IMG/VR virus record: IMGVR_UViG_3300010413_000020
Coordinates: 32,001-96,000 of that record
DNA: 64,000 nucleotides
Reading direction: 5' to 3' (one strand)
DNA from: a virus
Shown: piece by piece, positions 1 through 64,000 of the stretch
Layout: each line of letters begins with the position of its first letter
Position numbering within the stretch: the stretch's first letter is position 1
Program-made: the position numbers and the translations under genes
The notes under the pieces: generated by a model
What the model was told of the DNA's origin: nothing
What the model saw: the letters and a program-made list of their open reading frames with translations, nothing else
Database searches by the model: none

Positions 1-1
1 C

Positions 2-373
2 GGAGATAAACATTCTACTCTTTTTCGAGGATTGTCCGGATTTTGGCAAAAGTTTTTTAAGGACGCTCCCGATATTGAGGCCTATTACCAGGCGGCAGAA
101 ATTTATCTTGGTCAGGCATATTTGGATCTCTTAGGGGCAATACTTAATATCGGAGTTGTTGATACTCCTATTTTCAACAAAGAATATTGGAAACTTTTTG
201 TTATTAAAGAGAATGAAGTCAATTTCAAACAGGGTATTACCCTTGCTGATGATAGATATATTTATGATATGCCGGGGGATATTGTTATAATACTATTTTT
301 GAACCTGAAGTATTACTTGAACGGGGTAAGAACTTTGATGTTGAAGATAATGACGGGTACATTAGGTTTGTAG
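2..373 (+). CDS. N-terminal fragment of a large baseplate/tail structural protein (5' partial; probably frameshifted near 268-287)
   Basis: The frame is open from the window edge. The frame of the next ORF is open from 268 and reads as natural protein (NTIFEPEVLLERGKNFDV...). Confidence 0.55.
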   Translation, partial: GDKHSTLFRGLSGFWQKFFKDAPDIEAYYQAAEIYLGQAYLDLLGAILNIGVVDTPIFNKEYWKLFVIKENEVNFKQGITLADDRYIYDMPGDIVIILFLNLKYYLNGVRTLMLKIMTGTLGL

Positions 374-1425
374 ATGACCCATTTAAGGGAGTACAAGACA
401 TTGAGGGTAACTGGTTACCTACGCCAGGAGTGGCTTGGAGAAGTGTACGAATACAGGTAGGCAATCAATTTACTGATACGGAAAAAACAGGGTCATGGGA
501 AGATGATTTAGGAATTCGTCGAGGGGATGACCTTCGTATTTTAGCACACCAAGGAACACTTTTACGAGAAGGTTTTAGTGGACAGCCAACTGAAGGATCT
601 TTCAATTTTTTAGGTCCTGGTAGTTATACGTTCACAGCTACTGATGTTGGTGTCTGTAGCCCCGGAGATGTTATACGTGTCTATAATACTCCATCTCCTG
701 AAGAGCAGTTTAACGGATATTATATTGTAAAAGAAATTTTATCCCCAAATCAGGTTAGTCTGGAAGATACTGCGTTTATTCCTTGGGTGCCCAGTTTGAT
801 TGGACTGAATTGGAGACAGTACCGTTCTATATACTTTGATGAAACTTTTAAAGATTATGAGGTAGAATATTTTGAGAATGGGCAAATCGTTGGACCTGCA
901 GATAATCCTATTCCCTTAGAGTTTGGTTCACCCCTTGTTTATGCAATCGTGAGAGATGTAGCGAATCCAGATGTTATAGGATACCCGGTTAACTATACTG
1001 CTACTGCTCCTTATCCAAGCACGGATTTGGGTGTAAAACATATTATTCCTGGTTCTGTAACTGTTTTTGCGTACAACGCATTAGGCATAACGGTAGAAGA
1101 GGGTGTTGATTACACTATCGATTATTGGCGTGGAATACTTTATCAAATTTCAGATTGGAATGTCATTAGTTCTTTAGGCACTTGTAGTTTTCAATACCGC
1201 CAAGAAGTCATGTTGGCTGCTGGAGGAATTCCTACAGAAAAAACTACAGGACTTGTTAAACAAGTTTCTTATTGGGTGCCTGAAGTTTTAGTTGATCGCT
1301 TCACCCTCTGGTATGATTACGGTTCTCTATTGAATCGTTTTGAATCGTTTCGATGCATCTTCGGAGCATTATCGTGCATTTCTTCGAGGGATTATGCACC
1401 TATACATGATGGGTCCAATTCTTGA
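268..1425 (+). CDS. Middle fragment of the putative baseplate wedge-like protein (ORF track 430-1425)
   Basis: Acidic, beta-rich sequence with EEGVDYTIDY motif. A 10-nt tandem duplication at 1331-1350 shifts the frame. Confidence 0.55.
   Translation, partial: YAGGYCYNTIFEPEVLLERGKNFDVEDNDGYIRFVDDPFKGVQDIEGNWLPTPGVAWRSVRIQVGNQFTDTEKTGSWEDDLGIRRGDDLRILAHQGTLLREGFSGQPTEGSFNFLGPGSYTFTATDVGVCSPGDVIRVYNTPSPEEQFNGYYIVKEILSPNQVSLEDTAFIPWVPSLIGLNWRQYRSIYFDETFKDYEVEYFENGQIVGPADNPIPLEFGSPLVYAIVRDVANPDVIGYPVNYTATAPYPSTDLGVKHIIPGSVTVFAYNALGITVEEGVDYTIDYWRGILYQISDWNVISSLGTCSFQYRQEVMLAAGGIPTEKTTGLVKQVSYWVPEVLVDRFTLWYDYGSLLNRFESFRCIFGALSCISSRDYAPIHDGSNS
1331..1350. repeat. Exact 10-nt tandem duplication TGAATCGTTT x2 causing a frameshift
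   Basis: Seen directly. Removing one copy restores LNRFDASSEHYRAFLRGIMHLYMMGPILERIESALNVAA. Confidence 0.85.
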
Positions 1426-1445
1426 AAGAATAGAGTCTGCGCTTA

Positions 1446-2924
1446 ATGTCGCCGCTTAAACTTGAAGGGGAAATACTTCAAGGATATGATGATGGGATCG
1501 TTGCAGAAGGTTCAGATGGTACGCTGGACGAAGTCGCGGTTACTTTCAACACTCCCTCTTATGTCTTCAGTGAACAAGATGTTGGTGGTTACATAGTCTT
1601 TCCTGATCCGTTAAGCGATATCAACAAAGGTAAATTCCGTATTCTAGAAGTCATCGATTCGAATACGGTATTGTTGGAAACTGAATTTGGATTTGTTTCG
1701 GAAACGCCGATTGATTGGATACTTACACACACTTATGAGAAGGTTGTAACAACAGATAAACGGACATATACATATCCCTTTTACGTTCCTATTCGCTCGG
1801 ATGTTCAAGATTCTGCTAATTTTGGAACATTAACATTCGAAGCGTTTGAACCCTTAACTATAGCCTTCACAGTTACCGATTATTTAGAAGACCCCCATTG
1901 GTGGCATAACAAACATATTCCTTCCATTTTATGGAAAGAGACTGTGGATGGGGACACTACGCCATCTTCGGCGTCGTTGGCACGTAGGTTAGCTACGACT
2001 CAGCTTTATGAAAACGTCATCGGCCCTGATGACGATTTAAAAATTGGTGACCCTGGATTTTTTATCGGGGCAGACGATGATGGAAATGTATTGACGCCTA
2101 CTCAGACACATGGCCCAAATATAGGTTCTCCTGCGCCTATATATCGACATACCGCAGCTTTTATTTTGTTCGACCGCTATGTCAAATTGCACATGTTTTT
2201 CATTGAGATACACGAAGACTTGGAACTGACCCGACAGTTCAAGGATGATTTGGAAGAACTAGTTCTCGTTGCTAAACCCTCTTACACATATCCCTTTGTG
2301 GAGAGCAATGAGGCTTTTCTGGACGAAATAGAACTCCATTTTGGCGGGGACGAAGATGGAAAATCTGATAGTTTAGTTTTAGCCAACAACGAATTGGTTA
2401 TTGGTGATTCCGCCTTTCCTTGGAGTATAGGAGATTATTACAAGTACGATATTTCTGTTCCTATTACTGTTCCTGGAGCTCCTGATCCTGTAACAGCAGG
2501 TTACTTTTTCACACTTCCGTTACCTAATCCTACAGATAGACCCCTGACGGTTAATATCAATGCTACTGTGGGGGGAAAACCAGTTTTAGAGGGGCGTGAT
2601 TACACTGTAAACTGGCTTAAGAGTTCTCCCAATGCCTGGAGGGTAACTGCGCTAACGGATTGGGATTCTGTTAGTCCATTGACTGTGACGATAGAATTGG
2701 CCGAGGTCGATAACGTTTCGTTAACTCCTATCCCGGACACTGTAATAGGTTGGACTCCCATTTTTATAGGCGGACTCAATCCTTTCTACATTCGTAATGG
2801 GGCGTTGGACCCAGATTCTCCTACATATGCCGCAGATTGGGCAGCAGTGAGAACGGAAAATATTGACCGTCCTTTAGAGCTTAAGATAGACATCGGAGGG
2901 GGACTACCCTATACTTATCCATAA
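1446..2924 (+). CDS. C-terminal fragment of the putative baseplate/tail structural protein
   Basis: 492 aa, acidic and beta-rich; KPSYT and LEGRDYTVN motifs; tail-gene context. Confidence 0.55.
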   Translation: MSPLKLEGEILQGYDDGIVAEGSDGTLDEVAVTFNTPSYVFSEQDVGGYIVFPDPLSDINKGKFRILEVIDSNTVLLETEFGFVSETPIDWILTHTYEKVVTTDKRTYTYPFYVPIRSDVQDSANFGTLTFEAFEPLTIAFTVTDYLEDPHWWHNKHIPSILWKETVDGDTTPSSASLARRLATTQLYENVIGPDDDLKIGDPGFFIGADDDGNVLTPTQTHGPNIGSPAPIYRHTAAFILFDRYVKLHMFFIEIHEDLELTRQFKDDLEELVLVAKPSYTYPFVESNEAFLDEIELHFGGDEDGKSDSLVLANNELVIGDSAFPWSIGDYYKYDISVPITVPGAPDPVTAGYFFTLPLPNPTDRPLTVNINATVGGKPVLEGRDYTVNWLKSSPNAWRVTALTDWDSVSPLTVTIELAEVDNVSLTPIPDTVIGWTPIFIGGLNPFYIRNGALDPDSPTYAADWAAVRTENIDRPLELKIDIGGGLPYTYP

Positions 2925-2961
2925 ACGTGGGACAAGTATTAGTAGATGAAAGAGGCAGTAG

Positions 2962-3525
2962 ATGAATTCTAATATGGGTTTTAAAGATTCTCTCGAATTG
3001 TTCGGGATTTTCGATATGAAAGTCTACGATATTCGCGACGGTAAACGTAAACGAATTCGTCATATACATAAACGCAATCAGATAACAAATCAGGGTCGGG
3101 AAGTTTTGTTAGACCTTATGCGTCCTGAAACTAATAATCCTGGAGATCCTGGAAGTTTACAGGAACAGAGTAAGATTTGGTCGTTGAGTGTGGGAACCAA
3201 TGATACTCCTCCAACGATTAACGACGATGATACAACGATGGTTCAGGTTTGGAAGTCTGCTTTTGTTCCTTTTTCTGAATGTCAAGTGATTGCAACCCCT
3301 CCTAATTTATTTTTACTTCAGATTGGTAAGACTCTTCCGCAGACTTCAGCGGTTGGTTCTACGTTAACTGAGGCGGGAGTTTTTACTAGAGGTGATGACG
3401 ACGACCCGGATGTAGCATCAGGGCGGAGGTTATATGCTCGTCAAATTTATCCTCCAATAATAAAAACAGTTACGATGACAATCGAATACGATTGGAAATT
3501 AGGTATCACGATTCAGGGTTCATAG
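2962..3525 (+). CDS. Baseplate/tail-fiber-associated structural protein
   Basis: NQITNQGR...TEAGVF...ARQIYPPIIKT...IEYDW pattern typical of tail-collar/fiber-attachment proteins; GAGG SD. Confidence 0.6.
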   Translation: MNSNMGFKDSLELFGIFDMKVYDIRDGKRKRIRHIHKRNQITNQGREVLLDLMRPETNNPGDPGSLQEQSKIWSLSVGTNDTPPTINDDDTTMVQVWKSAFVPFSECQVIATPPNLFLLQIGKTLPQTSAVGSTLTEAGVFTRGDDDDPDVASGRRLYARQIYPPIIKTVTMTIEYDWKLGITIQGS

Positions 3526-3536
3526 GAGAAAGTTCG

Positions 3537-4142
3537 ATGGCAAAACAACGAATAGATTTTGAACATGGCGGACCAATAACTGGTGACTCTGGAGAACGAG
3601 GTGATACCGCAATAGGCGAAGATTCTATTAAGCCCACTAACGACGGCGAAAGTGCTGTTGCATCTAATTTCAATCGTCCTGGTGAAAATGTGCGGCAACG
3701 TACCGAGAGATTACGTGACGCCGGGGAAAATCAAATGTACCTCCAGGACCAAATGAAATGGATTATTACGGCAGGGCGGGCGGATGGTTATGCCAACGGT
3801 GAACCGATTCCTGGAGTAGAAAATTGGGACCCGATGACTGGTATTTTTGAAATTACCGAGAATTTGGTTCTCCAACCATTGAATACCCCTAAAGAAGATT
3901 TGCAGGAGACAAAAGAGTGGACCTTTACCGGGACTCCTGATGCTGTGGTTTCAGTTAAACCGCTTTTAGATGGAGTTGATGCTTATAAATCTAAAAGAGC
4001 GTATAACCACGCTAATCTTCTTCAGGTGGTATGGTTGGAGGCTGATCCCGGTGATTTGTCTGGGGCGGTCGTAGCGGGTTACTGTGATGTAACAGTAGAG
4101 ATGATGGACAAACTCAAGTTTCTCATATTCAGACGGCATTGA
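3537..4142 (+). CDS. Tail fiber-like protein, N-terminal fragment
   Basis: AGGAG SD before ATG 3537; the downstream frame is open from 4088, suggesting a frameshift. Confidence 0.5.
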   Translation: MAKQRIDFEHGGPITGDSGERGDTAIGEDSIKPTNDGESAVASNFNRPGENVRQRTERLRDAGENQMYLQDQMKWIITAGRADGYANGEPIPGVENWDPMTGIFEITENLVLQPLNTPKEDLQETKEWTFTGTPDAVVSVKPLLDGVDAYKSKRAYNHANLLQVVWLEADPGDLSGAVVAGYCDVTVEMMDKLKFLIFRRH

Positions 4143-5593
4143 ATGCCGTTGATGCCATTCTTTTAGAACCTAACGGAATTCAACAGAGTGTTACGGGAGA
4201 TTTATCGGTACAGATTGATTACTCTGCTGATGTTGATCCTAAAGAATATGAATTTTCTGGAACATTTGAACGAGAACTTCATTATATGACTCCAGCATTG
4301 TTTGCTGATTTCTTTTTGGTTCCGGCGAATGCTCTTGATGATGGTGACACTCTGGCCATTTGGTTTGAAGAATTTATTGACGATGGGACGATGGACCCAC
4401 CTACGGGGCGTAGACAAGCTATTCCTTCTAATTCAAATACAACAGTGGGCACTGGCGTTGGAGAACTCTTCAAAACAACTCTTTATCCTGAACGCATACC
4501 TCTTGCTATTCCTCTTTGTAAACGCATTGGAGATTACCTCTTTTGGATAGATGGTACAGTTATTAGTCCTGATCAGACAGAACCTGTACCGTTTGGGATA
4601 AACGGGGCAACTCTTTATGATTTGCCCGTTCCTATTACGGGAGAGTGGTTTGATGTAGGAAGTCCTCCTGCGTGGGTACCTGCGTCAATTACTGAATCTT
4701 TTGACAATATAATCAACGATCTTGCTACAGCTACATCTCCACTTTCTGGAGCTGATTTAATAGGAAAAAAAGAACTTACTTCGGGTTCAGGCGATGAATC
4801 AGCTAATCCTTTATGGTTTGGTGGTGAATACAGCATTGGTGATTGGTTGGATGCTATGCTTGCTATTCTTAATAAAAAACCATCACTTACTGGAAGCGCT
4901 GAAAGTATACATAATATTTGGAACTTTTTAACAAAGATTAAATTATCAGGAGCTAATGCTGCTTTTATCGAAGGAGCAGATGCGGATACCTGGACGGGGG
5001 ATACTGTTAAATTATTTGAGTCTCTTCCATTCGGAGGTAGCGGTGTTGCTATTAGGGTTTATTATTCCGAACATGGTATTAAACTTTGTATAAACTGTAG
5101 TTTTAATGGAGCAACCGGACAGTATACACGAGATGTTGCCAGTCCCTATAGGTCTATGGTTATTGAGATCACTGATCGTCATATTTATTTTAGAAACAAG
5201 CACTATGCTGAAGCAAGTCCTTGGACCGATGCGAATTGGACAACATATTTAAATTGGGATTCTTTTGAGAGTCATGCTTATTTCAGTAATGAAGGAGATG
5301 CTTCAGATTATGTTAGGGCAGGACTATTTGGAAAAGAATATCATGGTAGTGCGAGTGTATACCTCTATGATGGGGAAGCTGTAACTTGGCATTCTCGTAT
5401 TGGGGATATTGTTGATACGGATGTTTATGCGTATGAAGATGATAATACAAATTGGGATACTTCAGGTACTGCTACGGTGAATTTAGACCATGTAGATCCC
5501 TGGGGTTGTTGGATTTCTGGGCATAGTAATGCCGTAGGTGCTTATCTGATTGCACAATGGGTAGGTTGGATTGAAGTATTTGTAAATGTCTAG
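4088..5593 (+). CDS. Tail fiber/receptor-binding-like protein, C-terminal fragment (ORF track 4139-5593)
   Basis: TTG start with no SD; W/Y/G/D-rich beta-type C-terminus; SGADLIG motif. Confidence 0.5.
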   Translation, partial: CNSRDDGQTQVSHIQTALNAVDAILLEPNGIQQSVTGDLSVQIDYSADVDPKEYEFSGTFERELHYMTPALFADFFLVPANALDDGDTLAIWFEEFIDDGTMDPPTGRRQAIPSNSNTTVGTGVGELFKTTLYPERIPLAIPLCKRIGDYLFWIDGTVISPDQTEPVPFGINGATLYDLPVPITGEWFDVGSPPAWVPASITESFDNIINDLATATSPLSGADLIGKKELTSGSGDESANPLWFGGEYSIGDWLDAMLAILNKKPSLTGSAESIHNIWNFLTKIKLSGANAAFIEGADADTWTGDTVKLFESLPFGGSGVAIRVYYSEHGIKLCINCSFNGATGQYTRDVASPYRSMVIEITDRHIYFRNKHYAEASPWTDANWTTYLNWDSFESHAYFSNEGDASDYVRAGLFGKEYHGSASVYLYDGEAVTWHSRIGDIVDTDVYAYEDDNTNWDTSGTATVNLDHVDPWGCWISGHSNAVGAYLIAQWVGWIEVFVNV

Positions 5594-5602
5594 GAGGATA
5601 AC

Positions 5603-6031
5603 ATGCCTATATATTCGATAAATGAAACGCAAGTAGTTGTAGATTGCGACGGTTGTAGGCGTCGGGAATACACAGAAATACGCCAAACCTATGCTATTGC
5701 AGATATACGAATTTACGCAGGTAAAGGAAACGATGCCAAGGTATACATGAAGTTTCCGCCTTGTCCACAATGTGGAGGGACTATGTTTTGTCAACCACCT
5801 CCGGAAACAGATTCTGTAGTTGCGCACATTAAAAGATGTTTGGCAGCTAAATTAGTAAGAGATAATTTGGTAAATTACGATTTAGAGGCTACGCAAGACC
5901 AGATAGACGAAGACGATGCTAAACTTGCTGCAAATGTTAGTTCTCTCAATTCATTTTATACCAACAAAGGGAACTCTACGCTTACAAATGAATTTAATGG
6001 AACCAACTCCTTAGATATTTCCAACGGCTAA
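5603..6031 (+). CDS. Hypothetical protein with two CxxC motifs
   Basis: AGGAGG SD; CDGC...CPQC; follows the fiber gene. Confidence 0.7.
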   Translation: MPIYSINETQVVVDCDGCRRREYTEIRQTYAIADIRIYAGKGNDAKVYMKFPPCPQCGGTMFCQPPPETDSVVAHIKRCLAAKLVRDNLVNYDLEATQDQIDEDDAKLAANVSSLNSFYTNKGNSTLTNEFNGTNSLDISNG

Positions 6032-6033
6032 TC

Positions 6034-6060
6034 AAAATAAAACCCCCAGTTTCCTGGGGG
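6034..6060 (-). terminator. Rho-independent terminator between convergent genes
   Basis: CCCCCAG-TTTC-CTGGGGG hairpin with an A-tract on its left (U-tract on the - strand). Confidence 0.7.
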
Positions 6061-6067
6061 CCTCCTC

Positions 6068-6277
6068 CTACAGAGGAGTATCTAATCCAGACATTTCTAC
6101 AGGGAAGAATTGACCATCCTCTCCACGTTTGAAGAGGACGCGTACGGCGGGTGCGTTTCCGATGCAGACATCACAGAATCCTCCGGCAGGATTACCCCGA
6201 TGGGTAAATTCTAAGGAATCGGGACCTATGTCGTTATTACAGTCTTCGTTTGAACATTTATTGGGGTCTTTGCTCAT
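6068..6277 (-). CDS. Small Cys-rich (zinc-finger-like) hypothetical protein
   Basis: AGGAG SD before ATG 6277; CSNEDC...CDVC. Confidence 0.65.
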   Translation of the reverse strand: MSKDPNKCSNEDCNNDIGPDSLEFTHRGNPAGGFCDVCIGNAPAVRVLFKRGEDGQFFPVEMSGLDTPL

Positions 6278-6285
6278 GGTTTCTC

Positions 6286-8958
6286 CTAACTGCATACTCC
6301 GCTCGAGTACGCACAGTTGCTGCAGAAATAGCAAGCTCCTGCTTTACGTAATAGCTCGCCGCATTCTGGACAGGGGTTAGCGTTAATATCAAACGTTCCT
6401 TTATCGGGAGGAATTGAATCAGAACTAGTGATTATAGCCAGTCCATCTTTCTTTTTGCCGTCTAAATATCTCTTTCTAAGCCATTTAGCGATGTAATCTA
6501 ATAACGAACTCGCAGTATGGATGTCTCTTTGATTGGTGAGACCCGATGGTTCAAACTTGGTTCCTTCCATGTCAGACAGAAGTACTTCCAAAGGAACTCC
6601 ATATTGCAAAGATTTGGAAAATTGTTTGAAGAAACTGTCTAAAAGTCCATGAACGGTTGCTCCCGGATTTGCGACTCGAACGAATACTTCAATTAGTTCA
6701 CCTGTTTCTTCATCATATCCAGGATGAATAAATCCTTCAGTGCTTCCTATGGCAAATTTATGTCTACGGGCGGGCAAGTCGTTGGCGGGTTTATTACGTG
6801 TTGGCGCTTGTTTTTCTTTAGCTCGGATTTGCGTTTCTTGGACACGGAGGGGTTCACTCATCTTACTACCTTTACGATAAACGGTAATGCATTTGAGTCC
6901 ACTTTCCCAAGCCTGTAAGAAGGTGCGTTCTACGTCTTTAACTGTAGCTTTGTTGGGCATATTAAATGTTTTGGATACTGCTCCAGAAAGAAAGGGTTGA
7001 ACCGCGGCTATCATCTTTATATGTCCTTCGACAGAGATACTCCGTGTTCCTGGATTATACTCATGGTCAGCAGGAATAGCGCAGTCAAAAACAGCTAGAT
7101 GCTCGTCTTTTAATGGGGAACCTCCTTCAACGTGTCCATATATTTTAATATAATCTTCTATTTCCTTGATATCGGATTTGGAATACCCAAGATTTTCAAG
7201 AGCAGTTCTTACTAAAGAGTTGGAGTATTGGAGTTCACCGCCTCCAACTAACTTTTTGAATTTCTGCAATCCTACATCTGGCTCGATTCCGGTAGTGTCG
7301 CAGTCCATCATAAAAGAAATTGTACCGGTTGGAGCGAGTAATGTTACTTGGCAATTCCGAAATCCATGAGCTTTTTCTACTGATTTTCGTCTACCAAATC
7401 CGATTCCCATGACGTCTCGCCAAGTGCTAACTGCGGCACTTTGAATTCCCGCAATATCTTTGGGCACTTCCTTTGCTCGAGTATAATGCCGCGATAACAC
7501 GTTTTCCATGGGCCCCGCATTATCCGCATATTCCGCGAATGGGCCCATTTCTCCGGCCAATTCCATGCTGGTGTGGTACGCTGTAGCAGTCATCAAGCTA
7601 GTAATATTGGCAGCGAGTGTTCTACCGTTATCACTATCGTAAGGAAGACCCCAGGCCATCAACAACCCTCCGAGATTTGCATAACCTAATCCTAACGGTC
7701 TGAATTTGCTGCTGTTTTTCTGGATTGTTTTGGTAGGATATCCTGCTAGGTCTACAATAATATCTTGTGCGATAATGAGTATCCGAACTACGTGTTGAAA
7801 AGTTTCGATGTCGAATTCCCATTTATTAGATGCGAATTTGTAAAGATTGATACTTGCAAGGTTACAGGCGCTGTCGTTTAACCACATGAACTCAGAACAA
7901 GGATTACTTGCCTCGATAACCCCACTATTTGCACAAGTGTTCATCTGATTGATTGTATCATGAAATTGAATACCTGGATCGCCACACCGCCACGCGCACT
8001 TTGCCATTTCATTGAATAGTTCTCGGATAGATATTGTTTTGGAAATTCTGCCGTTTATTCGATTGGTTAATTCCCAATCTATATCTTTACCGTAGTGTAA
8101 TACGTCACGGACTTTTTCCATGAACTTATCAGTGACTCTTATTGAGTTATTTCCACTCTGGTGCTTTGCATGAAGATACGCGCTATCTGGAGCATTAAAT
8201 TCGGCGTTCATTCCTTCCATTACTAACTTTTCAACAATGGCCTCTTCTTCTGCTTTACAACGTATGAATTCCAAAATATCAGGATGGTCTGCGTTTAGTA
8301 TAACCATTCGTGCAGAACGCCGTGTCTTGCCACCAGACATAATAACATTCGCAAAAGAATCATAGCCTTCCATAAATGAGACAGGTCCGGATGCGAAACC
8401 TCCTCCCCTCACACGTTCATGAGAACTGCGTAAATTTGACAGATTGATTCCGCTGCCTGAACCTTCTTTGAAAATCATAGAAGCGATAGTTGCATAATCC
8501 ATAATAGAGTGCATGTTGTCTTCTACTTTGTTAATAAAGCAGGCGGCACATTGCGCTTTTCGATTTCCTGGAACAACGCCCAGGTTAAACCAGACTGGAC
8601 TATTAAACGATGCCATTTGATTAAGTAAGATACAGCGAAGTTCATCTGCGAAAATTTCGGAGTTTAATTCATCGAAATAGCCCTGTGCGCGTCCGGAAAG
8701 ACGTAAGGCTTTTACTACTCGTTCAATTATCTCCTTCAGGCTCGTTTCTTTATCTATGGAATTATGTGCTTCACGAAAATATTTGTTGGCAGTAATTCTT
8801 CGTGCGACTGGGGACCAAGTGGATGGAAATTCGGCTTTGGGACAATAATATGTGACTTCTCCTTTGGTATTGGTAACTTTGATTTCTTCGGTTTCCCACA
8901 CGATATCGTCATATGGGTCCTTTCGTTCGTCTGATAGAACGCGCACAAACTCCAACAT
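6286..8958 (-). CDS. nrdJ: Class II (adenosylcobalamin-dependent) ribonucleotide reductase
   Basis: FNSPVWFN, CAACF, SNPCSE, ACNLASINL, APTGTIS and SGAVSKT motifs; C-terminal TSCPD-like domain and zinc ribbon. Confidence 0.95.
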   Translation of the reverse strand: MLEFVRVLSDERKDPYDDIVWETEEIKVTNTKGEVTYYCPKAEFPSTWSPVARRITANKYFREAHNSIDKETSLKEIIERVVKALRLSGRAQGYFDELNSEIFADELRCILLNQMASFNSPVWFNLGVVPGNRKAQCAACFINKVEDNMHSIMDYATIASMIFKEGSGSGINLSNLRSSHERVRGGGFASGPVSFMEGYDSFANVIMSGGKTRRSARMVILNADHPDILEFIRCKAEEEAIVEKLVMEGMNAEFNAPDSAYLHAKHQSGNNSIRVTDKFMEKVRDVLHYGKDIDWELTNRINGRISKTISIRELFNEMAKCAWRCGDPGIQFHDTINQMNTCANSGVIEASNPCSEFMWLNDSACNLASINLYKFASNKWEFDIETFQHVVRILIIAQDIIVDLAGYPTKTIQKNSSKFRPLGLGYANLGGLLMAWGLPYDSDNGRTLAANITSLMTATAYHTSMELAGEMGPFAEYADNAGPMENVLSRHYTRAKEVPKDIAGIQSAAVSTWRDVMGIGFGRRKSVEKAHGFRNCQVTLLAPTGTISFMMDCDTTGIEPDVGLQKFKKLVGGGELQYSNSLVRTALENLGYSKSDIKEIEDYIKIYGHVEGGSPLKDEHLAVFDCAIPADHEYNPGTRSISVEGHIKMIAAVQPFLSGAVSKTFNMPNKATVKDVERTFLQAWESGLKCITVYRKGSKMSEPLRVQETQIRAKEKQAPTRNKPANDLPARRHKFAIGSTEGFIHPGYDEETGELIEVFVRVANPGATVHGLLDSFFKQFSKSLQYGVPLEVLLSDMEGTKFEPSGLTNQRDIHTASSLLDYIAKWLRKRYLDGKKKDGLAIITSSDSIPPDKGTFDINANPCPECGELLRKAGACYFCSNCAYSSGVCS

Positions 8959-8968
8959 TCTTACCTCC

Positions 8969-9562
8969 TCAGATATTTAGTTCTCTGCCCCCGCGGGGCG
9001 ATTTGGTTTTCGGTTTAGACATTTCCCTTATACCTTGTATTGCTTCCAATTGTTTACGCGTTAAGGTAATTTTAAAGGGCTCGTCAAGTGCCAGCGCTAG
9101 TTCTGCCAACCATGCGGCGTCAGCTTCGTCCTCTGATAATGGACCCCATAACGGGTAGGCACTTTGTATTAACTTCTCTTTCTTGGCTGAACCATTGCCT
9201 GTAGCAAATTTTTTAAGAGAGGTGGGAGGTATACCTGTTGGTGGGTGTTCCCCTAAGTCTGTTAAGAGAACTTTAAAAACACCGCGTACTTCGCCTAGTT
9301 TATCGGCTTGGTTTACACTGTAAATAGAGGGGTCTTCTACGGTACTTCCTGCAAGTGGAACATCCCCAAATTCCTTAATAAAATCTTCGGCTTGGTTTCG
9401 TAGATATTGTAAACGCAATGCTTCATCTGTGTTTGCACTGGTTTTGATTAAACGAGTTTTTCGTATCCATAACCCCTCAGGGGGACAACTGATAACAGCA
9501 ATCCCAGTACTTCTGATTGATGGGTCAATCCCCACGTAGTTTCTTGACCTAAATGCTCGCAT
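8969..9562 (-). CDS. ruvC: RuvC-like Holliday junction resolvase
   Basis: GIDPS...VED...LKKFATGNGSAKKE...DEADA. Confidence 0.9.
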   Translation of the reverse strand: MRAFRSRNYVGIDPSIRSTGIAVISCPPEGLWIRKTRLIKTSANTDEALRLQYLRNQAEDFIKEFGDVPLAGSTVEDPSIYSVNQADKLGEVRGVFKVLLTDLGEHPPTGIPPTSLKKFATGNGSAKKEKLIQSAYPLWGPLSEDEADAAWLAELALALDEPFKITLTRKQLEAIQGIREMSKPKTKSPRGGRELNI

Positions 9563-9603
9563 AGCCTACTATTTTTGACAGACTTCAATCGGAAGGTCAA
9601 CCA

Positions 9604-10269
9604 ATGAGTAATGGACAACTTACTTTAGAATATCAAAAAAATAATGTTCCTTCTGTGGGCTATTTCATGAAGACGATCATGAAAGTTTCAGGTACGGACC
9701 CCGCAGACTTATATGATTGTTTGGTTGTTAATAAAGGTGATGCGGGTACTGATGAAGTAATTGCTCGTGTTGCCACTTTCATAGAGATTTTTTCCTCACC
9801 ATTAGACCTTCTTCCAAATACTGTAAATCTTTTTAGTTCACCGTCGCTTCCTGGAGGTATCGCTCCTGGAGATTTAATTCATTTTGGAGCGGGGGTAGGT
9901 TTAGTGATGCCCCCCATTTGGCAACATATCTATGGGCTGACTTCATTAACCGTTGAAGTGGCTACTGTAATTTCTCCTACGGAAGTTTCTTTGGTTTCTC
10001 CCTGCCCTGCATTTGCCCGGAACATTCCTTTTCAGTATGAAAAAATATCACCTCCGGGAACAACAAATGCTGTTGATGGCTTAGCTAACCGCGATTTTAG
10101 TGGAGTAGTTGGGAGCTTTTTCCGTACCCAGGAGCACGGCGATATGTGGAGCTCATTTGCCGCAGCGGATAATAAATATCAAGCCCTTAGGGCTGAGGCC
10201 CAATCTCTTGTAGATGCCTACAATGAAGATCGTTACAGTGGAGATATAGAGGAGACCTACGAATCATGA
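9604..10269 (+). CDS. Hypothetical, probably structural protein (paralog of the next two genes)
   Basis: 221-aa ORF; shares IARVAT-like motif and C-terminal helix with its neighbours. Confidence 0.65.
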   Translation: MSNGQLTLEYQKNNVPSVGYFMKTIMKVSGTDPADLYDCLVVNKGDAGTDEVIARVATFIEIFSSPLDLLPNTVNLFSSPSLPGGIAPGDLIHFGAGVGLVMPPIWQHIYGLTSLTVEVATVISPTEVSLVSPCPAFARNIPFQYEKISPPGTTNAVDGLANRDFSGVVGSFFRTQEHGDMWSSFAAADNKYQALRAEAQSLVDAYNEDRYSGDIEETYES

Positions 10270-10640
10270 CCGTTAAAATAGAAATACATCAATCCCGTAC
10301 GGTGGTGGCAGGTCCTCTTTATCGAGTTTTTACTGAAGTAGTACATTCGATAGGAATTGACCGAAAGATTTTTGTTTTTAACAAAGATACTGAAGAATTT
10401 TCGCATGTGGCGACTACCTGGGATATGGAAAGTTTGCCAGGGTCTTTAGCCGAAGCGCAAGCAAGTAGTGAAATCGAATATTATCGGGACAACCACTGTA
10501 CCAAGGACTATGAAGATGCGACGGACGCTGCAGCTTTTGCCGTTTATACACGTGGGCGTGTGGAATATTTAGTTAATCAATATGCGGAAATGCAAACCGA
10601 CTTCATAGGTGAAGGCGACTATGAGTATGTGAGCGAGTAA
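10266..10640 (+). CDS. Hypothetical, probably structural protein
   Basis: ATGA overlap; IFVFN...FSHVAT motif. Confidence 0.7.
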   Translation: MTVKIEIHQSRTVVAGPLYRVFTEVVHSIGIDRKIFVFNKDTEEFSHVATTWDMESLPGSLAEAQASSEIEYYRDNHCTKDYEDATDAAAFAVYTRGRVEYLVNQYAEMQTDFIGEGDYEYVSE

Positions 10641-11515
10641 TGGAATTCACCAATATTACACAACAGGGTTACGCATTGAATATTGGGGGTGGTGTAGTTA
10701 AATATCGCTTAGAGACAAGCGTGGATACTGCTGGCGAACTCCCGACAACTCATATTTTTGTATATAACTACACTGTCGAAGATACTCCCGCTTCAGATAC
10801 GTTTGAACGAGTGGCTAGTGTGGCGGATCTTACTGATTTAAAAACAGATAGAGATACGGCTATTGCTAATGGACAGACGGAATATCTCTCTAATTATGTT
10901 GAAGTCCAATACGATAGTTTGGATGTTGCACGACAAGCAAAAACAATGATTGCTTCACGTATCAATGAACTCATTCGTACCTGGATAACTTTTAGGGATG
11001 AGTTTGAAATTGATACTGATGAAATCCAATTCTTTCCGACTTCGACTACCACTGAAGAAGAAGCGCTTAAAGAGGCGTATAAAGAGGCGAAAGACGCACG
11101 CATCGCAAAAGAAGCTGAAGTTACGGCGAAAGAAGCAGAGATTGTCACTGCTGAATCAGAGGCTGAAGCTGCTACGAGTATTATTCAAATTTATGAGGAT
11201 GAAAAAGATTTTTGTGAAGATATACTCAACGGGCAGTTCAATGAGTATGTTAGCAAAATAAGTGTTGAAGGAACGACTGCGGGTTCATATCGTACAGGAA
11301 CACTTGTACCTTCGTTCAACTCTTTCTGTGCTGTCGCGAGTGCTAACTATACGACTTGGATCAACACAAAACAGGCACGAGACCAGAACGTAGCCACGCT
11401 TACAACCGAAAAAATAGCGTTATCCGCGGAGTTGGTTGCTGCACAGGAGGCCGAGGACGCAGCCCTGGCAGCCGTGCTAGCCGTCTGCCCGGACTTCGAC
11501 CCCGCCTCTGTGTGA
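10640..11515 (+). CDS. Hypothetical protein with C-terminal coiled coil
   Basis: IFVYN...FERVAS motif; A/E/K-rich heptads. Confidence 0.7.
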   Translation: MEFTNITQQGYALNIGGGVVKYRLETSVDTAGELPTTHIFVYNYTVEDTPASDTFERVASVADLTDLKTDRDTAIANGQTEYLSNYVEVQYDSLDVARQAKTMIASRINELIRTWITFRDEFEIDTDEIQFFPTSTTTEEEALKEAYKEAKDARIAKEAEVTAKEAEIVTAESEAEAATSIIQIYEDEKDFCEDILNGQFNEYVSKISVEGTTAGSYRTGTLVPSFNSFCAVASANYTTWINTKQARDQNVATLTTEKIALSAELVAAQEAEDAALAAVLAVCPDFDPASV

Positions 11516-11516
11516 T

Positions 11517-12839
11517 TTAATAAGAACGCCTACTTAATCGATGATGTGTGTGAGAAACCCAGTGGAAGTCTTCCCAGTGGTGGTAAACATCTTCCAATGT
11601 TTTTGCTTCTGCGTTAAACCAAGCCGTACCTCTTCCATTACCCAACGAGAAGTTTAGCCGGAGTTCTTCTCGTGCGTAGTAAGTGATTCCTAGAGCGTAG
11701 TATTGAGTACTCCGCCACTTTCCTCGGTGAGTGGGACTGGTCCGATGTCCCGCAAGTTCAATAAGTACCGCTTTCAATTCAGGATTGACAGGAACTCCCT
11801 TATGGGAAGCCTCAATATCTTTTCCGTACTTTTCGATAAAGGTTTTGGCTTCCGCGAAATCAGCAAAGGTTTCTACTCCATTCCAGGGTTTGGTGTGTCG
11901 TACAATTCCGAATTTGAGTTCTTTGCTTTCTACTGCAAAAGTAGTCCAATACTTACAGGAGTTATAACGTTTGTTGAGCTCATAGGCATTGAGTAATAAG
12001 TAGTTCAATTCTGCATCGGTGAATGGAATATGAACTTTATTTAATATCTCAACTACAGCATCCCCCGAACTTATAGGATACGGGCCGGAACACCAACGTC
12101 TTGAATGTTTGTCTCGTTGTCTTAAACAGGTATCTGCTACAAAACATTGAGAGCATACTTCTTTCTCAAACTTGTTAAAACGTTTTCGTTCTTGAATGCC
12201 TTTCTGTATTTGCTGAGACTTGTAATCGATTACTGAAAAGTCATGGTCTTCTGGTAGCCTGAAAGTTTTTCCGAAGTCTTCAGCGAGCGTGAGTCGGGGG
12301 CTAATATAGGTGAATCCTGCAATACGTGAAACACGATTCTTAAGATTCTTGAACGCTTCTCCTATCGTTGCTTCTCCTTCAGTAAGAACTAATTTTTTGA
12401 TAGCACAATCCCTGGGGTTATCTCCTGATTCGAAACAACCCTTACATCCAATAATGGATTTTTGGGGGAGGGTACAACTATAATAGATATCATAAAGATT
12501 GTGTTCCTTGATACCTTCTTTAGGAGAATAAGCTAACACAACTTGTCCTTTCCGCGCTGATTCCAAATCGTGGGCCACACTAGACGCAATTTCACTAGCT
12601 ATTTTCCAACAAAACCCGCCGCTATCTGCGCCAAGCCAGGTATCTCGATAGATTAGGGCTCCTCCTTTCAAAAGATTTTGAAGTTCCGGGTCGTTCATGA
12701 TGAGATGCTGGGTTGCTGGTTCTTCAATTACCGGATCGTTGGAGAGAGAAGTAAATAACATAACGAGAGGGCTGTCTTCATCGACATTGTAGGTATCGGA
12801 AGTTGCGATTGTGAATACCTTATCCGGCGTTTCAGGCAT
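11517..12839 (-). CDS. Cys-rich hypothetical protein translationally coupled downstream of the RT
   Basis: GGAGGAG SD before ATG 12839, overlapping the RT stop; C...CKGC...C and CSQC...C...C clusters. Confidence 0.75.
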   Translation of the reverse strand: MPETPDKVFTIATSDTYNVDEDSPLVMLFTSLSNDPVIEEPATQHLIMNDPELQNLLKGGALIYRDTWLGADSGGFCWKIASEIASSVAHDLESARKGQVVLAYSPKEGIKEHNLYDIYYSCTLPQKSIIGCKGCFESGDNPRDCAIKKLVLTEGEATIGEAFKNLKNRVSRIAGFTYISPRLTLAEDFGKTFRLPEDHDFSVIDYKSQQIQKGIQERKRFNKFEKEVCSQCFVADTCLRQRDKHSRRWCSGPYPISSGDAVVEILNKVHIPFTDAELNYLLLNAYELNKRYNSCKYWTTFAVESKELKFGIVRHTKPWNGVETFADFAEAKTFIEKYGKDIEASHKGVPVNPELKAVLIELAGHRTSPTHRGKWRSTQYYALGITYYAREELRLNFSLGNGRGTAWFNAEAKTLEDVYHHWEDFHWVSHTHHRLSRRSY

Positions 12840-14004
12840 GACTCCTCCCCTCATATTGTTCTTTAGCTGCGGTAAACTCCGCTAGTAGTTGTGTTCCTTT
12901 CTGGGGATTTATCTGTCCCATGTAATTTATTTTTCCTCGAAGCCATGTGAGGAGTGCTCCGCCATTTTTCTGTCCCGCTTTAGCTGCTTGTGAATCAAAC
13001 CCGTGGACTAGGCAATTGTGGGTGATCGCTCTTACTTTCCTATATTCCATTGCTGGGATATTCGGCCTTTGGTTGAAAACTGTTCCAAGAAGGAATCTAC
13101 CGTAATAGCCGTGGGCAATCTTAGTTTTACCGGGATTGATACGGTAGCCTGTATTATGTACGATAGATTTGATGTCCTCGATGAACTGAAGAGTTTCGTC
13201 TTTACTGAAAGTACGTCCACACGTGAATGATAGGTCATCACAATAACGGGTATACACCCACTTCTTTGTTCCCTCGAGCTTGTCCTTTTCGTTTCGCTTA
13301 TTCAGGTAAGAAATTATCTTCCCATCGAATAAATCGTTTGCTACGAGATTGCATATTGCACCAGAAGCAGGTGAACCCTGGGGAACTCCGCTCAAGAATT
13401 TAGGTACCCAAGCATCCGGAGATAACTTACTTTTGTGGCGATATTGCGGATTGGGAAAATCTGTAACCGTGAGTAGGTTCGCCAGCAGGCTTGCGACTTC
13501 ATGATTATATCCTATCTTCTTGAAGTAGTTACGTATCATGGCGCGACTGGTGGATGGAAAGAAATCCTTGAGGTCCATGTGCACATATAATCCCTTACGC
13601 GGACAGTCATGCGCTTTTGGGGTTTTGGTTCCGGCATCTTCGCAAATTTTACAAGGAGGAATGTGCTGAAGGACGGCGTGTCTACAGGAAAGACCCTTTC
13701 GATAGGCCGTTACGTGAGCCCCTAATTGGTCTTGTAAAGGAACCAAATATCGGATGTGAAGTTGATGGAGCAATAATTTCATCATGTCATTTGGAGAATG
13801 TAAAATGCGATGTCCTTTCTTCTTTTTAGGTATCTTGAAGATTTCGTACATATCCTTCTTGTTCTCCAACATGTACCACATTACCTTATTGCGAAATCCC
13901 AGACTGAAAGCCAACGAACAATCGTCAAACGCATAGGGCACTTCATCCGGAAGATCAGGAAGCTCAATTACAGCAATTTGTGTTTTATTAAATCCCACAC
14001 TCAT
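12832..14004 (-). CDS. Retron-like reverse transcriptase
   Basis: KKKKGHRILHSP, AYRKG..HAVLQH (region X-like), DLKDFFPS, PQGSPASGAICN, YTRYCDDLSF, INPGKT and LLGTVFN (region Y-like) motifs. Confidence 0.93.
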   Translation of the reverse strand: MSVGFNKTQIAVIELPDLPDEVPYAFDDCSLAFSLGFRNKVMWYMLENKKDMYEIFKIPKKKKGHRILHSPNDMMKLLLHQLHIRYLVPLQDQLGAHVTAYRKGLSCRHAVLQHIPPCKICEDAGTKTPKAHDCPRKGLYVHMDLKDFFPSTSRAMIRNYFKKIGYNHEVASLLANLLTVTDFPNPQYRHKSKLSPDAWVPKFLSGVPQGSPASGAICNLVANDLFDGKIISYLNKRNEKDKLEGTKKWVYTRYCDDLSFTCGRTFSKDETLQFIEDIKSIVHNTGYRINPGKTKIAHGYYGRFLLGTVFNQRPNIPAMEYRKVRAITHNCLVHGFDSQAAKAGQKNGGALLTWLRGKINYMGQINPQKGTQLLAEFTAAKEQYEGRSHA

Positions 14005-14654
14005 GCCTCACCTCCTGCTTCTTCTACTGAACGCTTAGAGTTGTTGTAAAACTCGTTGTCCAATGCCAGTTCAGATTCTGCCTTTGATTTGCAAGTGAAG
14101 GTACCTGGCGTACACTGATTTGAATGATATCCCGGTAGATTTTTGCAAACAGCGCAGAGTACTGGAATAGTCCTGGTCGGAGTATGAAACGCAATTTGCG
14201 GCATCATAACTTTTTCGTTATGCCCTCTTTGAATTGCCCGTGACATAAGATATCCGACTGAAGAGGCGTATGGGTTTTTGAATTTCTTAGCATCTCCATA
14301 CACCGTTCGTACATGAGTAGGCACAACCATTATCCAACCTCTGTGGTTTCGTATGAGTTTCTGGAAGTTGTCTTGGGATGTTCCGGGTGTTCCCTCTCTT
14401 CGCAAATCGTTGCGTTCCACAGATATTTCGCAGAGGTTATCTACGTGTAAGCTATTAAGTGCTTGAAGCAAATCTTTGTCTAACGGCATTGAGAGATAAT
14501 AACGAAATGTCTTTCGAAAAACAGGTGCAAGTTTTTCACGTGCTAGGTACACGCGGTCATATGGAAAGTAATCATAGATAGGGGTCTTTTGGGAATGACG
14601 TAGTTTATGTTGTGCGATTTTCACACAAATAATCTTCTCTCGTCGTTGTGTCAT
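14001..14654 (-). CDS. Basic hypothetical protein with C-terminal Cys cluster, coupled upstream of the RT
   Basis: ATGA overlap with the RT start; CAVC...C...C. Confidence 0.75.
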   Translation of the reverse strand: MTQRREKIICVKIAQHKLRHSQKTPIYDYFPYDRVYLAREKLAPVFRKTFRYYLSMPLDKDLLQALNSLHVDNLCEISVERNDLRREGTPGTSQDNFQKLIRNHRGWIMVVPTHVRTVYGDAKKFKNPYASSVGYLMSRAIQRGHNEKVMMPQIAFHTPTRTIPVLCAVCKNLPGYHSNQCTPGTFTCKSKAESELALDNEFYNNSKRSVEEAGGEA

Positions 14655-14670
14655 TTGCTTCTCTCCCTGT

Positions 14671-16341
14671 TTAATCTTTGATCTTTAAAACCCTTGGTTG
14701 CATGTATTCGTTTTCAGTTCCAGTAGATGTGAGTACCCAGATAAGCGGGCATGGAGGTAAATATTCAGGAATGGGTCCGTGTGGCGGGCCAACCGGAGCT
14801 TCCCCGTCCGTTAAGAGAATCGCTAAATCTGGGGGGTCCGTCATAGGATTTTCTTCTCGGTCAGCGTTGGGCATCCAGTCCCCTTCTTCGTCTCTTCCAC
14901 ACATGTATTTGAGGGGTGGCGTAAAGCTTGTGCCACCATAGCCGTAACGATTGATTAATTGATATCTGTCTCTGGCGAATTTTTCAGTATCATCGGGACC
15001 CAGAAGTTTCTCATACTGAATGGCATGGTCGAACATGATGAGACGTATTGTTACTTCGTCTTCCTGGTTCATAATGCCTCGAATTTCGGCCATGAAATCC
15101 AGAAATTCGGATTGACTGACACTGCCGGATGTATCGACCATACACGCGATGTTGAATGCAAAGTTCTTTTGGAATCCGGGATAGGGTTCCATACCTTCGT
15201 CTTCCAGATGGAAGAAACAGGGATTGGGATACGCGGTGCTTTCATCCAATTTGGAAGAAACTTCTGATCGCATCATGTTTTGTAGAACAATCTGCCAGGG
15301 AATTGTAGGCTCCTCGAGTAAATCTTGGATAGCTTCCATGAATTTTCCTGGAACTTTTCCACAACTTTTCTTGGTTTGTTCTACTGCGTTTTTGGTTATC
15401 CTTTTGGCTTCTCTCTTTGCACTATCAATTGCTCGTTCAATCTCGGCGCTGGTCATCTCATCAAAATCTAAATTCCAGGGGACGTTTTGAGGGTTCTGGC
15501 CGCGTACTAGATCTTTAAACCACTCTGGGTAATTATCGTCCAGGCCGTCTGCGGGGGATAATTCTTCTGAATTAGCTCCACCACCTCCTTTGTTGTTATC
15601 CCCTTCTTTGTCACCCTGACCAGATCGATTATTATCCTCTGTATTCTGGGTGGAAGATTTTGAAGAACCATCAGGGGAATCTCCTCTTCCACCTTTGGAA
15701 TTTCCCGATTGGCGGGAGGACCCACCTTGTTGATTGGATTGATTGGCATTACACCCTCCTATCATTGGTATGATTTGTAGATTTGGATTAAATCCGTCTT
15801 TTTGCATATTTTTCATTAATTCATTAAAATAGAACTCGAAGGATTGCCCTGTTGGATAGTTGTATTTCGCTTCTTCCGGCCAAATAAATCTATCTCGATA
15901 CTTCGCAAAATTGGTACGTGGAGTTTCCAGGATAGGACGAACAGCAATGTCGTTTGCTGCCATATCCGCTGCTACATTCATTATGGGTTGTAAACGGGCA
16001 TAACGAATATTATCGTTGAGTTTCAGACGGATGCGCAACATTTTTTCCAGGTGTTGAAGAGCCAAATGCGCGGCTTCATGAACCACTACGAGTAATTGAA
16101 ACGGTCCTTCTTGTTGTACAAACCAGACAGGATGCCAAACCAACATGTACCTGCCGTGATTATCGAGAGTTACTGCTGCCGTAGGTGGCCAAAGGTCTTT
16201 ACGGGGGGCGCGACCACAACCATTAATCATGCGGGCATAGAAGTTACTGCCTCCTCGGGGACTACAGAGCCACTGTAGAGCTCGAGACATTGCTCGGTCT
16301 ATCTCTTCTTCAGAAAACTCTTGTTGTTTTATCTCTTCCAT
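14671..16341 (-). CDS. Metallopeptidase-like (HExxH) plus vWA domain protein (DUF2201-like MoxR partner)
   Basis: VVHEAAHLALQH; MIDAS DTSGS...GGTSF...LTDG; low-complexity G/S/N linker. Confidence 0.88.
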   Translation of the reverse strand: MEEIKQQEFSEEEIDRAMSRALQWLCSPRGGSNFYARMINGCGRAPRKDLWPPTAAVTLDNHGRYMLVWHPVWFVQQEGPFQLLVVVHEAAHLALQHLEKMLRIRLKLNDNIRYARLQPIMNVAADMAANDIAVRPILETPRTNFAKYRDRFIWPEEAKYNYPTGQSFEFYFNELMKNMQKDGFNPNLQIIPMIGGCNANQSNQQGGSSRQSGNSKGGRGDSPDGSSKSSTQNTEDNNRSGQGDKEGDNNKGGGGANSEELSPADGLDDNYPEWFKDLVRGQNPQNVPWNLDFDEMTSAEIERAIDSAKREAKRITKNAVEQTKKSCGKVPGKFMEAIQDLLEEPTIPWQIVLQNMMRSEVSSKLDESTAYPNPCFFHLEDEGMEPYPGFQKNFAFNIACMVDTSGSVSQSEFLDFMAEIRGIMNQEDEVTIRLIMFDHAIQYEKLLGPDDTEKFARDRYQLINRYGYGGTSFTPPLKYMCGRDEEGDWMPNADREENPMTDPPDLAILLTDGEAPVGPPHGPIPEYLPPCPLIWVLTSTGTENEYMQPRVLKIKD

Positions 16342-16415
16342 TTATCTTCTCCTCTGTCTATAATTCAATAGGCGTGAGACGAACGCCATAGATACAGGAA
16401 CGTTGAGGTGTTTAT

Positions 16416-17429
16416 ATGACCCAGGTAATTGACCAGACAAATGACCCAGGTTTTTCTACTTTGAGGGTGATCGTGGACCGTTTTCCTCGATTGAGAGAAA
16501 TGGCTAAAACTGCTAACCTCGATCCCTCTGAATTTTCAAATTTACCCGACGAAGCATTTGCATGGCCGGGACAGCGGCGGTTTCCTATACATAATGCGGA
16601 GCATACCGCACTGTCTATGGGTTACAGTAAAGTTGCTCAGAAATTACCATCGGATGTGGCAGAAACGATGGAGAAAGCCGCGTCTCTGCATGGGGTGGAT
16701 ACTGAGGCATTCGAGGAACCGGTTGCAATCGAAAAAGTAGCATCCGACGATGGGCATTATCTCATCCCTGACAAGCGTAGATTTAAGATAGCATCTAAGG
16801 AAGATGTGCCTGTTGCGGAACGGATAATTCATGAAAAATACTCATCCCTCTCGGTCGGAGATAGAACTATTGCTTGTATGCAATTAGTTAAGGTCGCGGA
16901 GGAATACGGGGAGGAGTTACATCCTTCTACCATTAAACTCGCGGGTTTAACAATTACGAGTACTCGTACTATGCGAGATTGGATAGAGGCACGTAAAGAA
17001 GCTTCTCTAAGACTTGGATCTGCGATGGCTCAAGCATTTGAAACGTTAGCTAATCAATTTCAGGATGTAGAACCTTTTATTCATAATCGTGGCGACCAAA
17101 TGAAACTGGCTAGTGCTTTACAGCGCATGGACGAGGCTGCGGGGTTAACTCAATTTTATGGCCGTAAGTTGTTAGACCCTATAGAAACAGTCTTTAACAC
17201 TCCTCATCGTTCCGATAATTTTGTTAAAGTGGGTTCCGCACTTCAGAATAAGGCACTCTTAGCTTCTCTCCCTCTCTCGTTTTGGGAAGACGCGTTAGGA
17301 CCAGAAATTGCTGCCGAGATAGCCCCTAACGGTCAGGTGGATATAACTATGTTGGAGCAGATTCTTCCCACGCTGCCCGCCGATTTAAAATCGGCCTTGG
17401 AAACCCAACTCGCTGCGTATAATCGGTAG
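16416..17429 (+). CDS. Putative virion/head-associated protein with KxA motifs
   Basis: GAGG SD; AFAWPGQRRFPIH; KTA, EKAA and EKVA motifs. Confidence 0.65.
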   Translation: MTQVIDQTNDPGFSTLRVIVDRFPRLREMAKTANLDPSEFSNLPDEAFAWPGQRRFPIHNAEHTALSMGYSKVAQKLPSDVAETMEKAASLHGVDTEAFEEPVAIEKVASDDGHYLIPDKRRFKIASKEDVPVAERIIHEKYSSLSVGDRTIACMQLVKVAEEYGEELHPSTIKLAGLTITSTRTMRDWIEARKEASLRLGSAMAQAFETLANQFQDVEPFIHNRGDQMKLASALQRMDEAAGLTQFYGRKLLDPIETVFNTPHRSDNFVKVGSALQNKALLASLPLSFWEDALGPEIAAEIAPNGQVDITMLEQILPTLPADLKSALETQLAAYNR

Positions 17430-17432
17430 TTT

Positions 17433-18197
17433 ATGGAACAACTTCTGGAAAAATTTGCGGAGCATGTTTCCCATCTTACAAATTACACTGTAAAGACCGC
17501 CCAGAGAGCAGACATAGCACGAAAGTACTTACGCGAAGGGGATGAACGCTCGGCTGCGGCTTTGTTGATGGCCCTGCGTACTCTTCATGGAATTGAGTCA
17601 TTCTATTGGGAACCTGAGACTATTTGGTTGACCCTCGAACGGGATGATCATTTAGACATGGAAGAATTGGGACGTAATAAATTACAAGCGGCTATTACCC
17701 TTATTGTTAATCCTGCATTTTTTTGGGACAATCTCGTATTCCAACGAACGGTTCAGGCACTTAATGGAGAACCCTTTGACCCAGAAGCACTTCAGGAATG
17801 CCATCCAGGATATATGTCTTGGGCAGTTTACGAATCAGGATTGATTCGAGGATTAGACCCTGAGGAACCTGTATCTGCTGAACTGGATGAAGATGTTCAA
17901 CAATACGTAGCAGTCTGTTTGAAGCGTGCAGGTTATGTATATCCTCCTAATCAATTAATCGCTGTTGCTGACAATTTAGAAAAGATTCTTCCTAGAGAGA
18001 CCAAGCCATTTATCGACCAAGTAAAAAAATCATGGGAGCACCTGGACAAGGGAGCCCTCTCGGAACGTACATTCCAAGAGGACCCCCTCGATGTCCAGTT
18101 AGCGCAACTTGCTTCCTGTTACGAATATGTGCGAGAACGCGCCAATGAAATGGCGAGTGAGATTCTTTCGTTAGACCGAGAACTCCTCAACTCCTGA
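17433..18197 (+). CDS. Hypothetical protein
   Basis: 254-aa ORF coupled to the previous gene. Confidence 0.7.
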   Translation: MEQLLEKFAEHVSHLTNYTVKTAQRADIARKYLREGDERSAAALLMALRTLHGIESFYWEPETIWLTLERDDHLDMEELGRNKLQAAITLIVNPAFFWDNLVFQRTVQALNGEPFDPEALQECHPGYMSWAVYESGLIRGLDPEEPVSAELDEDVQQYVAVCLKRAGYVYPPNQLIAVADNLEKILPRETKPFIDQVKKSWEHLDKGALSERTFQEDPLDVQLAQLASCYEYVRERANEMASEILSLDRELLNS

Positions 18198-19407
18198 TTT
18201 TTTCTTCCATTCCGCGATAGTTGTTGTCTATTTCTAACTGAAGATTACACCAACTATCATAGTCTTGGAGTTCTCGCATCAGCGAATTGAGATATTCTTC
18301 CGATTTATTTTCCTCGGCAATAGACCGCATTTGAAAGAGCATTGCTCCGGCCATCTCCAGTGGGTGCAATTCTATGAACTTAAGAAAGTTCTTGGCGGTG
18401 TCTTCTACGTCTGGAGTTGTCGCAAACATCAAACGCAAAACGTTTTGGTCCAAATCAGCCAGGGGTTCATGCATGGCATTATCGACCATTTTCTGTATGG
18501 CGTTTTTGACTTTACTGAATCTACGTAAAACGTCATCCGCACCAATTGTTAAAGAAGAATCTTTAAGATGTGCGGATAATTCCGAGGCCATGGTTACCCC
18601 TATGGATGCGGCGAATCGTTGCATAGCAAATTCGCTATTTAACGGAATACCCTTTGCTTCCATGTTGTAGGAATCTTCGCTGATGGTTTCGATGTTAGCA
18701 GGACAGTTATATTGTTTCTGTTCTTTCAGAGCCTTCCAGTCGTATATGTTGTTTGGTTTAGCTCTAAAGTAATCCAGAATACCAGGATGACAGGCTTTAT
18801 CTTTTGCTGCGCCTTGTCCGAAGAGATGGAATCGTTCAGTAGCAGCGTGTTTCATGAATCCTTTTAAATCCGGCAATACATAAAAGAATTTAACGCGACG
18901 GCGTATCGCCGCTTCATTTTCAATCGAAGTTACATTATATTCCGCGGTTGAGGGATTCATCGTTCCTGCAACAAGACATTGTTTGGGCACCACATAGTTA
19001 AACATGCGCCCGTCTTCCATCATGGTAAAGAATTGATTAATGGCATGTTTGAGCCCGCGGTTGAGCTCATCAAAGAGAATGATTTTCTTTTCATCTCCTT
19101 TAGGAAAGATTTCAGGAACGGCAACTTTGAAAAAGTCTTCAAGGGTACGCACTGGTATGCCGGAACCCATTAGGCCCCAGTGAGCAGTATGAATAGGAAC
19201 GACGGTGTATCCTGTGTCATGCGCTATCTGTGACCAAATCTGTGTTTTGCCTATTCCCGAATCCCCTACCAGGACAATACAGCCCCGTCGTTGGTGAAAT
19301 TCTAAGGACAAGCGAATTTGAGCCGCAGCTTCCGCAAGTGTGACCTGGGGAATGTCGCGCAATTCAGCATACTTAGGAACAACTTTTTCTTCTTCTTTAC
19401 TTGCCAT
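18187..19407 (-). CDS. MoxR-like AAA+ ATPase
   Basis: Walker A GDSGIGKT, Walker B ILFDELNR, TMNP, AAIRRR. Confidence 0.88.
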   Translation of the reverse strand: MASKEEEKVVPKYAELRDIPQVTLAEAAAQIRLSLEFHQRRGCIVLVGDSGIGKTQIWSQIAHDTGYTVVPIHTAHWGLMGSGIPVRTLEDFFKVAVPEIFPKGDEKKIILFDELNRGLKHAINQFFTMMEDGRMFNYVVPKQCLVAGTMNPSTAEYNVTSIENEAAIRRRVKFFYVLPDLKGFMKHAATERFHLFGQGAAKDKACHPGILDYFRAKPNNIYDWKALKEQKQYNCPANIETISEDSYNMEAKGIPLNSEFAMQRFAASIGVTMASELSAHLKDSSLTIGADDVLRRFSKVKNAIQKMVDNAMHEPLADLDQNVLRLMFATTPDVEDTAKNFLKFIELHPLEMAGAMLFQMRSIAEENKSEEYLNSLMRELQDYDSWCNLQLEIDNNYRGMEEKIRS

Positions 19408-19433
19408 GCTTCTCTCCTTGCTTTAACTTTTAT

Positions 19434-21053
19434 ATGATGAAAGGCAATTTACAGCACTTTCGAATGAGTAGTGTCGCACAGGCATGGCTGCGCCTGGACG
19501 GACAACCCTTTCGATTAGATGATTGGCCGATGCACAAAGAGTTCTACGATGGGAGATTCCGCCGTAGTCTTTTTAAAACAAGTCGTCAGGTGGGTAAGAG
19601 CGTCACCATGTGCAACTTCAGTATCATTGAGTGCTCTCTTATACCGCACTTTTCTACAATGTTTGTGGCTCCCACTAAAGAGCATACCGTTAGATTTTCG
19701 AACACACGTTTAGGAAAGATTCTTCGCTACTCACCGGTTATTAACAAAACTTTTTTACGTACTGAGCTCGCTGATCGTGTGTTTCATAAACAATATACTA
19801 ACGGCTCTGAGATGCTGTTGACCTATGGGTCCGATAGTGAGGAGCGGGTTCGTGGACCTTCAACTGACAGAAACATGTACGATGAGGTCCAGGACATGCT
19901 TTATGACCCGGTTATTACTGTTGGTAATGAAACAATGTCCAATTCTCCTCATGCTTTTGAGACTTATGCGGGCACTCCTAAGACTATGGAGAATACCATT
20001 CAGTATCTCTGGGAGATTTCGACGCAGACAGAATGGGTGATGAAATGTGATGCCTGTGGGTCATACCAATTTATAGATAACGAAAAACACTTGGGGAAAT
20101 TAGGGCCGGTCTGTTTGAAATGCAAGTCTTACTTGAATCCTTTCCATGGCACCTGGATTGATATGAATCCTATAGATTACGGTGCAGGGGAAGACGAAGA
20201 CACAAAATTAAAAGGTTTCCACATATCTCAACCCATGATGCCTTTCAATGTTCCAAAGTCGATGGAAGGGCGTGGAGATATGGAAGAAGTCGCTCTCCGG
20301 CGATGGAAACGTATTATTAATAAGTTCGAGGGTACACCTATCTCTGTATTCCGCAACGAGGTTCTCGGCGTTTCCGACGCTATTGGTACCCGCGTTCTTT
20401 CTAAACAAGAGCTCCAGGCTCTTTGTACTCCCCGTGAAATGCAAGATTTCCCTAATGATAAAACACTTGAAGGAATCAGTCTTACCGTAGGTGGTGTGGA
20501 TTGGTCTGGTGGGGGTACTACAGGCGTTTCTCGTACTGTAATATGGATATGGGGTTTTAGACCTACAGACCGAAAACTAGTCTGTCTTCTCTATAAAGTG
20601 CTTGCGGGAATCAATCCAGTGAATGTCATAGACGAAATTGCAAAAATATTTGATGCATATCGTGTACAACTTGTTATTGGAGATGCGGGTGAAGGCCATA
20701 CGGCTAACAATCTTTTGCGAAGCAAAATTGGAATTCACCGAGTACAGCAAGTACAATATGGTGCCCAAAAAAAGGCTATTAACTGGAATGGAGAAGACCG
20801 TTGGATGGCCGACCGTACAACTCTTATCGACAACTATTTCATGGGTTTGAAACGGCAAGAATTTGAATTTGCTACTCGCTCTGAGATGGAAGTTGCCATC
20901 ACCGATATTCTTAACGAGTATGAGGAAATAACTACAGCAGGTCGTCGTGTTTGGCGTCATTCTCCTCAACGTCCAGATGATTGTCTTCATGCAGGACTTT
21001 TTGGTTGGCTTGCCTTTAAAATGGTTATGGGGGATATGAGAATGTATCAGTAA
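19434..21053 (+). CDS. terL: Terminase large subunit (GpA-like, with zinc finger)
   Basis: TSRQVGKS, VRGPS, MYDEVQD, GTPKT, CDAC..CLKC, nuclease GVDWSGG...DDCLHA; start likely ATG 19434. Confidence 0.88.
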   Translation: MMKGNLQHFRMSSVAQAWLRLDGQPFRLDDWPMHKEFYDGRFRRSLFKTSRQVGKSVTMCNFSIIECSLIPHFSTMFVAPTKEHTVRFSNTRLGKILRYSPVINKTFLRTELADRVFHKQYTNGSEMLLTYGSDSEERVRGPSTDRNMYDEVQDMLYDPVITVGNETMSNSPHAFETYAGTPKTMENTIQYLWEISTQTEWVMKCDACGSYQFIDNEKHLGKLGPVCLKCKSYLNPFHGTWIDMNPIDYGAGEDEDTKLKGFHISQPMMPFNVPKSMEGRGDMEEVALRRWKRIINKFEGTPISVFRNEVLGVSDAIGTRVLSKQELQALCTPREMQDFPNDKTLEGISLTVGGVDWSGGGTTGVSRTVIWIWGFRPTDRKLVCLLYKVLAGINPVNVIDEIAKIFDAYRVQLVIGDAGEGHTANNLLRSKIGIHRVQQVQYGAQKKAINWNGEDRWMADRTTLIDNYFMGLKRQEFEFATRSEMEVAITDILNEYEEITTAGRRVWRHSPQRPDDCLHAGLFGWLAFKMVMGDMRMYQ

Positions 21054-21116
21054 CTTTTGTCGCTGTCCGCTTATTTTCCAATGATTGCAGTGGAAAAGAA
21101 GTGTTGTCAGAGTCTT

Positions 21117-21143
21117 TTTGCGAATAATGCCTATTCGCAAAAT
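21117..21143. terminator. AT-rich inverted repeat after terminase (terminator or 5' boundary of the array RNA)
   Basis: TTTTGCGAATA-ATGCC-TATTCGCAAAA. Confidence 0.5.
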
Positions 21144-22164
21144 AGCGCCCTAGCTTGATTGCAAAGAACGGAGCGTAACGCTCCAGCGTCTCTAACAGAG
21201 AGAAGCTCCGACAAAAGTCGCTGACCTTCTGGAGAGGGCCCTTTCAGGTCCTCCTGAAGACGGGACCTCGGCAAGAGGACAAACCCGGTACTGCTGTCAT
21301 TAGATGGGGCTTTTATCCCCGGCCCGAGTGGCGTGGGCTTCCACGGGGCAGGCGGGCTCGGGGGTAAAAGAACCAGTAATGGCACTGCTGTCTTAACGTC
21401 CTGTTTAGGGTGCTCCTGATAGCCTGCGACTTGAAGAGGCGCGGCTCTCAGGGGCGTCCCTGAACAGGTGGTTCAGGCACTGCTGTCTTAACGGGCCGGA
21501 ACTGGTCAGAACCGTGGGGTGAGCCGTGAGGCGAAACCCCGGTGAGGACCTAGTCCGGCTGTTCAGGCACTGCTGTCTTTAGAATCTAGTGGCCTGCCAA
21601 AGGAAAAGCGAAGCGATCCTTAGGCAGAGCAGACTAGAGACTAAGGCACTGCTGTCTTATTTTCTCAACGCGAAGCCGCCCGGCTGCAGCACACTACTGT
21701 GCGGAAGCCTGGTGCGGCTGAACGGGGAGAAAATAGGCACTGCTGTCTTATGGGGTCCACACCGCGCACTCCTCGGGGCTGCGGTGTGACGCCTAGGCAC
21801 TGCTGTCCTATGCATTTGCCGCGGGCACTGCATGACATTTCCCGTCCAATTGAATGAAATGCCTGCGAGTGCCTCGCGTCGAATGATTGGGCACTGCTGT
21901 CTTGCATACGTTCCCCGTGCGAGGTGTAATGGTAGCCGAAGGGGCCATTATCACCTGCGGGGGAACATATACAGGCACCGTTGACTTTGCTCGGGCCCAT
22001 GTGCCCAACGGCAGTGGGCTCCGTGCAAGGCACTGCTGTGATCTAGGAGACGAAAGCCACCACCCCGTGGTGAACAAAGTGAACCACTCAGGTGGTGGCG
22101 CGTTTCCTAATCGCGACAATCAGTAATGGAGCGTATCGCTCCGACTCCGACAGCGCTCTGTTTT
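21139..22164 (+). ncRNA. Putative ~1-kb structured ncRNA: serial long hairpins joined by a conserved ACUGCU linker
   Basis: GC-rich island with no credible CDS; every inter-repeat unit folds; G.U wobbles and a GUGA tetraloop favour the + strand; the two ends are complementary. Confidence 0.8.
21287..22042 (+). repeat. Array of 10 direct repeats, consensus GGCACTGCTGTCTT, with unique 41-81 nt hairpin spacers
   Basis: Copies start at 21287, 21381, 21476, 21566, 21645, 21736, 21796, 21890, 21974 (degenerate) and 22029. Confidence 0.95.
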
Positions 22165-22207
22165 ATAATACAGATGGAGTTCCAGTACCAAAAGCTTATA
22201 CCGATAG

Positions 22208-25200
22208 TTAATCGATGTTTGTAAAATCGTAACGAATTTCTTCTTCAATAAAGTCGTAATCTTCTTGATTGAATTCTACAACGGGATGTTCTGACAGGTA
22301 ATGGTCAACAGATTGCAGTTCTCCATAAGAAGGGCCTACTTCTACATCCCAGGCAAAGGGTACAGGAAGCCATGGATATTGCTTAGCCACTCTGCGAACA
22401 CCGTATTCTTTGAAGAAGTCCGGCATTTGTCCAATGTATTTTTTAGGCAGTTCGAAAACGATAGAATCATGTACAGTAATGAGCAGATGTCCTCCCATAT
22501 CGCGAATAGGACCATCTACATCACAGAGAACACCCATCACAATATCTGAACTTGTACTTTGTATTTTGAAGTTAACCGCTTGACGTTCTGCTTTGGCAAC
22601 CATATAGCGAGTCATTCCCTGTAGATCAAGACGTCGTCGGCGTCCGATAAACGTTTCAACTAACCCAAAGTTGTGTACCTGATCTTTTGTAAGTTGAATA
22701 TACTTCGGGATTGTGGGAAACATTCTAAAGAGAACATCGATAATTGCTTGTGCTTGGTCATTGGGAATTCCAACAATAACTGAGATTTTATTTTTACTGG
22801 CTCCATAAAGAATTCCAAAAACCACTCGTTTTACATTCTTACGAAGCTTATCGAGTTGTTTTCCATACCAAGGATCATCCTTCTCTATTTGTTCTCTATT
22901 TTGAAAGTCTTCGTAGGTCCAAGCGTGAACATCATCGATGCCTATTGTATCTAGAACTTTTTGTTTATCGCTTTCGCGTACTCCCTGTAAGACGCTCTTA
23001 GGATTATAAACCATAGAGGAAAAGAAACTATGTGGGTCCATTCCATCATTTAAAGCTCGAATGAGGTTGGGGTCTTTACTGTACGCAGCGTAAACGCGCA
23101 CTTCTGCGGCTTTGGCATCAGCGTTAACAATTAATTGAGTTTCGGGATTAGTGGGAATGAATATCTTTTTGATATTATGTGAACCGATTCGTTTAGGGAT
23201 ATTTTGCATATTTTCATCAGAGGATGATAGCCTTCCCGTTGCGGTTCCTGCTATATGAAAAGATGTGTGCATCTTTCCATCTTCTCGACTCAATGCTCTG
23301 ATGTTTTCTACGAATGTGTTTCGTGCTTTGCTTACTCCTCGGTATTTAAGGAGAGCTTTGGCAAAGGGACAATCTTGTTGTGTTACAAGTCCTCTTAAAA
23401 ATTTAGCGTCAGTTGAAATCTTGCCTGTAGGCGTGTAACTTAATTCTTCTTCAGTCAAATGATTATAAGATATTATCTCGTTAGTTTCGGGATGATAGAA
23501 TCCCGCACCGAATAGAACTTTTCGAAGATGGGCAGTGCTATTAGGATTGAATTGCTCATCGAAGAGATTTGGTGGGATCATTTTAAAGAGATCGATTTTA
23601 AGCATTATAATTGATTCATCCATATCGACGACTAAGTCTTCGATATATTTTTGGTCAACTGCCATACCGTAGAGTTCCATGTCTGCTAATATCTTAGAAG
23701 AAGGAATTAATCGCTCGAACATCAAATCTTTCAATGGGTCTTTGGAAGAACATTCAGGAGTAGCGATATTACGAAAATAAGGACTCTTACTTATCTCTCG
23801 ACGTTGTTTTGCTAAGTGTTTATTCTCTTCTTCAATTCGAGCTCTTTGAATTGTGATAAGTTGTCGAGTAACATCGGCATCTACCGCGCCATATTCATTT
23901 AAGTCCTTTAAGGGAATATTAATAAAACCTTCGTCTTGCGCCAGTTTTTTAGCAGCGCCTTTTTCTTGAGCTGCTTCTTTCAATGCGTCTTTGGTTTCTA
24001 AACTATCCAAAATAGTTTTGAGTTGGTCTTCGTAACCTGAGTATTTTGGAATCATTAATTTAGTTAGGGCTTTCAGGCTATAATAACCACGTTTATCCTC
24101 AGAAATTAAGTGCTCTCCCAACATCGTATCCCATGCAAATCTACGGACTTCCCAACCTTTACGTTGTAATACTTTGAGGTCGAACTTAGCGTTGTGAAAT
24201 CCTTTGGGTTTAGGACATTGGAGTAACTGTGTAATATAAGGATGGACATCTGCCAGACTCCAAGGGGTTTCGGGGTGTTCAATAGGGATAGACGCAGCTT
24301 TGCCTGGTGCCCAAGAAACTACAAGACTTAAGATTTTAAGTTTTTCACGATGAGGATATAGCGTATTGGTTTCAGTATCAATTGCGATGACGTGGTTATC
24401 TGGGTTCTTTCCTGGAGGAGCGTATTCGACAACCATTTCTACGAGTTTACGCACGTCATCCAATTTCTTTGGAAAGATATAATCTTTAATCAATTCACTT
24501 AAGGGCACTTCGGTATTAATAGTTTTTCCATGCTGTTGTTCGTAGACAGCATCCATAAACATTTCTACGTGCTGTTGGAAGATTTTGTAGTATCCGGTTT
24601 TGACCAATAATGCACGTTTAGAAAACGTGGGAAATATAATTACAGGGCGATTACCTAATTTAGTCTCCAGGAATTTGCCTTGGACCGAAGCGTATTTTCC
24701 GATCTTAAGACCGAAAGACTGCACGACTGATGGCCCAAGGGCAAATACCATTATAGGTTGATCGTTATGTTTAGCGTGCTTGAATATTTCATCACGGAAT
24801 TGAAGATAACAACATGAACGCATTCTTTTATTGGGTTTATCCACACTACATCTGACAGACGAAGTGTACCGACCAATAAGATTAGCTGTGCGTTTGTGTG
24901 TGTCTTTATATTTTACGAAAGTATCCAGAATAACTTTTTCAACATCGTATCTCCAAGTAGTGTGATTTTTTACATCAGCTGACGGCCCTGGAAGATAAGG
25001 CGATTCGGTAATGCAGAAATAATCGGCTCCAGTAGGGCCAATGCCCTCTGCATAATGTTCTTTGCGGTAAGCGGGACATTCCGAACACTTAGAACCTTTC
25101 CATGCATTAGGGCCACATAAATTACACTGTAAAAATTCAGTAGAGGTTTCGTTACCATTCGTGGTCACTTGCGTCTTTGGCCTGTTCGGTGGGTTTATCT

Positions 25201-25210
25201 TCGTCGGCAT
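22208..25210 (-). CDS. polA: Family A DNA polymerase with N-terminal UDG-like domain and 3'-5' exonuclease
   Basis: IDTET, HNAKFD and YGAVDAD (exonuclease); TGRLSS..NMQNIP, DAKAAEVR, KRVVFGILYG, AVNFKIQS and TVHDS (polymerase). Confidence 0.93.
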   Translation of the reverse strand: MPTKINPPNRPKTQVTTNGNETSTEFLQCNLCGPNAWKGSKCSECPAYRKEHYAEGIGPTGADYFCITESPYLPGPSADVKNHTTWRYDVEKVILDTFVKYKDTHKRTANLIGRYTSSVRCSVDKPNKRMRSCCYLQFRDEIFKHAKHNDQPIMVFALGPSVVQSFGLKIGKYASVQGKFLETKLGNRPVIIFPTFSKRALLVKTGYYKIFQQHVEMFMDAVYEQQHGKTINTEVPLSELIKDYIFPKKLDDVRKLVEMVVEYAPPGKNPDNHVIAIDTETNTLYPHREKLKILSLVVSWAPGKAASIPIEHPETPWSLADVHPYITQLLQCPKPKGFHNAKFDLKVLQRKGWEVRRFAWDTMLGEHLISEDKRGYYSLKALTKLMIPKYSGYEDQLKTILDSLETKDALKEAAQEKGAAKKLAQDEGFINIPLKDLNEYGAVDADVTRQLITIQRARIEEENKHLAKQRREISKSPYFRNIATPECSSKDPLKDLMFERLIPSSKILADMELYGMAVDQKYIEDLVVDMDESIIMLKIDLFKMIPPNLFDEQFNPNSTAHLRKVLFGAGFYHPETNEIISYNHLTEEELSYTPTGKISTDAKFLRGLVTQQDCPFAKALLKYRGVSKARNTFVENIRALSREDGKMHTSFHIAGTATGRLSSSDENMQNIPKRIGSHNIKKIFIPTNPETQLIVNADAKAAEVRVYAAYSKDPNLIRALNDGMDPHSFFSSMVYNPKSVLQGVRESDKQKVLDTIGIDDVHAWTYEDFQNREQIEKDDPWYGKQLDKLRKNVKRVVFGILYGASKNKISVIVGIPNDQAQAIIDVLFRMFPTIPKYIQLTKDQVHNFGLVETFIGRRRRLDLQGMTRYMVAKAERQAVNFKIQSTSSDIVMGVLCDVDGPIRDMGGHLLITVHDSIVFELPKKYIGQMPDFFKEYGVRRVAKQYPWLPVPFAWDVEVGPSYGELQSVDHYLSEHPVVEFNQEDYDFIEEEIRYDFTNID

Positions 25211-28200
25211 GGGTTCCCTCGCTTACTGTTTCCGCATTTGTTGCCATTCCTTCCTGGGCGGCTTTAACGGTATCGTCGAGTGCTTCTTGGGCGGAATCTA
25301 ACCATTCTTTTGCACGAAAAACGACAACGTCTTGTAGCTTAATACCTGCACCCAGATACGGTCCTACTTTCCGTAAAATATTACTTTGTTGAACTTCTTT
25401 AGGAGATAGGGCGGCACGATGTCGTTCTAATGTATCTCGCAATCTAGAACCGGACATTCCGTAGGTCTTTAATTGAGAAGGGAGCAACCGCGGGACAGCT
25501 TGGTCGAGAAGCATTAAAAGCAATTCTTTCTCCTCATCAAAGTAGATTCCACAGGCGGAGGTATTTATTTCAGCTCGTTTTTCTGGGGATACTAATAGAT
25601 TAGCTACAGAGACATTAATGTTGGTTTCTCTCTGATAAATTACTGGATTATACAACATTGAACCAAGGTAACTCTCGGATTCAGAAATAGTGGTTGCCCG
25701 AAGAATAGTACTCTCATTGCTGATAATATATTTACGAAAGAACGTCTTCCAATCGAGTCCCAACAATTTCATAACTGCAGCAGCACTAAATAATGAAGAT
25801 GCATAACGCCACTCTACGGTAAATGGAAGAGTTGCTTGGAGTTCATGTGCTTCACGTCGAATTTCTTTTTCGTATTGAGCCAGAGTAATTGCGTGCGGGA
25901 ACATCGCAGTTGTGACTTCGTGAGCCATCTCTTCAATGCGTGTTTGTCCAAACTCATGGAGAATGACATTTACGGGATTGTTCTTTCCCTTTATTTTTTT
26001 CATTTCAACCATGAGCATTCTATTGAGATCCTGCGGTCGTTCTGCTCCTTGAATTGCGGCAAAGATGATGGGCATGCGTAATATCGATTCATAGTGAGTA
26101 CCGTCAGGCCGTCCGCGAATACGACGAGTTTCTCCAGAGATAAGACCACGAACCATTTCGAGAATTTTTCTGACTTCTTCACCGGTTCGAGTATTGTTGC
26201 TCTCAAACTCATCGAGAACTGCTAACCGAGAATCGCAATTACACATGCTCGCGACAGATGCTGCTGTGTAATTCTCTGTTCCTTGTGAGGCATACAACAA
26301 TCTAATTCCCGCATAACCAAGACCTGAAAAAGTTGAGAGAAGACTAGTTTTTCCTGAATGGGTATCCCCACTAACAAACAGCATAAGCGGACGTTCAAAT
26401 GCATCCATGATAGGAAAGACAAGCATAAGAGCAGCGAGCAGTTGTGTAGTTACTTCTTGATTCTTGAATTTGTATCCGATGTCATACAAATGAACCAGAT
26501 CGTCATATAACTTCTTTAAATCTGCTTCTTTGCCATCATTAAGTTTTTTAATTGAGAGACCTCCTGGATACCAAGGTTCTTCAACATTGCCTTTAATTCC
26601 TACGTCGAAGATGATGCCGTTTTCAGATGGACCTTCCAACTGTTCATAGGTGACTTTAGGACCGTCTCTTCGGATAGCAAAGACATCAGCCCCGCAAACA
26701 AGATATTCAACCAAAGCTTTGGTTGGAAGTTCAATACAGTGATAACCTTGACGGTATTGGCGTGATGACATGAAATCGGGAGCTCCTCTCGCTAATGTTT
26801 GAATTGCTTCCCGTATGAAATAACCAAGTTGTTTATCCAATTTGTGTCTGACAAGTCCATCTGTCTGTTCGGGCAATTCTAGGAATGAAGGAAAACCTAC
26901 TTTTTCAACAACGAAATCGAATAGAGTTCCTACAATCGGTGCTAGTTCTTGTTTAAGCGATTGTTCACTATCTAGTTTTACACGATTGAAACGTTTATTT
27001 CGTTTATCATATAAAACTAAATAGCGATTGCCTGCGTTAATTTCCGTTCCTACAACGAAGAGTAATTCTCTCAAAGCATCAGTACATCGCATGATGAATC
27101 CATTTTCACTTTCTTCACGCGATGCTATTTGTCGTCGTAGGATGTCGGGGTTTACATTGTATTTAGATGCAACGGCTTCAGAAAAAGCTTCGCATTCCAA
27201 TCGGTCTTTCAAATACTTACCGTGCTCGGCGGCTTTTTCTATGAGATTGCGATAGTCATTTTCCGCTACTGCATCTAACTCTACAGATGCTCTCTCAAAC
27301 GCCCAGTCCCATGCAGTAGTAAAGTTGTCGTTGAATTTATTCCAAATGAATTGAGAAACTTTAGGCTCACCTAATTTAACAATAGCTTCATCTATGTCTT
27401 TACACCCAATCAGGTTATCCCAACCAACGAATACACGAGTTTCTAATTTAACAATTTTCTCTAACCAACTTTGTACGATTTCATTTCCTTTAGCAGATGG
27501 TGCGTCACCAATCAAATAAGCTTTGGAAATCCCCGAGGCTCTAAGAATTGGTTCAATATGCCCGGCTCCCCCCCGACCTCCAACCGAATATAGAGGATAA
27601 CGAGCTCTGCCCGCTTGTGCAAAACGCGCCATTGTAGAGAGAACATCAATTTCTCCTTCAGTTAGATACGCATAATCTACTTCAGCTTTGGGGTCTACAA
27701 AACCACGGTATTGATCCCAACCTAAACCGAAAAGTCCAAGTAAATCTTCAAAGTCGTCGTCGGGAATTGATATTTGTTTGGGTTTGTTGTTATTGGGAGC
27801 CCTTAATTTGAGTCTTCCAATTTCCTTAGGATTAACGTGTAACGGAAATAAAACCGAACCAGCAAAATTGGCATCACGAATATAATTTTTCAAATATTCG
27901 AATGCTGGGTCTGCTAAGTTTTGTGGTTCAGATTTCTTATTCGTTTGATTTTCCCACTGCTTGTGTGCACGCCGGAAACGTTTAATCATTATTTCTTGAA
28001 GTCGTGTGAGTTCAGGCATAATCCCGACAGGTAGGGCATGGAGTACATCCTTGGGAATACTGCGTGCGTTTATTAACCAATCTAATGCCTTTTTTGCTAT
28101 TTGATTTTCTTTCTTATCAGGGTCGGCCAGCGCATCACACATGAAATCGTGTGTTACTCTATAAATTTCCTCCTTCATTTGTAGGTTTCTACGCTGTGCT

Positions 28201-28565
28201 TCCAGTTCTGCTAATGCCTTCTTAGGCAAGAAGTTCATTCCGAACTTTTCTCTGAGATGTTGAAATGCTTCTGCTTCAGAAGCGTCGAGAAAGAGACTAA
28301 GAAGCTCTAGGGGATTGGTAATATAATGACCGCACCCGAAACATTTAGCGTAACCCCTACCGGTATAGATGTAGAATGAAGGGTCTTTGTCATCGTGTTC
28401 GGGGTTAACGCAAAGTCCCTTCAGTATGTCTTTCCCCGCGGGAATAAAGTTATGTGAGCGTTTGTAGTTATTGGCTATGTCTAACCAGTTGTGTGTACCT
28501 ACTTGCGCCCAAATCTTCCATAACTGATCCCTAGTCAGCCCTTTGTTCTTTTTCTTTGTTGCCAT
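25152..28565 (-). CDS. Primase (CHC2 zinc finger + TOPRIM) fused to a P-loop ATPase/helicase
   Basis: CVNPEHDDKDPSF..CFGC; TEGEID; GDAPSAKG; KDID; GDTHSGKT; AVLDEFE. Confidence 0.85.
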   Translation of the reverse strand: MATKKKNKGLTRDQLWKIWAQVGTHNWLDIANNYKRSHNFIPAGKDILKGLCVNPEHDDKDPSFYIYTGRGYAKCFGCGHYITNPLELLSLFLDASEAEAFQHLREKFGMNFLPKKALAELEAQRRNLQMKEEIYRVTHDFMCDALADPDKKENQIAKKALDWLINARSIPKDVLHALPVGIMPELTRLQEIMIKRFRRAHKQWENQTNKKSEPQNLADPAFEYLKNYIRDANFAGSVLFPLHVNPKEIGRLKLRAPNNNKPKQISIPDDDFEDLLGLFGLGWDQYRGFVDPKAEVDYAYLTEGEIDVLSTMARFAQAGRARYPLYSVGGRGGAGHIEPILRASGISKAYLIGDAPSAKGNEIVQSWLEKIVKLETRVFVGWDNLIGCKDIDEAIVKLGEPKVSQFIWNKFNDNFTTAWDWAFERASVELDAVAENDYRNLIEKAAEHGKYLKDRLECEAFSEAVASKYNVNPDILRRQIASREESENGFIMRCTDALRELLFVVGTEINAGNRYLVLYDKRNKRFNRVKLDSEQSLKQELAPIVGTLFDFVVEKVGFPSFLELPEQTDGLVRHKLDKQLGYFIREAIQTLARGAPDFMSSRQYRQGYHCIELPTKALVEYLVCGADVFAIRRDGPKVTYEQLEGPSENGIIFDVGIKGNVEEPWYPGGLSIKKLNDGKEADLKKLYDDLVHLYDIGYKFKNQEVTTQLLAALMLVFPIMDAFERPLMLFVSGDTHSGKTSLLSTFSGLGYAGIRLLYASQGTENYTAASVASMCNCDSRLAVLDEFESNNTRTGEEVRKILEMVRGLISGETRRIRGRPDGTHYESILRMPIIFAAIQGAERPQDLNRMLMVEMKKIKGKNNPVNVILHEFGQTRIEEMAHEVTTAMFPHAITLAQYEKEIRREAHELQATLPFTVEWRYASSLFSAAAVMKLLGLDWKTFFRKYIISNESTILRATTISESESYLGSMLYNPVIYQRETNINVSVANLLVSPEKRAEINTSACGIYFDEEKELLLMLLDQAVPRLLPSQLKTYGMSGSRLRDTLERHRAALSPKEVQQSNILRKVGPYLGAGIKLQDVVVFRAKEWLDSAQEALDDTVKAAQEGMATNAETVSEGTHADEDKPTEQAKDASDHEW

Positions 28566-29349
28566 TGGTACCATCCGCATGTGCCGGACATATTCGTTGG
28601 TAGTCACACCAACCGCATAGAGGTCCTGGCCGCACCAAACTGTGTTTGTGAGCTTCGACAGTTGCTTCGTTAAGAAATTTTGTTATGTCTTCGAAGATAG
28701 GCTGAACGTCCCTCACGTCCTGCAACTTCTTAACGAATTCTATGGTATCTTCTTTCAAAAAATTAATACCCGTTTGAATGCGTTCCAATTCAGGCAAATG
28801 CGCCTTCAATAGAAGAGTATACGCATTGAACTGGGATTTAAAATAATTTAGAGCTCGGTACTTACCCGTTTTGTGGTCAAGGATTATTGCGTCATTTGTG
28901 CCTTTAAACGTCATATACAAATCAATAACTCCGCGCAAAAACCCATTGTTGTTAAAAAATTCAATAGGATTTCCATCAAAATCTATTCCAAACCGTTGTT
29001 CCATCTTGGGCGCATTAGCATTATGCCGAGTACAATAAGCATTAAACTTCCGCAGGAAATTATAGGCGGCTGGTCTTAATGCCAGAGCTCTTTCTATTTC
29101 ATTGGAAGTTAAATTGAATTCTTCAATTGCAAATTTAAACGCGGCGTCAACGGGGCGACCACAAAGAGCAAACTCTACCGCACGGTGTACTGCTTGTCCT
29201 ATGAGAGCATCAGCATTTGGAGGTAAATCCATCTTCTTTTTGGTGATATATTGAAGATAGAATTTGTGGGGGCACTGCTTGGCGGTATCAGCTTTACTGA
29301 TTGACCAAGGAGCGTGTTCTTTGACAAATGTTGTGGGTTTAATTGTCAT
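28531..29349 (-). CDS. PD-(D/E)XK exonuclease (RecB/Cas4-like)
   Basis: SISK..CP, GQAVH, RGVIDL..DHKTG, QFNAY and CGWCDYQRIC. Confidence 0.85.
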   Translation of the reverse strand: MTIKPTTFVKEHAPWSISKADTAKQCPHKFYLQYITKKKMDLPPNADALIGQAVHRAVEFALCGRPVDAAFKFAIEEFNLTSNEIERALALRPAAYNFLRKFNAYCTRHNANAPKMEQRFGIDFDGNPIEFFNNNGFLRGVIDLYMTFKGTNDAIILDHKTGKYRALNYFKSQFNAYTLLLKAHLPELERIQTGINFLKEDTIEFVKKLQDVRDVQPIFEDITKFLNEATVEAHKHSLVRPGPLCGWCDYQRICPAHADGTNGNKEKEQRAD

Positions 29350-29378
29350 TGGGTCACTCCTATATAGGGAGGAGAGAA

Positions 29379-29396
29379 AGGGGGATTATTCCCCCT
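29379..29396 (-). terminator. Possible terminator hairpin after the SSB gene
   Basis: AGGGGGA-TTAT-TCCCCCT in an intergenic region. Confidence 0.45.
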
Positions 29397-29418
29397 AACT
29401 CCCTCGCTATTGTCTTAC

Positions 29419-30462
29419 TTAAACGTTGGCTTCGTCGTCTGGGGCATCTCCCATATCACCGTAATCAGGACCACCTTTTGCGTCGTCCTCGGTGATAAGG
29501 CCTGCCGAACCTCCGCCGTCACCTTCGTTTTTGGGACCACCATTATCATCCAGAGCTTCTTTAGCTTGGCGATAAACAGAGGCTATTCCCGGAATTACAT
29601 GAGTATATTCCAGCATGGAACACATTAGATCACAGAAAGGATGCAGTTCTTCAGGAACAAGTTCTTCCTCGGGCTCAACTACCATCACATACCATCTTCG
29701 ATTTCTGTCGGCAGTGTTAGTCTTGGCTTCTGCAGTTATGCGGTACCATTTAGCCCAGTTATCTGTAGAACGTTTAACAAATTTCAACAATTGCTTTCCT
29801 GCAGGTTCCGAAGTTTTCTGGAAACGCACTAGGACTATATCTTCCAGATTTTTGGAAAGCATGAATGCAACAACATCGTTTGCACACTTTTGTTTTTGTC
29901 CGTCTTTCCAAGGACGATGAGGACAACTTTCGCATTCACCATAAGTCGAACCCATTTTCCTATCCATGCTGTTGCAAATGGGCATGCGCACGCTATCACC
30001 GGCATCTGCATCTCCCCACATAGTTCGACCCGCCCAAAGTGCAACAACCGTACCTTCAAATTCGGGTCCAACATTTTCTTTTGTTGTTAGATAATAATGG
30101 CCAGGTATTTGATTTTCAGGACGATTCGGGTCATTTCCTGTTCCGTGATAAATACGCAATTCAGGAAAGTCCGGACGTCCATCGGCATCGTAAACGCCTT
30201 TTCGTTTACCGGAAGCCCTTCTAATGATTTCGCTGATTCCATCCGCCATTTCATCGGGGAGATCATCTAAAACTTTTTGGAGGTCATGTGATGTTGGGAG
30301 AGCTGACGCTACACGTTCAACATCTTTAGCATAACGTTCCATAAAAAGTTCATTGTTGTATCCCAGCGTAGCTGCAAGAGATGTTTCTTCGGGTTTATCT
30401 AATGCAGTTTCAGTGGATGTAGTTGTTTCTTCCGTATTGGATTTCTCTTTCTTTTGTCCCAT
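29419..30462 (-). CDS. Putative single-stranded DNA-binding protein
   Basis: Replication cluster; Cys motif (CNS...CESC...C); acidic, Gly-rich C-terminal tail. Confidence 0.55.
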   Translation of the reverse strand: MGQKKEKSNTEETTTSTETALDKPEETSLAATLGYNNELFMERYAKDVERVASALPTSHDLQKVLDDLPDEMADGISEIIRRASGKRKGVYDADGRPDFPELRIYHGTGNDPNRPENQIPGHYYLTTKENVGPEFEGTVVALWAGRTMWGDADAGDSVRMPICNSMDRKMGSTYGECESCPHRPWKDGQKQKCANDVVAFMLSKNLEDIVLVRFQKTSEPAGKQLLKFVKRSTDNWAKWYRITAEAKTNTADRNRRWYVMVVEPEEELVPEELHPFCDLMCSMLEYTHVIPGIASVYRQAKEALDDNGGPKNEGDGGGSAGLITEDDAKGGPDYGDMGDAPDDEANV

Positions 30463-30570
30463 AAAAGCCTCCTTTATTGTGTGGGTTTGGGGGGCAAGAG
30501 GAAATACTACGTCAAACTACTTGCGTTGTCCATGATTTTTATTTAAATGTAATATTAAAGGAGATTTACA

Positions 30571-31587
30571 ATGCAGGATTATTTTACCGATAAAATTTAC
30601 CAACTCTATTATGATGAAGTTGGAAAACATCCAATCCTATCACCTACCGAAGAACGGGACTTATTACTTCGCTATCACAATTGTTCAGGTTGCAAACGGC
30701 GATTACCTTCCCGTATTGCAGTTAAGAACTGCCCCGCTTGCGGTACTGTTGTACCTTCCCATATTTCTGGCAAAGATTACACCTGCGAAAATTGTGACCA
30801 CAAGTTTGATACCCATATGGCTCCGCGAATATGCCCATATTGTGGATCTCCTAGAGATTTGGAGGCTCGACAAAAGCTTGTCGAATCTAATCTCCGTTTT
30901 GTCATTCGACGTGCCAAGAGTATCACAACTAAACCAGAACACTTAAGAAAGTTAGTATCTGCGGGCAATGTAGGATTAATGCTTGCAATAGATAAATTCA
31001 GTCTTGAACGTCAGACGCGATTTTTGACTTATGCTGAATGGTGGATACGTAAAGAAATGTTTGATGAAATACATTCATCTAGTTTCATTCACGTACCCAC
31101 ACATCGTCAAAAATCATTACGCCGAGAACAGAAAGAAGGAAAATACATTTGTAAACATTGTGGCCTACGTACTGATGATCCTGACTCACGAGAACATTGG
31201 ACAGGTTGTACTGACATAGACCATGAATTTATTCTTCCATTAAATAATGATTCAGCGGTTTTAAATGATGCAGTTTCATTAGACGATGTTACCTTAGTTG
31301 ATACTTCCAATGTAGAAAATCTTGCAATTGATTCTGACGCACAAGAACATTTACATGCGGCAATACAGGACATGACATTAAGTGAGCGTGATCGATTTAT
31401 TATCATGGGATACTTTAATGTACCACTTCCTGATAGAAAATCGGAACCTAAAAGCTTACATCAATTAGCTGCATTGACTGGAATTACTCCAGAACGCGTC
31501 CGTCAAATCAAAGAAGAAACACTGAAAGTATTGCGAAAAGAATTAAAAAGGCGGGCAATAGAGGGGGTGGATGAAGTTTGTATTTAA
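30571..31587 (+). CDS. Sigma70-family RNA polymerase sigma factor with zinc-ribbon insertions
   Basis: Region 1.2 (ILSPTEE), region 2 (LVESNLRFV, GNVGLMLAIDKF, RFLTYAEWWIR), region 4 (ITPERVRQIKE). Confidence 0.9.
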   Translation: MQDYFTDKIYQLYYDEVGKHPILSPTEERDLLLRYHNCSGCKRRLPSRIAVKNCPACGTVVPSHISGKDYTCENCDHKFDTHMAPRICPYCGSPRDLEARQKLVESNLRFVIRRAKSITTKPEHLRKLVSAGNVGLMLAIDKFSLERQTRFLTYAEWWIRKEMFDEIHSSSFIHVPTHRQKSLRREQKEGKYICKHCGLRTDDPDSREHWTGCTDIDHEFILPLNNDSAVLNDAVSLDDVTLVDTSNVENLAIDSDAQEHLHAAIQDMTLSERDRFIIMGYFNVPLPDRKSEPKSLHQLAALTGITPERVRQIKEETLKVLRKELKRRAIEGVDEVCI

Positions 31588-32514
31588 CTACTCTTCGACA
31601 ATAAGGCCGGATGCAATCTCGAAACCTTCGAGAACACCTTGATAGAATTCCCGCTTACGTGAGCTGCTGGTATTTTGAAGTTTTTCTCCATAATATTCCA
31701 TCCACTCTAACGCCTTATCTTTGGAAATCATCTTAACCAGTTTTCGAACGTCTGGGTCAGCATAGTCAGTAATTTGAATTTTTGGTCCTGGTTTCTTTTT
31801 ACTACCGCCGCCAGCTTTGGCTTCTTTCTTCTTACCTTTCTCTGCACTTCCTTTGCTGGCTCCTCCGGCGGTAGGTTTCGGTGCTGCTTTAGCTTTCCGG
31901 TCTACGAAGATATCTATTTTGTCTCCGATGTCTTGGGCAGTCATACCCTGTAGGGCGTATTCCACCATTTTATCGTAGAAGACTTTATCCTCTTCGTAGT
32001 CCAAACGCGCAAAGTGGCGCACCATGGACAGAGGGATTTTACCGAGCTTCAACGCATTCTGTAATTTCTTGTGAATGCGTTGTGCCGCTAAGTGTTGGCT
32101 TACATAACCTTCGCTAACACCACACCCGTTGGCGATTTCTTTGACGGTTATCTTATTATCCACACACTTTTGAAACCCGCAAGAAATTTCCCAAGGGTTA
32201 TTGTCCTCTCGAGCCAGATTGGCGATTAGGGATGTGAGAAATGCATCGCTATCATCTTTCTCCTCTGAGTAGGAGATAATAGCTTCTTTAACTCCCGCCT
32301 CTTGTAACGCAGCGTACCTGCGGCGACCATCAACGAGAATGACCTTGTTTGCATCTGTTGGATGGTTACGCACCGTTATTGCGACTTTTTGTCCTTTGGT
32401 TTTGATAGAAGAGACTAAGCCCTTGATGTCCCCAAGTTTCTCTCGGTTCCAATCCTCGGGCAACACAATGTTCTTGAGATCGATTGTTAGATTCTTGCTT
32501 TTTACTTCCGCCAT
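31588..32514 (-). CDS. parB: ParB/Spo0J-like protein
   Basis: LVSSIKTKGQ, LVDGRRRY, ANLAREDNNPWE and an HTH (VKEIANGCGVSEGYVSQHL). Confidence 0.85.
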   Translation of the reverse strand: MAEVKSKNLTIDLKNIVLPEDWNREKLGDIKGLVSSIKTKGQKVAITVRNHPTDANKVILVDGRRRYAALQEAGVKEAIISYSEEKDDSDAFLTSLIANLAREDNNPWEISCGFQKCVDNKITVKEIANGCGVSEGYVSQHLAAQRIHKKLQNALKLGKIPLSMVRHFARLDYEEDKVFYDKMVEYALQGMTAQDIGDKIDIFVDRKAKAAPKPTAGGASKGSAEKGKKKEAKAGGGSKKKPGPKIQITDYADPDVRKLVKMISKDKALEWMEYYGEKLQNTSSSRKREFYQGVLEGFEIASGLIVEE

Positions 32515-32525
32515 AGGGTTTCCTT

Positions 32526-32837
32526 TCAGCTCATTTCTTCGTATTCACGAAGAAACTTTTCTTTGTTAATACGATGCAGACTCAACTCTTCGGGTCTAGC
32601 ACCTTCGAGAACTTCTCCATAAACATGAAATAATTCTGTGGTTAAGGGGATAATACTCTCTTCGTTGTTGTAAACCATAATGTAGAGCGTACGCATTATA
32701 CGCACTTTTTCTTCATCTGTAGTAGCTTCGCGTAAACGAGAGTTTACTCGTCTTCGAAGGGTTTTGTGCCGCACTGCGGACAAATCGCTACTCCTGTTTC
32801 TTCTTGTGCTTGAAGTGGTGTTTTGCAATTCGGGCAC
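32526..32837 (-). CDS. Hypothetical protein
   Basis: 103-aa ORF in the - strand operon; AGGA SD. Confidence 0.6.
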   Translation of the reverse strand: MPELQNTTSSTRRNRSSDLSAVRHKTLRRRVNSRLREATTDEEKVRIMRTLYIMVYNNEESIIPLTTELFHVYGEVLEGARPEELSLHRINKEKFLREYEEMS

Positions 32838-32904
32838 TTTCCTGTCTCCTTTGCTTCAGCTACCTTTTCTTCTGTGTTTTCAACAACGCCATATTTTTCC
32901 ATTT

Positions 32905-33312
32905 TTACTGTTCACCTCCTTCACTGGTCTCTGCGCCCTTTTTACTCCCTTTATCTTTTTTATTATTCTTTTTCTTGGGTTGTGCAACTGGTCGAGGATT
33001 CTCCATGAAAATTTCTTTCATGAGAACTTCAACTCGTGCTTTGCACCCTTTACGTTTGGCTTCAGGATTATCACAGAGTTCATTTAACATGCGAACTCTA
33101 AAATCCCCTTTATTCACTTGTTGAATGAGAACAAAATCGGGGGCCAAATCATGCATTTCCATCAGGAGATTAGCTAGATTTGTTTTTAGTGAATCTTGCG
33201 CGGTTTCTCGTTCTTTGTTAACCGCCTCCATTTCCTGTGCTTGCTCGAGAGAGACACGCACTTCTTCTTTTTTGAGACATCTACTGCATTGGGTTTCGAC
33301 TGTTACTTCCAT
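32905..33312 (-). CDS. Hypothetical protein (CxxC, basic tail)
   Basis: GAGGTG SD; CSRC. Confidence 0.7.
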   Translation of the reverse strand: MEVTVETQCSRCLKKEEVRVSLEQAQEMEAVNKERETAQDSLKTNLANLLMEMHDLAPDFVLIQQVNKGDFRVRMLNELCDNPEAKRKGCKARVEVLMKEIFMENPRPVAQPKKKNNKKDKGSKKGAETSEGGEQ

Positions 33313-33327
33313 TACTCACTCCTCTTT

Positions 33328-34515
33328 CTATTTTTGAAGTCTTTGGCAGGTAGCAGGACCTGCGATTCCATCTACTTTGATTAGGTCAGAAGGATGCGTT
33401 TTATTCCAGTCTCTTTGGAACGAAGTTATGGCTTGGCGCGTCTGTGGCCCCATCTTTCCATCAACCTTTACATTGTAACCTTTTCGCGCCAATGCTTGTT
33501 GTACATCATCGGTATCAAAGAACCCGTCATCCTCAGCGTCAACATCATCATCGTGTGTGGGTGTTAAATTACCGTATTCAGGATTATTCGATTCATCGTG
33601 GGTATCCCAGCCATCTACTTCGTCCCAAATCGTACCTTCTTCATCAAGGAAATCTTCATATTGTTGGATGAAATCCATTTCAGGAAGGGGATCAAGAGAA
33701 AACATAGCTTCGTTAATATCATCGAAAGGCCAAATAGGACCCATGTCTGTCTTACCCCCACGCCAGTCACTGTGTTGACTCATGCGCTCGGGAGCTAATC
33801 GCTCTCCAAGCGCTGCCAAAGAGACTCGCTTGAGGGTAAGGTTATTTAGAAGCTGTTCCTTTGTAAAAGGTTGCATTACTTTAACTCCCCTATATGCCTT
33901 ATCCAGCATAACGGGTGGGAGTTCTTGTACCAGCGTAAGGGGTAATTGTTTGGCCCAATAATGCCAATTATCTCCTTCTCGGTGTAGCGCCCCGGCATTT
34001 ACCATTTCGATGCTTATGGAATCTTTATTCCTGCGAGGTTCATGCCAAGCGCCATGCATTAATGGGATGATATAGAACGGAAGGTCATGGTACCCACATA
34101 CGAAATGTGTGCTGGCACCATTGAATTTTTTCTTTCCATCTTTTCCTGTTTTGGTTTTATTTGCGCTAAACCAATTCAGAGTAGACCATTTTGAAATGCC
34201 TGCTGTAAAATGATCCGTCCACCAAAGATTTTCAAGTTTAGCTAACCTATTTTTAGTTAACTGTTTTGTAGGATAAAATTGCGCGAGGGATTTACTATGG
34301 TCCAAAATTCGTGCATGTGAATGAATAAACAGACAATTAAGAAGAAGAAATGCCTCGCTTTGAGTTAATTCTTCTTCTTGTGCTTTGGGCCAATACTCGT
34401 CGCAAATATCTTTAGCAGCGTCTCGGGCATCATTTACATATTCCCAAAACTTTTTATCTGACATTACGGTGAAGTCTTCGAGTTTTTTGAATAGCGCTTT
34501 GTCTATATCTTTCAT
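33328..34515 (-). CDS. N-acetylmuramoyl-L-alanine amidase with C-terminal peptidoglycan-binding domain
   Basis: DHFTAG, ASTHFV, AWH, SISIEMVN and QHSD; VQQAL..GY..VDGKMGPQT..AI..FQ..VDGIAGPAT. Confidence 0.85.
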   Translation of the reverse strand: MKDIDKALFKKLEDFTVMSDKKFWEYVNDARDAAKDICDEYWPKAQEEELTQSEAFLLLNCLFIHSHARILDHSKSLAQFYPTKQLTKNRLAKLENLWWTDHFTAGISKWSTLNWFSANKTKTGKDGKKKFNGASTHFVCGYHDLPFYIIPLMHGAWHEPRRNKDSISIEMVNAGALHREGDNWHYWAKQLPLTLVQELPPVMLDKAYRGVKVMQPFTKEQLLNNLTLKRVSLAALGERLAPERMSQHSDWRGGKTDMGPIWPFDDINEAMFSLDPLPEMDFIQQYEDFLDEEGTIWDEVDGWDTHDESNNPEYGNLTPTHDDDVDAEDDGFFDTDDVQQALARKGYNVKVDGKMGPQTRQAITSFQRDWNKTHPSDLIKVDGIAGPATCQRLQK

Positions 34516-35378
34516 CTTGGTCCTCTACATTTCTGGTAATATCCGCAAAACTTTTCTGTGCACCCCCAAGAGGTTGGGTCGCACCGCGGAAAAATTCCCT
34601 TTTTGATGAGTTCCACTACTTCCACTAGGTCCTCAATCAGCACTTTCTTTTCGTTAACGCTTCTTAATGCCCTTTTAGCTTCATAACGGGAACCACTCTT
34701 CTGGTCAAGCAGGAAATCTACTCTTACTCGTTCTGTATTTTCAGCCAGAGCATAAAACGTGAGTTGTGGTTCTGTGTTTAATTTTTGTGGAGGCCACAAC
34801 CGTGTTGTGGTTTTCAAATCCGATACAACTTCTACAAGTGGCGGCGGCTTTTGTGGGTCATCCTTAAGTTCATATTCTCCGGGGACTTGATCAATAAGGT
34901 CAATAACTCCACGAACCGGAACTCCACCTAATTTGAGTGCAAAAGTCTTTTCGGCAGCCAGTGGGCGTATAAGCGGAACTGCTTGTTTGTAGTATACCCG
35001 GAAGTTAGCAATAGCACTCTGTTTAACTGAACCCTCTTCCGCGTCTTCCCAATCCTCAATTGTCTCCTTCTGGTGGTCAAAGGTATCAACTACTGCTTGA
35101 GTTGCCTCTTCCAGACTCAAAGGTTTTCCGGTTTTGATAGTATTTTTATGTACAACTTCTGCGCCTTTGTGTATCGCAGTACCCTTAATCATTGCAACCG
35201 CAGGAGGTTTAATGAGTTCGAGAATATATCTGTAATAAAACTGCTTAGCACAGCGTCGATACATATTAAATTGCGAGGGGGAAATTACACCTTTAGGAAT
35301 GTCATCATCAAAGAAATCTGGAGGATATTCAAAAACTAGTTTTTCGTCGGATTCTGTGGGTTTATCGTACTCATCCAT
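34512..35378 (-). CDS. Second PD-(D/E)XK nuclease (RecB/Cas4-like)
   Basis: SPSQF..C, GTAIH, RGVIDL..DLKT, QLTFY and C..C..C C-terminus. Confidence 0.85.
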   Translation of the reverse strand: MDEYDKPTESDEKLVFEYPPDFFDDDIPKGVISPSQFNMYRRCAKQFYYRYILELIKPPAVAMIKGTAIHKGAEVVHKNTIKTGKPLSLEEATQAVVDTFDHQKETIEDWEDAEEGSVKQSAIANFRVYYKQAVPLIRPLAAEKTFALKLGGVPVRGVIDLIDQVPGEYELKDDPQKPPPLVEVVSDLKTTTRLWPPQKLNTEPQLTFYALAENTERVRVDFLLDQKSGSRYEAKRALRSVNEKKVLIEDLVEVVELIKKGIFPRCDPTSWGCTEKFCGYYQKCRGPR

Positions 35379-35380
35379 CG

Positions 35381-35791
35381 TTATCTACTCCTAGTTAGAG
35401 CACGAAGCTCTTTTTCCGAAATGGGAGGGGGCTCCTCCGTTTCTTCTGGGCCTAAAGGTCGGGTTAGCGGAGGGGTTCCTACAGTGCGAGAATTATCTTG
35501 TCTAAGCATTTGGCTCGCATTAAGAACCTGCTCCATTGTCATGACTGCCGCAACCTCTGGAGAACTTTCTTCTTCAGGAAGGTCATCTAATAACTCTTCT
35601 GCTACATTTTCTTGGACATCTTCTGAGTCATCCGGAGGAGCTGCGCCTCGAGCAATTTCATCAACAGGAACACGTTTAATGCTGACTTCGAAAGGGTCGG
35701 GATTGACCGTCAAGTCGTCATCATCGATTTCGTATCCCAGTGATTTGCTTAATATGCGCAACAAGTCCGCACGTTCTAGAGTGATACGCAT
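35381..35791 (-). CDS. Acidic hypothetical protein
   Basis: AGGAG SD; 136 aa. Confidence 0.7.
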   Translation of the reverse strand: MRITLERADLLRILSKSLGYEIDDDDLTVNPDPFEVSIKRVPVDEIARGAAPPDDSEDVQENVAEELLDDLPEEESSPEVAAVMTMEQVLNASQMLRQDNSRTVGTPPLTRPLGPEETEEPPPISEKELRALTRSR

Positions 35792-35800
35792 GTCTTCTCC

Positions 35801-37825
35801 TTAAACCGTTCGAACACTGGCTATTTTGCGAGAAGCCTTAGTGCTTAAAACACACGTGTCCGACCAGGGGTTTGTGCCGTCTTCCACACAGCGGCAGTAT
35901 TCTCTACAAAGAGTGCAGTTAATTTTTTCTGTAAGAAGTTGTGAGACATCCTTTTTATTCTTTAACGCAATTAGCTGCTGAATTTCAAGTGTTTTTGCTG
36001 CACAAATATCATAAACAACCGTTTTCTGATTCTGCCCAATTCTAAAAGCACGACCTAGAGACTGGTCACGATCATCCGCTTTCCAAGAACGACTGTAATA
36101 AATTGTGTATTTAGCCGCTGTTAGGGTTATGGCAATACCCGTACTAATTTGGCCTAAATAAAGGCGGCACTGACCGTCTTTCTGAAACCGCTCTTCCATC
36201 TGTTTTATCTTGTGGGTTGTGCTGCCGTCTACTCGTACGTATCCCCAATTGTTCTTTTTGAACAGTGTCTCTATATCGTCAAGCTCTGCAGTATAGTTGG
36301 CCCACACAATGGATTTAGCAGAAGGCACTATTCCTTCCAGTAAACTTTCGAGTGCTTGTAATTTTGGATTGGGCGAGTAACGAAGTTCTTCTTTAGCCGT
36401 TTTGTCGATTAGGTGTCGAAGGTCACATTGGGAGTTTCCTGGTTGTATTCTTCGGCTTACGCAATACTCTACTTTATCGCACGTATTACAAATCCCGGTG
36501 TCTTGGGGAACATAAATAAAGCCACTACAAAGTTGAAGTAATTTGTTTACCCGAATAGCGCCATTTTGAATCTCTAAAGCGGGGGCATCTGGGCGTTCAA
36601 TTGCCCACTCCTTTACAACGTAATTATAATCTCGGCGCTGTGCGGGGGAGAGTTCAAATTCAATCGATTCAAACCGGCGTTCGGGTAAGTCAACACATTC
36701 TTCTAACTTCTTTTGACTGGATATCTCAGCTACACGTTTATTAAGCACGTGCAGATTTTTAAAACCTACAACAATGTGGTCATTGTGCGGCGACATAACC
36801 AAAAAAGTGGACTTGAATGTCGTGAAGTTCTCTGGCGTCACATAGGGTGCCAGGAACTTCAATTGCGGGTAGAGATCTCGTGGGTCTCCCTGCGATAAAG
36901 TGCCTGTGAGAAGATACCTTCTGGTAGCTTTTCTTGAAAGTTGTAAACAAACTTTTGTACGGGCACTTTGGATACGCTTAACTTTGTGAGATTCGTCTCC
37001 CACTATTGTGATATATGGAAAATCTGAAAGCCACTGGGGCTCTCCTCTTATTTTAGACTGCAAATATTTTGCAATTTCTTGTGGAGTAGCACGGTTTGCC
37101 ACCCATTCTTGAACACAATGGATTTGTTCTTTTTCATCATTTATTGACTTAAGAATTTTTATGAACTTAGGATTAGGAACACGATTATATTGTCTGAGAA
37201 ACTCTATCACTTTGGGAAATAATTTAGGAATACCATATATCCTAGCAGTGTCATAAGAAGAAATTAAAACGTCGTAATCTTTAGACTCAGCCAATTGTTT
37301 TAATTTTGAAGCTCGAGATCCGGTTAATCGTGTGGCTGAGAGCAAACCTCCAGAGTGCAACTTGATTTCTTTTACCCAATTATGTGTCGCAATTCGCGGA
37401 CACAGAATTAATACCTTCCCTTCAAACTCTGGGATAGCGTCGATTATGACTTTACTTTTACCGGTACCCATTTCCCAGTTGAGAATCCATCGATAATTTT
37501 GAACCACTTCGGCGTATCCTTCTAGCTGGTGACTAAATGAGGGAGTAACGAAGTTACGCTGTTGTGCCTGTGCTAAAAGTTCACTATGACTTTTAAGGCT
37601 ATTTACCCAGTTTTGGGCATTTTCGGTTAACGTAATGCTTTTATGGACTTTTGTAAGGTCATGTAGTACGTTTTCTATAAAAGGAGGAAACGCTGGAAAG
37701 AGATAGCGTTCGTTTTTGATGTCTTCGGTTGCACCATATACACGTGACCACCGTGAATCAAAACACGTAGGGTCATTCATTTGGAACACTGGGGTATGAT
37801 TTATGAAGTCAAGTCCGATTTTCAT
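35801..37825 (-). CDS. SNF2-family (SF2) helicase
   Basis: EMGTGKS, GDESH, LTGT, VRVDGS, GIAITLT and QSLGRAFRIGQ. Confidence 0.9.
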   Translation of the reverse strand: MKIGLDFINHTPVFQMNDPTCFDSRWSRVYGATEDIKNERYLFPAFPPFIENVLHDLTKVHKSITLTENAQNWVNSLKSHSELLAQAQQRNFVTPSFSHQLEGYAEVVQNYRWILNWEMGTGKSKVIIDAIPEFEGKVLILCPRIATHNWVKEIKLHSGGLLSATRLTGSRASKLKQLAESKDYDVLISSYDTARIYGIPKLFPKVIEFLRQYNRVPNPKFIKILKSINDEKEQIHCVQEWVANRATPQEIAKYLQSKIRGEPQWLSDFPYITIVGDESHKVKRIQSARTKVCLQLSRKATRRYLLTGTLSQGDPRDLYPQLKFLAPYVTPENFTTFKSTFLVMSPHNDHIVVGFKNLHVLNKRVAEISSQKKLEECVDLPERRFESIEFELSPAQRRDYNYVVKEWAIERPDAPALEIQNGAIRVNKLLQLCSGFIYVPQDTGICNTCDKVEYCVSRRIQPGNSQCDLRHLIDKTAKEELRYSPNPKLQALESLLEGIVPSAKSIVWANYTAELDDIETLFKKNNWGYVRVDGSTTHKIKQMEERFQKDGQCRLYLGQISTGIAITLTAAKYTIYYSRSWKADDRDQSLGRAFRIGQNQKTVVYDICAAKTLEIQQLIALKNKKDVSQLLTEKINCTLCREYCRCVEDGTNPWSDTCVLSTKASRKIASVRTV

Positions 37826-37877
37826 AACGTCCTCCTTATCGTATTATTGAGTTGTCTAACAACTCAAGGAGAGCAGC

Positions 37878-39635
37878 ATGACCTTTGAGCCTAGTTGTGG
37901 CGTAATGAGTCCTTTCGGGGGAGGCAAAAATGCCCAGTCTCACCCTAACCCATATTACAATTTTTCGCAGGTCTTTACTCCTCGTAGGTTAAAAGACTTG
38001 TTTAAGTGGTGTGAATTTATTTTTTATAATAGTCCACATATTTTTGCAGCTCTTCGTAAATTTGGAGAATACCCGATCACGGATATTACTTATGAAACTA
38101 CGAATGAAGCATTGAAGGATAAGCACGAATATCTTTTAGAAAAAGTTGTTCGAGCAAGAGAGTTGTTGATCAAGGCCACCCTGGACAAATACGTTTATGG
38201 GAATGCCTTTATATCTATGTACCAACCCTTCATTCGCTTTTTGAAGTGTCCTAAATGCAGCACACTTGTTAATATTAGAAATGTTTCCTACAAATTCAGT
38301 TTGCATAAATTGAAATTCAGTTATACGTGCCCCCACTGTAAAGCGGCCAACTCTATCGGTAAAGACCATATTATTGATAAAAAATTGATGTTAAGTCGTA
38401 AAGTCAATTTCATACGGTGGGACCCCAAGCTTATAGACATTGACCACAATCCAATGACGGGGGATTCAGAATACTACTACACAATTCCGCAAGAGATAGT
38501 ACAACGAGTAACTGGAGGACATAAAACTCTGATTGACACCCTTCCGATGGGTTTCTTAGAAGCTATAAAATCTAATAAGAAATTTAAGTTTAATCGAGAT
38601 GCTATTCTCCATATGAAAGTAGGAGGTCCTGCGGGTATTAGCCCTCAATGGGGTTTGCCGCCTCTTCTTTCTGTGATTAACTCATTTCATTATACTGCAA
38701 TACTTCGTAAAGCTAATGAAGCGATAGCTCTCGATCATCTTGTCCCATTCCGAATAATTCATCCAGCACAGGCGTCTGGAACGGGCGATCCTTTAATGCA
38801 AATGAATTTAGTCAAGTGGCGCGACAGTTTGAAAATTAATATGAAACAGTGGCGCATGGACCCGCTACATATGATGATATCGCCTGTGCCTCTGGGGCTA
38901 ACTCAAGTAGGAGGACAGGGACGTGCACTTTTAACACTGGGTGAAATACAGGAAGCAGAAAAGAATATTGTGGCAGCCTTGGGTATTCCGATTGAGTTTC
39001 TCTATGGAGGACTTACCGGCAAAGGTATGGAAGCTACGCTCCGTTTAATTGAAAATCAGTTAGAAACCCACATTAATGATTTGCTCGACTTACTTCAATG
39101 GGTAGATGATCGCTGCGCTGCTTTTTTGGGATGGGACAAGATAGAAGTTGGAATGACGAAATTTCGAATGATTGATGACGACACTAATAAACAGATAATT
39201 TTCAATCTTTGGATGCAAGGCAAGACCGGACAATCTCTACCGGTAATTTCAGATGATACGATAATGACTATGTATGATATTGACCGTGAAAAAGAAGAGC
39301 GGAAGCTTAAACAACAACAACTTGATAGTATCCGTATGCAGATGGAGATGGAACAAGATACTGCTAAATTGCAAAATAGTCTTAAAAAACAAATTGAGAT
39401 GGAAATGCAACAACAAGGTATGGGTGGTCCTGGCCCGATGGGATATAATCAACAACAAATCTTGGCAGAGGCAGACCGCATCGTTCAAGAACAGTTGATG
39501 TCTGTAGATGAGGGAACTCGTAAGAGTATGTTGCATCAATTACAAATGGAAGACGCCGTGATGTACGCGGTAGTTGTCCAGCGCCTTGAGCAGGTGCAAA
39601 CCGTTAATAAGCAACAGGCAACAGCCGGAATGTAA
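37878..39635 (+). CDS. Portal protein (with CxxC...CxxC insertion)
   Basis: LDKYVYGNAF, WGLPPLL and IVAALGIPIEFLYG portal-like motifs; size and context. Confidence 0.7.
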   Translation: MTFEPSCGVMSPFGGGKNAQSHPNPYYNFSQVFTPRRLKDLFKWCEFIFYNSPHIFAALRKFGEYPITDITYETTNEALKDKHEYLLEKVVRARELLIKATLDKYVYGNAFISMYQPFIRFLKCPKCSTLVNIRNVSYKFSLHKLKFSYTCPHCKAANSIGKDHIIDKKLMLSRKVNFIRWDPKLIDIDHNPMTGDSEYYYTIPQEIVQRVTGGHKTLIDTLPMGFLEAIKSNKKFKFNRDAILHMKVGGPAGISPQWGLPPLLSVINSFHYTAILRKANEAIALDHLVPFRIIHPAQASGTGDPLMQMNLVKWRDSLKINMKQWRMDPLHMMISPVPLGLTQVGGQGRALLTLGEIQEAEKNIVAALGIPIEFLYGGLTGKGMEATLRLIENQLETHINDLLDLLQWVDDRCAAFLGWDKIEVGMTKFRMIDDDTNKQIIFNLWMQGKTGQSLPVISDDTIMTMYDIDREKEERKLKQQQLDSIRMQMEMEQDTAKLQNSLKKQIEMEMQQQGMGGPGPMGYNQQQILAEADRIVQEQLMSVDEGTRKSMLHQLQMEDAVMYAVVVQRLEQVQTVNKQQATAGM

Positions 39636-39640
39636 AACCC

Positions 39641-40261
39641 ATGGCCGACAGTAATAGAGGAAACCTATCCGGATTCGATTTTCTCCAAATGATGGAAGAT
39701 TCTCGGAGACTACCGGAAACCCCTACAGGCGGACCTAGTAAAGCAGTGGAATTACCTGCTGCATCGGAACAACCCAGTGATGGTGTTAACCCATTTTTGG
39801 AACATGAAGTACCAACCGACAAAGTTTCGGTGCCTACCCATTTCCTTTCATTTTCTAGAGTGTTTGTGCTCTGGAAAAATTGGGAAGACTGTGCAAAATG
39901 TATCGAAGAAGTTACTACTGAACGTAATACTTTTGAGGCACGAAAAGCAGAGGCTGAGCGCAAAGGTGAAAAGTTCGAGGAAGAGTTGGACAACCGAGAG
40001 CGTGAATGCCCACACAATCATCGGAAAGAATATAAAGAAACAATTGACCGTTGTCTACGCGGTGACGGTGTTATTGTTCTTAGAGAAGCGTTTAATCTCA
40101 AGAACGGAACACGTTGTATGCACCTAGAATGGCTCGAAGCCGATCCTGAATTTGTTAAACAACAAAAAAAGATAGAAGAAGAACGTAGAGCCAACCAAGT
40201 TTATCCTCCAGACGTAGAAGCTGCTTTTAATAAAGGGAAAAAGAAGGCAACCCCTGAATAG
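39641..40261 (+). CDS. Hypothetical protein
   Basis: 206 aa; CAKC...CPH. Confidence 0.7.
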   Translation: MADSNRGNLSGFDFLQMMEDSRRLPETPTGGPSKAVELPAASEQPSDGVNPFLEHEVPTDKVSVPTHFLSFSRVFVLWKNWEDCAKCIEEVTTERNTFEARKAEAERKGEKFEEELDNRERECPHNHRKEYKETIDRCLRGDGVIVLREAFNLKNGTRCMHLEWLEADPEFVKQQKKIEEERRANQVYPPDVEAAFNKGKKKATPE

Positions 40262-40262
40262 A

Positions 40263-40332
40263 GAGGGTCACCTTCAGTGTTCTGTTATATGAACACTAAT
40301 TCGATGTAGATAATTGACATCGTGACCCTCCT
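40263..40332. other. Three-stem intergenic structure containing an 11-codon - strand micro-ORF (40285-40320)
   Basis: GAGGGTCAC/GTGACCCTC, AGTGTTC/GAACACT and CGATGT/ACATCG stems; AGGAG SD then ATG, MSIIYIELVFI*. Confidence 0.4.
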
Positions 40333-40435
40333 TTTCAGATGAGTTTTTTGCTTCATTATCTTATACCAATGATATATTTAGATATATGAGCGCTGTGCTC
40401 TATACTTTTGTAGTATCTTTTTTGGAGGAATCGAC

Positions 40436-43400
40436 ATGGCGGAAGAATTAACGCCGGTATTGGTTAGCGCAGAAACTCGACGGGATGATATACGAAACAA
40501 GGTATTATCCGGACTTCAAGAAGCTTTTCCGATTAAATCGCGAAGTAAAACTTTAGAATTAGCCGATCTCAAAATGGATAGTAAAGAATTTTCTCCGACA
40601 GAGCAAAAAATGGCTATTCTCCGAGGTGATACTCTTTCCGAGAGTGTAAGGGGTACTGTGCGGATGCGGGACAAGGACGGAAAATTAGTCGATGAAGTTA
40701 AAAATTTTACAGTTGCCCGAGTACCTTGGTTTACTCCTAGACATACTCTCATAGTAGGAGGTAACGAATATTCTGTATCGAATCAGATACGCCCTAAACC
40801 GGGGGTGTATGCTCGCAAACGAGCCAACGGAATTTTAGAGGCTAGTTTTAATACTCGAGGAGGTAGCAACTTTAATGTGAGTATGGACCCGGCCCAAGGA
40901 GTGCCGCGGTTGGAATATGGTTCTACTAAAATTCCTCTCTACCCAATACTTCGACAAGCCGGTATACCCCATTCCCGAATAGCTGAAAAATGGGGACCAC
41001 GATTAGCAGATAAGAATGCAGAACAATTAACTAAGCTCACAGACAAATCCGTTCAGACGCTCTATAAAAAAGTAGTTCCGGAGTATCAACAAAGTGGAGG
41101 AGCTTCAACTTCTCAGAAAACAAAAGAGATTTTTGAAAAATACTTACGATCTCATATGGACCCAGAAGTAAATCAACGAACTCTTGGTAAACCTTATGCC
41201 AGTGTAACTCCAGACAGTCTACTTGATGCCTCACATAAAGTGCTAAAGATTTTCAAGAATCCTACAGATGTAGATGATAGAGATAATTTAGATTTTAAAG
41301 CGCTACATTCAATCGATGATTTTTTTAAAGAAGTGATAACTCTAAATGCTCGGGATGTAGCACGTAAGACTGCTATTAAAATGGAGGTTTCACCGTCGTT
41401 ACGAAAGGCACTTCCTTCGGGTCCTTTTACTCCGGGTCTCATTCGTTTTATAAATAGTTCACAACTTGTTGCTGTTCCAACTCAGACTAATCCTATTGAA
41501 TTAGTAGATTCAGCTATGCGCGTAACTGCTCTGGGGGAAGGAGGTATTTCATCTGATCGTGCAATTCCGATGGAAGCTAGACAGGTTCATCCTACACAAA
41601 TAGGGGCACTAGATCCCTTTCGTACTCCCGAGTCTTTTAGAGCAGGTATTGATGTTAGGGCTGCGATGGCCGTTAGACGCGATAAGCAGGGCAATATTTT
41701 TGTTCCAGTTTATGATGCTAAAGCTAAACGTAAACGTTACGTGCGTGCTGGAGAAATGCAAACAGAAGTTGTGGCTTTTCCTAATCAGCCATTACGTGGG
41801 CAAGTGGATGCATTAGTTGGTGGTGAGTTGCGAAAAGTTCCTGCCAAGCAAGTGCGTTATCAGATACCACACCCTTCATTAATGTATGGCCCAACTACTA
41901 ACTTAGTTCCTTTTATGGAATCGCAACAGGGTAATCGTACAGTTATGGGTTCCAAAATGCAGGTACAGGCCCTACCTTTAATTTATCGGGAAGCACCGTT
42001 AATACAAGTACAGAGTCCTCGCAAAGAATCTTTTGAACAGTTAATGGCTAGTATTGTTAATCCGACTACTCCTGTTGCTGGTACTGTAGCAAAAGTAGAT
42101 GATGATTTTGTTTACATTCGACCTGATGAAGAAAAAACAAGTGCTCGAGGTGGTACTTTAATTAAAGTTCCTTACGAACAAAATTTTCCTCTGGCGGCTA
42201 AGACACACTTACATCACGAAGTTACTGTTAAAGAGGGTGACCGAGTTCGTTCAGGACAACAGGTAGCCCAATCTAATTTCACGAAAGATGGAACCTTAGC
42301 CTTGGGTAAAAATCTTAGTGTCGCTTATATGCCTTATTACGGGGCTAATTCTAATGACGCCGTAGTTATTAGTGATGCTGCATCTAAGAAACTGACTTCG
42401 GAACGAATGTATAAGATGGTTGTTCCGCGGGATAATGATTTGATATTTAACCGAACCAAACACAAGGTTTATTATGGGCAAAACTACGACAAGAAATTTT
42501 ATGACACGTTAGACTCCGATGGAGTGATTCGTCCAGGAACTAAGCTAGAACCCGGTGATCCGCTTTTTTTAGGATTACGTAAATCTCAACTTACTTCCGA
42601 TGATTTGCTTCTCGGACGTTTACATAAATCCCTAGCACGACCTTTTAGAGAAAATTCACACACATGGGATCATGACTATCCAGGGGAAGTAGTTGATGTT
42701 GTTAAGACACCCAAACGTATTGCCTTTACTGTTCGAACGCAGGAACCGATGGGTGTAGGGGATAAGCTAGCAGGACGTTATGGAAATAAAGGTGTTGTTT
42801 CCATGGTGATTCCCGATGACCAAATGGTTCAGGACGAAGCCGGAAAACCTATAGATGTTATTATGACATCTGCCGGGGTAGTTTCTCGTGCAAATCCTGC
42901 ACAAATTATCGAAACAGCAGTTGGCAAGGTTGCTGAAAAAACCGGAAAACCTATTTTAGTTGAAAGTCTTTCTGGTCGAAATAATGTACAGTGGGCTAAA
43001 GACCTTCTGAAAAAACATAATTTAAAAGACAAAGAAACTGTTTTTGATCCAGTTGCAGGAAAGAAAATTCCTAATGTTTTTGTAGGACGACAATACATTC
43101 TGAAATTGATGAAATCCACAGATACTAATTACAGTGCTAGAGGACTTGGTAATTACGATGTAAATCAACAACCAACTAAAGGAGGAGTACACAGTGCTAA
43201 GGCTCTGGGTAAGATGGAGTTCGATGCTCTTATAGGGCACAATGCTCGGAATATTCTTAGAGAAGCGGCGACTTTAAAAAGCCAAAAAAATGATGAGTGG
43301 TGGAGAGCGCTTCAGTTAGGTTATCCTACTCCTCCTCCTAAAGCTTCTTTTGCCTATGATAAATTTTTGAACATGTTAACTGGAGCAGGAGTTAGGGTTC

Positions 43401-44791
43401 ATCGAGAGAGTAACCGCCTTTCGTTAGCCCCGCTTACTGATAAAGACGTTGTTTCTATGTCTGCGGGAGAAATCGAAGAACCTAAATTAATTAGAGCTAA
43501 AGATCTAAAGCCTGAAAGAGGGGGACTTTTCGATGTTGCCAAAACGGGAGGAATGACAGGAAAAAAATGGAGCCATGTAGACCTTGCGGAACCTATCGTT
43601 AATCCGGTATTTCGTGAACCCGTTCGGCGCTTTTTGGGAATGACCAATCCGCAGCTAGACGAAACTTTAAAAACTAAAGGGGGAGTGTTTGTTAAACGTG
43701 AATTGTCCAAAATTGATTTGGATGCAAAAGAAAAAGCAATTCTTAAAGGTCTTCAAAAGAAAACAGGAGATAATCTCCAGGGAGATGTTAAACAAATAAA
43801 GTATATACGAGCGCTTAAAGCCCAAGGGCTTACGCCCGATAAAGCCTATATCGTTTCTAAAGTTCCAGTGTTACCTCCTGTTTTTCGTCCTATTCTCCCC
43901 GGTAAAGGAGGTCAGGAAATCATCTACGGAGATATTAATCCACTTTACCGGGATCTAATTTACGTGAATAACCAATTCAAAGAAGTAAAGAAAACAAAAT
44001 TATTACCTGGCGAAGAAGAAAATTTGCGCCCAACACTCAACCAAGCTGTGGGAGCTGTTTATGGGGTTAATGATCCGGTAACGGCTAAATCAAAAGCTCG
44101 AAGTCACAAAGGCTTTCTAACGTATATTTCTGGAACAAACTCTCCTAAAACAGGGTATTTTCACCAAAAGCTTATGCGGCGTACCCAAGACATGGCGGGC
44201 CGAGGAACTATCGTTCCGGATAGCACTTTAGGAATGGACGAAGTGGGTGTGCCTGAAGATATGCTCTGGACTATGTATGAAAAAACTCTCATCAGTAATT
44301 TAGTCCGGAATGGCTATTCGGCTCTGCAAGCCAACAAAATGGTGAAGGACCGGCATCCTGCTGCACAAATCCAGTTACAGAAAGAAGTTCAATCTCGTCC
44401 AGTAATTATCAATCGAGCTCCTACACTTCATAGATATAGTATGGTGGCCGCATATCCTAAGCCGGTGCCCGGTAAAACAATCCGGGTTAACCCTTTTGTA
44501 GAAGAGGGTATGAACGCAGACTACGATGGAGACACCATGATGTTGCATGTGCCAGTAGGGTCAAGTGCGATTGAAGAAGCTCGAGGTATGACTCTTTCTA
44601 ACCTTTTGTACAGTGATAAATCTAAACAAGATCTCTTGGTCTTTCCTCAACACGAGGCCATAATGGGAATTGCTCACGCTTCTTCTTTGGATGAGAAGAA
44701 TAAACCAGTAAAATTTAAGAACTCGGGAGATGCAATGAAAGCATATCGTGAGGGTAAAATTAGTTTAGGAACACGAGTCCAAATTGGATAA
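40436..44791 (+). CDS. rpoB: Phage multisubunit RNA polymerase: beta subunit fused to the N-terminal (catalytic) half of beta'
   Basis: Beta motifs RTPES..G, NRTVMGSKMQVQA and GDKLAGRYGNKGVVS; beta' motifs PERGGLFD, PVLPPVFRP, NRAPTLHR and NADYDGD. Confidence 0.93.
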   Translation: MAEELTPVLVSAETRRDDIRNKVLSGLQEAFPIKSRSKTLELADLKMDSKEFSPTEQKMAILRGDTLSESVRGTVRMRDKDGKLVDEVKNFTVARVPWFTPRHTLIVGGNEYSVSNQIRPKPGVYARKRANGILEASFNTRGGSNFNVSMDPAQGVPRLEYGSTKIPLYPILRQAGIPHSRIAEKWGPRLADKNAEQLTKLTDKSVQTLYKKVVPEYQQSGGASTSQKTKEIFEKYLRSHMDPEVNQRTLGKPYASVTPDSLLDASHKVLKIFKNPTDVDDRDNLDFKALHSIDDFFKEVITLNARDVARKTAIKMEVSPSLRKALPSGPFTPGLIRFINSSQLVAVPTQTNPIELVDSAMRVTALGEGGISSDRAIPMEARQVHPTQIGALDPFRTPESFRAGIDVRAAMAVRRDKQGNIFVPVYDAKAKRKRYVRAGEMQTEVVAFPNQPLRGQVDALVGGELRKVPAKQVRYQIPHPSLMYGPTTNLVPFMESQQGNRTVMGSKMQVQALPLIYREAPLIQVQSPRKESFEQLMASIVNPTTPVAGTVAKVDDDFVYIRPDEEKTSARGGTLIKVPYEQNFPLAAKTHLHHEVTVKEGDRVRSGQQVAQSNFTKDGTLALGKNLSVAYMPYYGANSNDAVVISDAASKKLTSERMYKMVVPRDNDLIFNRTKHKVYYGQNYDKKFYDTLDSDGVIRPGTKLEPGDPLFLGLRKSQLTSDDLLLGRLHKSLARPFRENSHTWDHDYPGEVVDVVKTPKRIAFTVRTQEPMGVGDKLAGRYGNKGVVSMVIPDDQMVQDEAGKPIDVIMTSAGVVSRANPAQIIETAVGKVAEKTGKPILVESLSGRNNVQWAKDLLKKHNLKDKETVFDPVAGKKIPNVFVGRQYILKLMKSTDTNYSARGLGNYDVNQQPTKGGVHSAKALGKMEFDALIGHNARNILREAATLKSQKNDEWWRALQLGYPTPPPKASFAYDKFLNMLTGAGVRVHRESNRLSLAPLTDKDVVSMSAGEIEEPKLIRAKDLKPERGGLFDVAKTGGMTGKKWSHVDLAEPIVNPVFREPVRRFLGMTNPQLDETLKTKGGVFVKRELSKIDLDAKEKAILKGLQKKTGDNLQGDVKQIKYIRALKAQGLTPDKAYIVSKVPVLPPVFRPILPGKGGQEIIYGDINPLYRDLIYVNNQFKEVKKTKLLPGEEENLRPTLNQAVGAVYGVNDPVTAKSKARSHKGFLTYISGTNSPKTGYFHQKLMRRTQDMAGRGTIVPDSTLGMDEVGVPEDMLWTMYEKTLISNLVRNGYSALQANKMVKDRHPAAQIQLQKEVQSRPVIINRAPTLHRYSMVAAYPKPVPGKTIRVNPFVEEGMNADYDGDTMMLHVPVGSSAIEEARGMTLSNLLYSDKSKQDLLVFPQHEAIMGIAHASSLDEKNKPVKFKNSGDAMKAYREGKISLGTRVQIG

Positions 44792-44797
44792 TCGATT

Positions 44798-45145
44798 ATG
44801 AAAAAGACTGCACAAGAAATAGCAAGCGATGTTGTAAACAATCTAGAGAACACGTCACCGTTAGATGCTGCAACCAAAGAACATAAACGCCAATATTTTG
44901 CTAAAATGGACCCGCACACTTATGCCGGACTGAGTTTAGGTGGCGCTTTGGGGATACTTCCACTCCTTTCTCAAAATGTCCGAAATACAGGAATATTGGC
45001 AGGAATATATCCTTTGGTTGGGGGTGGGTTAGGTGCATTGAGCGGTCGAGTTGTAGGGCGGCATTTGGTTGGTCCATATCAAAAACCTACACTAGAAGAA
45101 CTACAGCAAATTATGTTGGCAAAAGAAAGAGAAAAAAATGATTAA
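44798..45145 (+). CDS. Small glycine-zipper hydrophobic protein
   Basis: MKKTAQ start; GxxxG-rich segments. Confidence 0.65.
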   Translation: MKKTAQEIASDVVNNLENTSPLDAATKEHKRQYFAKMDPHTYAGLSLGGALGILPLLSQNVRNTGILAGIYPLVGGGLGALSGRVVGRHLVGPYQKPTLEELQQIMLAKEREKND

Positions 45146-45497
45146 AACAGCAGCCCAGCCAGCATATCAACGATGGCAACAAAAATGTGCGATGGACGTT
45201 GACGAAGAAAGAGAACATATTCGAAATTTATTAACCGGAGGTCTTGCTGGCGCAGTAGACCCCTTAGTTGCCGGTATTGCCGCTTCAGCTTCTAAACCTA
45301 CGGGTGATCCAACTCAACAATTTTGGGGAACACTTGGAGGGTCACTTGGAGGTAAGATAGTAGGTGGCGGAATTGGACGTTTAGCTGGAAAACCAGGAAC
45401 GATTCTTGGACTTCTTTTGGGAGGAGGTGGAGGCGGTTATGCCGCACAGCGGTTAATGGCACATCACCGAAAAGAAATGGAACCTGAAGAAGATTAA
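45138..45497 (+). CDS. Small glycine-zipper hydrophobic protein
   Basis: MIKTAA start; GxxxG repeats. Confidence 0.65.
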   Translation: MIKTAAQPAYQRWQQKCAMDVDEEREHIRNLLTGGLAGAVDPLVAGIAASASKPTGDPTQQFWGTLGGSLGGKIVGGGIGRLAGKPGTILGLLLGGGGGGYAAQRLMAHHRKEMEPEED

Positions 45498-45512
45498 GGT
45501 TTGTCTTAACGT

Positions 45513-47051
45513 ATGCCATATTCATCTCCAGCACAACGCGCTGCTATTTGGGCCAATCGCAAACGTCAAGAGGTTCAACCATCTCGACATGACATAGCTG
45601 AATATTATACCGACCCTCAAGTACGACAAGAAATACTTTCGCAACTTCGAAATCGTCCCGTAATGGCAATACAGTCTCTTCCGTCTGGTCAAAAAATAGT
45701 TCGAAGAAATCTTTCAACAGGTGACCCCATACAAATAACTAAAGCGGATTTCAGCGGGGGCGAATCCGATTTAGGCTGGTATACTGATAGGCGTTTTGCG
45801 GAATTCCACCCAGTTATAGGTACTCGAACGGATAAAGTTTGGGTAGATATTGATCCTGGGCCTAATCGAAGTACTGAAAGTTTAAAACCATTAGTACGAA
45901 AAGTTGTAGACTCCGTTAATCAAATGTCTAATGTACAGGATGTACAGCTTGCTTATTCTGGAGGACGCGGATTTCACGTCCGAGGTATACTCAAAAAACC
46001 AGAAGATACTGATTCTATGCGAGTACGTTTGACTGAGCAGCTCAAAAGAGATTTTCCCGAGGAGGATGTTGTCTTTCAAAAGCCAAAGGGAAAACAAGTG
46101 CGTTTAGATACGTCTACGCTGAAACGTATGGGATCTATCCGGGCACTTCGGTCCATTAACGTAGATACTGGACGCGTGGCGCTACCTCTTTCATTACAAG
46201 AGTTGGATTCATTTAATCCTTCTGATGCTGCTTTAAAGACAATTTTAAAATCTCGGGAGATAGCTCCAGGAATTCCTCAATCTCAACGAATTCACGCACT
46301 TCCCGATAAACCCAAGAAGCCGCAATGGACGCTAGCAATCCAAGAACACGATGCTAAACGTGCAGGTAAACACTGGGATTTGCGTTTAGTGGACCCACAT
46401 ACTGGATTTGCACATTCTTGGGCAGTACCAAAAGCACAGTTTCCTACCGCTAAACCATTGTTGGCTATTCAAACTCCCACACATACTTCTGACTATGCGT
46501 TGAATTTTGGAGGGAAAGGGCCACAGGAAATTGGTGAAGGTTATGGCAAAGGAACTGTAGAGATTAAATATAAAGAACCAGTAAAGGTGGTTTCTTCTAG
46601 TCCTGACAAGATAAAATTCCAGCGTATAATTAATGGGGATGCGCAAGAGTATATGCTCTTCAGAACAAAAGATAATTCATGGCTTATTAGGAATATAAAG
46701 GGACAGGAAAAGAAAGGTGCGGCTATACCCATGAACCATATTTTTAAATTTGGATATTTTGATACATTAGTCAAATTGGGGATAGCTAAGGGTAAAATGC
46801 CGGAACCTTCTATTAGTGAAATGCAACAACCTCTTGATAATACTGACATGAATACTCCTGTAGGAATGTTAGCGGACCTTATGCAGCAATTGCCGGATGA
46901 TAATTTCGATTCACGTTCACGAAAACCACAACACCAGAGTGCCGAAGATAGGCTTAATAGGGACGTTTCATGGAGCAGTCCAACGGATATACCATATAGC
47001 CAAATGGATGGTCCCACTCCCTGGGTTACATTACCCGGAGGCACACCCTGA
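45513..47051 (+). CDS. LigD-like AEP primase-polymerase domain fused to LigD 3'-phosphoesterase domain (no ligase domain)
   Basis: EFHP, WVDIDPG and YSGGRGFHV; IQEHDAKRAGKHWDLRL..SWAVPK..LAIQTPTH...YGKG. Confidence 0.82.
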   Translation: MPYSSPAQRAAIWANRKRQEVQPSRHDIAEYYTDPQVRQEILSQLRNRPVMAIQSLPSGQKIVRRNLSTGDPIQITKADFSGGESDLGWYTDRRFAEFHPVIGTRTDKVWVDIDPGPNRSTESLKPLVRKVVDSVNQMSNVQDVQLAYSGGRGFHVRGILKKPEDTDSMRVRLTEQLKRDFPEEDVVFQKPKGKQVRLDTSTLKRMGSIRALRSINVDTGRVALPLSLQELDSFNPSDAALKTILKSREIAPGIPQSQRIHALPDKPKKPQWTLAIQEHDAKRAGKHWDLRLVDPHTGFAHSWAVPKAQFPTAKPLLAIQTPTHTSDYALNFGGKGPQEIGEGYGKGTVEIKYKEPVKVVSSSPDKIKFQRIINGDAQEYMLFRTKDNSWLIRNIKGQEKKGAAIPMNHIFKFGYFDTLVKLGIAKGKMPEPSISEMQQPLDNTDMNTPVGMLADLMQQLPDDNFDSRSRKPQHQSAEDRLNRDVSWSSPTDIPYSQMDGPTPWVTLPGGTP

Positions 47052-48853
47052 TGGCGGGAACACAAACATTTGGCAAATATTTGATAAATCAAAATTTGCC
47101 TTCCAATTATTCTGTTCAAGAAGAAATGGGTAAACAAAATTTTAAAGAACAGATGAATAGACTGGCTAGAGAAAATCCTAATCAGTATGTAGAAACAATT
47201 TCGAAATTAAAAAGATTGGGAGATGAGTTAGCAACTACTGAAGGTCTCTCAATTGGCTTAGATGATATTGCACCGAATTATAAAGAGCGAGATAAGATTT
47301 TAGCGCCTCTCCAGAAAAAATTTAATTTAGCGGGTTCGGATGACCGTAAACGTGCAATTGTAGAGGAAGCTCAAGAAAAATTAGTAAATCATGCAATGCA
47401 GCACAAGGGTTCCTTAACACTTCAGGTTAAAAGTGGAGCTCGAGGTAAGCCAGTGCAATATGGAATGATTGTTAGTGGTTTAGGTTATGCTCGAGATCCT
47501 ATGAATGGAAAATCGGTTCCGTGGTTGATTGGTAAGTCATTTGCAGAAGGTTTGAAACCGTCAGACTACTGGGCGCAAACCGGGCAATCTGTCATGGATG
47601 TCGTTCGAACATACACTGCAATTTCAGAACCCGGAGAGTTGTCTAAGAAACTTATAAGCTCTATGACGGACCTTGTTGTCACAGAAGATGATTGTGGAAC
47701 ATCGAATGGTATTTTAATGGATGCTACTTCACCAGATGCAGTGGACAGATACTTGGCTAAAGATGTAGGTCCATTTAAAAGAAATCTTCTTATTACTCCA
47801 ACAATACAACCTAAATTAGCGAGAACAGCCAAACAGATATTGGTACGTTCACCAATGACTTGTGAAGCAGCTGATGGTGTTTGTCAAAAATGCCAAGGAC
47901 TGGACGAAAAAGGTTCTCCCCATCCTTTAGGTGTCAATGTAGGGGTGCGTGCGGCTCAGGCCATGGCCGAACCGCTGACACAATTTGCCCTCAATGCAAA
48001 ACACGGCGGAAGAACATTAAAATCCGATAAGTTTCAAGTTCATGGAATTTCAGGTTTTCGACAAATCATTGAGACTCCGCGGCAGTTTGTTAATAAAGCT
48101 ACACTTGCGAATCGCACAGGTAAAGTAACAAAGATAGAGGAAGCTCCGCAAGGGGGTTACAATGTAAATATCGAAAATGATGTGCATTATATTCCTCCTA
48201 ATTTGGGGCTTAAAGTCAAACGAGGACAGACCGTTGAAACAGGAGATGTTTTAAGCGAAGGAATTCCTAAGCCTGATGAAGTTGTTCGTTACCGAGGACT
48301 TGGAGCAGGACGTTTATATATGGTAGACGTTCTCAAGAATCTATATAAAGGGCAAGGCAAAGATTTAGACCAACGACATTTTGAACTCTTGGCGAAAAGT
48401 GGGATGAATCATGTACGTATTATGAATGACCCTTCTCATAGATTTATTAAGGGCGATATTGTGAATTACAATACTCTTCGTGCAGAGTTAAGTAGAGAAG
48501 CTAGAGAGAAAGATTTAAAAGAAGCTCTCGGAGATACCCTTGGAAAAGAATATTATCAATTTGCCGTAGGTACTCGAATTACTCCTCGAATAGCAAATGA
48601 GTTGAATAAACAAAATGTTAAAAAAGTTATGGTTGCTCCTAGGGCTCCTGAAGTAACTTTTGTTATGAAGCCTGCTACAACAATTCCTAAATTGAATCCT
48701 GATTGGATGGCAAGATTGTCACACCAAGGATTGAAGTCTTCAATTCTTCAAGCGGCACACACAGGTGAAATTGCCAATATTCATGGAGTTCATCCTGTTC
48801 CTGCGTATGTATATGGAGTAGAATTTGGACAAGGTACTAAGGGACGTTACTAA
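47051..48853 (+). CDS. rpoC: RNA polymerase beta' C-terminal half
   Basis: SGARG, EGL, TAISEPGELSKKL..DLVVTEDDCGT, RSPMTC..GVCQKC and AAQAMAEPLTQ (trigger loop). Confidence 0.92.
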   Translation: MAGTQTFGKYLINQNLPSNYSVQEEMGKQNFKEQMNRLARENPNQYVETISKLKRLGDELATTEGLSIGLDDIAPNYKERDKILAPLQKKFNLAGSDDRKRAIVEEAQEKLVNHAMQHKGSLTLQVKSGARGKPVQYGMIVSGLGYARDPMNGKSVPWLIGKSFAEGLKPSDYWAQTGQSVMDVVRTYTAISEPGELSKKLISSMTDLVVTEDDCGTSNGILMDATSPDAVDRYLAKDVGPFKRNLLITPTIQPKLARTAKQILVRSPMTCEAADGVCQKCQGLDEKGSPHPLGVNVGVRAAQAMAEPLTQFALNAKHGGRTLKSDKFQVHGISGFRQIIETPRQFVNKATLANRTGKVTKIEEAPQGGYNVNIENDVHYIPPNLGLKVKRGQTVETGDVLSEGIPKPDEVVRYRGLGAGRLYMVDVLKNLYKGQGKDLDQRHFELLAKSGMNHVRIMNDPSHRFIKGDIVNYNTLRAELSREAREKDLKEALGDTLGKEYYQFAVGTRITPRIANELNKQNVKKVMVAPRAPEVTFVMKPATTIPKLNPDWMARLSHQGLKSSILQAAHTGEIANIHGVHPVPAYVYGVEFGQGTKGRY

Positions 48854-48855
48854 TT

Positions 48856-49425
48856 ATGCCCAACTTGTTTGAACAAGGTCATTTTGAAATGTTGCAAGCC
48901 TTAGGTTTAACTAAGACTGCTGCTCCTATTATTTACAAAGCTCCCTTTCTTCGAAGGGCAGGATGGTGGCTTGGTAAAAAATTGCCTCAATGGGGAAAAG
49001 CTCTTAAGGAAACAGCTATAGGAGAACCGAGAAAATTTTTAAGAGAGTTGGAACAGGGAAAAGCGTTTTCTAAAGGCAGCCTTATAAGAGAAAGTTATAA
49101 AGCTCCCGGTATTCTCAATAAAGTTTTTTGGTATGGTTTCCCCGCTTATGAAGGTTTGGAAATTTTGAGAGATCAAGACCCGAATAAGGCAGAACGCTTG
49201 GGAGGATTAATTGGTGGAACAGCATTAGGAATGGGGGCGTTTAAGCCTCTAGGAATGTTGGGATACATGGGTGCAGATTGGTTAGGTCATCGGTTAGGTT
49301 CGGGACTGGCCCGTACGGCTAAACATTTGGCAGGACCCGAAGTAAACCCACAAGGTCGTTGGGAATACCCGATACCTGAGGCACCACAATATTTCCAACC
49401 TCCAATGTATCCACCCTATGCATAA
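48856..49425 (+). CDS. Hypothetical membrane-like/virion protein
   Basis: FEQGHFEMLQALGLTKTAA N-terminus; glycine zipper. Confidence 0.65.
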   Translation: MPNLFEQGHFEMLQALGLTKTAAPIIYKAPFLRRAGWWLGKKLPQWGKALKETAIGEPRKFLRELEQGKAFSKGSLIRESYKAPGILNKVFWYGFPAYEGLEILRDQDPNKAERLGGLIGGTALGMGAFKPLGMLGYMGADWLGHRLGSGLARTAKHLAGPEVNPQGRWEYPIPEAPQYFQPPMYPPYA

Positions 49426-49513
49426 AGGTATTAAAATAGGTCTTGGGTAAATGAATAAAGCGTCTTATACTTGCGGGTGATACTTGGAAAGGTGAAGTGG
49501 AGGTAAAAATATA

Positions 49514-50005
49514 ATGCATCCTACAATGTTGAAAGAGGCATATGCTTTTGGTGCTAAAACTGCTTTGCAGGAATTAGGATATGATATGTCTTCGGCCAAC
49601 GCCTTTTCCATTAAGTTAGCAGACGAAGGTATGAATCCAGTTTTAAAAGCGATTCTTGGAACTGGTTTAGGTTTAGCGGGAGGCGCGGCGTTAGGTGGTG
49701 GATTGGGTGCGGGAGCAACTGCTTTAGCTAAACAATTAGGTAAAAAGATTCCTAATCTATCTGCGTTGTCTTTAAAGACTCCCAACAGAATTAAGATACC
49801 GAAATTGAATATGACGGGAAGACAACAACGGAATCTTGGAACCCTTGTTCGCAATGCTACATCGGGTGCTGCTCTTGGAGGTCTTCCTGCGGAAGCCGAA
49901 AGAGCAGTTTTAAATAATGCATTATGGGGTAACGTTAACATAGGTGCCCGTGCTCTTGGAGGCATGGGGGCGCTTGCTGGTGGTGTTGGAGCATTAACTG
50001 ATTAG
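49514..50005 (+). CDS. Gly/Ala-rich glycine-zipper protein
   Basis: GGAGG SD; YAFGAKTALQELG; GxxxG tracts. Confidence 0.7.
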   Translation: MHPTMLKEAYAFGAKTALQELGYDMSSANAFSIKLADEGMNPVLKAILGTGLGLAGGAALGGGLGAGATALAKQLGKKIPNLSALSLKTPNRIKIPKLNMTGRQQRNLGTLVRNATSGAALGGLPAEAERAVLNNALWGNVNIGARALGGMGALAGGVGALTD

Positions 50006-50042
50006 AAACTAACGTCGTTAGACGAAGGACACGGAGGAAATA

Positions 50043-51095
50043 ATGGGACTCTTCAAAAGAGCACATATTCGCGGAATGGCTCACGAACTGACTCGACAAG
50101 GTATAGTTACTTGGCCGAGTAAAACAGCAGAAGAAGAAGCAGCAGATGGTTTAGCCGACGCCTTGGAAGAGGAAGAGGTACCTGAAGTGACAGGAGAGGA
50201 AGGCTTAGACCCTGAGACAGCACAAGCAGCTCTCGACAAATTGGTGGAAGTAGCCGAGGAAATAGCAGCAAAAACAGGTAGCTATGACCCAAGCCTTACT
50301 AAAACCGCAGCTTCGACCTCTTATGAAGATGCTGCCAGCGATGCCGCTTGGTCCCTTATGGAAAAAGCTGCAGAAGAGACTGCGGTCGATTCCGGTCCTG
50401 ATATGCCCGGACAATCTGCACCTACTCCGGATTTAGGTGCTACGGCGGAAGCCGAACAGGATGCTCGAAATGTTCCTTCGGCTGATTTGGTAGGACCACA
50501 AGGTACTTCCGATGTTGATACCTCTCCGGGCGCTGTTGGAGCGGAAGAGAAACAACCCGAACAACCCGGAGCTGAAGAAAGTCCTCCAACCGGCGAAGTA
50601 GCTAAAACCAGTAGTTTAGAATCGCTTCAATCCATGCTGCGAAAATTGGCTCGTGAAGAGTTCAATAAAGTTGCAGCAGACGGCGCATCTCTTTCTGGGG
50701 GGTCTACACAAGGAAGTCCTCCTGTACCAAGACAAGATCTCAACGATAACCTCGTGATTCCCGGTGCTGTAGCTCCTTCTCAGGGACAAACGGGACAAAA
50801 TGTTCCTGGAGCTGCTAATGTTGGTGTTACGATGAAACAACCAGCAGGAACTCCCGGACCAACGGCCCCGACCCCAAATAAACCTGCGCAAGATGCGATG
50901 AAACAAGCTATGGCTATTCTTTCATCCACTCCAACAGGACGTTCTTTCTTGAAAAAGCTTTCCGAAGAGGCTGAAGCGGAAGAGGAAGAGGAGATGAGCG
51001 AGGAAGAGAAGGCCGAAAAGAAAGAGAAAGAGGAAAAGAAAGAAGCCCATGTAGCGTCTGTCCTCCAGGCTCTTGCACAAGCTGTAGCTCTTTAA
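50043..51095 (+). CDS. Acidic, low-complexity putative scaffold/internal head protein
   Basis: GGAGG SD; E/A/P-rich; many KxA motifs. Confidence 0.7.
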   Translation: MGLFKRAHIRGMAHELTRQGIVTWPSKTAEEEAADGLADALEEEEVPEVTGEEGLDPETAQAALDKLVEVAEEIAAKTGSYDPSLTKTAASTSYEDAASDAAWSLMEKAAEETAVDSGPDMPGQSAPTPDLGATAEAEQDARNVPSADLVGPQGTSDVDTSPGAVGAEEKQPEQPGAEESPPTGEVAKTSSLESLQSMLRKLAREEFNKVAADGASLSGGSTQGSPPVPRQDLNDNLVIPGAVAPSQGQTGQNVPGAANVGVTMKQPAGTPGPTAPTPNKPAQDAMKQAMAILSSTPTGRSFLKKLSEEAEAEEEEEMSEEEKAEKKEKEEKKEAHVASVLQALAQAVAL

Positions 51096-51182
51096 TCTTC
51101 TTAGAAACAGTCTTTCCTCTAACATAACTCCACAGTATAATTAGAATCGACTACCCTAGCGTAAAAAAGGGAGGATATTATT

Positions 51183-53870
51183 ATGCCCGATGGATTTGCT
51201 ATGTCGCCTCAAGTTCAGTCATTCGGAAATCCGCAAGGTGGACCCGAACAAGAAGAGCAAATGTTCAAGGAACGCTTTAATCAGATGGCGTACCAAGTTC
51301 TTTTTTCTAAGTTTTCGGAACTTGCTCCGGATGTAATAACTTTTAAAATCCTCGAAGTTGATGTTGAGGAAGGAAGTGGTATAGGGGTTTTTGTTATCAA
51401 TTATCAACAACGGCCTATATACATTCCGGTAATTATGGTGGATAGCCGTTTGAAGCCAATGGAGATGTTCTATTTCAAAGAATTGAATATCTTTTTGCCT
51501 TTGTCGATTCAATGGCTCGAGGAAATTTCTAAGATGACATTGGACGAACAAGGAGAGGGGGCGAAGTTACCTAAAGATGTTCCTCAAGATGTCAATATCC
51601 GAGATCTTGTTCTTCCCCCAATGACTACAACGGGGCGCATAGGTTATGCAAGTTTTGACCCGGATATTGATGCGAAACTTCTTTTTAAAGAAGCAGAAGA
51701 TCATAGTCTGGAAATTCATCCCCAGTTTTTGAATGTTCTTCGTACTGCGCCCAAGGTTGTTTTGGATGGAGTTAAATTAGCTTTTCACCGAAATCCAAAT
51801 CTCCTTCAAAAATTCGCATCAAACTACGGCACTCAACCACTAATTCAGGCAATGTCCGAAGGGTACGAGAATGCCAAAACTTTTGAAAAGACGGCGGCGT
51901 TAAATCCTGGCTGTGTACGCGTGTTGACTAAAGCAGCTAGTTCAGAGGAATTTTTAAAAGTATTTGGAAAAACTGCAGGTATTGCGTTCACCGAAGCTCT
52001 TAGGAATGGGTTTGTTGCTAAAGATACGCGTCCAGGAATCACAAAGGTTGCAGTAAAAATGGAAGCACCCGCATTCCTAGAAGCACCGGGTCCTGAACCG
52101 GGTTGGCATAAAGTTTGGTTTGTAGATGGCAAGCCGGGTATTTACTTTGTAATTCCGTTTCCTAAAGATCCCGATGGTTATGAAGTTAATCGCCCTGTTT
52201 GCGGGTCTGGATACGGTGGAAATCGACACCTAGACATGAGTTATTTACTAATCAGTAAAGATGGTAAAGAAGCGTGGACCACTGACCAAGTAGTTGGACA
52301 ACGTATCTACGATTTTGAAAATGACGATGCAGGCGTGGGTATTAAAGGATCGAAAATTTTCAATCTTCTTAATACCAATGCTAAAGGGGATAATCCTACT
52401 GCGCGGAGTTATGGATATTTCATCAATGTTTCAGGCCGTGGGATTGAAGCAACTAAACCTTTCCGTATTGAAACCATTACCCAAGATGGGGAAATAACAA
52501 GGATAGTGGGAGAATACGGTGATCCTAAGGTCGTCATTGATGGCGATCCTTCTCGGAAACGGATTAACGTATCAATGGGTGGCGGCATGATGTTCATGCC
52601 CAATACTGCTAAGTACGTTGAGATTATGAAAGTTCCCGCGCCTTCAGCAGACGGCAATGACCATCAAGCATGGCAAAAAGTTAGAGATTATCAACGAGAA
52701 CGTAAGAGTTCGGTTGTGAAAGACCCCAAATTATTATTCCGTTGGATGAATCACATTTTACAAAAAGCCAAAGGGCTCCCTGTAAATGTTAAAAGTGCAG
52801 GTCTGAACCAGTGGTGGATAGCCGGAAATGACCGCGCTTTATACGTTGGAGAAGCTCTTGAAAAGGTAGCGAATCTTTACAATATTTCTACTGAAGATGC
52901 TGCTGGAGTTCTTATTGACGCGCAGCGACACGGAATTTCTTCGGCACATATTTTGGATACGCAATCGGGAAGTTTGTTAAAGCAAGCTTTTGAAAAAATT
53001 GCTCAACCCATGCCGGAAGAAGGTCCGATGCAATATCAATCTCAACCCGGACAGCAAGAAGGCCTACCTCCTATGGGACAAGCCCCAATGCAACCAATGC
53101 AACAAGGTGAAATGCCTATGGGACAGGGAGCTCCTCCGTTTGATCCAATGCAGGGAGCTCCACCTCCTCAGTCTCCGATGAGTGCTACAGACTTAGCTAT
53201 TGGAGAAGCTATACAGGGGCTGCAGCAACAGAATCAAACTATGCAGCAAGAAAACCAAGCACAGATGGCGCAGCTCCAACAGAAAATGGATATGGAGATG
53301 CAGCAGAACGAGCAACTTGTTGGAGTACTGCAAGGGATTCAGCAGAGATCTAATGAGCTTGAAGCAGCTACTAACGGTCAAATCCCGATGGGAGCAGAAC
53401 AGTCACCGGGTATCGCGGCACAGATGATTGCACCTACTCCGCCTCCTCCTCCTGAGCCGCCACCAACTCCTATGATGGACCAGGAGGGGTTGTCTCCGGA
53501 ATTAATAGCAGACCAAATAAATCCTGCAATGGTTGATCAGGCAGCAAGTTTTCAAGACCAGGGAATGTTTGATACTGCGGCTATAGCAATGCTCGCCGCT
53601 GCGCCTGTGCTTCAGGATATCGTTGCTTCTTACGTTCCTAATATGGAAAAAGCTGTCGATAATTTAGGACGTGTTTTATTAACTCTTTGGATGAAAGAAA
53701 ATGAAACTAGAGAGGCATTAGGAGATGAAGAATTCATAAGTTTAGAAGATAAACTTCGAACAGTCTTTAAGAATATGGGTGATGTGGTTTTATCTCTGAG
53801 TCATAATGCAATGGCAGTTCAAAGCGATGCAGATAAAGCTCAGATGATGATGCAGAACAGTCGTGGATGA
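51183..53870 (+). CDS. Large putative virion/internal head protein with Q/P/M-rich region
   Basis: GGAGG SD; 895 aa; KxA motifs. Confidence 0.7.
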   Translation: MPDGFAMSPQVQSFGNPQGGPEQEEQMFKERFNQMAYQVLFSKFSELAPDVITFKILEVDVEEGSGIGVFVINYQQRPIYIPVIMVDSRLKPMEMFYFKELNIFLPLSIQWLEEISKMTLDEQGEGAKLPKDVPQDVNIRDLVLPPMTTTGRIGYASFDPDIDAKLLFKEAEDHSLEIHPQFLNVLRTAPKVVLDGVKLAFHRNPNLLQKFASNYGTQPLIQAMSEGYENAKTFEKTAALNPGCVRVLTKAASSEEFLKVFGKTAGIAFTEALRNGFVAKDTRPGITKVAVKMEAPAFLEAPGPEPGWHKVWFVDGKPGIYFVIPFPKDPDGYEVNRPVCGSGYGGNRHLDMSYLLISKDGKEAWTTDQVVGQRIYDFENDDAGVGIKGSKIFNLLNTNAKGDNPTARSYGYFINVSGRGIEATKPFRIETITQDGEITRIVGEYGDPKVVIDGDPSRKRINVSMGGGMMFMPNTAKYVEIMKVPAPSADGNDHQAWQKVRDYQRERKSSVVKDPKLLFRWMNHILQKAKGLPVNVKSAGLNQWWIAGNDRALYVGEALEKVANLYNISTEDAAGVLIDAQRHGISSAHILDTQSGSLLKQAFEKIAQPMPEEGPMQYQSQPGQQEGLPPMGQAPMQPMQQGEMPMGQGAPPFDPMQGAPPPQSPMSATDLAIGEAIQGLQQQNQTMQQENQAQMAQLQQKMDMEMQQNEQLVGVLQGIQQRSNELEAATNGQIPMGAEQSPGIAAQMIAPTPPPPPEPPPTPMMDQEGLSPELIADQINPAMVDQAASFQDQGMFDTAAIAMLAAAPVLQDIVASYVPNMEKAVDNLGRVLLTLWMKENETREALGDEEFISLEDKLRTVFKNMGDVVLSLSHNAMAVQSDADKAQMMMQNSRG

Positions 53871-54565
53871 GAAATGATGACCCAGCTAGGCTATGGAATG
53901 AAGTCCGTGAAGCCTTAGAACAAGAGAAAGCTCCCAAGGAGCCCTTTTTAAAAGCTGTTTACGATGTAATGACGGGTAAAATTAAAAATGAAGATATTGA
54001 AGAAGCTTTGGAGCTCATTAAAGTTGCGGAATACCGAGAACCAATAATGGCATATTTTTTGAGTGGGGCTACTATTAAAGAGATGGCTCAAAATCTTCAT
54101 ATGAGTGAAAAAGTATTACGTCACTTTGAAAAACTCATGATGGATCGAAGTGCATTTAAGCATAAGTTACACTGGCGGCGTTACGCTAAACAATATGCTG
54201 AAGCATGTGAAACAAAAGAGGGAAAAGCATTAGTCGAATCTGGAATGTTAATGGGACCTGTAGCTATATCTTTTCATTTACAACATGGAAATGAGACACT
54301 TACAACAAGTGATAAAGAATTAGCGGAAAAATTAGCACAGACTTCTTTCTTTAAAGGATTAGTTGCTAGAGGTACAAATATAACTTCCTTGGAAGCTCGA
54401 GAAGCACTTCGTTGGGCACAGTTGCACATGAAACAAGTAGCTGCTAAAGCTAATATTGACGACAGTGACGAATTAGAACAAGATGCGATGGCTGCAATCG
54501 AGCGTTTTGTTTCTACTAAAACACCAGAAGAACTGGGTGTAAAACCTGGAGAAATTTTGCATTAA
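53867..54565 (+). CDS. Hypothetical helical protein (possible HTH)
   Basis: ATGA overlap; TIKEMAQNLHMSEKVL. Confidence 0.65.
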   Translation: MRNDDPARLWNEVREALEQEKAPKEPFLKAVYDVMTGKIKNEDIEEALELIKVAEYREPIMAYFLSGATIKEMAQNLHMSEKVLRHFEKLMMDRSAFKHKLHWRRYAKQYAEACETKEGKALVESGMLMGPVAISFHLQHGNETLTTSDKELAEKLAQTSFFKGLVARGTNITSLEAREALRWAQLHMKQVAAKANIDDSDELEQDAMAAIERFVSTKTPEELGVKPGEILH

Positions 54566-54576
54566 AGGGGTAGAGT

Positions 54577-55428
54577 ATGTGGACAAAATTACAATTTGAG
54601 AAGGCCGCAGAAAAAATTGGAGAACAATTTGTTGTTTCTTCCGGTGCTGAAAGTATCGATGACATGGCCGCTAAAGTTGCTGCAACTGAAGGGCTCAACC
54701 CTGATGGAATAAGAACAATGGTTCGTTTAGCTAACGTAAATGCTTTTGAGAAGTTATTTGCGAAAAGAGCTAAAGATGGGGCGGAAGACCGAATGATTGA
54801 ATTTGATTTGGGAGATCCCGAAAAAGTTATCAATCGGCTTTATAAAGATGCCCAAGAAAAAGAAGAAAAACAACAACAAGAAAAGACTGCATCATATAAT
54901 CATCAATTGGATTTCTTTGGAGATATTCCTAAAGAAACCATTCCTTTGGAAAAAATAGCGAGTGCCGTTCCTGGAGTAGAAATTCAACCGAAAAAAGAAC
55001 GAACCCTTCAGCCACATGAAGTTAAGTATGCTTTTTTACGTGCAGAGGATCGAATACGGGAACAATCACAACAAGCGACTTTTCGATGGGTAGACCAATT
55101 GGAAAAAGCAGCGCGATGCATTGTTGCTAAGGATAGTAATCCTGCTTATCGTACTCATTTTGAGAAAACAGCAGTTGCTCTTTTAGGAGAAAAGATAATT
55201 CCTGAATTAATGGCAATACAATTTTTGACAAATCCTACTGGAATGCAACCTAATGTTTTTAACGGGGAAAAAGTAGCTTCTGTTCTTGAACACCACGTAG
55301 CTAACCCTTCTCATGATGAGAAACCTATAATAGATATGATGAAGAAAGCTCAAGAAGCACGGGTCGAAGTTGAACGATGTGATGCTGGGATTAAATGGAT
55401 TGCAGATAATATGCCAGGAGGGCATTAA
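54577..55428 (+). CDS. Putative head-associated protein with KxA motifs
   Basis: EKAA, EKTA, EKIA and EKVA repeats. Confidence 0.65.
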   Translation: MWTKLQFEKAAEKIGEQFVVSSGAESIDDMAAKVAATEGLNPDGIRTMVRLANVNAFEKLFAKRAKDGAEDRMIEFDLGDPEKVINRLYKDAQEKEEKQQQEKTASYNHQLDFFGDIPKETIPLEKIASAVPGVEIQPKKERTLQPHEVKYAFLRAEDRIREQSQQATFRWVDQLEKAARCIVAKDSNPAYRTHFEKTAVALLGEKIIPELMAIQFLTNPTGMQPNVFNGEKVASVLEHHVANPSHDEKPIIDMMKKAQEARVEVERCDAGIKWIADNMPGGH

Positions 55429-56111
55429 TGCCTGCTAAACCTCCACTGATTGTTAGATTAGCAGATCTCTTAGGAGAACGCTTGCCTGCTTTTCTTGCGA
55501 AACATCCTTCTTTAACCGCGGCGGGTGCGGGAATGGGATTAGGAGCATTAAGTATGCGTGGACCAGTACACCAAATGGAAGGACAATTAACGATGGAAAG
55601 GATGGGGCATCCTCAAGCGAAATACTCATCAGCTACATTGGCTGATTTCTCTAAGAAAAAAACGATTCTTGCTACCAAATTGGCGTTTACTAAATATGCC
55701 GATTTTGGAGAGGATATTTCAGGTGGATTTAGTGGTGGAGTAGGAAAAGGAATTGCAGCAGAGGGAATTGGCGCTATACGAAGACTCATAGGTATGACTG
55801 CTCAAGCTATAAAGGAAAAAACAATAAATGAACCGCAACGACAAACTATTGTTCAGAATATTATTGAGCAAGACCCTATTGTAAGTGGTTACGAACAACA
55901 ACAACCGGGCATGTCTGCACAGGCCTTTCAAACAATGCGGCGTTTTGCCCCAGAATTAAGTACTGACCCCAATATTGTTCAAGCATTTTTGCGAAATGCT
56001 GCGATGACGGGGGGTGTTATGGATTATGCTACTATAAAAGGTCTCGCTGATGCAGAAGCGGCAGTACATAAGGCACAGAACGAAGGCCAATGGTTGAAGG
56101 GAGGGTTCTAA
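55428..56111 (+). CDS. Hypothetical virion protein (glycine zipper)
   Basis: TAATG overlap; GxxxG segments. Confidence 0.65.
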   Translation: MPAKPPLIVRLADLLGERLPAFLAKHPSLTAAGAGMGLGALSMRGPVHQMEGQLTMERMGHPQAKYSSATLADFSKKKTILATKLAFTKYADFGEDISGGFSGGVGKGIAAEGIGAIRRLIGMTAQAIKEKTINEPQRQTIVQNIIEQDPIVSGYEQQQPGMSAQAFQTMRRFAPELSTDPNIVQAFLRNAAMTGGVMDYATIKGLADAEAAVHKAQNEGQWLKGGF

Positions 56112-56112
56112 A

Positions 56113-56331
56113 ATGGATAAAGAAGAACTCAAAATTATAAACGAATATCTTCCCGCTTCCGTCAAAGAAGCTGTTGCTAATCACCAAACAGATAAGATAG
56201 TGATGGCAATGACGGGACTCCCTGATTTATCAATAGATAAAATAGCGGGATATTTTGGCGGACGCATGGCTGCACGGAGATTAAAGTGGCGTCCTGTGTT
56301 CGAGGGACTAAATGCTCTGAAAAACCTGTAG
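56113..56331 (+). CDS. Small hypothetical protein
   Basis: GGAGG SD; in operon. Confidence 0.65.
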   Translation: MDKEELKIINEYLPASVKEAVANHQTDKIVMAMTGLPDLSIDKIAGYFGGRMAARRLKWRPVFEGLNALKNL

Positions 56332-56340
56332 GAGAATATT

Positions 56341-56739
56341 ATGTTGAGTTTCGCGACAGAGGTTTCTCAGCTTGTCCATTCTTTGGGGGAAATGGATAAT
56401 CTAGCTGTGAAAATAGCCGCAGCAGAATCTGCACAAGCACAACACACTGTAGCAAAGGGTTCGGTAGCTCTTTACGATGTAATTGTCAAAAAAGCGCAGG
56501 ATTTGTCTAAAAAAGAGTTACCGGGGCATTTTAAGGTTGCATGGTGTATAAACCAGATGGCGGCGGCGTTAGGAAAGCCTCCGCTTACGGCAGATACAAA
56601 CCTTAAAATTGCATCCGTTGTGGCAGTAGACGAAACACTTACCTCAATGCTGTCTGCTTATCCTAATGACCTTAAGTATGCAGAAGCTCGAGCATATGGT
56701 AGAGAATACCTAATGGAAATTTTACGGGGAGTCATTTAG
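56341..56739 (+). CDS. Hypothetical protein
   Basis: AGGAG SD; KIA and KVA motifs. Confidence 0.7.
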   Translation: MLSFATEVSQLVHSLGEMDNLAVKIAAAESAQAQHTVAKGSVALYDVIVKKAQDLSKKELPGHFKVAWCINQMAAALGKPPLTADTNLKIASVVAVDETLTSMLSAYPNDLKYAEARAYGREYLMEILRGVI

Positions 56740-56740
56740 G

Positions 56741-58822
56741 TTGCTCAAGATAACCCATTTAGAACCATATTTTCCTACTGGTGAAGCCACCATACAGCCC
56801 GTAGTTTTATGGGCTAATGGCAAACCGTGTTACGAAGGAATCTCTAAACACGCAAGTGTTGGTTCTGATTACTTTAAAAACATTGTGCCTGTGCCGGGGC
56901 ATTCAATTGTTTATGTACTAGCGATGGGCGCATGGGAATCTTATGGCGAAAATAGAAATGGAGACAGTTTTCCTGAGTTCCCGTATAAGGAAAATGAAGA
57001 CCCTCCGTGGATAGCACCTAGTGATGTTCTAACGCAACATTACAAGTCATTTGAAACGCATGCACACAACTATCGGCACCATGTAAATAAAGACCCTAAA
57101 AAAGCTGTTGGTAAGGTAATGAAAGCGTTCTGGAATCCCTTGATGCATAGGGTTGAACTCCTTATTGACCTGGATGATGAAAAGGCCCCAGACCTTGCTA
57201 AACGAATTGCTGCAGGAGAATTTCCCCCTGTGAGCATGGGAACCCGCGTCAAATACGATGTATGTTCTATTTGTGGAAATAGAGCACCTACACGAGCACA
57301 GTATTGCAAGCACTTAAAATTCCAAATGCGGGATGTCATTAATGGGATGAAAGTGTCTGCTCTTAATCCAAGCCCTAAATTTTTTGATATCTCATGGGTT
57401 TATCGCCCCGCAGACCAGACTGCATTCATGATGAAGAAAGTAGCAGAAGAGGCATATGATATGATCTCAGGAAGTGCTGCCGGGGAATATATTGAAGATA
57501 TGGAACAACAGAAGTTAGCAGCTAAAAAATTAGCTGTTATTGATAAGATTGTTCAAGGTGTTCCTGTAGATGCTAAAACAGAAGGCATCGACCCCGGTGA
57601 ATTATCGAATCTTTACAAAATGCGTAATTTAGTTCTGGAAGCAGGACGAAATACGCCAGATTTACCGGATGATTTACTTCGAAACTTATCCCGTTTTTCA
57701 TTACCTAAAATTTTTTCCTCTACTTTAGCATCTGGAGGGATGCTACTTAGTACCCCCGAAGTTACTAAAATAATAATCTACAAATCCCGTCCCCAAATGG
57801 CTATTCCAAGGGACATCTTGGACAAATCTGTTGCCCTTCAAGGGAGTGTTCTTGATTTGTTCCATGATGTCCCGAATCTTTTAGACCTATTGAAAAAAAC
57901 TGGTTCATTAGATTTGGGTCCAGAGCATGTGGACGAACAAATAATGAATGCAGTATCCCCTTTTATGGAAAAACGTTCGGGTATTGCTCAATATTTGAAA
58001 CGGAGATTTGTTCCCCAAAATTGGAGAGAAGAAACTCCTTATACTACTCCATTAACATTAACAGACCCGTCGTCAGGAAATATTTATGGAACCACTCGCG
58101 GTGCAGCAATTCAGGCACACGACGAAATAGCTAAACGAAATCTTTATAAGGTTTTGGGAGGAACCGCATTATTAGGGGGAGCGTATAAATTAATTGGTAG
58201 TGGTTTAGACTATAAAGGATTTGGTAAGTATAAACCCCTTGCTGCTTTAGCTTTAGGCGCATTAGGAATTTCTCAATGGCCTGGAATGGGGCAGCACTAT
58301 ATGACAGATCAGGGGATACCTATACCAACAATTACAGAATTGTCCAAAGTATCTCAAGTACATCCATCTTCTTTATCAACTTTAGCTCTTCCTATTTTTG
58401 GGACCTTAGGTTTAATGGCGGCTTTAGCGCATGATTATCAGTCACGTTTAAAATCAGGAATTCCTATTGGATATGAAGGACAACCGTTATCACGCCGTGT
58501 TCTTGACCAAATTGAACAATTTTCACAAGAGCATCCCCTGATTACAGGGGCAGCGGGGATTGTTGCAGGTCGTAGGATTGGAAAAACCGCCCCGGTACAA
58601 TTTCTTACACGAAAAGGACAACAAATTTTTTCTCCTATCAAAGAAACAGTTACTGGGGCAGGTAGAGCGGCTAGTGATACTCTTCGTGATTTAACCCAGG
58701 GCGTTAAAATCTCTTCCTATTTGGAAAATGAGTTGCGATCTGAGAAAAGTACAGTACTTCTCCCAGAACTAAATTTGGATAAATTGGCTGAATGGCTGGG
58801 ATGGTTAATTGTAGAAGGTTGA
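56741..58822 (+). CDS. Putative prohead maturation protease (N-terminal domain with zinc finger) plus C-terminal hydrophobic region
   Basis: NRNGDSFP, YRHH, VELL, VSMG..CSICG...C..H, FFDISWV..PAD; lies upstream of scaffold and capsid genes. Confidence 0.6.
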   Translation: MLKITHLEPYFPTGEATIQPVVLWANGKPCYEGISKHASVGSDYFKNIVPVPGHSIVYVLAMGAWESYGENRNGDSFPEFPYKENEDPPWIAPSDVLTQHYKSFETHAHNYRHHVNKDPKKAVGKVMKAFWNPLMHRVELLIDLDDEKAPDLAKRIAAGEFPPVSMGTRVKYDVCSICGNRAPTRAQYCKHLKFQMRDVINGMKVSALNPSPKFFDISWVYRPADQTAFMMKKVAEEAYDMISGSAAGEYIEDMEQQKLAAKKLAVIDKIVQGVPVDAKTEGIDPGELSNLYKMRNLVLEAGRNTPDLPDDLLRNLSRFSLPKIFSSTLASGGMLLSTPEVTKIIIYKSRPQMAIPRDILDKSVALQGSVLDLFHDVPNLLDLLKKTGSLDLGPEHVDEQIMNAVSPFMEKRSGIAQYLKRRFVPQNWREETPYTTPLTLTDPSSGNIYGTTRGAAIQAHDEIAKRNLYKVLGGTALLGGAYKLIGSGLDYKGFGKYKPLAALALGALGISQWPGMGQHYMTDQGIPIPTITELSKVSQVHPSSLSTLALPIFGTLGLMAALAHDYQSRLKSGIPIGYEGQPLSRRVLDQIEQFSQEHPLITGAAGIVAGRRIGKTAPVQFLTRKGQQIFSPIKETVTGAGRAASDTLRDLTQGVKISSYLENELRSEKSTVLLPELNLDKLAEWLGWLIVEG

Positions 58823-58829
58823 ATTCTAC

Positions 58830-58858
58830 TTGTGAAAGATAAATCTGCAACCTATGAT
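58830..58858 (+). promoter_or_regulatory. Sigma70-type promoter candidate
   Basis: TTGTGA-N17-TATGAT upstream of 58890. Confidence 0.45.
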
Positions 58859-58889
58859 TGGTTGCGTAACACAAATGTGAGGCAAGACC

Positions 58890-59672
58890 ATGGATTTGAA
58901 AGAAGTTTTGAAGCAAATGGAAGAAGGACAGGAAAAAGTGGCTGCAGCACAGCGAGGAACCCCCGCTGTTGTTCCGCAAGAAGCCAATGCTTTGGCTGCT
59001 GCTCTAGAAAAAGCAGCTGCGGCAATAACTCCAGAGGAAAAGGGTGCAACGGATGCTGTGAACGCGCTTCAAGTAGTAGCTGAAAAACTCGCTGCTCAAG
59101 AGCGAGAGGCGGATTTAGCCCATGCAAATCTTTGTGGCCAAGCGTTCGCGGATGGAGCAATCAATAAGTTTGCTGCTTGGGACGCTGTGACTAAGATGGC
59201 TATGGCTCAGCAGACTTTTGCAACTCCAATTCCAGGACAGGTTGCTCAATATCAATCGCAGTCCAAATTAGCTACTGATCAAACTGTGCCCATGGAAAAA
59301 TGGGCATCAAGTGATCCTGTCCTTATGGAAAAAGTTGCAGTACAACGATACCTCGGAAGTTTAACCCAGGCTGATTTACAGCGGGCAACTCCACAGGAAC
59401 TTCAAAAACTGGCGGAAATCCAAAAGGCTGCTCAGTTTACTCGTGAAGACCTCATGAAGATAGCTGCCGAAGAAGGGGATCAGGAAACGCTCTACAAGTT
59501 GGCAGCCGAGCAGGGGTATGCTGATACAATGGAAAAAGCAGCTGCTGATTACGAGGCGGGAGCACAGCAGGCGCTTCAGGAAGTCCACTCGTTGGCTACT
59601 GGAGAGTTCCTTAAGGGAGCGGCGGAAGCTGAGATATTGATTAATCATTATCGTCAGCAAGCAGGGCAATAG
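58890..59672 (+). CDS. Scaffold-like Ala/Gln/Glu-rich protein, dense in KxA motifs
   Basis: About 13 KxA motifs in 260 aa; helical composition. Confidence 0.7.
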   Translation: MDLKEVLKQMEEGQEKVAAAQRGTPAVVPQEANALAAALEKAAAAITPEEKGATDAVNALQVVAEKLAAQEREADLAHANLCGQAFADGAINKFAAWDAVTKMAMAQQTFATPIPGQVAQYQSQSKLATDQTVPMEKWASSDPVLMEKVAVQRYLGSLTQADLQRATPQELQKLAEIQKAAQFTREDLMKIAAEEGDQETLYKLAAEQGYADTMEKAAADYEAGAQQALQEVHSLATGEFLKGAAEAEILINHYRQQAGQ

Positions 59673-59673
59673 C

Positions 59674-59823
59674 ATGTACTCAACAGGAGCTAAAACCGCG
59701 TATGCAAAATTGCTTAAAGTAGCAATGCAAAAATTAGCTTCAACATATGGTGTTGTACTGCAATCGGATACGGGCAAGATGCCTCGACAAGGAGCGAAGA
59801 ATGCGTCGTCTCCCAAACGTTAA
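59674..59823 (+). CDS. Small 49-aa protein missed by the ORF track
   Basis: MYSTGAKTAYAKLLKVAMQKLAS...; fills the gap and carries the family motif. Confidence 0.5.
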   Translation: MYSTGAKTAYAKLLKVAMQKLASTYGVVLQSDTGKMPRQGAKNASSPKR

Positions 59824-60031
59824 TGAAGTTGTTGCTCAGGTTCTAAAACAGGCGGATGATATTCGCCAACAGGAAACTGAAAAAACAGCGGAAAGTTTAC
59901 TTCCTTCCTTTACTATTCCGGTAGCTGAAGGAATGTATAAATTGGCGACGGTATTACGTTCAATCGATCCAGAGAAAGTGACTTTGGAAGACGTTAATTC
60001 TTTCGCTAACCGTCTAATGGAGCAAGCATGA
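59801..60031 (+). CDS. Small hypothetical protein
   Basis: AGGAG SD before ATG 59801; EKTA and YKLA motifs. Confidence 0.65.
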   Translation: MRRLPNVNEVVAQVLKQADDIRQQETEKTAESLLPSFTIPVAEGMYKLATVLRSIDPEKVTLEDVNSFANRLMEQA

Positions 60032-60204
60032 GTAATAATACCTCACCTAATGTCGTGCTCGCCCAAGGTTTACGGGTAATTGCCACTTCTTTACGGAAAG
60101 AAGCTGCAGTTATTCGACGAAAAAAAGCCGTGAAGTGTGCTCAAGTTCTCACGGCTGCGAAAGGGCTTAATCAGCTCACTCGTATCCTGAGAGGAGAACA
60201 ATAA
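60028..60204 (+). CDS. Small 58-aa basic protein missed by the ORF track
   Basis: ATGA and TAATG overlaps with both neighbours; MSNNTSPNVVLAQGLRV... Confidence 0.6.
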   Translation: MSNNTSPNVVLAQGLRVIATSLRKEAAVIRRKKAVKCAQVLTAAKGLNQLTRILRGEQ

Positions 60205-60557
60205 TGAGCGCAGCGGAAAAACTTATGGAACTCGTAGCGGATGTATTAGAGAAGAATGCTGAATACTACGAAAGTTTAGAATCCGAGCGCGTGAATAAAG
60301 AGAAAGAAGCGCAACACACAAAAGCTTCGTCTCTAGCTGCTCGTATTTCTGAAACCGTTGGTGAACCCCTCGATGAAGAATTGATTGCCAAACTTTCCAC
60401 TATAGACCCCGACATTCATGGTCTGTTGGAGCGTACAGTAGGAAGTATGGAAACCGTGGATTCTCTGGGTGGGGTTGAAGACAACGAAAAGGTCGCCGGA
60501 CTCGATGGGTTGCCCCCTGAAGATGTCCGTTTTCTTTCATTCATAAACAACAGTTAG
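60204..60557 (+). CDS. Acidic hypothetical (scaffold-like) protein
   Basis: GAGGAG SD; directly upstream of the head genes. Confidence 0.7.
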   Translation: MSAAEKLMELVADVLEKNAEYYESLESERVNKEKEAQHTKASSLAARISETVGEPLDEELIAKLSTIDPDIHGLLERTVGSMETVDSLGGVEDNEKVAGLDGLPPEDVRFLSFINNS

Positions 60558-60566
60558 GAGGATGCA

Positions 60567-61094
60567 ATGACACTTCTGAATTCGCAGTTCGACGTCATTA
60601 GCCATGACCCGCATCCTAATGCGCGTGCAGGGCTTTTGGTCGTACTGCCGGTGCATGGGGCTCCGTCACCCTACAGTTCACTGCCTGCGAGTGGAACTCC
60701 TGTAGCGGGTGACATTGACCCCGGAATGTGCATCGCGATGAACAATGTCGGAGAAGCGATTCCTGCAGATCAGGATTTGATTACTCCCCCGGCTATTCTG
60801 TTCATCACGGTGGACGGTGACAAGGATTACGATGGCGCTTTTGTGCACAAAATTACGTGCATACAGGGCGGCGGGGAATTTCGCCTCGATACCAACAATT
60901 TCGCGGTGGATACCTACGCTCCTGGAGACGTTCTGACTGCACAAGGAACAAGCGATCCAGGGACTCCTGGTAAGTGGCGTAAAGCTGCTGCTGGCGAGGC
61001 CATGTACGCCATCGTGGGCCCTGGTGGCGCGGACGGAACCAAAGGAACACTGGATATTCTCATCCCTCAGGGATGGGCACCAGTGCATCCATAG
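60567..61094 (+). CDS. Putative capsid decoration/cement protein
   Basis: AGGAGG SD; Gly/Pro beta-rich; immediately precedes the MCP. Confidence 0.6.
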   Translation: MTLLNSQFDVISHDPHPNARAGLLVVLPVHGAPSPYSSLPASGTPVAGDIDPGMCIAMNNVGEAIPADQDLITPPAILFITVDGDKDYDGAFVHKITCIQGGGEFRLDTNNFAVDTYAPGDVLTAQGTSDPGTPGKWRKAAAGEAMYAIVGPGGADGTKGTLDILIPQGWAPVHP

Positions 61095-61109
61095 GAAAGG
61101 AGGACGAGA

Positions 61110-62018
61110 ATGTACGCAATGCAAACACCAGAAACCTCGGCTTCCTTTGTTAACTCCAACTTTGTAAGAAAGTTGGATGAAGGCCGCGTCAAAGAGGCCG
61201 CAGAGGAGAGCTCAGCTTTTATCCGTGAAAAACTTCGTCAAGAAGCGGCTGTTAGGGAACTTATTGTTCCCGAGGGCATTACGGAGGAAGAGATTGACCG
61301 AGATGAGCACACCGATCAACCGAAGAAAATCATCGACAAGGAGCCGGACTCCGTAGCGACCTTCGTCCAGTTTCAAGGTACCGGTCGTAGAACTTGGTTC
61401 CGCGGCAAAAGGTATGCGATTTACTTCGGTAAGGTTGAATCAGAGCGATTCACCAAGTCGAAATTCGAGTTGATGACTTACACCTCGGATATTCGCAAGA
61501 TTCTTTCGGACAACTCCGTGAAGGATATGGCGGATCAAGAGGACCAAAAGTTCATCGACCTTGTTGCTGCCATCATCGCGCTCAATCCCGCACAGCAATC
61601 GGGTGGTCCGTTCCAGAGTGGAACATTCAAACAGGCTATGCAAGCGATGCTCAATCGTAAGATCCCAGTTGGGAAGATGCTGATGACCAAATCGCAGTAT
61701 CTCAATGCTTTAGATTTACCGGCCACCACGGTTGGCGATGATATTGCTAAGAGACACTTCGATGAGGGTATCGAAGCTTCTCAAAAGCTCTGGGGTATCC
61801 CAGTGGTGACTACGATAAAGAGTGACATTTACGACCCAACAAAGGCGTGGGTGTTCGCTCCTCAAGCGCCGAATAACTTCCTCGGTAACTTCTATCTGCT
61901 CCAGGATGCTACTCTGTACATCCGTCAAGAAGCAGATATTATCGAGTTTTGGAGCTACGAAGCGCTTGGTCTGGGTATCGGTAATAGACTGTCGATCCAG
62001 CAGATTCAGTTCGTCTAG
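61110..62018 (+). CDS. Major capsid protein (HK97-fold-like)
   Basis: AGGAGG SD; FIREKLRQ, KDMADQEDQKF and LWGIPVVTTIK; C-rich codon bias of a highly expressed gene; position in the head module. Confidence 0.75.
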   Translation: MYAMQTPETSASFVNSNFVRKLDEGRVKEAAEESSAFIREKLRQEAAVRELIVPEGITEEEIDRDEHTDQPKKIIDKEPDSVATFVQFQGTGRRTWFRGKRYAIYFGKVESERFTKSKFELMTYTSDIRKILSDNSVKDMADQEDQKFIDLVAAIIALNPAQQSGGPFQSGTFKQAMQAMLNRKIPVGKMLMTKSQYLNALDLPATTVGDDIAKRHFDEGIEASQKLWGIPVVTTIKSDIYDPTKAWVFAPQAPNNFLGNFYLLQDATLYIRQEADIIEFWSYEALGLGIGNRLSIQQIQFV

Positions 62019-62042
62019 AGCTCTCTGCGAGGAGGTTGAGCT

Positions 62043-62546
62043 ATGAAGATGGTAGAGCTTAAAAATGTAGGGAACTCCAGAATTTCTATTCGCCAGGTTC
62101 GAGGCCTTGCTCTCGATCCGGGTGAATCAAAGAAGGTACCTCCGGCAACAGCTGCGCATCCGGCTGTAAAACGTTACATCGGGCGCGGATTAGAGCTAGT
62201 AGGTGCCCCGAAGGCGGAGCCCAAAGCCCCCGCACCGCCCGCTTCTAAACCTTCGCCGGTACCTCCTAAGGTTACTGAGCCCAAGCCAGAACCTAAGGTA
62301 GAACCGGAGACTGGGGAATCAGAAGCCCCGGACGATGAAGGAGAGAATGCGACGGTCGGAGACCTTCGAGAGAGTTTTCTCTCTGCACCCGGTATCACAG
62401 AAGCAAATGTAGATGAGATTCTGGATATCTATCCAAGCATGGAAGCATTAGCGGATGCGTCTAAGGAAGACCTTTGCGACCTTGGTGTTTCGAAGTCCTA
62501 CGCTAATCGCCTCATAAGCTGGGCCAACGACAAGCTCAACGACTAA
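62043..62546 (+). CDS. Protein with Pro/Glu linker and C-terminal helix-hairpin-helix domain
   Basis: APGITEANVDEIL...LADASKEDLCDLGVSKSYANRL. Confidence 0.7.
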   Translation: MKMVELKNVGNSRISIRQVRGLALDPGESKKVPPATAAHPAVKRYIGRGLELVGAPKAEPKAPAPPASKPSPVPPKVTEPKPEPKVEPETGESEAPDDEGENATVGDLRESFLSAPGITEANVDEILDIYPSMEALADASKEDLCDLGVSKSYANRLISWANDKLND

Positions 62547-62626
62547 TTCGATACTCTTCCCTTTCCCTTACAGCCTAAATCTACTAAAATTACCACGATA
62601 TCTCTATGTGTTGGAGGTAAGACTAA

Positions 62627-62899
62627 ATGTCTACTGTTATGGTCAATCACAACTATCCGAACGACGACGAAATGACTGTTGTTGATGAGCAAGATATACC
62701 TATCGAGGGTGTTGAAATTCGTATTTTTGAATTAACCGCTTTTCAAGCTGGAGTAGTGGATAGTTGGGTAGGGTCAACTCTAACTGACATAGACGGACAC
62801 TGGATAGACCCCATTGGTCTTGAATCAGGAAATACCTGGGTGGTACACTTTGAAAAACCCACAGTCTACGGTCCAGAGCACGTAGAAATAACGACGTAG
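62627..62899 (+). CDS. Small beta-sandwich (transthyretin/Cna-B-like) structural protein
   Basis: PIEGVEIRIF...TLTDIDGHW. Confidence 0.6.
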   Translation: MSTVMVNHNYPNDDEMTVVDEQDIPIEGVEIRIFELTAFQAGVVDSWVGSTLTDIDGHWIDPIGLESGNTWVVHFEKPTVYGPEHVEITT

Positions 62900-62908
62900 G
62901 AGGATACT

Positions 62909-63622
62909 ATGTACATGGTTGGTAAAACACCCGCAGGGTTACGACAGAAGAGCGCATCAGCTTTTGGTGGATTCATCCCTAAAAATGCTGCTGGTGTTAT
63001 TTTTGAACCTTTTGTTTCTAATGGAATGCTAACCTACGTCAATCCGAATAACCAGGTCGAAACCGCACTAGCACAAGGTGGCTTATTCTATTTTGGTTCC
63101 GAACAAACGGTTAAAGTACATGAGATTAGGGCATTAGCTGCTTTAGGAAATATTTCAGCAGTAGTAGGAGATCTTCAGGATATCAAATCCGCTAAATTTA
63201 CTGTGGGAGGGGCTACACCTGCGATAGACCTCACCGCTTTAGCAGTAATTCCTAAAGACAAAGTTATAGTTACTTCTCCCGCGGGTGTTGAAACATACAC
63301 TGTAAAAACGGTTATTTCCGCTACTGAACTCGAACTGGAAGAAATAGTAACAGATCGTGCCTTAGCGGTAGGAGATGTTTTTACAATTACGAGCGCAGAC
63401 GGCGTTACCACGCGCTATACTCACACCTTAGCTGGAGTAGATACTTTAGATGTTGATACCTCTACAATTCATGATGTTCCAGTTGGTACACCTGCTGCGA
63501 GCCGTATTGTATTTTTTCCTCCAGTGATACTTCTTCCTACTCAAGTTCTTAAAGTGAGTACGGCAGCAGCAAATGCGGCAGGGTGGTTAGATATTTACGT
63601 TGTAAAGGGTGATTGGATTTAA
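62909..63622 (+). CDS. Putative structural protein
   Basis: AGGAGG SD; T/V/A-rich beta composition. Confidence 0.65.
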   Translation: MYMVGKTPAGLRQKSASAFGGFIPKNAAGVIFEPFVSNGMLTYVNPNNQVETALAQGGLFYFGSEQTVKVHEIRALAALGNISAVVGDLQDIKSAKFTVGGATPAIDLTALAVIPKDKVIVTSPAGVETYTVKTVISATELELEEIVTDRALAVGDVFTITSADGVTTRYTHTLAGVDTLDVDTSTIHDVPVGTPAASRIVFFPPVILLPTQVLKVSTAAANAAGWLDIYVVKGDWI

Positions 63623-64000
63623 TGCCAGTTCAACTTACAAAGGATGCGCTTCCGCTGGACGTAGAAGAAATCAGAATGTTTCTTCGGGATCAGCCCGACT
63701 ATAACATCCTGATGGATGACATTGAATTTTCGAATAACGATATTCAAAGAGCTATGCGTCTCACTGTAGCAAAGTGGAATGCAATAACACCTATCTCTAA
63801 TTTGACGAGCCCCGCACAACTCAACGAATATATTCTCCTGTGTGGAGTTTGTTGTATTCTCCTTAGGTCGGAAGGATTGCGTCAAGTTCGAAATCAGTTA
63901 ACCGTGCAAGATGGTAATATTGCTCCAGTAGGTTTGGACGAGAAAGAAGCTATTTATCTTAAATGGGCTCTTCATTTTTGTGAAGAATTTGAACGAATGT
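63622..64000 (+). CDS. Head-tail adaptor-like protein (3' partial)
   Basis: TAATG overlap; EEIRMFLRD..N.LMDDIEFS..DI motif; open to the window end. Confidence 0.6.
   Translation, partial: MPVQLTKDALPLDVEEIRMFLRDQPDYNILMDDIEFSNNDIQRAMRLTVAKWNAITPISNLTSPAQLNEYILLCGVCCILLRSEGLRQVRNQLTVQDGNIAPVGLDEKEAIYLKWALHFCEEFERM

What the first reader, a model, noticed from the sequence alone, without database searches (positions are those of the whole stretch)
11517..22164. Candidate new system: orphan retron-like RT with two Cys-rich partner genes and a trans-encoded hairpin-array RNA
Seen: the RT (12832-14004) has retron-type hallmarks (HAVLQH in place of NAxxH, PQG, YCDD, LLG in place of VTG). It overlaps both neighbours (ATGA upstream, 8 nt downstream), so there is no intergenic space for the msr/msd that retrons normally carry just 5' of the RT. 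Established: retron RTs recognise a structured ncRNA whose ends pair (a1/a2). The only large structured ncRNA candidate in the window is the end-paired array about 7 kb away. Inference: the RT may copy array units into a set of distinct hairpin ssDNAs (for example decoys against host defence or DNA-binding proteins), assisted by the flanking proteins. The link rests on co-occurrence only.
Basis: partly seen in the sequence, partly recalled or inferred. Interest (0 to 1): 0.85.

Follow-up and report, generated by a model that had tools for sequence, protein, structure and literature searches.

The report
Phage retron with scattered template RNAs
A large uncultured phage carries a retron-type reverse transcriptase with no template RNA beside it, and elsewhere in the genome several RNA genes built like retron templates, one with about ten template hairpins behind a single leader; that layout has not been described for retrons.

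Summary
The RT at 12832-14004 (-) is real and belongs to the retron clade. It sits in a gap-free operon: VWA, p217, RT, p445. Both unknown partners have invariant Cys4 clusters. The array between TerL and PolA is real.

The RT-to-RNA link is still inferred.

- The two terminal hairpins do not pair with each other. Each is a copy of a conserved triloop hairpin (hp2).
- The grammar reads on the minus strand, the RT and PolA sense: [a1]-G-hp1-hp2-[long hairpins]-AG-[a2]. This is the canonical retron msr-msd layout.
- The window holds two such elements: A (21052-21219) and B (21287-22190; one a1, nine intact a2 units and one degenerate).
- Three more lie elsewhere in the same genome. Dozens occur in related RT-carrying phages, each with different, complementary a1/a2.
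- About 12 related loci without the RT lack the elements. They probably form one clade, so this is one contrast.
- The msd parts fold better as the complement, which is the cDNA sense (p=1.5e-5).
- A complex model supports RT-p217 binding.

No cDNA has been observed. Earlier first-stage notes on this genome proposed the minus-strand model; nothing was found on other DNA. Novelty: new variant of a known kind. Interest is high.

The parts
12832..14004 (-). Retron-clade reverse transcriptase (390 aa). It has YCDD and PQG, with HAVLQH and LLG in place of NAxxH and VTG. An inserted, invariant C118/C121/H132/C134 cluster is present.
   Evidence: Pfam RVT_1 8e-14. PADLOC retron RT models, best RT_XIII 4e-49. 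NCBIfam retron_St85 8e-37, against group II 3e-11 and Drt2 3e-8. PDB sequence hits at E<=0.01 are almost all named retron RTs; one is named only RNA-directed DNA polymerase. Invariant residues.
14001..14654 (-). p217: unknown protein with an invariant CxxC...CxPGxxxC cluster. Its gene overlaps the RT start by ATGA. It is the predicted RT-binding partner.
   Evidence: Alignment of 15 homologues. No Pfam, PADLOC or NCBIfam hit. No PDB fold match. Complex model with the RT: ipSAE 0.82, best control 0.00.
11517..12854 (-). p445: unknown multi-domain protein with two invariant Cys4 clusters. Its gene overlaps the RT stop.
   Evidence: Alignment of 14 homologues. AF2 model pLDDT 83.5. No PDB fold match, best Z 4.4. 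No family hit.
14671..16341 (-). DUF2201_N plus VWA-like protein. It is the first gene of the operon and is gained or lost together with the RT.
   Evidence: Pfam PF13203 and PF09967. Synteny and co-absence.
18187..19407 (-). MoxR-type AAA+ ATPase, gained or lost together with the RT operon.
   Evidence: Pfam AAA_5/AAA. phrog_1297. Co-absence in RT-less relatives.
21052..21219 (-). ncRNA element A (retron msr-msd-like). a1 is 21219-21209 and the unpaired G is 21208. hp1 is about 21207-21186 and hp2 is 21185-21169. Two msd-type hairpins lie at about 21142-21116 and 21101-21070. AG is 21064-21063 and a2 is 21062-21052, overlapping the TerL stop codon.
   Evidence: Sequence. Descriptor hit with an 11-bp helix. 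The a1/a2 pair covaries in L129, L131, L139, L138 and L130.
21287..22190 (-). ncRNA element B, the hairpin array. There is one a1 (22190/89-22183), an unpaired G at 22182, hp1 at about 22181-22145 and hp2 at 22142-22128. Ten long hairpins follow. Each intact unit ends with AG plus an a2 copy. The a2 copies (+ strand GGYACTG) start at 22029, 21890, 21796, 21736, 21645, 21566, 21476, 21381 and 21287. A degenerate copy lies at 21975. Only the outermost a2 (21287) pairs with a1 without a wobble.
   Evidence: Relatives carry 2-4 units with the same AG-a2 junction. All 10 units fold, and 8 of 10 fold better as the + strand.
19401..21053 (+). Large terminase. It is a flanking marker and not part of the system.
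   Evidence: Pfam GpA_ATPase and phrog_675.
22208..25210 (-). Family A DNA polymerase. It is a flanking marker. Element B starts 18 nt after its stop codon on the same strand.
   Evidence: Pfam DNA_pol_A. Sequence.

Best explanation
This is a phage-encoded retron-type system whose parts are unlinked.

Proteins. The RT is probably bound to p217, is co-expressed with p445, and is co-inherited with a VWA protein and a MoxR ATPase.

Templates. The RT acts in trans on a family of msr-msd-like RNAs transcribed from the RT and PolA sense strand. Each RNA closes through a private a1/a2 helix. Two short hairpins follow a1: hp1, then hp2 with a G-C closed NNA triloop. These would be the RT's recognition module (msr).

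Proposed reaction. The invariant unpaired G after a1 would supply the 2'-OH primer. Copying would start at the invariant AG just 5' of a2 and run through the long hairpins (msd). The products would be hairpin single-stranded DNAs. In array B one msr serves about ten AG-a2 units, so ten different hairpin DNAs, or one long multi-hairpin DNA, could be made.

What is shown and what is inferred.
- Shown here: the anatomy, its conservation and covariation, its strand, its phyletic distribution, and the RT's retron affinity.
- Inferred: that the RT binds and copies these RNAs.
- Unknown: what the DNA does. My guess is counter-defence or takeover, because the module is a conserved core block of a lytic-type ~170-190 kb phage group.
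For: 1. RT affinity. The RT is retron-clade by every profile tested. Its catalytic YxDD and QG motifs are invariant across the family.

2. No room near the RT. No template space exists next to the RT in 13 of 13 relatives.

3. Layout. The elements match the retron ncRNA definition in PMC7736814: complementary a1/a2 ends, a branching G, 1-3 short msr hairpins and 1-2 long msd hairpins.

4. Grammar statistics. An unbiased search for helices enclosing hp2 found G after the 5' arm together with AG before the 3' arm in 22 of 114 helices. About 1.8 are expected by chance. Stringent descriptor hits exceeded shuffles in G000 (4 vs ~0.7), G006 (10 vs ~2), G007 (4 vs ~0.5) and G009 (9 vs ~2.7). RT-less G004 did not exceed them (3 vs ~2.2; the two hits checked lie inside ORFs).

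5. Independent test. The fixed grammar applied to 80 new RT-anchored loci gave about 25 hits just beyond the TerL stop (about 20 distinct elements). All are on the RT-sense strand. About 11 hits were scattered elsewhere.

6. Covariation. a1/a2 differ in every element yet stay complementary. hp2 shows compensatory changes at 5 of 6 pairs in the hand-picked set, with none broken.

7. RT-carrying genomes without the TerL-PolA array. G001 and G003 carry elements at a second, syntenic locus upstream of a dNMP kinase gene. G006, G007 and G011 carry elements there too. G008 has at least 4 elements with a variant hp2.

8. RT-less relatives. About 12 loci lack MoxR, VWA, p217, RT and p445 together. They have protein genes, not elements, between TerL and PolA.

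9. Strand asymmetry. The msd parts fold better as the complement (cDNA sense): -48.1 vs -42.0 kcal/mol, 30 of 41 elements, Wilcoxon p=1.5e-5, G-U pairs 132 vs 69. The msr parts are symmetric. The asymmetry holds for elements in either genomic orientation.

10. Array units. Every intact internal unit keeps AG-a2 here and in L129, L131 and L137.

11. RT-p217 complex model. ipSAE 0.82, best of 3 controls 0.00. That mark was reached by 58 of 80 solved complexes and 2 of 110 mismatched pairs. The runs agree in at least 85% of contacts and the partner pLDDT is at least 80.
Against: - No cDNA, RNA or expression data could be obtained.
- No known retron has its ncRNA unlinked from the RT, several ncRNAs per RT, or several msd units per msr.
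- The exact retron motifs NAxxH and VTG are replaced: A-x3-H spacing and LLG.
- All NCBIfam retron scores are below the curated cut-offs.
- The RT-plus versus RT-minus contrast is probably a single evolutionary split. The co-distribution therefore counts as about one independent event, and the elements could be a clade trait unrelated to the RT.
- I derived the grammar on some of the same loci. Only the test is independent.
- a1/a2 in array B is only 7-8 bp.
- The complement-sense stability of the hairpins could instead mean that the functional RNA is the other strand.
- A simple count of T-runs downstream did not favour either strand.
Confidence: 0.58

Rival explanations
1. The elements are a clade-specific family of structured RNAs with a job of their own. 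Examples would be processed small RNAs, RNA stability or regulatory modules, or binding platforms for another phage protein. On this view the RT uses some other template or none, as AbiK or DRT9-type enzymes do. The retron-like grammar would be coincidental or would reflect a different junction-specific enzyme.
For: - The elements are physically unlinked from the RT, at 7 kb and 45-49 kb, and in some genomes lie on the other strand (G006 and G003).
- The hairpins fold better in the TerL sense, which is what a plain TerL-sense RNA would show.
- The phyletic contrast is about one event.
- A single hp2-like hairpin also sits in the 5' leader of the p337 gene in G003, which hints at a general RNA-binding site.
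Against: - It does not explain the invariant G after the 5' arm and AG before the 3' arm: 22 joint cases vs 1.8 expected.
- It does not explain why the layout copies the retron msr/msd order, nor why the only clade carrying the elements is the one with a retron-clade RT that lacks any adjacent template.
- The msr part shows no strand asymmetry while the msd part does.
Confidence: 0.27
2. The array is a DNA-level feature and not an RNA gene. It could be a packaging (pac) or replication-origin region next to the terminase with repeated protein-binding sites. It could also be a stack of terminators between convergent genes, or decayed miniature inverted-repeat elements.
For: - It lies directly between the terminase and the DNA polymerase.
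- It has a 12-14 nt motif repeated 9-10 times in one orientation.
- The elements have terminal inverted repeats.
- Unit number varies between relatives, from 0 to 10.
Against: - The repeats are 60-139 nt apart with unique spacers that keep hairpin potential through compensatory change. That is selection on single-strand folding.
- The same grammar occurs at other loci, far from the terminase and inside same-strand gene runs.
- Every element has different terminal repeats, unlike a transposon family.
- The simple terminator scan found only three sites, against 1.4 in shuffles.
Confidence: 0.06
3. One reading: a plus-strand array RNA whose two ends pair through the repeats at 21169-21185 and 22127-22143 is copied unit by unit by the RT.
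For: The two repeats are 88% complementary over 17 nt (I2).
Against: - Each repeat is a perfect self-hairpin. It is also a direct repeat of the other (D4).
- The same hairpin type, with different stems, occurs singly in every element of the family.
- The grammar places the RNA on the minus strand.
Confidence: 0.03

Closest known systems
Bacterial retrons (RT plus msr-msd ncRNA plus effector), e.g. Ec86/Eco1, Ec67, Ec78, and type XIII Mx162
   Same: - The RT belongs to the retron clade: best PADLOC model RT_XIII 4e-49, and PDB hits that are almost all named retron RTs.
- The RNAs have a1/a2 ends and an unpaired G right after a1.
- One to three short 5' hairpins are followed by long 3' hairpins.
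- Accessory genes are translationally coupled to the RT.
   Different: - The ncRNA is not next to the RT.
- At least five ncRNA genes serve one RT.
- One element carries about ten template units behind one msr.
- The partners p217 and p445 match no known retron effector. They show no SWIM/winged-helix or HEAT/ARM domains as in type XIII.
- NAxxH and VTG are altered, and the RT carries a CCHC insertion.
- The system is a core block of a lytic-type large phage and not a bacterial defence island.
Viral retron-like RT clades noted in metagenome surveys (RTC3/RTC5 in PMC13681634)
   Same: These are phage-encoded RTs that share ancestry with bacterial retron RTs, found in IMG/VR-type data.
   Different: That survey reports only the RT phylogeny and domains. 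It describes no template RNA, partner genes or genome context.
DRT2, DRT9 and DRT3 defence RTs with dedicated ncRNAs
   Same: A single RT works with a structured ncRNA template and makes unusual cDNA products.
   Different: - The RT here scores far lower on Drt2 (3e-8) than on retron models.
- The ncRNAs of those systems are adjacent to the RT, lack the a1/a2-G grammar, and are bacterial defence genes.
CRISPR-like or ToxI-like repeat arrays
   Same: A short conserved repeat alternates with variable segments in one orientation.
   Different: - The repeats are 12-14 nt, the 'spacers' are self-complementary hairpins, and no cas or toxN-like gene is present.
- The repeat is complementary to a single upstream segment (a1).

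Membership tests
Retron | RT belongs to the retron/retron-like clade | tested here: met
   - The top 25 PADLOC hits are all retron RT models, the best being RT_XIII at 4e-49.
- NCBIfam: retron_St85 8e-37 and retron_Ec67 5e-30, far ahead of group II (3e-11) and Drt2 (3e-8). All are below the curated family cut-offs.
- PDB phmmer hits at E<=0.01 are almost all named retron RTs; one is named only RNA-directed DNA polymerase.
- No tree was built.
Retron | [quoted passage not shown] | tested here: not met
   The sequence has RHAVLQH, where the A-to-H spacing is one residue longer, and FLLG instead of VTG. A110, H114, L306 and G307 are invariant or nearly so in the phage family. These are variant forms, not the canonical motifs.
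Retron | msr-msd ncRNA contiguous with the RT gene | tested here: not met
   The genes overlap on both sides of the RT, and 13 of 13 relatives have the same gap-free operon. The descriptor scan finds no element near the RT.
Retron | ncRNA with complementary a1/a2 ends, a branching G at the end of a1, 1-3 short msr hairpins and long msd hairpin(s) | tested here: met
   This is met by sequence and covariation for elements A and B in the window, C, D and E in the genome, and about 40 elements in relatives. Whether the G is a branch point is inferred only.
Retron | Production of 2'-5' branched multicopy ssDNA | not testable with these tools
The only indirect sign is that the msd parts fold better in the cDNA sense.
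Retron type XIII | Accessory protein with DEDE motif, winged helix and C-terminal SWIM CxCx12CxH; HEAT/ARM-repeat partner (PMC7736814) | tested here: inconclusive
   p217 and p445 have no Pfam, PADLOC or NCBIfam hit. Their Cys patterns are CxxC-type, not CxCxnCxH. Fold searches found nothing above Z 4.4. Distant homology is not excluded.
Diversity-generating retroelement | DGR-clade RT with template/variable repeat pair | tested here: inconclusive
   No DGR family appears among the NCBIfam hits, and the RT has QGxPxS of the retron/group II type. No TR/VR search was run.
Group II intron | Intron RNA domains around an RT/maturase | tested here: not met
   TIGR04416 scores 42.9 bits against a cut-off of 300. 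No Rfam group II hit occurs in the window.
DRT / UG / Abi defence RTs | Membership of a DRT/UG RT class | tested here: not met
   None of the 25 PADLOC rows shown (of 66 hits) is a DRT model. Drt2 scores 33 bits against a cut-off of 390.

The most novel reading that the evidence does not exclude
A phage runs a trans-acting, multi-template retron. One RT, with p217 and p445, primes from a branch G on five or more dispersed msr-msd RNAs. One of these has a single msr followed by about ten alternative msd units. The result would be a programmed repertoire of hairpin single-stranded DNAs during infection. That would be the first retron used by a virus as core equipment, and the first with unlinked and arrayed templates.
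Probability: 0.5. Interest if true: 0.9.

Novelty: new variant of a known kind. Interest (0 to 1): 0.82.

Why it matters
Retrons are known as compact bacterial anti-phage cassettes with one RT and one adjacent template RNA.

If this reading is right, it would change that picture in three ways.
- A whole group of ~170-190 kb phages keeps a retron-type RT as a conserved core gene.
- The RT is uncoupled from its templates.
- The templates are multiplied, up to a one-leader, ten-template array.

That would reverse the usual role of retrons, with the virus as user and not as target. It would point to unknown roles for hairpin ssDNA in infection.

It would also offer a natural design for making several defined ssDNAs from one RT. 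That is of direct interest for retron-based genome editing, where multiplexing is currently engineered by hand.

The prediction is cheap to test in E. coli by co-expression.

Tried and rejected
RNA and DNA searches
- Rfam at gathering and at E<=10 found nothing meaningful.
- Tandem Repeats Finder and tRNA scans of the region found nothing.
- An exact-motif scan of viral contigs with GGCACTGCTGTCTT returned only single chance matches.
- Nucleotide searches against cultured phages found no match. The nearest cultured TerL is only about 29% identical: Salmonella phage Arash and Vibrio phages D181, D148 and D69.

Descriptor searches
- The first loose descriptors (a 6-7 bp helix, any hp2) gave chance-level noise in GC-rich genomes, so I tightened them.
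- I considered a covariance model and dropped it. MAFFT could not align the variable hp1, and an hp2-only model would carry too little information.
- The 100% pairing is circular, because the seeds were chosen for a perfect hp2 stem. I do not use it as evidence.

Strand tests
- UUCG tetraloops as a strand marker failed. The loops are UUC triloops, and none is a canonical cUUCGg.
- Downstream T-runs did not discriminate the strands, 3 vs 3. By eye, terminator-like hairpins follow the last element in L180, L181, L187 and G003.
- The sigma-70 promoter scan found nothing upstream of a1.
- d(C-GAA-G) is the commonest cDNA-sense triloop, but only 5 cases. The signal is too weak to use.

Protein searches
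- Fold searches for p445 and p217, by Foldseek on the PDB and by VIA-align wide, gave no match above Z 4.4.

Locus retrieval
- The search for related loci with the dNMP kinase, the helicase and P0108 found nothing.

Tools unavailable

Full report
**Context.** The window is bases 32001-96000 of a 107-kb IMG/VR viral contig, estimated about 60% complete. No cultured phage is close. The nearest TerL is about 29% identical: Salmonella phage Arash and ~187-kb Vibrio phages. Related complete contigs are 170-194 kb.

**The RT and its operon.**
- The ORF at 12832-14004 (-) is a reverse transcriptase (Pfam RVT_1).
- The 25 best PADLOC hits are all retron RT models, led by RT_XIII at 4e-49, then type III-A at about 1e-43.
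- NCBIfam ranks retron_St85 (8e-37), retron_Ec67 (5e-30) and retron-TIR (2e-25) far above group II maturase (3e-11) and Drt2 (3e-8). No score reaches a curated cut-off.
- Sequence hits in the PDB are almost all named retron RTs: Ec67, Ec86, Kva2, Ec78 and St85.
- The family comprises about 115 protein clusters at 90% identity. All come from metagenomic contigs of up to ~190 kb. There is then a gap to bacterial RTs of 470-510 aa at E~1e-27.
- A survey paper has noted retron-like RT clades in viruses but describes no RNA or context (PMC13681634).
- The RT has an inserted, invariant C118/C121/H132/C134 cluster.
- The RT overlaps p217 upstream (ATGA) and p445 downstream. All 13 relatives examined have the same gap-free order: VWA, p217, RT, p445.
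- p217 has an invariant CxxC...CxPGxxxC. p445 has two invariant Cys4 clusters.
- Neither protein matches any Pfam, PADLOC, PHROG-function or NCBIfam family, nor any solved fold (best Z 4.4).
- A complex prediction supports RT-p217 binding. The score is 0.82 and the best of 3 controls is 0.00. That mark was reached by 58 of 80 solved complexes and 2 of 110 mismatched pairs. The runs agree in at least 85% of contacts and the partner pLDDT is at least 80. The interface uses the RT N-terminus.

**Synteny and gain/loss.**
- The block is conserved in all relatives with TerL at 53% identity or more. It runs TerL, MoxR, p254, p337, VWA-p217-RT-p445, p291, p124.
- It is also conserved in a deeper subclade with a ~340-aa RT and TerL at 36-50%.
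- A sister group of about 12 loci, including one complete 191-kb genome (G004), keeps TerL, p254, p337, p291, p124 and PolA. It lacks MoxR, VWA, p217, RT and p445 together.

**The array.**
- Between TerL (stop at 21053) and PolA (stop at 22208) lie 1154 nt with no credible ORF and raised GC.
- GGCACTGCTGTCTT-like motifs occur 9 times, all on the + strand, against 0.31 expected. They are separated by unique hairpins.
- The closest relative (L125/L129, RT 75% identical) has the same flanks but only three units. Other relatives have 0-4 units and motif variants.

**The grammar.** I compared 13 regions by eye and then by script. They show one repeated design, which reads sensibly on the minus strand:
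- a 7-16 nt segment, a1;
- an unpaired G;
- a short hairpin, hp1;
- a second hairpin, hp2, with a 5-8 bp stem, an invariant closing G-C and a triloop ending in A;
- one or more long hairpins;
- AG;
- the exact complement of a1, called a2.

This is the retron msr-msd layout as defined in PMC7736814.
- Element A is window 21052-21219.
- Element B is the array, 21287-22190. It has a single a1 (GGUACUG) 18 nt after the PolA stop. Nine AG-a2 copies and one degenerate copy follow.
- Only the outermost a2 pairs with a1 without a wobble.
- hp2 shows compensatory changes at 5 of 6 pairs, with none broken.
- a1/a2 differ between elements and lineages but stay complementary. Examples are ACUUUUGUCG, ACUAUUGUCG, UCUGUUG, AUGCCG and CUAACUG.

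**More elements.**
- The same genome has three further elements outside the window: G000 5328-5452, 5209-5318 and 8195-8321. Earlier first-stage notes had flagged these spots.
- The 5.3-kb locus lies upstream of a dNMP kinase gene. At the syntenic locus, G011 has four tandem elements, G006 three, G001 two, G007 one and G003 one.
- G001 and G003 are RT-carrying genomes with zero spacing between TerL and PolA. So "RT without the array" is true at that site but not genome-wide.
- G008 first looked empty. It has at least four elements with a variant hp2 loop.

**Statistics.**
- I searched for the best helix enclosing each hp2-type hairpin, with no condition on the junction. G after the 5' arm and AG before the 3' arm co-occur in 22 of 114 helices, against about 1.8 expected. 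RT-less G004 has none.
- With the full grammar, hits exceed block-shuffled controls in G000, G006, G007 and G009, but not in G004.
- The two G004 hits I checked lie inside ORFs.
- As an independent test, I applied the fixed grammar to 80 newly fetched RT-anchored loci. It gave about 25 hits just beyond the TerL stop (about 20 distinct elements). All were on the RT-sense strand. About 11 were scattered elsewhere.
- In the RT-less clade the TerL-PolA interval holds protein genes and no element.

**Strand and the cDNA signature.**
- The junction grammar fixes the RNA sense. The A-ending hp2 triloop reads as a U-first loop on the other strand and does not by itself discriminate.
- The msd parts nevertheless fold better as the complement. 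Across 41 non-redundant elements the mean is -48.1 vs -42.0 kcal/mol, and 30 of 41 favour the complement.
- The Wilcoxon test gives p=1.5e-5, and G-U pairs number 132 vs 69. The msr parts are symmetric.
- The asymmetry follows the element's orientation, not the genome strand. This is what one expects if the selected fold is that of the DNA copy.
- The alternative reading is that the functional RNA is simply the other strand. That reading leaves the junction grammar unexplained.

**Assessment.** The finding is real and more interesting than first stated.
- Best reading (about 0.58): a phage retron with unlinked, multiple and arrayed templates.
- Main rival (about 0.27): a clade-specific RNA family unrelated to the RT.
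- Weak points: there are no expression or cDNA data; the RT-plus versus RT-minus contrast is a single phylogenetic split; and I defined the grammar partly on the data used to test it.
- The biological role of any ssDNA is unknown.
- The MoxR/VWA pair is co-inherited, but it may be functionally separate.

Noticed in passing
window 13603-13653 (RT residues 118-134): The RT carries an inserted C-x2-C-x10-H-x-C cluster that is invariant in 14 relatives. The ~340-aa RT subclade is about 50 aa shorter; whether it lacks this insertion was not checked.
   Followed up: partly
window 14671-16341 and 18187-19407; loci L153-L155, L307-L346: The MoxR AAA+ ATPase and the DUF2201/VWA protein are present or absent together with p217-RT-p445, although two other genes (p254, p337) lie between them. 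This may be a five-gene functional set or just one ancestral insertion or deletion.
   Followed up: partly
L127:914-3676; L133:11597-15946; L152:11616-15974: TerL in L127 (920 aa vs ~550) and PolA in L133 and L152 (~1450 aa vs ~1000) carry large insertions that split the alignment. They are probably inteins or homing-endonuclease inserts.
   Followed up: no
G000:C1:8210-8512 (outside the window; locus L179): A small ORF encodes a ~50-aa CxxC...CxxC zinc-ribbon protein. It lies directly upstream of retron-like element E (8195-8321). The element contains AACAGCAGUGGUGCC, which resembles the a2 repeat of array B.
   Followed up: partly
L251:3600-4230: In this relative three tandem elements lie between p254 and p337, not after TerL. 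So the elements move between intergenic sites within the conserved block.
   Followed up: no
G003:C1:156100-156125 (L148 about 6870-6895): A single hp2-type hairpin (UGUGCAAG-UAA-CUCGCACA) lies in the divergent VWA/p337 intergenic region, just before the p337 start codon. hp2-like hairpins may also act as stand-alone sites.
   Followed up: no
G003:C1:51130-51590 (L162:11130-11590): This is a 460-nt highly structured non-coding region (z = -7.8 on the + strand). Its first domain follows the a1-G...AG-a2 grammar with a 10-14 bp closing helix. It lies on the strand opposite to that genome's RT.
   Followed up: partly
window 22191-22207 and the same position in L129, L130, L131, L137 and L138: A conserved GGTAWAAG sits 8-9 nt upstream of a1 of array B on the minus strand. 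It might be a promoter -10-like element for a phage or host polymerase. The sigma-70 scan did not call it.
   Followed up: partly
window 21608-21614 and msd parts of relatives: Read in the cDNA sense, the commonest triloop hairpin in msd parts is C-GAA-G. From my own recollection of the literature, this is a very stable DNA mini-hairpin. There are only 5 cases, so the point is anecdotal.
   Followed up: partly

Follow-up and report, generated by a model that had tools for sequence, protein, structure and literature searches.

The locus raises the question of how a phage comes to encode a bacterial-type RNA polymerase in two polypeptides, the first of which unites beta with part of beta', and what such an enzyme does during infection. 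The window, meaning the whole stretch of 64,000 nucleotides that was analyzed, covers positions 32,001 to 96,000 of IMG/VR record IMGVR_UViG_3300010413_000020. This record measures 107 kb and is ~60% complete, and its source is an uncultured tailed phage of ~180 kb. A megablast search of cultured phages with the region found no near-identical phage. The phage carries a single bacterial-type multisubunit RNA polymerase composed of two polypeptides, which is its only such set. We have good confidence in the explanation as a whole, according to which this two-chain enzyme would work without alpha and omega, use a phage sigma, derive from a single fission, and be packaged.

Both reading frames are open, at 40436-44791 (1451 aa) and 47051-48853 (600 aa). 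The first chain (P0001) and its elements are as follows:

40436..44791, plus strand: beta::beta'N fusion gene, 1451 aa, cysteine-free (Pfam, PDB matches, alignments)
41447..41545, plus strand: segment corresponding to the rifampicin pocket, E. coli beta 505-537 (alignment)
42596..42637, plus strand: counterpart of the beta flap-tip helix, aligned to E. coli beta ~895-908 (alignment)
42758..42793, plus strand: beta catalytic barrel motif GDKLAGRYGNKG, two-lysine GDK...GNKG type, residues 775-786 (alignment)
43382..43441, plus strand: beta/beta' fusion junction, the beta C-terminus running straight into beta' at about residue 20, E. coli numbering (alignment)
43514..43585, plus strand: beta' zinc ribbon deletion site between GGLFD and HVDL, where 13 residues replace the four-Cys domain (alignments)
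43934..44065, plus strand: beta' clamp helices (coiled coil), aligned to E. coli beta' 265-309 (alignment)
44513..44533, plus strand: catalytic NADYDGD loop, residues 1360-1366, all three Asp kept (alignment)

P0001 consists of a complete, compact beta (residues 1 to ~993), followed with no linker by beta' ~20-550 in E. coli numbering. This beta' part comprises the N-terminal ~460 residues of the subunit, with the clamp, the clamp helices, and the catalytic barrel. Pfam placed Rpb2_3 and Rpb2_6 (E 7e-49) at residues 349-916 and Rpb1_1 and Rpb1_2 (E 7e-25) at residues 993-1385, while the PDB sequence search matched residues 28-989 to bacterial beta (E 1e-67) and residues 1082-1450 to bacterial beta' (E 3e-42). 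Motif positions, Pfam, and PDB matches thus confirm what had been read earlier from the letters alone, that one 1451-aa chain holds both barrel motif sets: the two barrels of the bacterial-type core are represented by GDKLAGRYGNKG and NADYDGD (NADFDGD in bacterial beta'). The chain ends near E. coli beta' residue 550 with a TAA stop (44789-44791) and does not tether a whole beta'. The compactness and the loss of the beta' zinc ribbon cysteines proposed in the earlier note were also found, and the alignment showed that this deletion of 32 columns is common to the whole phage family. The beta/beta' junction is kept in every family member examined, one alignment piece spanning it in 44 further loci.

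The positions of the rifampicin pocket take part in rifampicin binding. In the alignment, four of them differ from E. coli (Q513 to Ala, D516 to Thr, H526 to Ser, and S531 to Thr); consequently, we predict that the phage polymerase is insensitive to rifampicin.

The second chain (P0002) supplies the remainder of beta':

47051..48853, plus strand: beta'C gene, 600 aa (Pfam, alignment, AlphaFold model)
47558..47665, plus strand: bridge helix, residues 170-205, a 36-residue helix in the model (alignment, AlphaFold model)
47939..48073, plus strand: trigger loop and its helices, residues 297-341, without SI3 (alignment, AlphaFold model)

Its content includes the rim helices, the bridge helix, the second zinc site, a trigger loop lacking SI3, and C-terminal clamp and jaw parts. 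Pfam matched Rpb1_5, and the aligned E. coli beta' regions are 573-938 and 1190-1286. The trigger loop has retained the His that corresponds to E. coli H936, and Asn stands in place of R933. The only four cysteines of P0002 (215, 271, 278, and 281) form the second zinc site. The bridge helix, trigger loop, and second zinc site of the bacterial core are therefore all present in this gene, which begins 2259 nt after chain 1, in agreement with the earlier placement of these elements in a 600-aa gene 2.3 kb downstream. An AlphaFold model of beta'C from a 62-row alignment reached pLDDT 91 (an earlier model from a 15-row alignment, with pLDDT 58, was discarded) and matched bacterial beta' structures with Z values of 32-35; against S. 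aureus beta' 556-1183, the VIA Z was 35, with an rmsd of 5.3 over 531 aligned residues. Together, the two chains contain every catalytic element of the bacterial core within about 2050 residues, and the suggested closeness to the bacterial enzyme was borne out. Trans-splicing as a way to rejoin the chains was rejected, since a Pfam intein domain occurs in neither protein and chain 1 has no cysteine.

The presumed promoter-specificity subunit is also encoded by the phage:

30571..31587, plus strand: factor of the sigma-70 family, containing regions 2 and 4 as well as zinc ribbon insertions (Sigma70_r2 and r4 matches)

In bacteria, the flap-tip helix is the docking site of sigma region 4 and the clamp helices are that of sigma region 2. 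The phage enzyme retains both elements, with clamp helices whose surface residues differ from those of E. coli. A sigma match was found in all five complete relatives, in four of them above the cut-off. This co-occurrence and the retained docking elements, which are the evidence for sigma dependence, indicate that the phage sigma-70-type factor most likely recognizes promoters by docking on the flap tip and the clamp helices. On the other hand, the profiles for alpha (PF01000) and omega (PF01192) matched nothing in the 107-kb record or in five relatives that are 95-100% complete, in line with the earlier reading that neither gene was to be seen; the same profiles matched all 14 control genomes. 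It is important to consider that the record itself is incomplete, and a further accessory subunit may lie outside it. Each of the five complete relatives has one beta' catalytic locus. The covalent link between beta and beta' may replace the alpha dimer as an assembly aid.

The surroundings of the two genes bear on both the history and the use of the enzyme:

37878..39635, plus strand: portal protein homolog (compared with Arash gp204 portal and its D69 counterpart)
44798..45497, plus strand: two small ORFs of 115 and 119 aa in the gap (position)
45513..47051, plus strand: LigD-like primase-polymerase and phosphoesterase gene in the gap (sequence searches)

The 115- and 119-aa ORFs matched nothing in Pfam or PHROGs, and none of the related loci has a homolog of either. 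The TGA stop of the LigD-like gene overlaps the ATG of beta'C (TGATG). The portal homolog is 29-33% identical to Arash gp204 and to the D69 counterpart (E 3e-93 and 2e-102), and its position directly upstream places the polymerase genes in the head module, as was to be expected from the claim that they sit among virion genes. On one side of them lies the portal gene and on the other a prohead-protease-like gene, an arrangement syntenic with that of Arash and D69. Conserved ORFs flank the pair at 39641-40261 and 48856-49425. Eight of the 10 neighboring genes had no PHROGs match. A promoter and terminator scan gave fewer sites than shuffled sequence and supports nothing.

The closest described system is the RNA polymerase of Salmonella phage Arash (gp206 of 1525 aa and gp216 of 606 aa; OQ632216, PMC10585845), which has the same two-chain layout, with the same junction and the same break. 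The alignments cover gp206 and gp216 over their full length, with 36% identity for chain 1 and 28% for chain 2. Furthermore, Arash has its portal gene just upstream, encodes sigma factors, with gp10 and gp196 as candidate equivalents of the phage sigma, has a genome of ~181 kb, and carries a syntenic helicase. It differs in having about 4.8 kb of mostly opposite-strand genes between the two polymerase genes, with no LigD-like gene there. In the paper describing Arash, the two proteins are named beta and beta', and the fusion and the split go unremarked (PMC10585845).

The split had been described as unusual, but it is far from unique, as the layout proved to be the common state of a very large family with a published isolate. 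The two-chain layout occurs in >100 independent contigs, in Arash, and in Vibrio phages D69, D181, and D148; it is conserved across >120 protein clusters and about 70 IMG/VR loci, in which the gene contexts of short beta'N-like proteins were examined. In one relative, the two genes abut with a TAATG overlap. Other relatives cut beta' twice, giving a three-chain form. A set of single-chain relatives (L042, L043, L045, L047, and L048) carries beta and the whole beta' in one frame that is open across the break, with representatives of 2004-2090 aa and a frame of 2066 aa in a complete 192-kb genome. A literature search for bacterial-type phage beta-beta' fusions found none, and the family layout was described in no paper found.

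This recurrence in >100 independent contigs shows that the layout is not a chimera. An assembly artifact of this kind, which the earlier note had named as what would undo its reading, is ruled out by the contigs together with the cultured phages, and the related idea of a broken, decaying gene is virtually negligible as well, given that the same junction and break are found in four cultured phages, that the catalytic motifs are all intact, and that homologues of the layout range from 27% to 90% identity. The origin of the break was addressed with trees obtained by a quick search, with three bacterial outgroups only and long single-chain branches. In these trees, the split forms occupy one side of a branch with SH-aLRT values of 99 (49 rows, LG+G4) and 100 (24 rows, LG+C20 PMSF), the phage of the window falls among the split forms each time, and the three-chain form is nested within the split clade. 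Because the split forms occupy one side of the branch, one fission of a single-chain ancestor fits best. Judged from these sequences, the split would be a derived state, produced once from a single-chain beta-beta' gene that survives in relatives. The cut would have fallen in a surface loop immediately behind the catalytic barrel, and later gene insertions into the gap would have brought in, here, the two orphan ORFs and the LigD-like enzyme. The reverse history, with two ancestral genes and single-chain forms created by later fusion, is quite unlikely. The single-chain rows have long branches and are not resolved at the base, and long-branch attraction toward the bacterial outgroup might have put them in the wrong place. 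Against this reverse history, bacterial beta' runs uninterrupted through the site, just like the single-chain forms, so that the outgroup shares the contiguous state, and two models give support of 99-100 to the branch that sets the split forms apart.

Inheritance of the split from a cyanobacterial donor, in which beta' was already divided into rpoC1 and rpoC2, is more improbable still. An idea of this type was raised by a review for phiKZ-like enzymes, and cyanobacterial and plastid beta' does resemble the phage protein in its break, which falls in a surface region between the catalytic barrel on one side and the rim helices and region E on the other. The best PDB sequence matches of the beta part are also cyanobacterial beta (E 1e-67), but the margin is narrow, with Clostridioides at 1e-65 and Thermus at 1e-64. 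The junctions were compared by structural alignment (cyanobacterial beta' was not among the listed PDB sequence matches), and the phage break lies close to the cyanobacterial one, yet not at it: residues 17-19 of the model align to beta'2 residues 1-7 (9dvs, 8syi, 8gzg, and 8gzh), which puts the phage break 11-18 residues upstream of the rpoC1/rpoC2 junction. The domain boundary is thus the same and the position is offset. Moreover, relatives have a beta' that is unbroken at the site, and the split forms make up one derived group. Cyanobacteria also differ in having beta as a separate chain, where it is fused here, a huge SI3, which the phage protein lacks, and both alpha and omega.

As to the use of the enzyme, its possible packaging had been proposed earlier and is backed by the virion proteomics of Arash, the 36%-identical relative. 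In Arash virion preparations, gp206 had the highest spectrum count, exceeding even the major capsid protein, and the detected proteins also included gp216 and sigma gp10 (PMC10585845). By analogy with Arash, and given the head-module position, the other basis of the proposal, it is likely that the capsid carries the enzyme together with sigma and that their injection starts early transcription. The competing view, that the polymerase is made only after infection for middle and late genes and that host RNA polymerase serves the early genes, appears rather unlikely. The Arash virion list of 116 proteins includes ribonucleotide reductases and kinases (PMC10585845), so carry-over of abundant nonstructural proteins is possible and the preparation was probably not free of cytoplasmic proteins; a phage sigma could also serve the host polymerase. 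These points have to be set against gp206 spectra exceeding those of the major capsid protein, the presence of sigma gp10, the syntenic location between the portal and prohead-protease-like genes, and the single polymerase set per genome. Since it is the only set, the enzyme, even if packaged, probably transcribes later genes too.

Comparison with other known systems delimits the family further. A tethered beta-beta' (an rpoB-rpoC fusion) is said to have been described in Helicobacter and Wolbachia by Severinov et al. in 1997 and Zakharova et al. in 1998. As in the phage, a single frame links the end of beta covalently to the start of beta', and the single-chain phage relatives, of about 2050 aa, share with this type a fusion over the whole length. 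Nevertheless, the Helicobacter and Wolbachia proteins keep a full-length beta', alpha, omega, and the zinc ribbon, whereas the phage enzyme has lost the zinc ribbon and ~19 residues from the N-terminus of beta', lacks alpha and omega, and has a further cut in beta'. Polymerases of the phiKZ/AR9 type are likewise encoded by phages and do without alpha and omega; their beta' is divided behind the catalytic barrel, and the virion contains one of the versions. The statement that phiKZ-like enzymes are split differently thus stands for beta, which is cut there in two or three pieces with nothing fused, and fails for beta', since the phiKZ-like and cyanobacterial breaks, according to the review, share this domain boundary behind the catalytic barrel. 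The phiKZ/AR9 type also has two enzyme sets per genome, uses gp68/gp226-type factors in place of a sigma homolog, and is much more divergent from bacteria than the polymerase of the window, which has an unbroken beta and a sigma, with one beta' catalytic locus in each complete relative genome.

The mReC lineage consists of uncultured tailed phages whose bacterial-like beta and beta' are readily aligned with cellular enzymes (Weinheimer and Aylward 2020, PMC7481178). Among their contigs are some of ~180 kb from the metagenome series to which the window also belongs, but the table has beta, at about 1000-1380 aa, and beta', at about 900-1010 aa, as separate proteins, and several jumbo contigs have two sets (PMC7481178). 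A 1450/600 pair is absent from the table portions compared (PMC7481178). It was considered whether mReC pairs of 1364 + 1005 aa might have the two-chain layout; the ~1000-aa representatives proved to be beta'C with a trigger-loop intein. A search with a single protein returned no loci, and a profile search returned further two-chain loci only. PF07068 had no match in the 107-kb record, nor in the control genomes.

To our knowledge, the phage multisubunit polymerases studied so far are either divergent, sigma-less, multi-piece enzymes (phiKZ type) or single giant chains (crAss type). The present family aligns residue by residue with the bacterial enzyme, keeps sigma, and dispenses with alpha, omega, and the zinc ribbon. 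It provides a direct test of the need for the alpha dimer and omega. Its one-, two-, and three-chain forms of one enzyme offer a natural comparison for the course of subunit fission and fusion, and its compactness makes it a candidate for an orthogonal, sigma-programmed transcription system. Tentatively, this series might represent a minimal, sigma-dependent, bacterial-type polymerase of about 2050 residues in which the beta-beta' link replaces the alpha dimer and whose holoenzyme is packed and injected; it would then stand apart from the N4, crAss, and phiKZ types as a new virion polymerase class, and the phages would not depend on the host polymerase. Metagenomes contain the family in abundance, with contigs of 160-216 kb, and its at least four cultured members make experiments feasible.

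The polymerase of this uncultured phage is a two-chain, sigma-associated enzyme without alpha or omega, and it is real and conserved. Its two genes are open frames in an IMG/VR virus record of 107,281 bp (completeness of about 60% by CheckV), from which the window takes bases 32001-96000, and their neighborhood is as follows, with Salmonella phage Arash as the published isolate used for comparison.

30571-31587: sigma gene, with zinc ribbons in addition to regions 2 and 4
35801-37825, minus strand: SNF2-type helicase, adjoining the portal and polymerase genes
37878-39635: portal homolog
39641-40261: conserved 206-aa ORF between the portal homolog and chain 1
40436-44791, plus strand: chain 1, 1451 aa, beta joined to the N-half of beta' (beta'N)
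44798-45497: two overlapping orphan ORFs of 115 and 119 aa, after chain 1
45513-47051: LigD-like primase-polymerase with 3'-phosphoesterase, between the orphan ORFs and chain 2
47051-48853, plus strand: chain 2, 600 aa, the C-half of beta' (beta'C)
48856-49425: conserved 189-aa ORF directly after chain 2
51183-53870: homolog of the Arash "structural protein"
56741-58822: prohead-protease-like gene

In chain 1, Pfam assigned residues 349-916 to beta (Rpb2_3 and Rpb2_6) and residues 993-1385 to beta' (Rpb1_1 and Rpb1_2); chain 2 matched Rpb1_5. PDB sequence searches with both chains returned solely bacterial and plastid polymerase chains, with chain 1 residues 28-989 matching beta (E 1e-67), residues 1082-1450 matching the beta' N-half (E 3e-42), and chain 2 matching the beta' C-half (E 1e-37). 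Mapped by alignment on RpoB and RpoC of E. coli K-12, chain 1 is beta up to about residue 993, where the final residues of E. coli beta align, and the beta' part starts directly at about residue 20 of E. coli beta', without a linker and lacking the approximately 19 N-terminal beta' residues. The catalytic motifs of beta (GDKLAGRYGNKG, residues 775-786) and beta' (NADYDGD, residues 1360-1366) are both intact. Chain 1 ends at about position 550 of E. coli beta', and chain 2 starts at about 568 (structural alignment, model residue 1 matching E. coli 568), its residue 6 corresponding to 573 in the sequence alignment. Chain 2 retains the rim helices, a bridge helix of 36 residues (170-205), a trigger loop without SI3 (297-341), and exactly four cysteines, which form the second zinc site. 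Its AlphaFold model (62-sequence alignment; pLDDT 91, pTM 0.81) aligned structurally with the C-halves of bacterial beta' (Z 32-35); S. aureus beta' 556-1183 was the top match (rmsd 5.3 over 531 residues). The domains, PDB matches, and E. coli alignment agree with the earlier note, which had read from the sequence a beta-beta'N fusion with a separate beta'C and had located the bridge helix, trigger loop, and zinc site in the 600-aa gene. The absence of the beta' zinc cysteines described there also holds, as 13 residues stand in place of the four-cysteine ribbon (E. coli 70-88) and chain 1 contains no cysteine in its 1451 residues.

An assembly chimera had been named in the same note as a possible source of the fusion. 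With the junction-containing part as a query against 5.8 billion proteins, more than 120 clusters were listed (53-90% identity, contigs up to about 196 kb), all with both beta and beta'N domains. Of 45 IMG/VR loci found by beta'C, all those whose flank extends far enough also have the fusion gene upstream. A further 80 loci included the upstream gene in 44 cases; the beta/beta' junction fell inside a single alignment piece in all 44, and beta'C was a separate gene in the 33 of them with a scorable break. Cultured members are Arash, whose counterparts are gp206 (1525 aa) and gp216 (606 aa), and the Vibrio phages D69, D181, and D148, and an exhaustive profile-free search yielded 1154 representatives at E ≤ 1e-30. 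An artefact of assembly, whether of the fusion or of the split, is ruled out by the recurrence of the same layout in these clusters, loci, and cultured phages; the two-chain layout is real, conserved, and not rare.

Several relatives carry insertions or fusions in these genes. The fusion gene is intact in D69; in D181 and D148 (OZ196140, OZ196545) it is interrupted, giving two alignment pieces with a homing endonuclease annotated beneath the match. Inteins with LAGLIDADG domains occur in chain 1 of related loci (L005, L011, L015-L019, L023, L028-L030), at about residue 779 within the GDK...GNKG motif of beta and at about residue 1366 just past NADYDGD, and beta'C has them in its trigger loop (alignment A2). 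These are exactly the catalytic sites, and the window's own genes are free of inteins. Some beta'C protein representatives are fused to other modules (P0372, P0247-P0254, P0324, P0361-P0365), one of them to an N-terminal Acb1-like 2H phosphoesterase of an anti-CBASS family, and many have C-terminal extensions, reaching 940-1490 aa in total.

The origin of the split can be approached through five relatives of 27-35% identity (L042, L043, L045, L047, and L048), in which an open frame runs across the break and joins all three parts (beta, beta'N, and beta'C) in a single polypeptide of about 2010-2090 aa. The position of the window's stop, 2259 nt, and new start is taken up by only 4-21 residues; one of the five is a complete genome of 192,446 bp with a 2066-aa frame, and at least 12 representatives at the 50% identity level have single-chain length. 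In the two-chain locus L122, the genes abut with a TAATG overlap, and other two-chain relatives have gaps of 650 nt to about 7 kb that differ in content. In a three-chain form (L051-L060), chain 1 is itself broken, at about residue 1080. When the concatenated enzyme was placed in trees with E. coli, Acinetobacter, and Staphylococcus as the root, a single branch separated every split form from the rest, with an SH-aLRT of 99 (49 rows, LG+G4) and 100 (24 rows, LG+C20+F+G4 PMSF), although these were quick searches with three outgroups and long single-chain branches. The three-chain forms were nested in the Arash/D69 subclade, and the single-chain forms made up an unresolved base. Since bacterial beta' is unbroken at the phage break site, like the single-chain forms, and the split forms share one side of the branch, a single fission of a single-chain ancestor is the most parsimonious explanation, and the two-chain enzyme appears to derive from a single-chain fusion.

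A comparable break is known in cyanobacteria, where published work places the beta' junction in a surface loop ahead of conserved region E, so that beta'1 holds the clamp and barrel and beta'2 the rim helix, bridge helix, and trigger loop; according to a review, phiKZ-like beta' chains are cut at the same place. Residues 17-19 of the chain 2 model correspond to residues 1-7 of beta'2 of Synechococcus 7942 and Synechocystis 6803 (9dvs, 8syi, 8gzg, 8gzh; Z 32-35), so the phage break lies 11-18 residues, or one short helix, upstream. The boundary is thus shared with the cyanobacterial split, but its exact position differs. This modeled offset, together with the relatives that have an unbroken beta', argues that the phage break arose independently.

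Neither an alpha nor an omega gene was found in the 107,281-bp record or in the genomes of five relatives (172-192 kb, 95-100% complete, two with terminal repeats), in line with what had been noticed before. Each of these five has one beta' catalytic locus, which indicates a single polymerase set, and each has a sigma-70 region 2 match, above the Pfam cut-off in four. The beta flap tip and beta' clamp helices, the sigma docking sites in bacteria, are present in the phage enzyme with several surface residues changed relative to E. coli. The window's sigma factor carries several zinc-ribbon-like inserts, placed ahead of region 2 and in the stretch between it and region 4, whereas the beta' zinc ribbon is gone from the polymerase; the inserts may conceivably stand in for it. 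At the counterparts of E. coli beta Q513, D516, H526, and S531, positions of the rifampicin pocket, the window phage and its family have Ala, Thr, Ser, and Thr. Given these replacements and what is established about the pocket, the enzyme is predicted to be insensitive to rifampicin.

Synteny with Arash and D69 takes in the helicase, the portal, the genes of chains 1 and 2, and the structural protein. The helicase corresponds to Arash gp198c, and a review links a similar SNF2 helicase to phiKZ-type polymerase genes and suggests a RapA-like role. The LigD-like gene lacks a ligase domain and overlaps beta'C by TGATG, which couples the two translationally; its place between the polymerase genes is kept throughout the 54-76% identity clade, in all of its approximately 30 loci, and not in more distant relatives. 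The orphan ORFs are without a homolog in about 130 related loci, matched nothing in Pfam or PHROG, and look like a recent lineage-specific insertion. The 206-aa and 189-aa ORFs flank the polymerase block at positions conserved in the close clade and are candidates for accessory subunits.

In Arash particles, tandem mass spectrometry detected gp206 most often (3516 spectra; the major capsid protein had 1333), gp216 with 1210 spectra, and sigma gp10 (PMC10585845). Ribonucleotide reductases and kinases are also among the 116 listed proteins (PMC10585845), which keeps packaging of the polymerase in the virion at probable.

In the Arash paper the pair is named beta and beta', with the fusion and split left unmentioned (PMC10585845). 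Two reviews of jumbo-phage polymerases and a further review from 2026 do not describe the layout, and a literature search, with most subscription journals outside its coverage, found no paper on an rpoB-rpoC fusion in a phage. The paper on mReC, a lineage of uncultured phages, reports bacterial-like polymerases with beta and beta' as separate proteins of other sizes (PMC7481178). Its supplementary table (file 5) includes several jumbo contigs of 150-308 kb with two different beta/beta' pairs, one of about 1365+1005 aa and the other of about 1010+900 aa (PMC7481178), a pattern reminiscent of phiKZ-like phages with their two polymerase sets.

Two minus-strand stretches upstream of the head module (22208-28607 and 33328-34515) encode a DNA polymerase of family A that has a 3'-5' exonuclease, a protein of 1151 aa bearing a zinc finger of the DnaG type, and an amidase that includes a peptidoglycan-binding domain.
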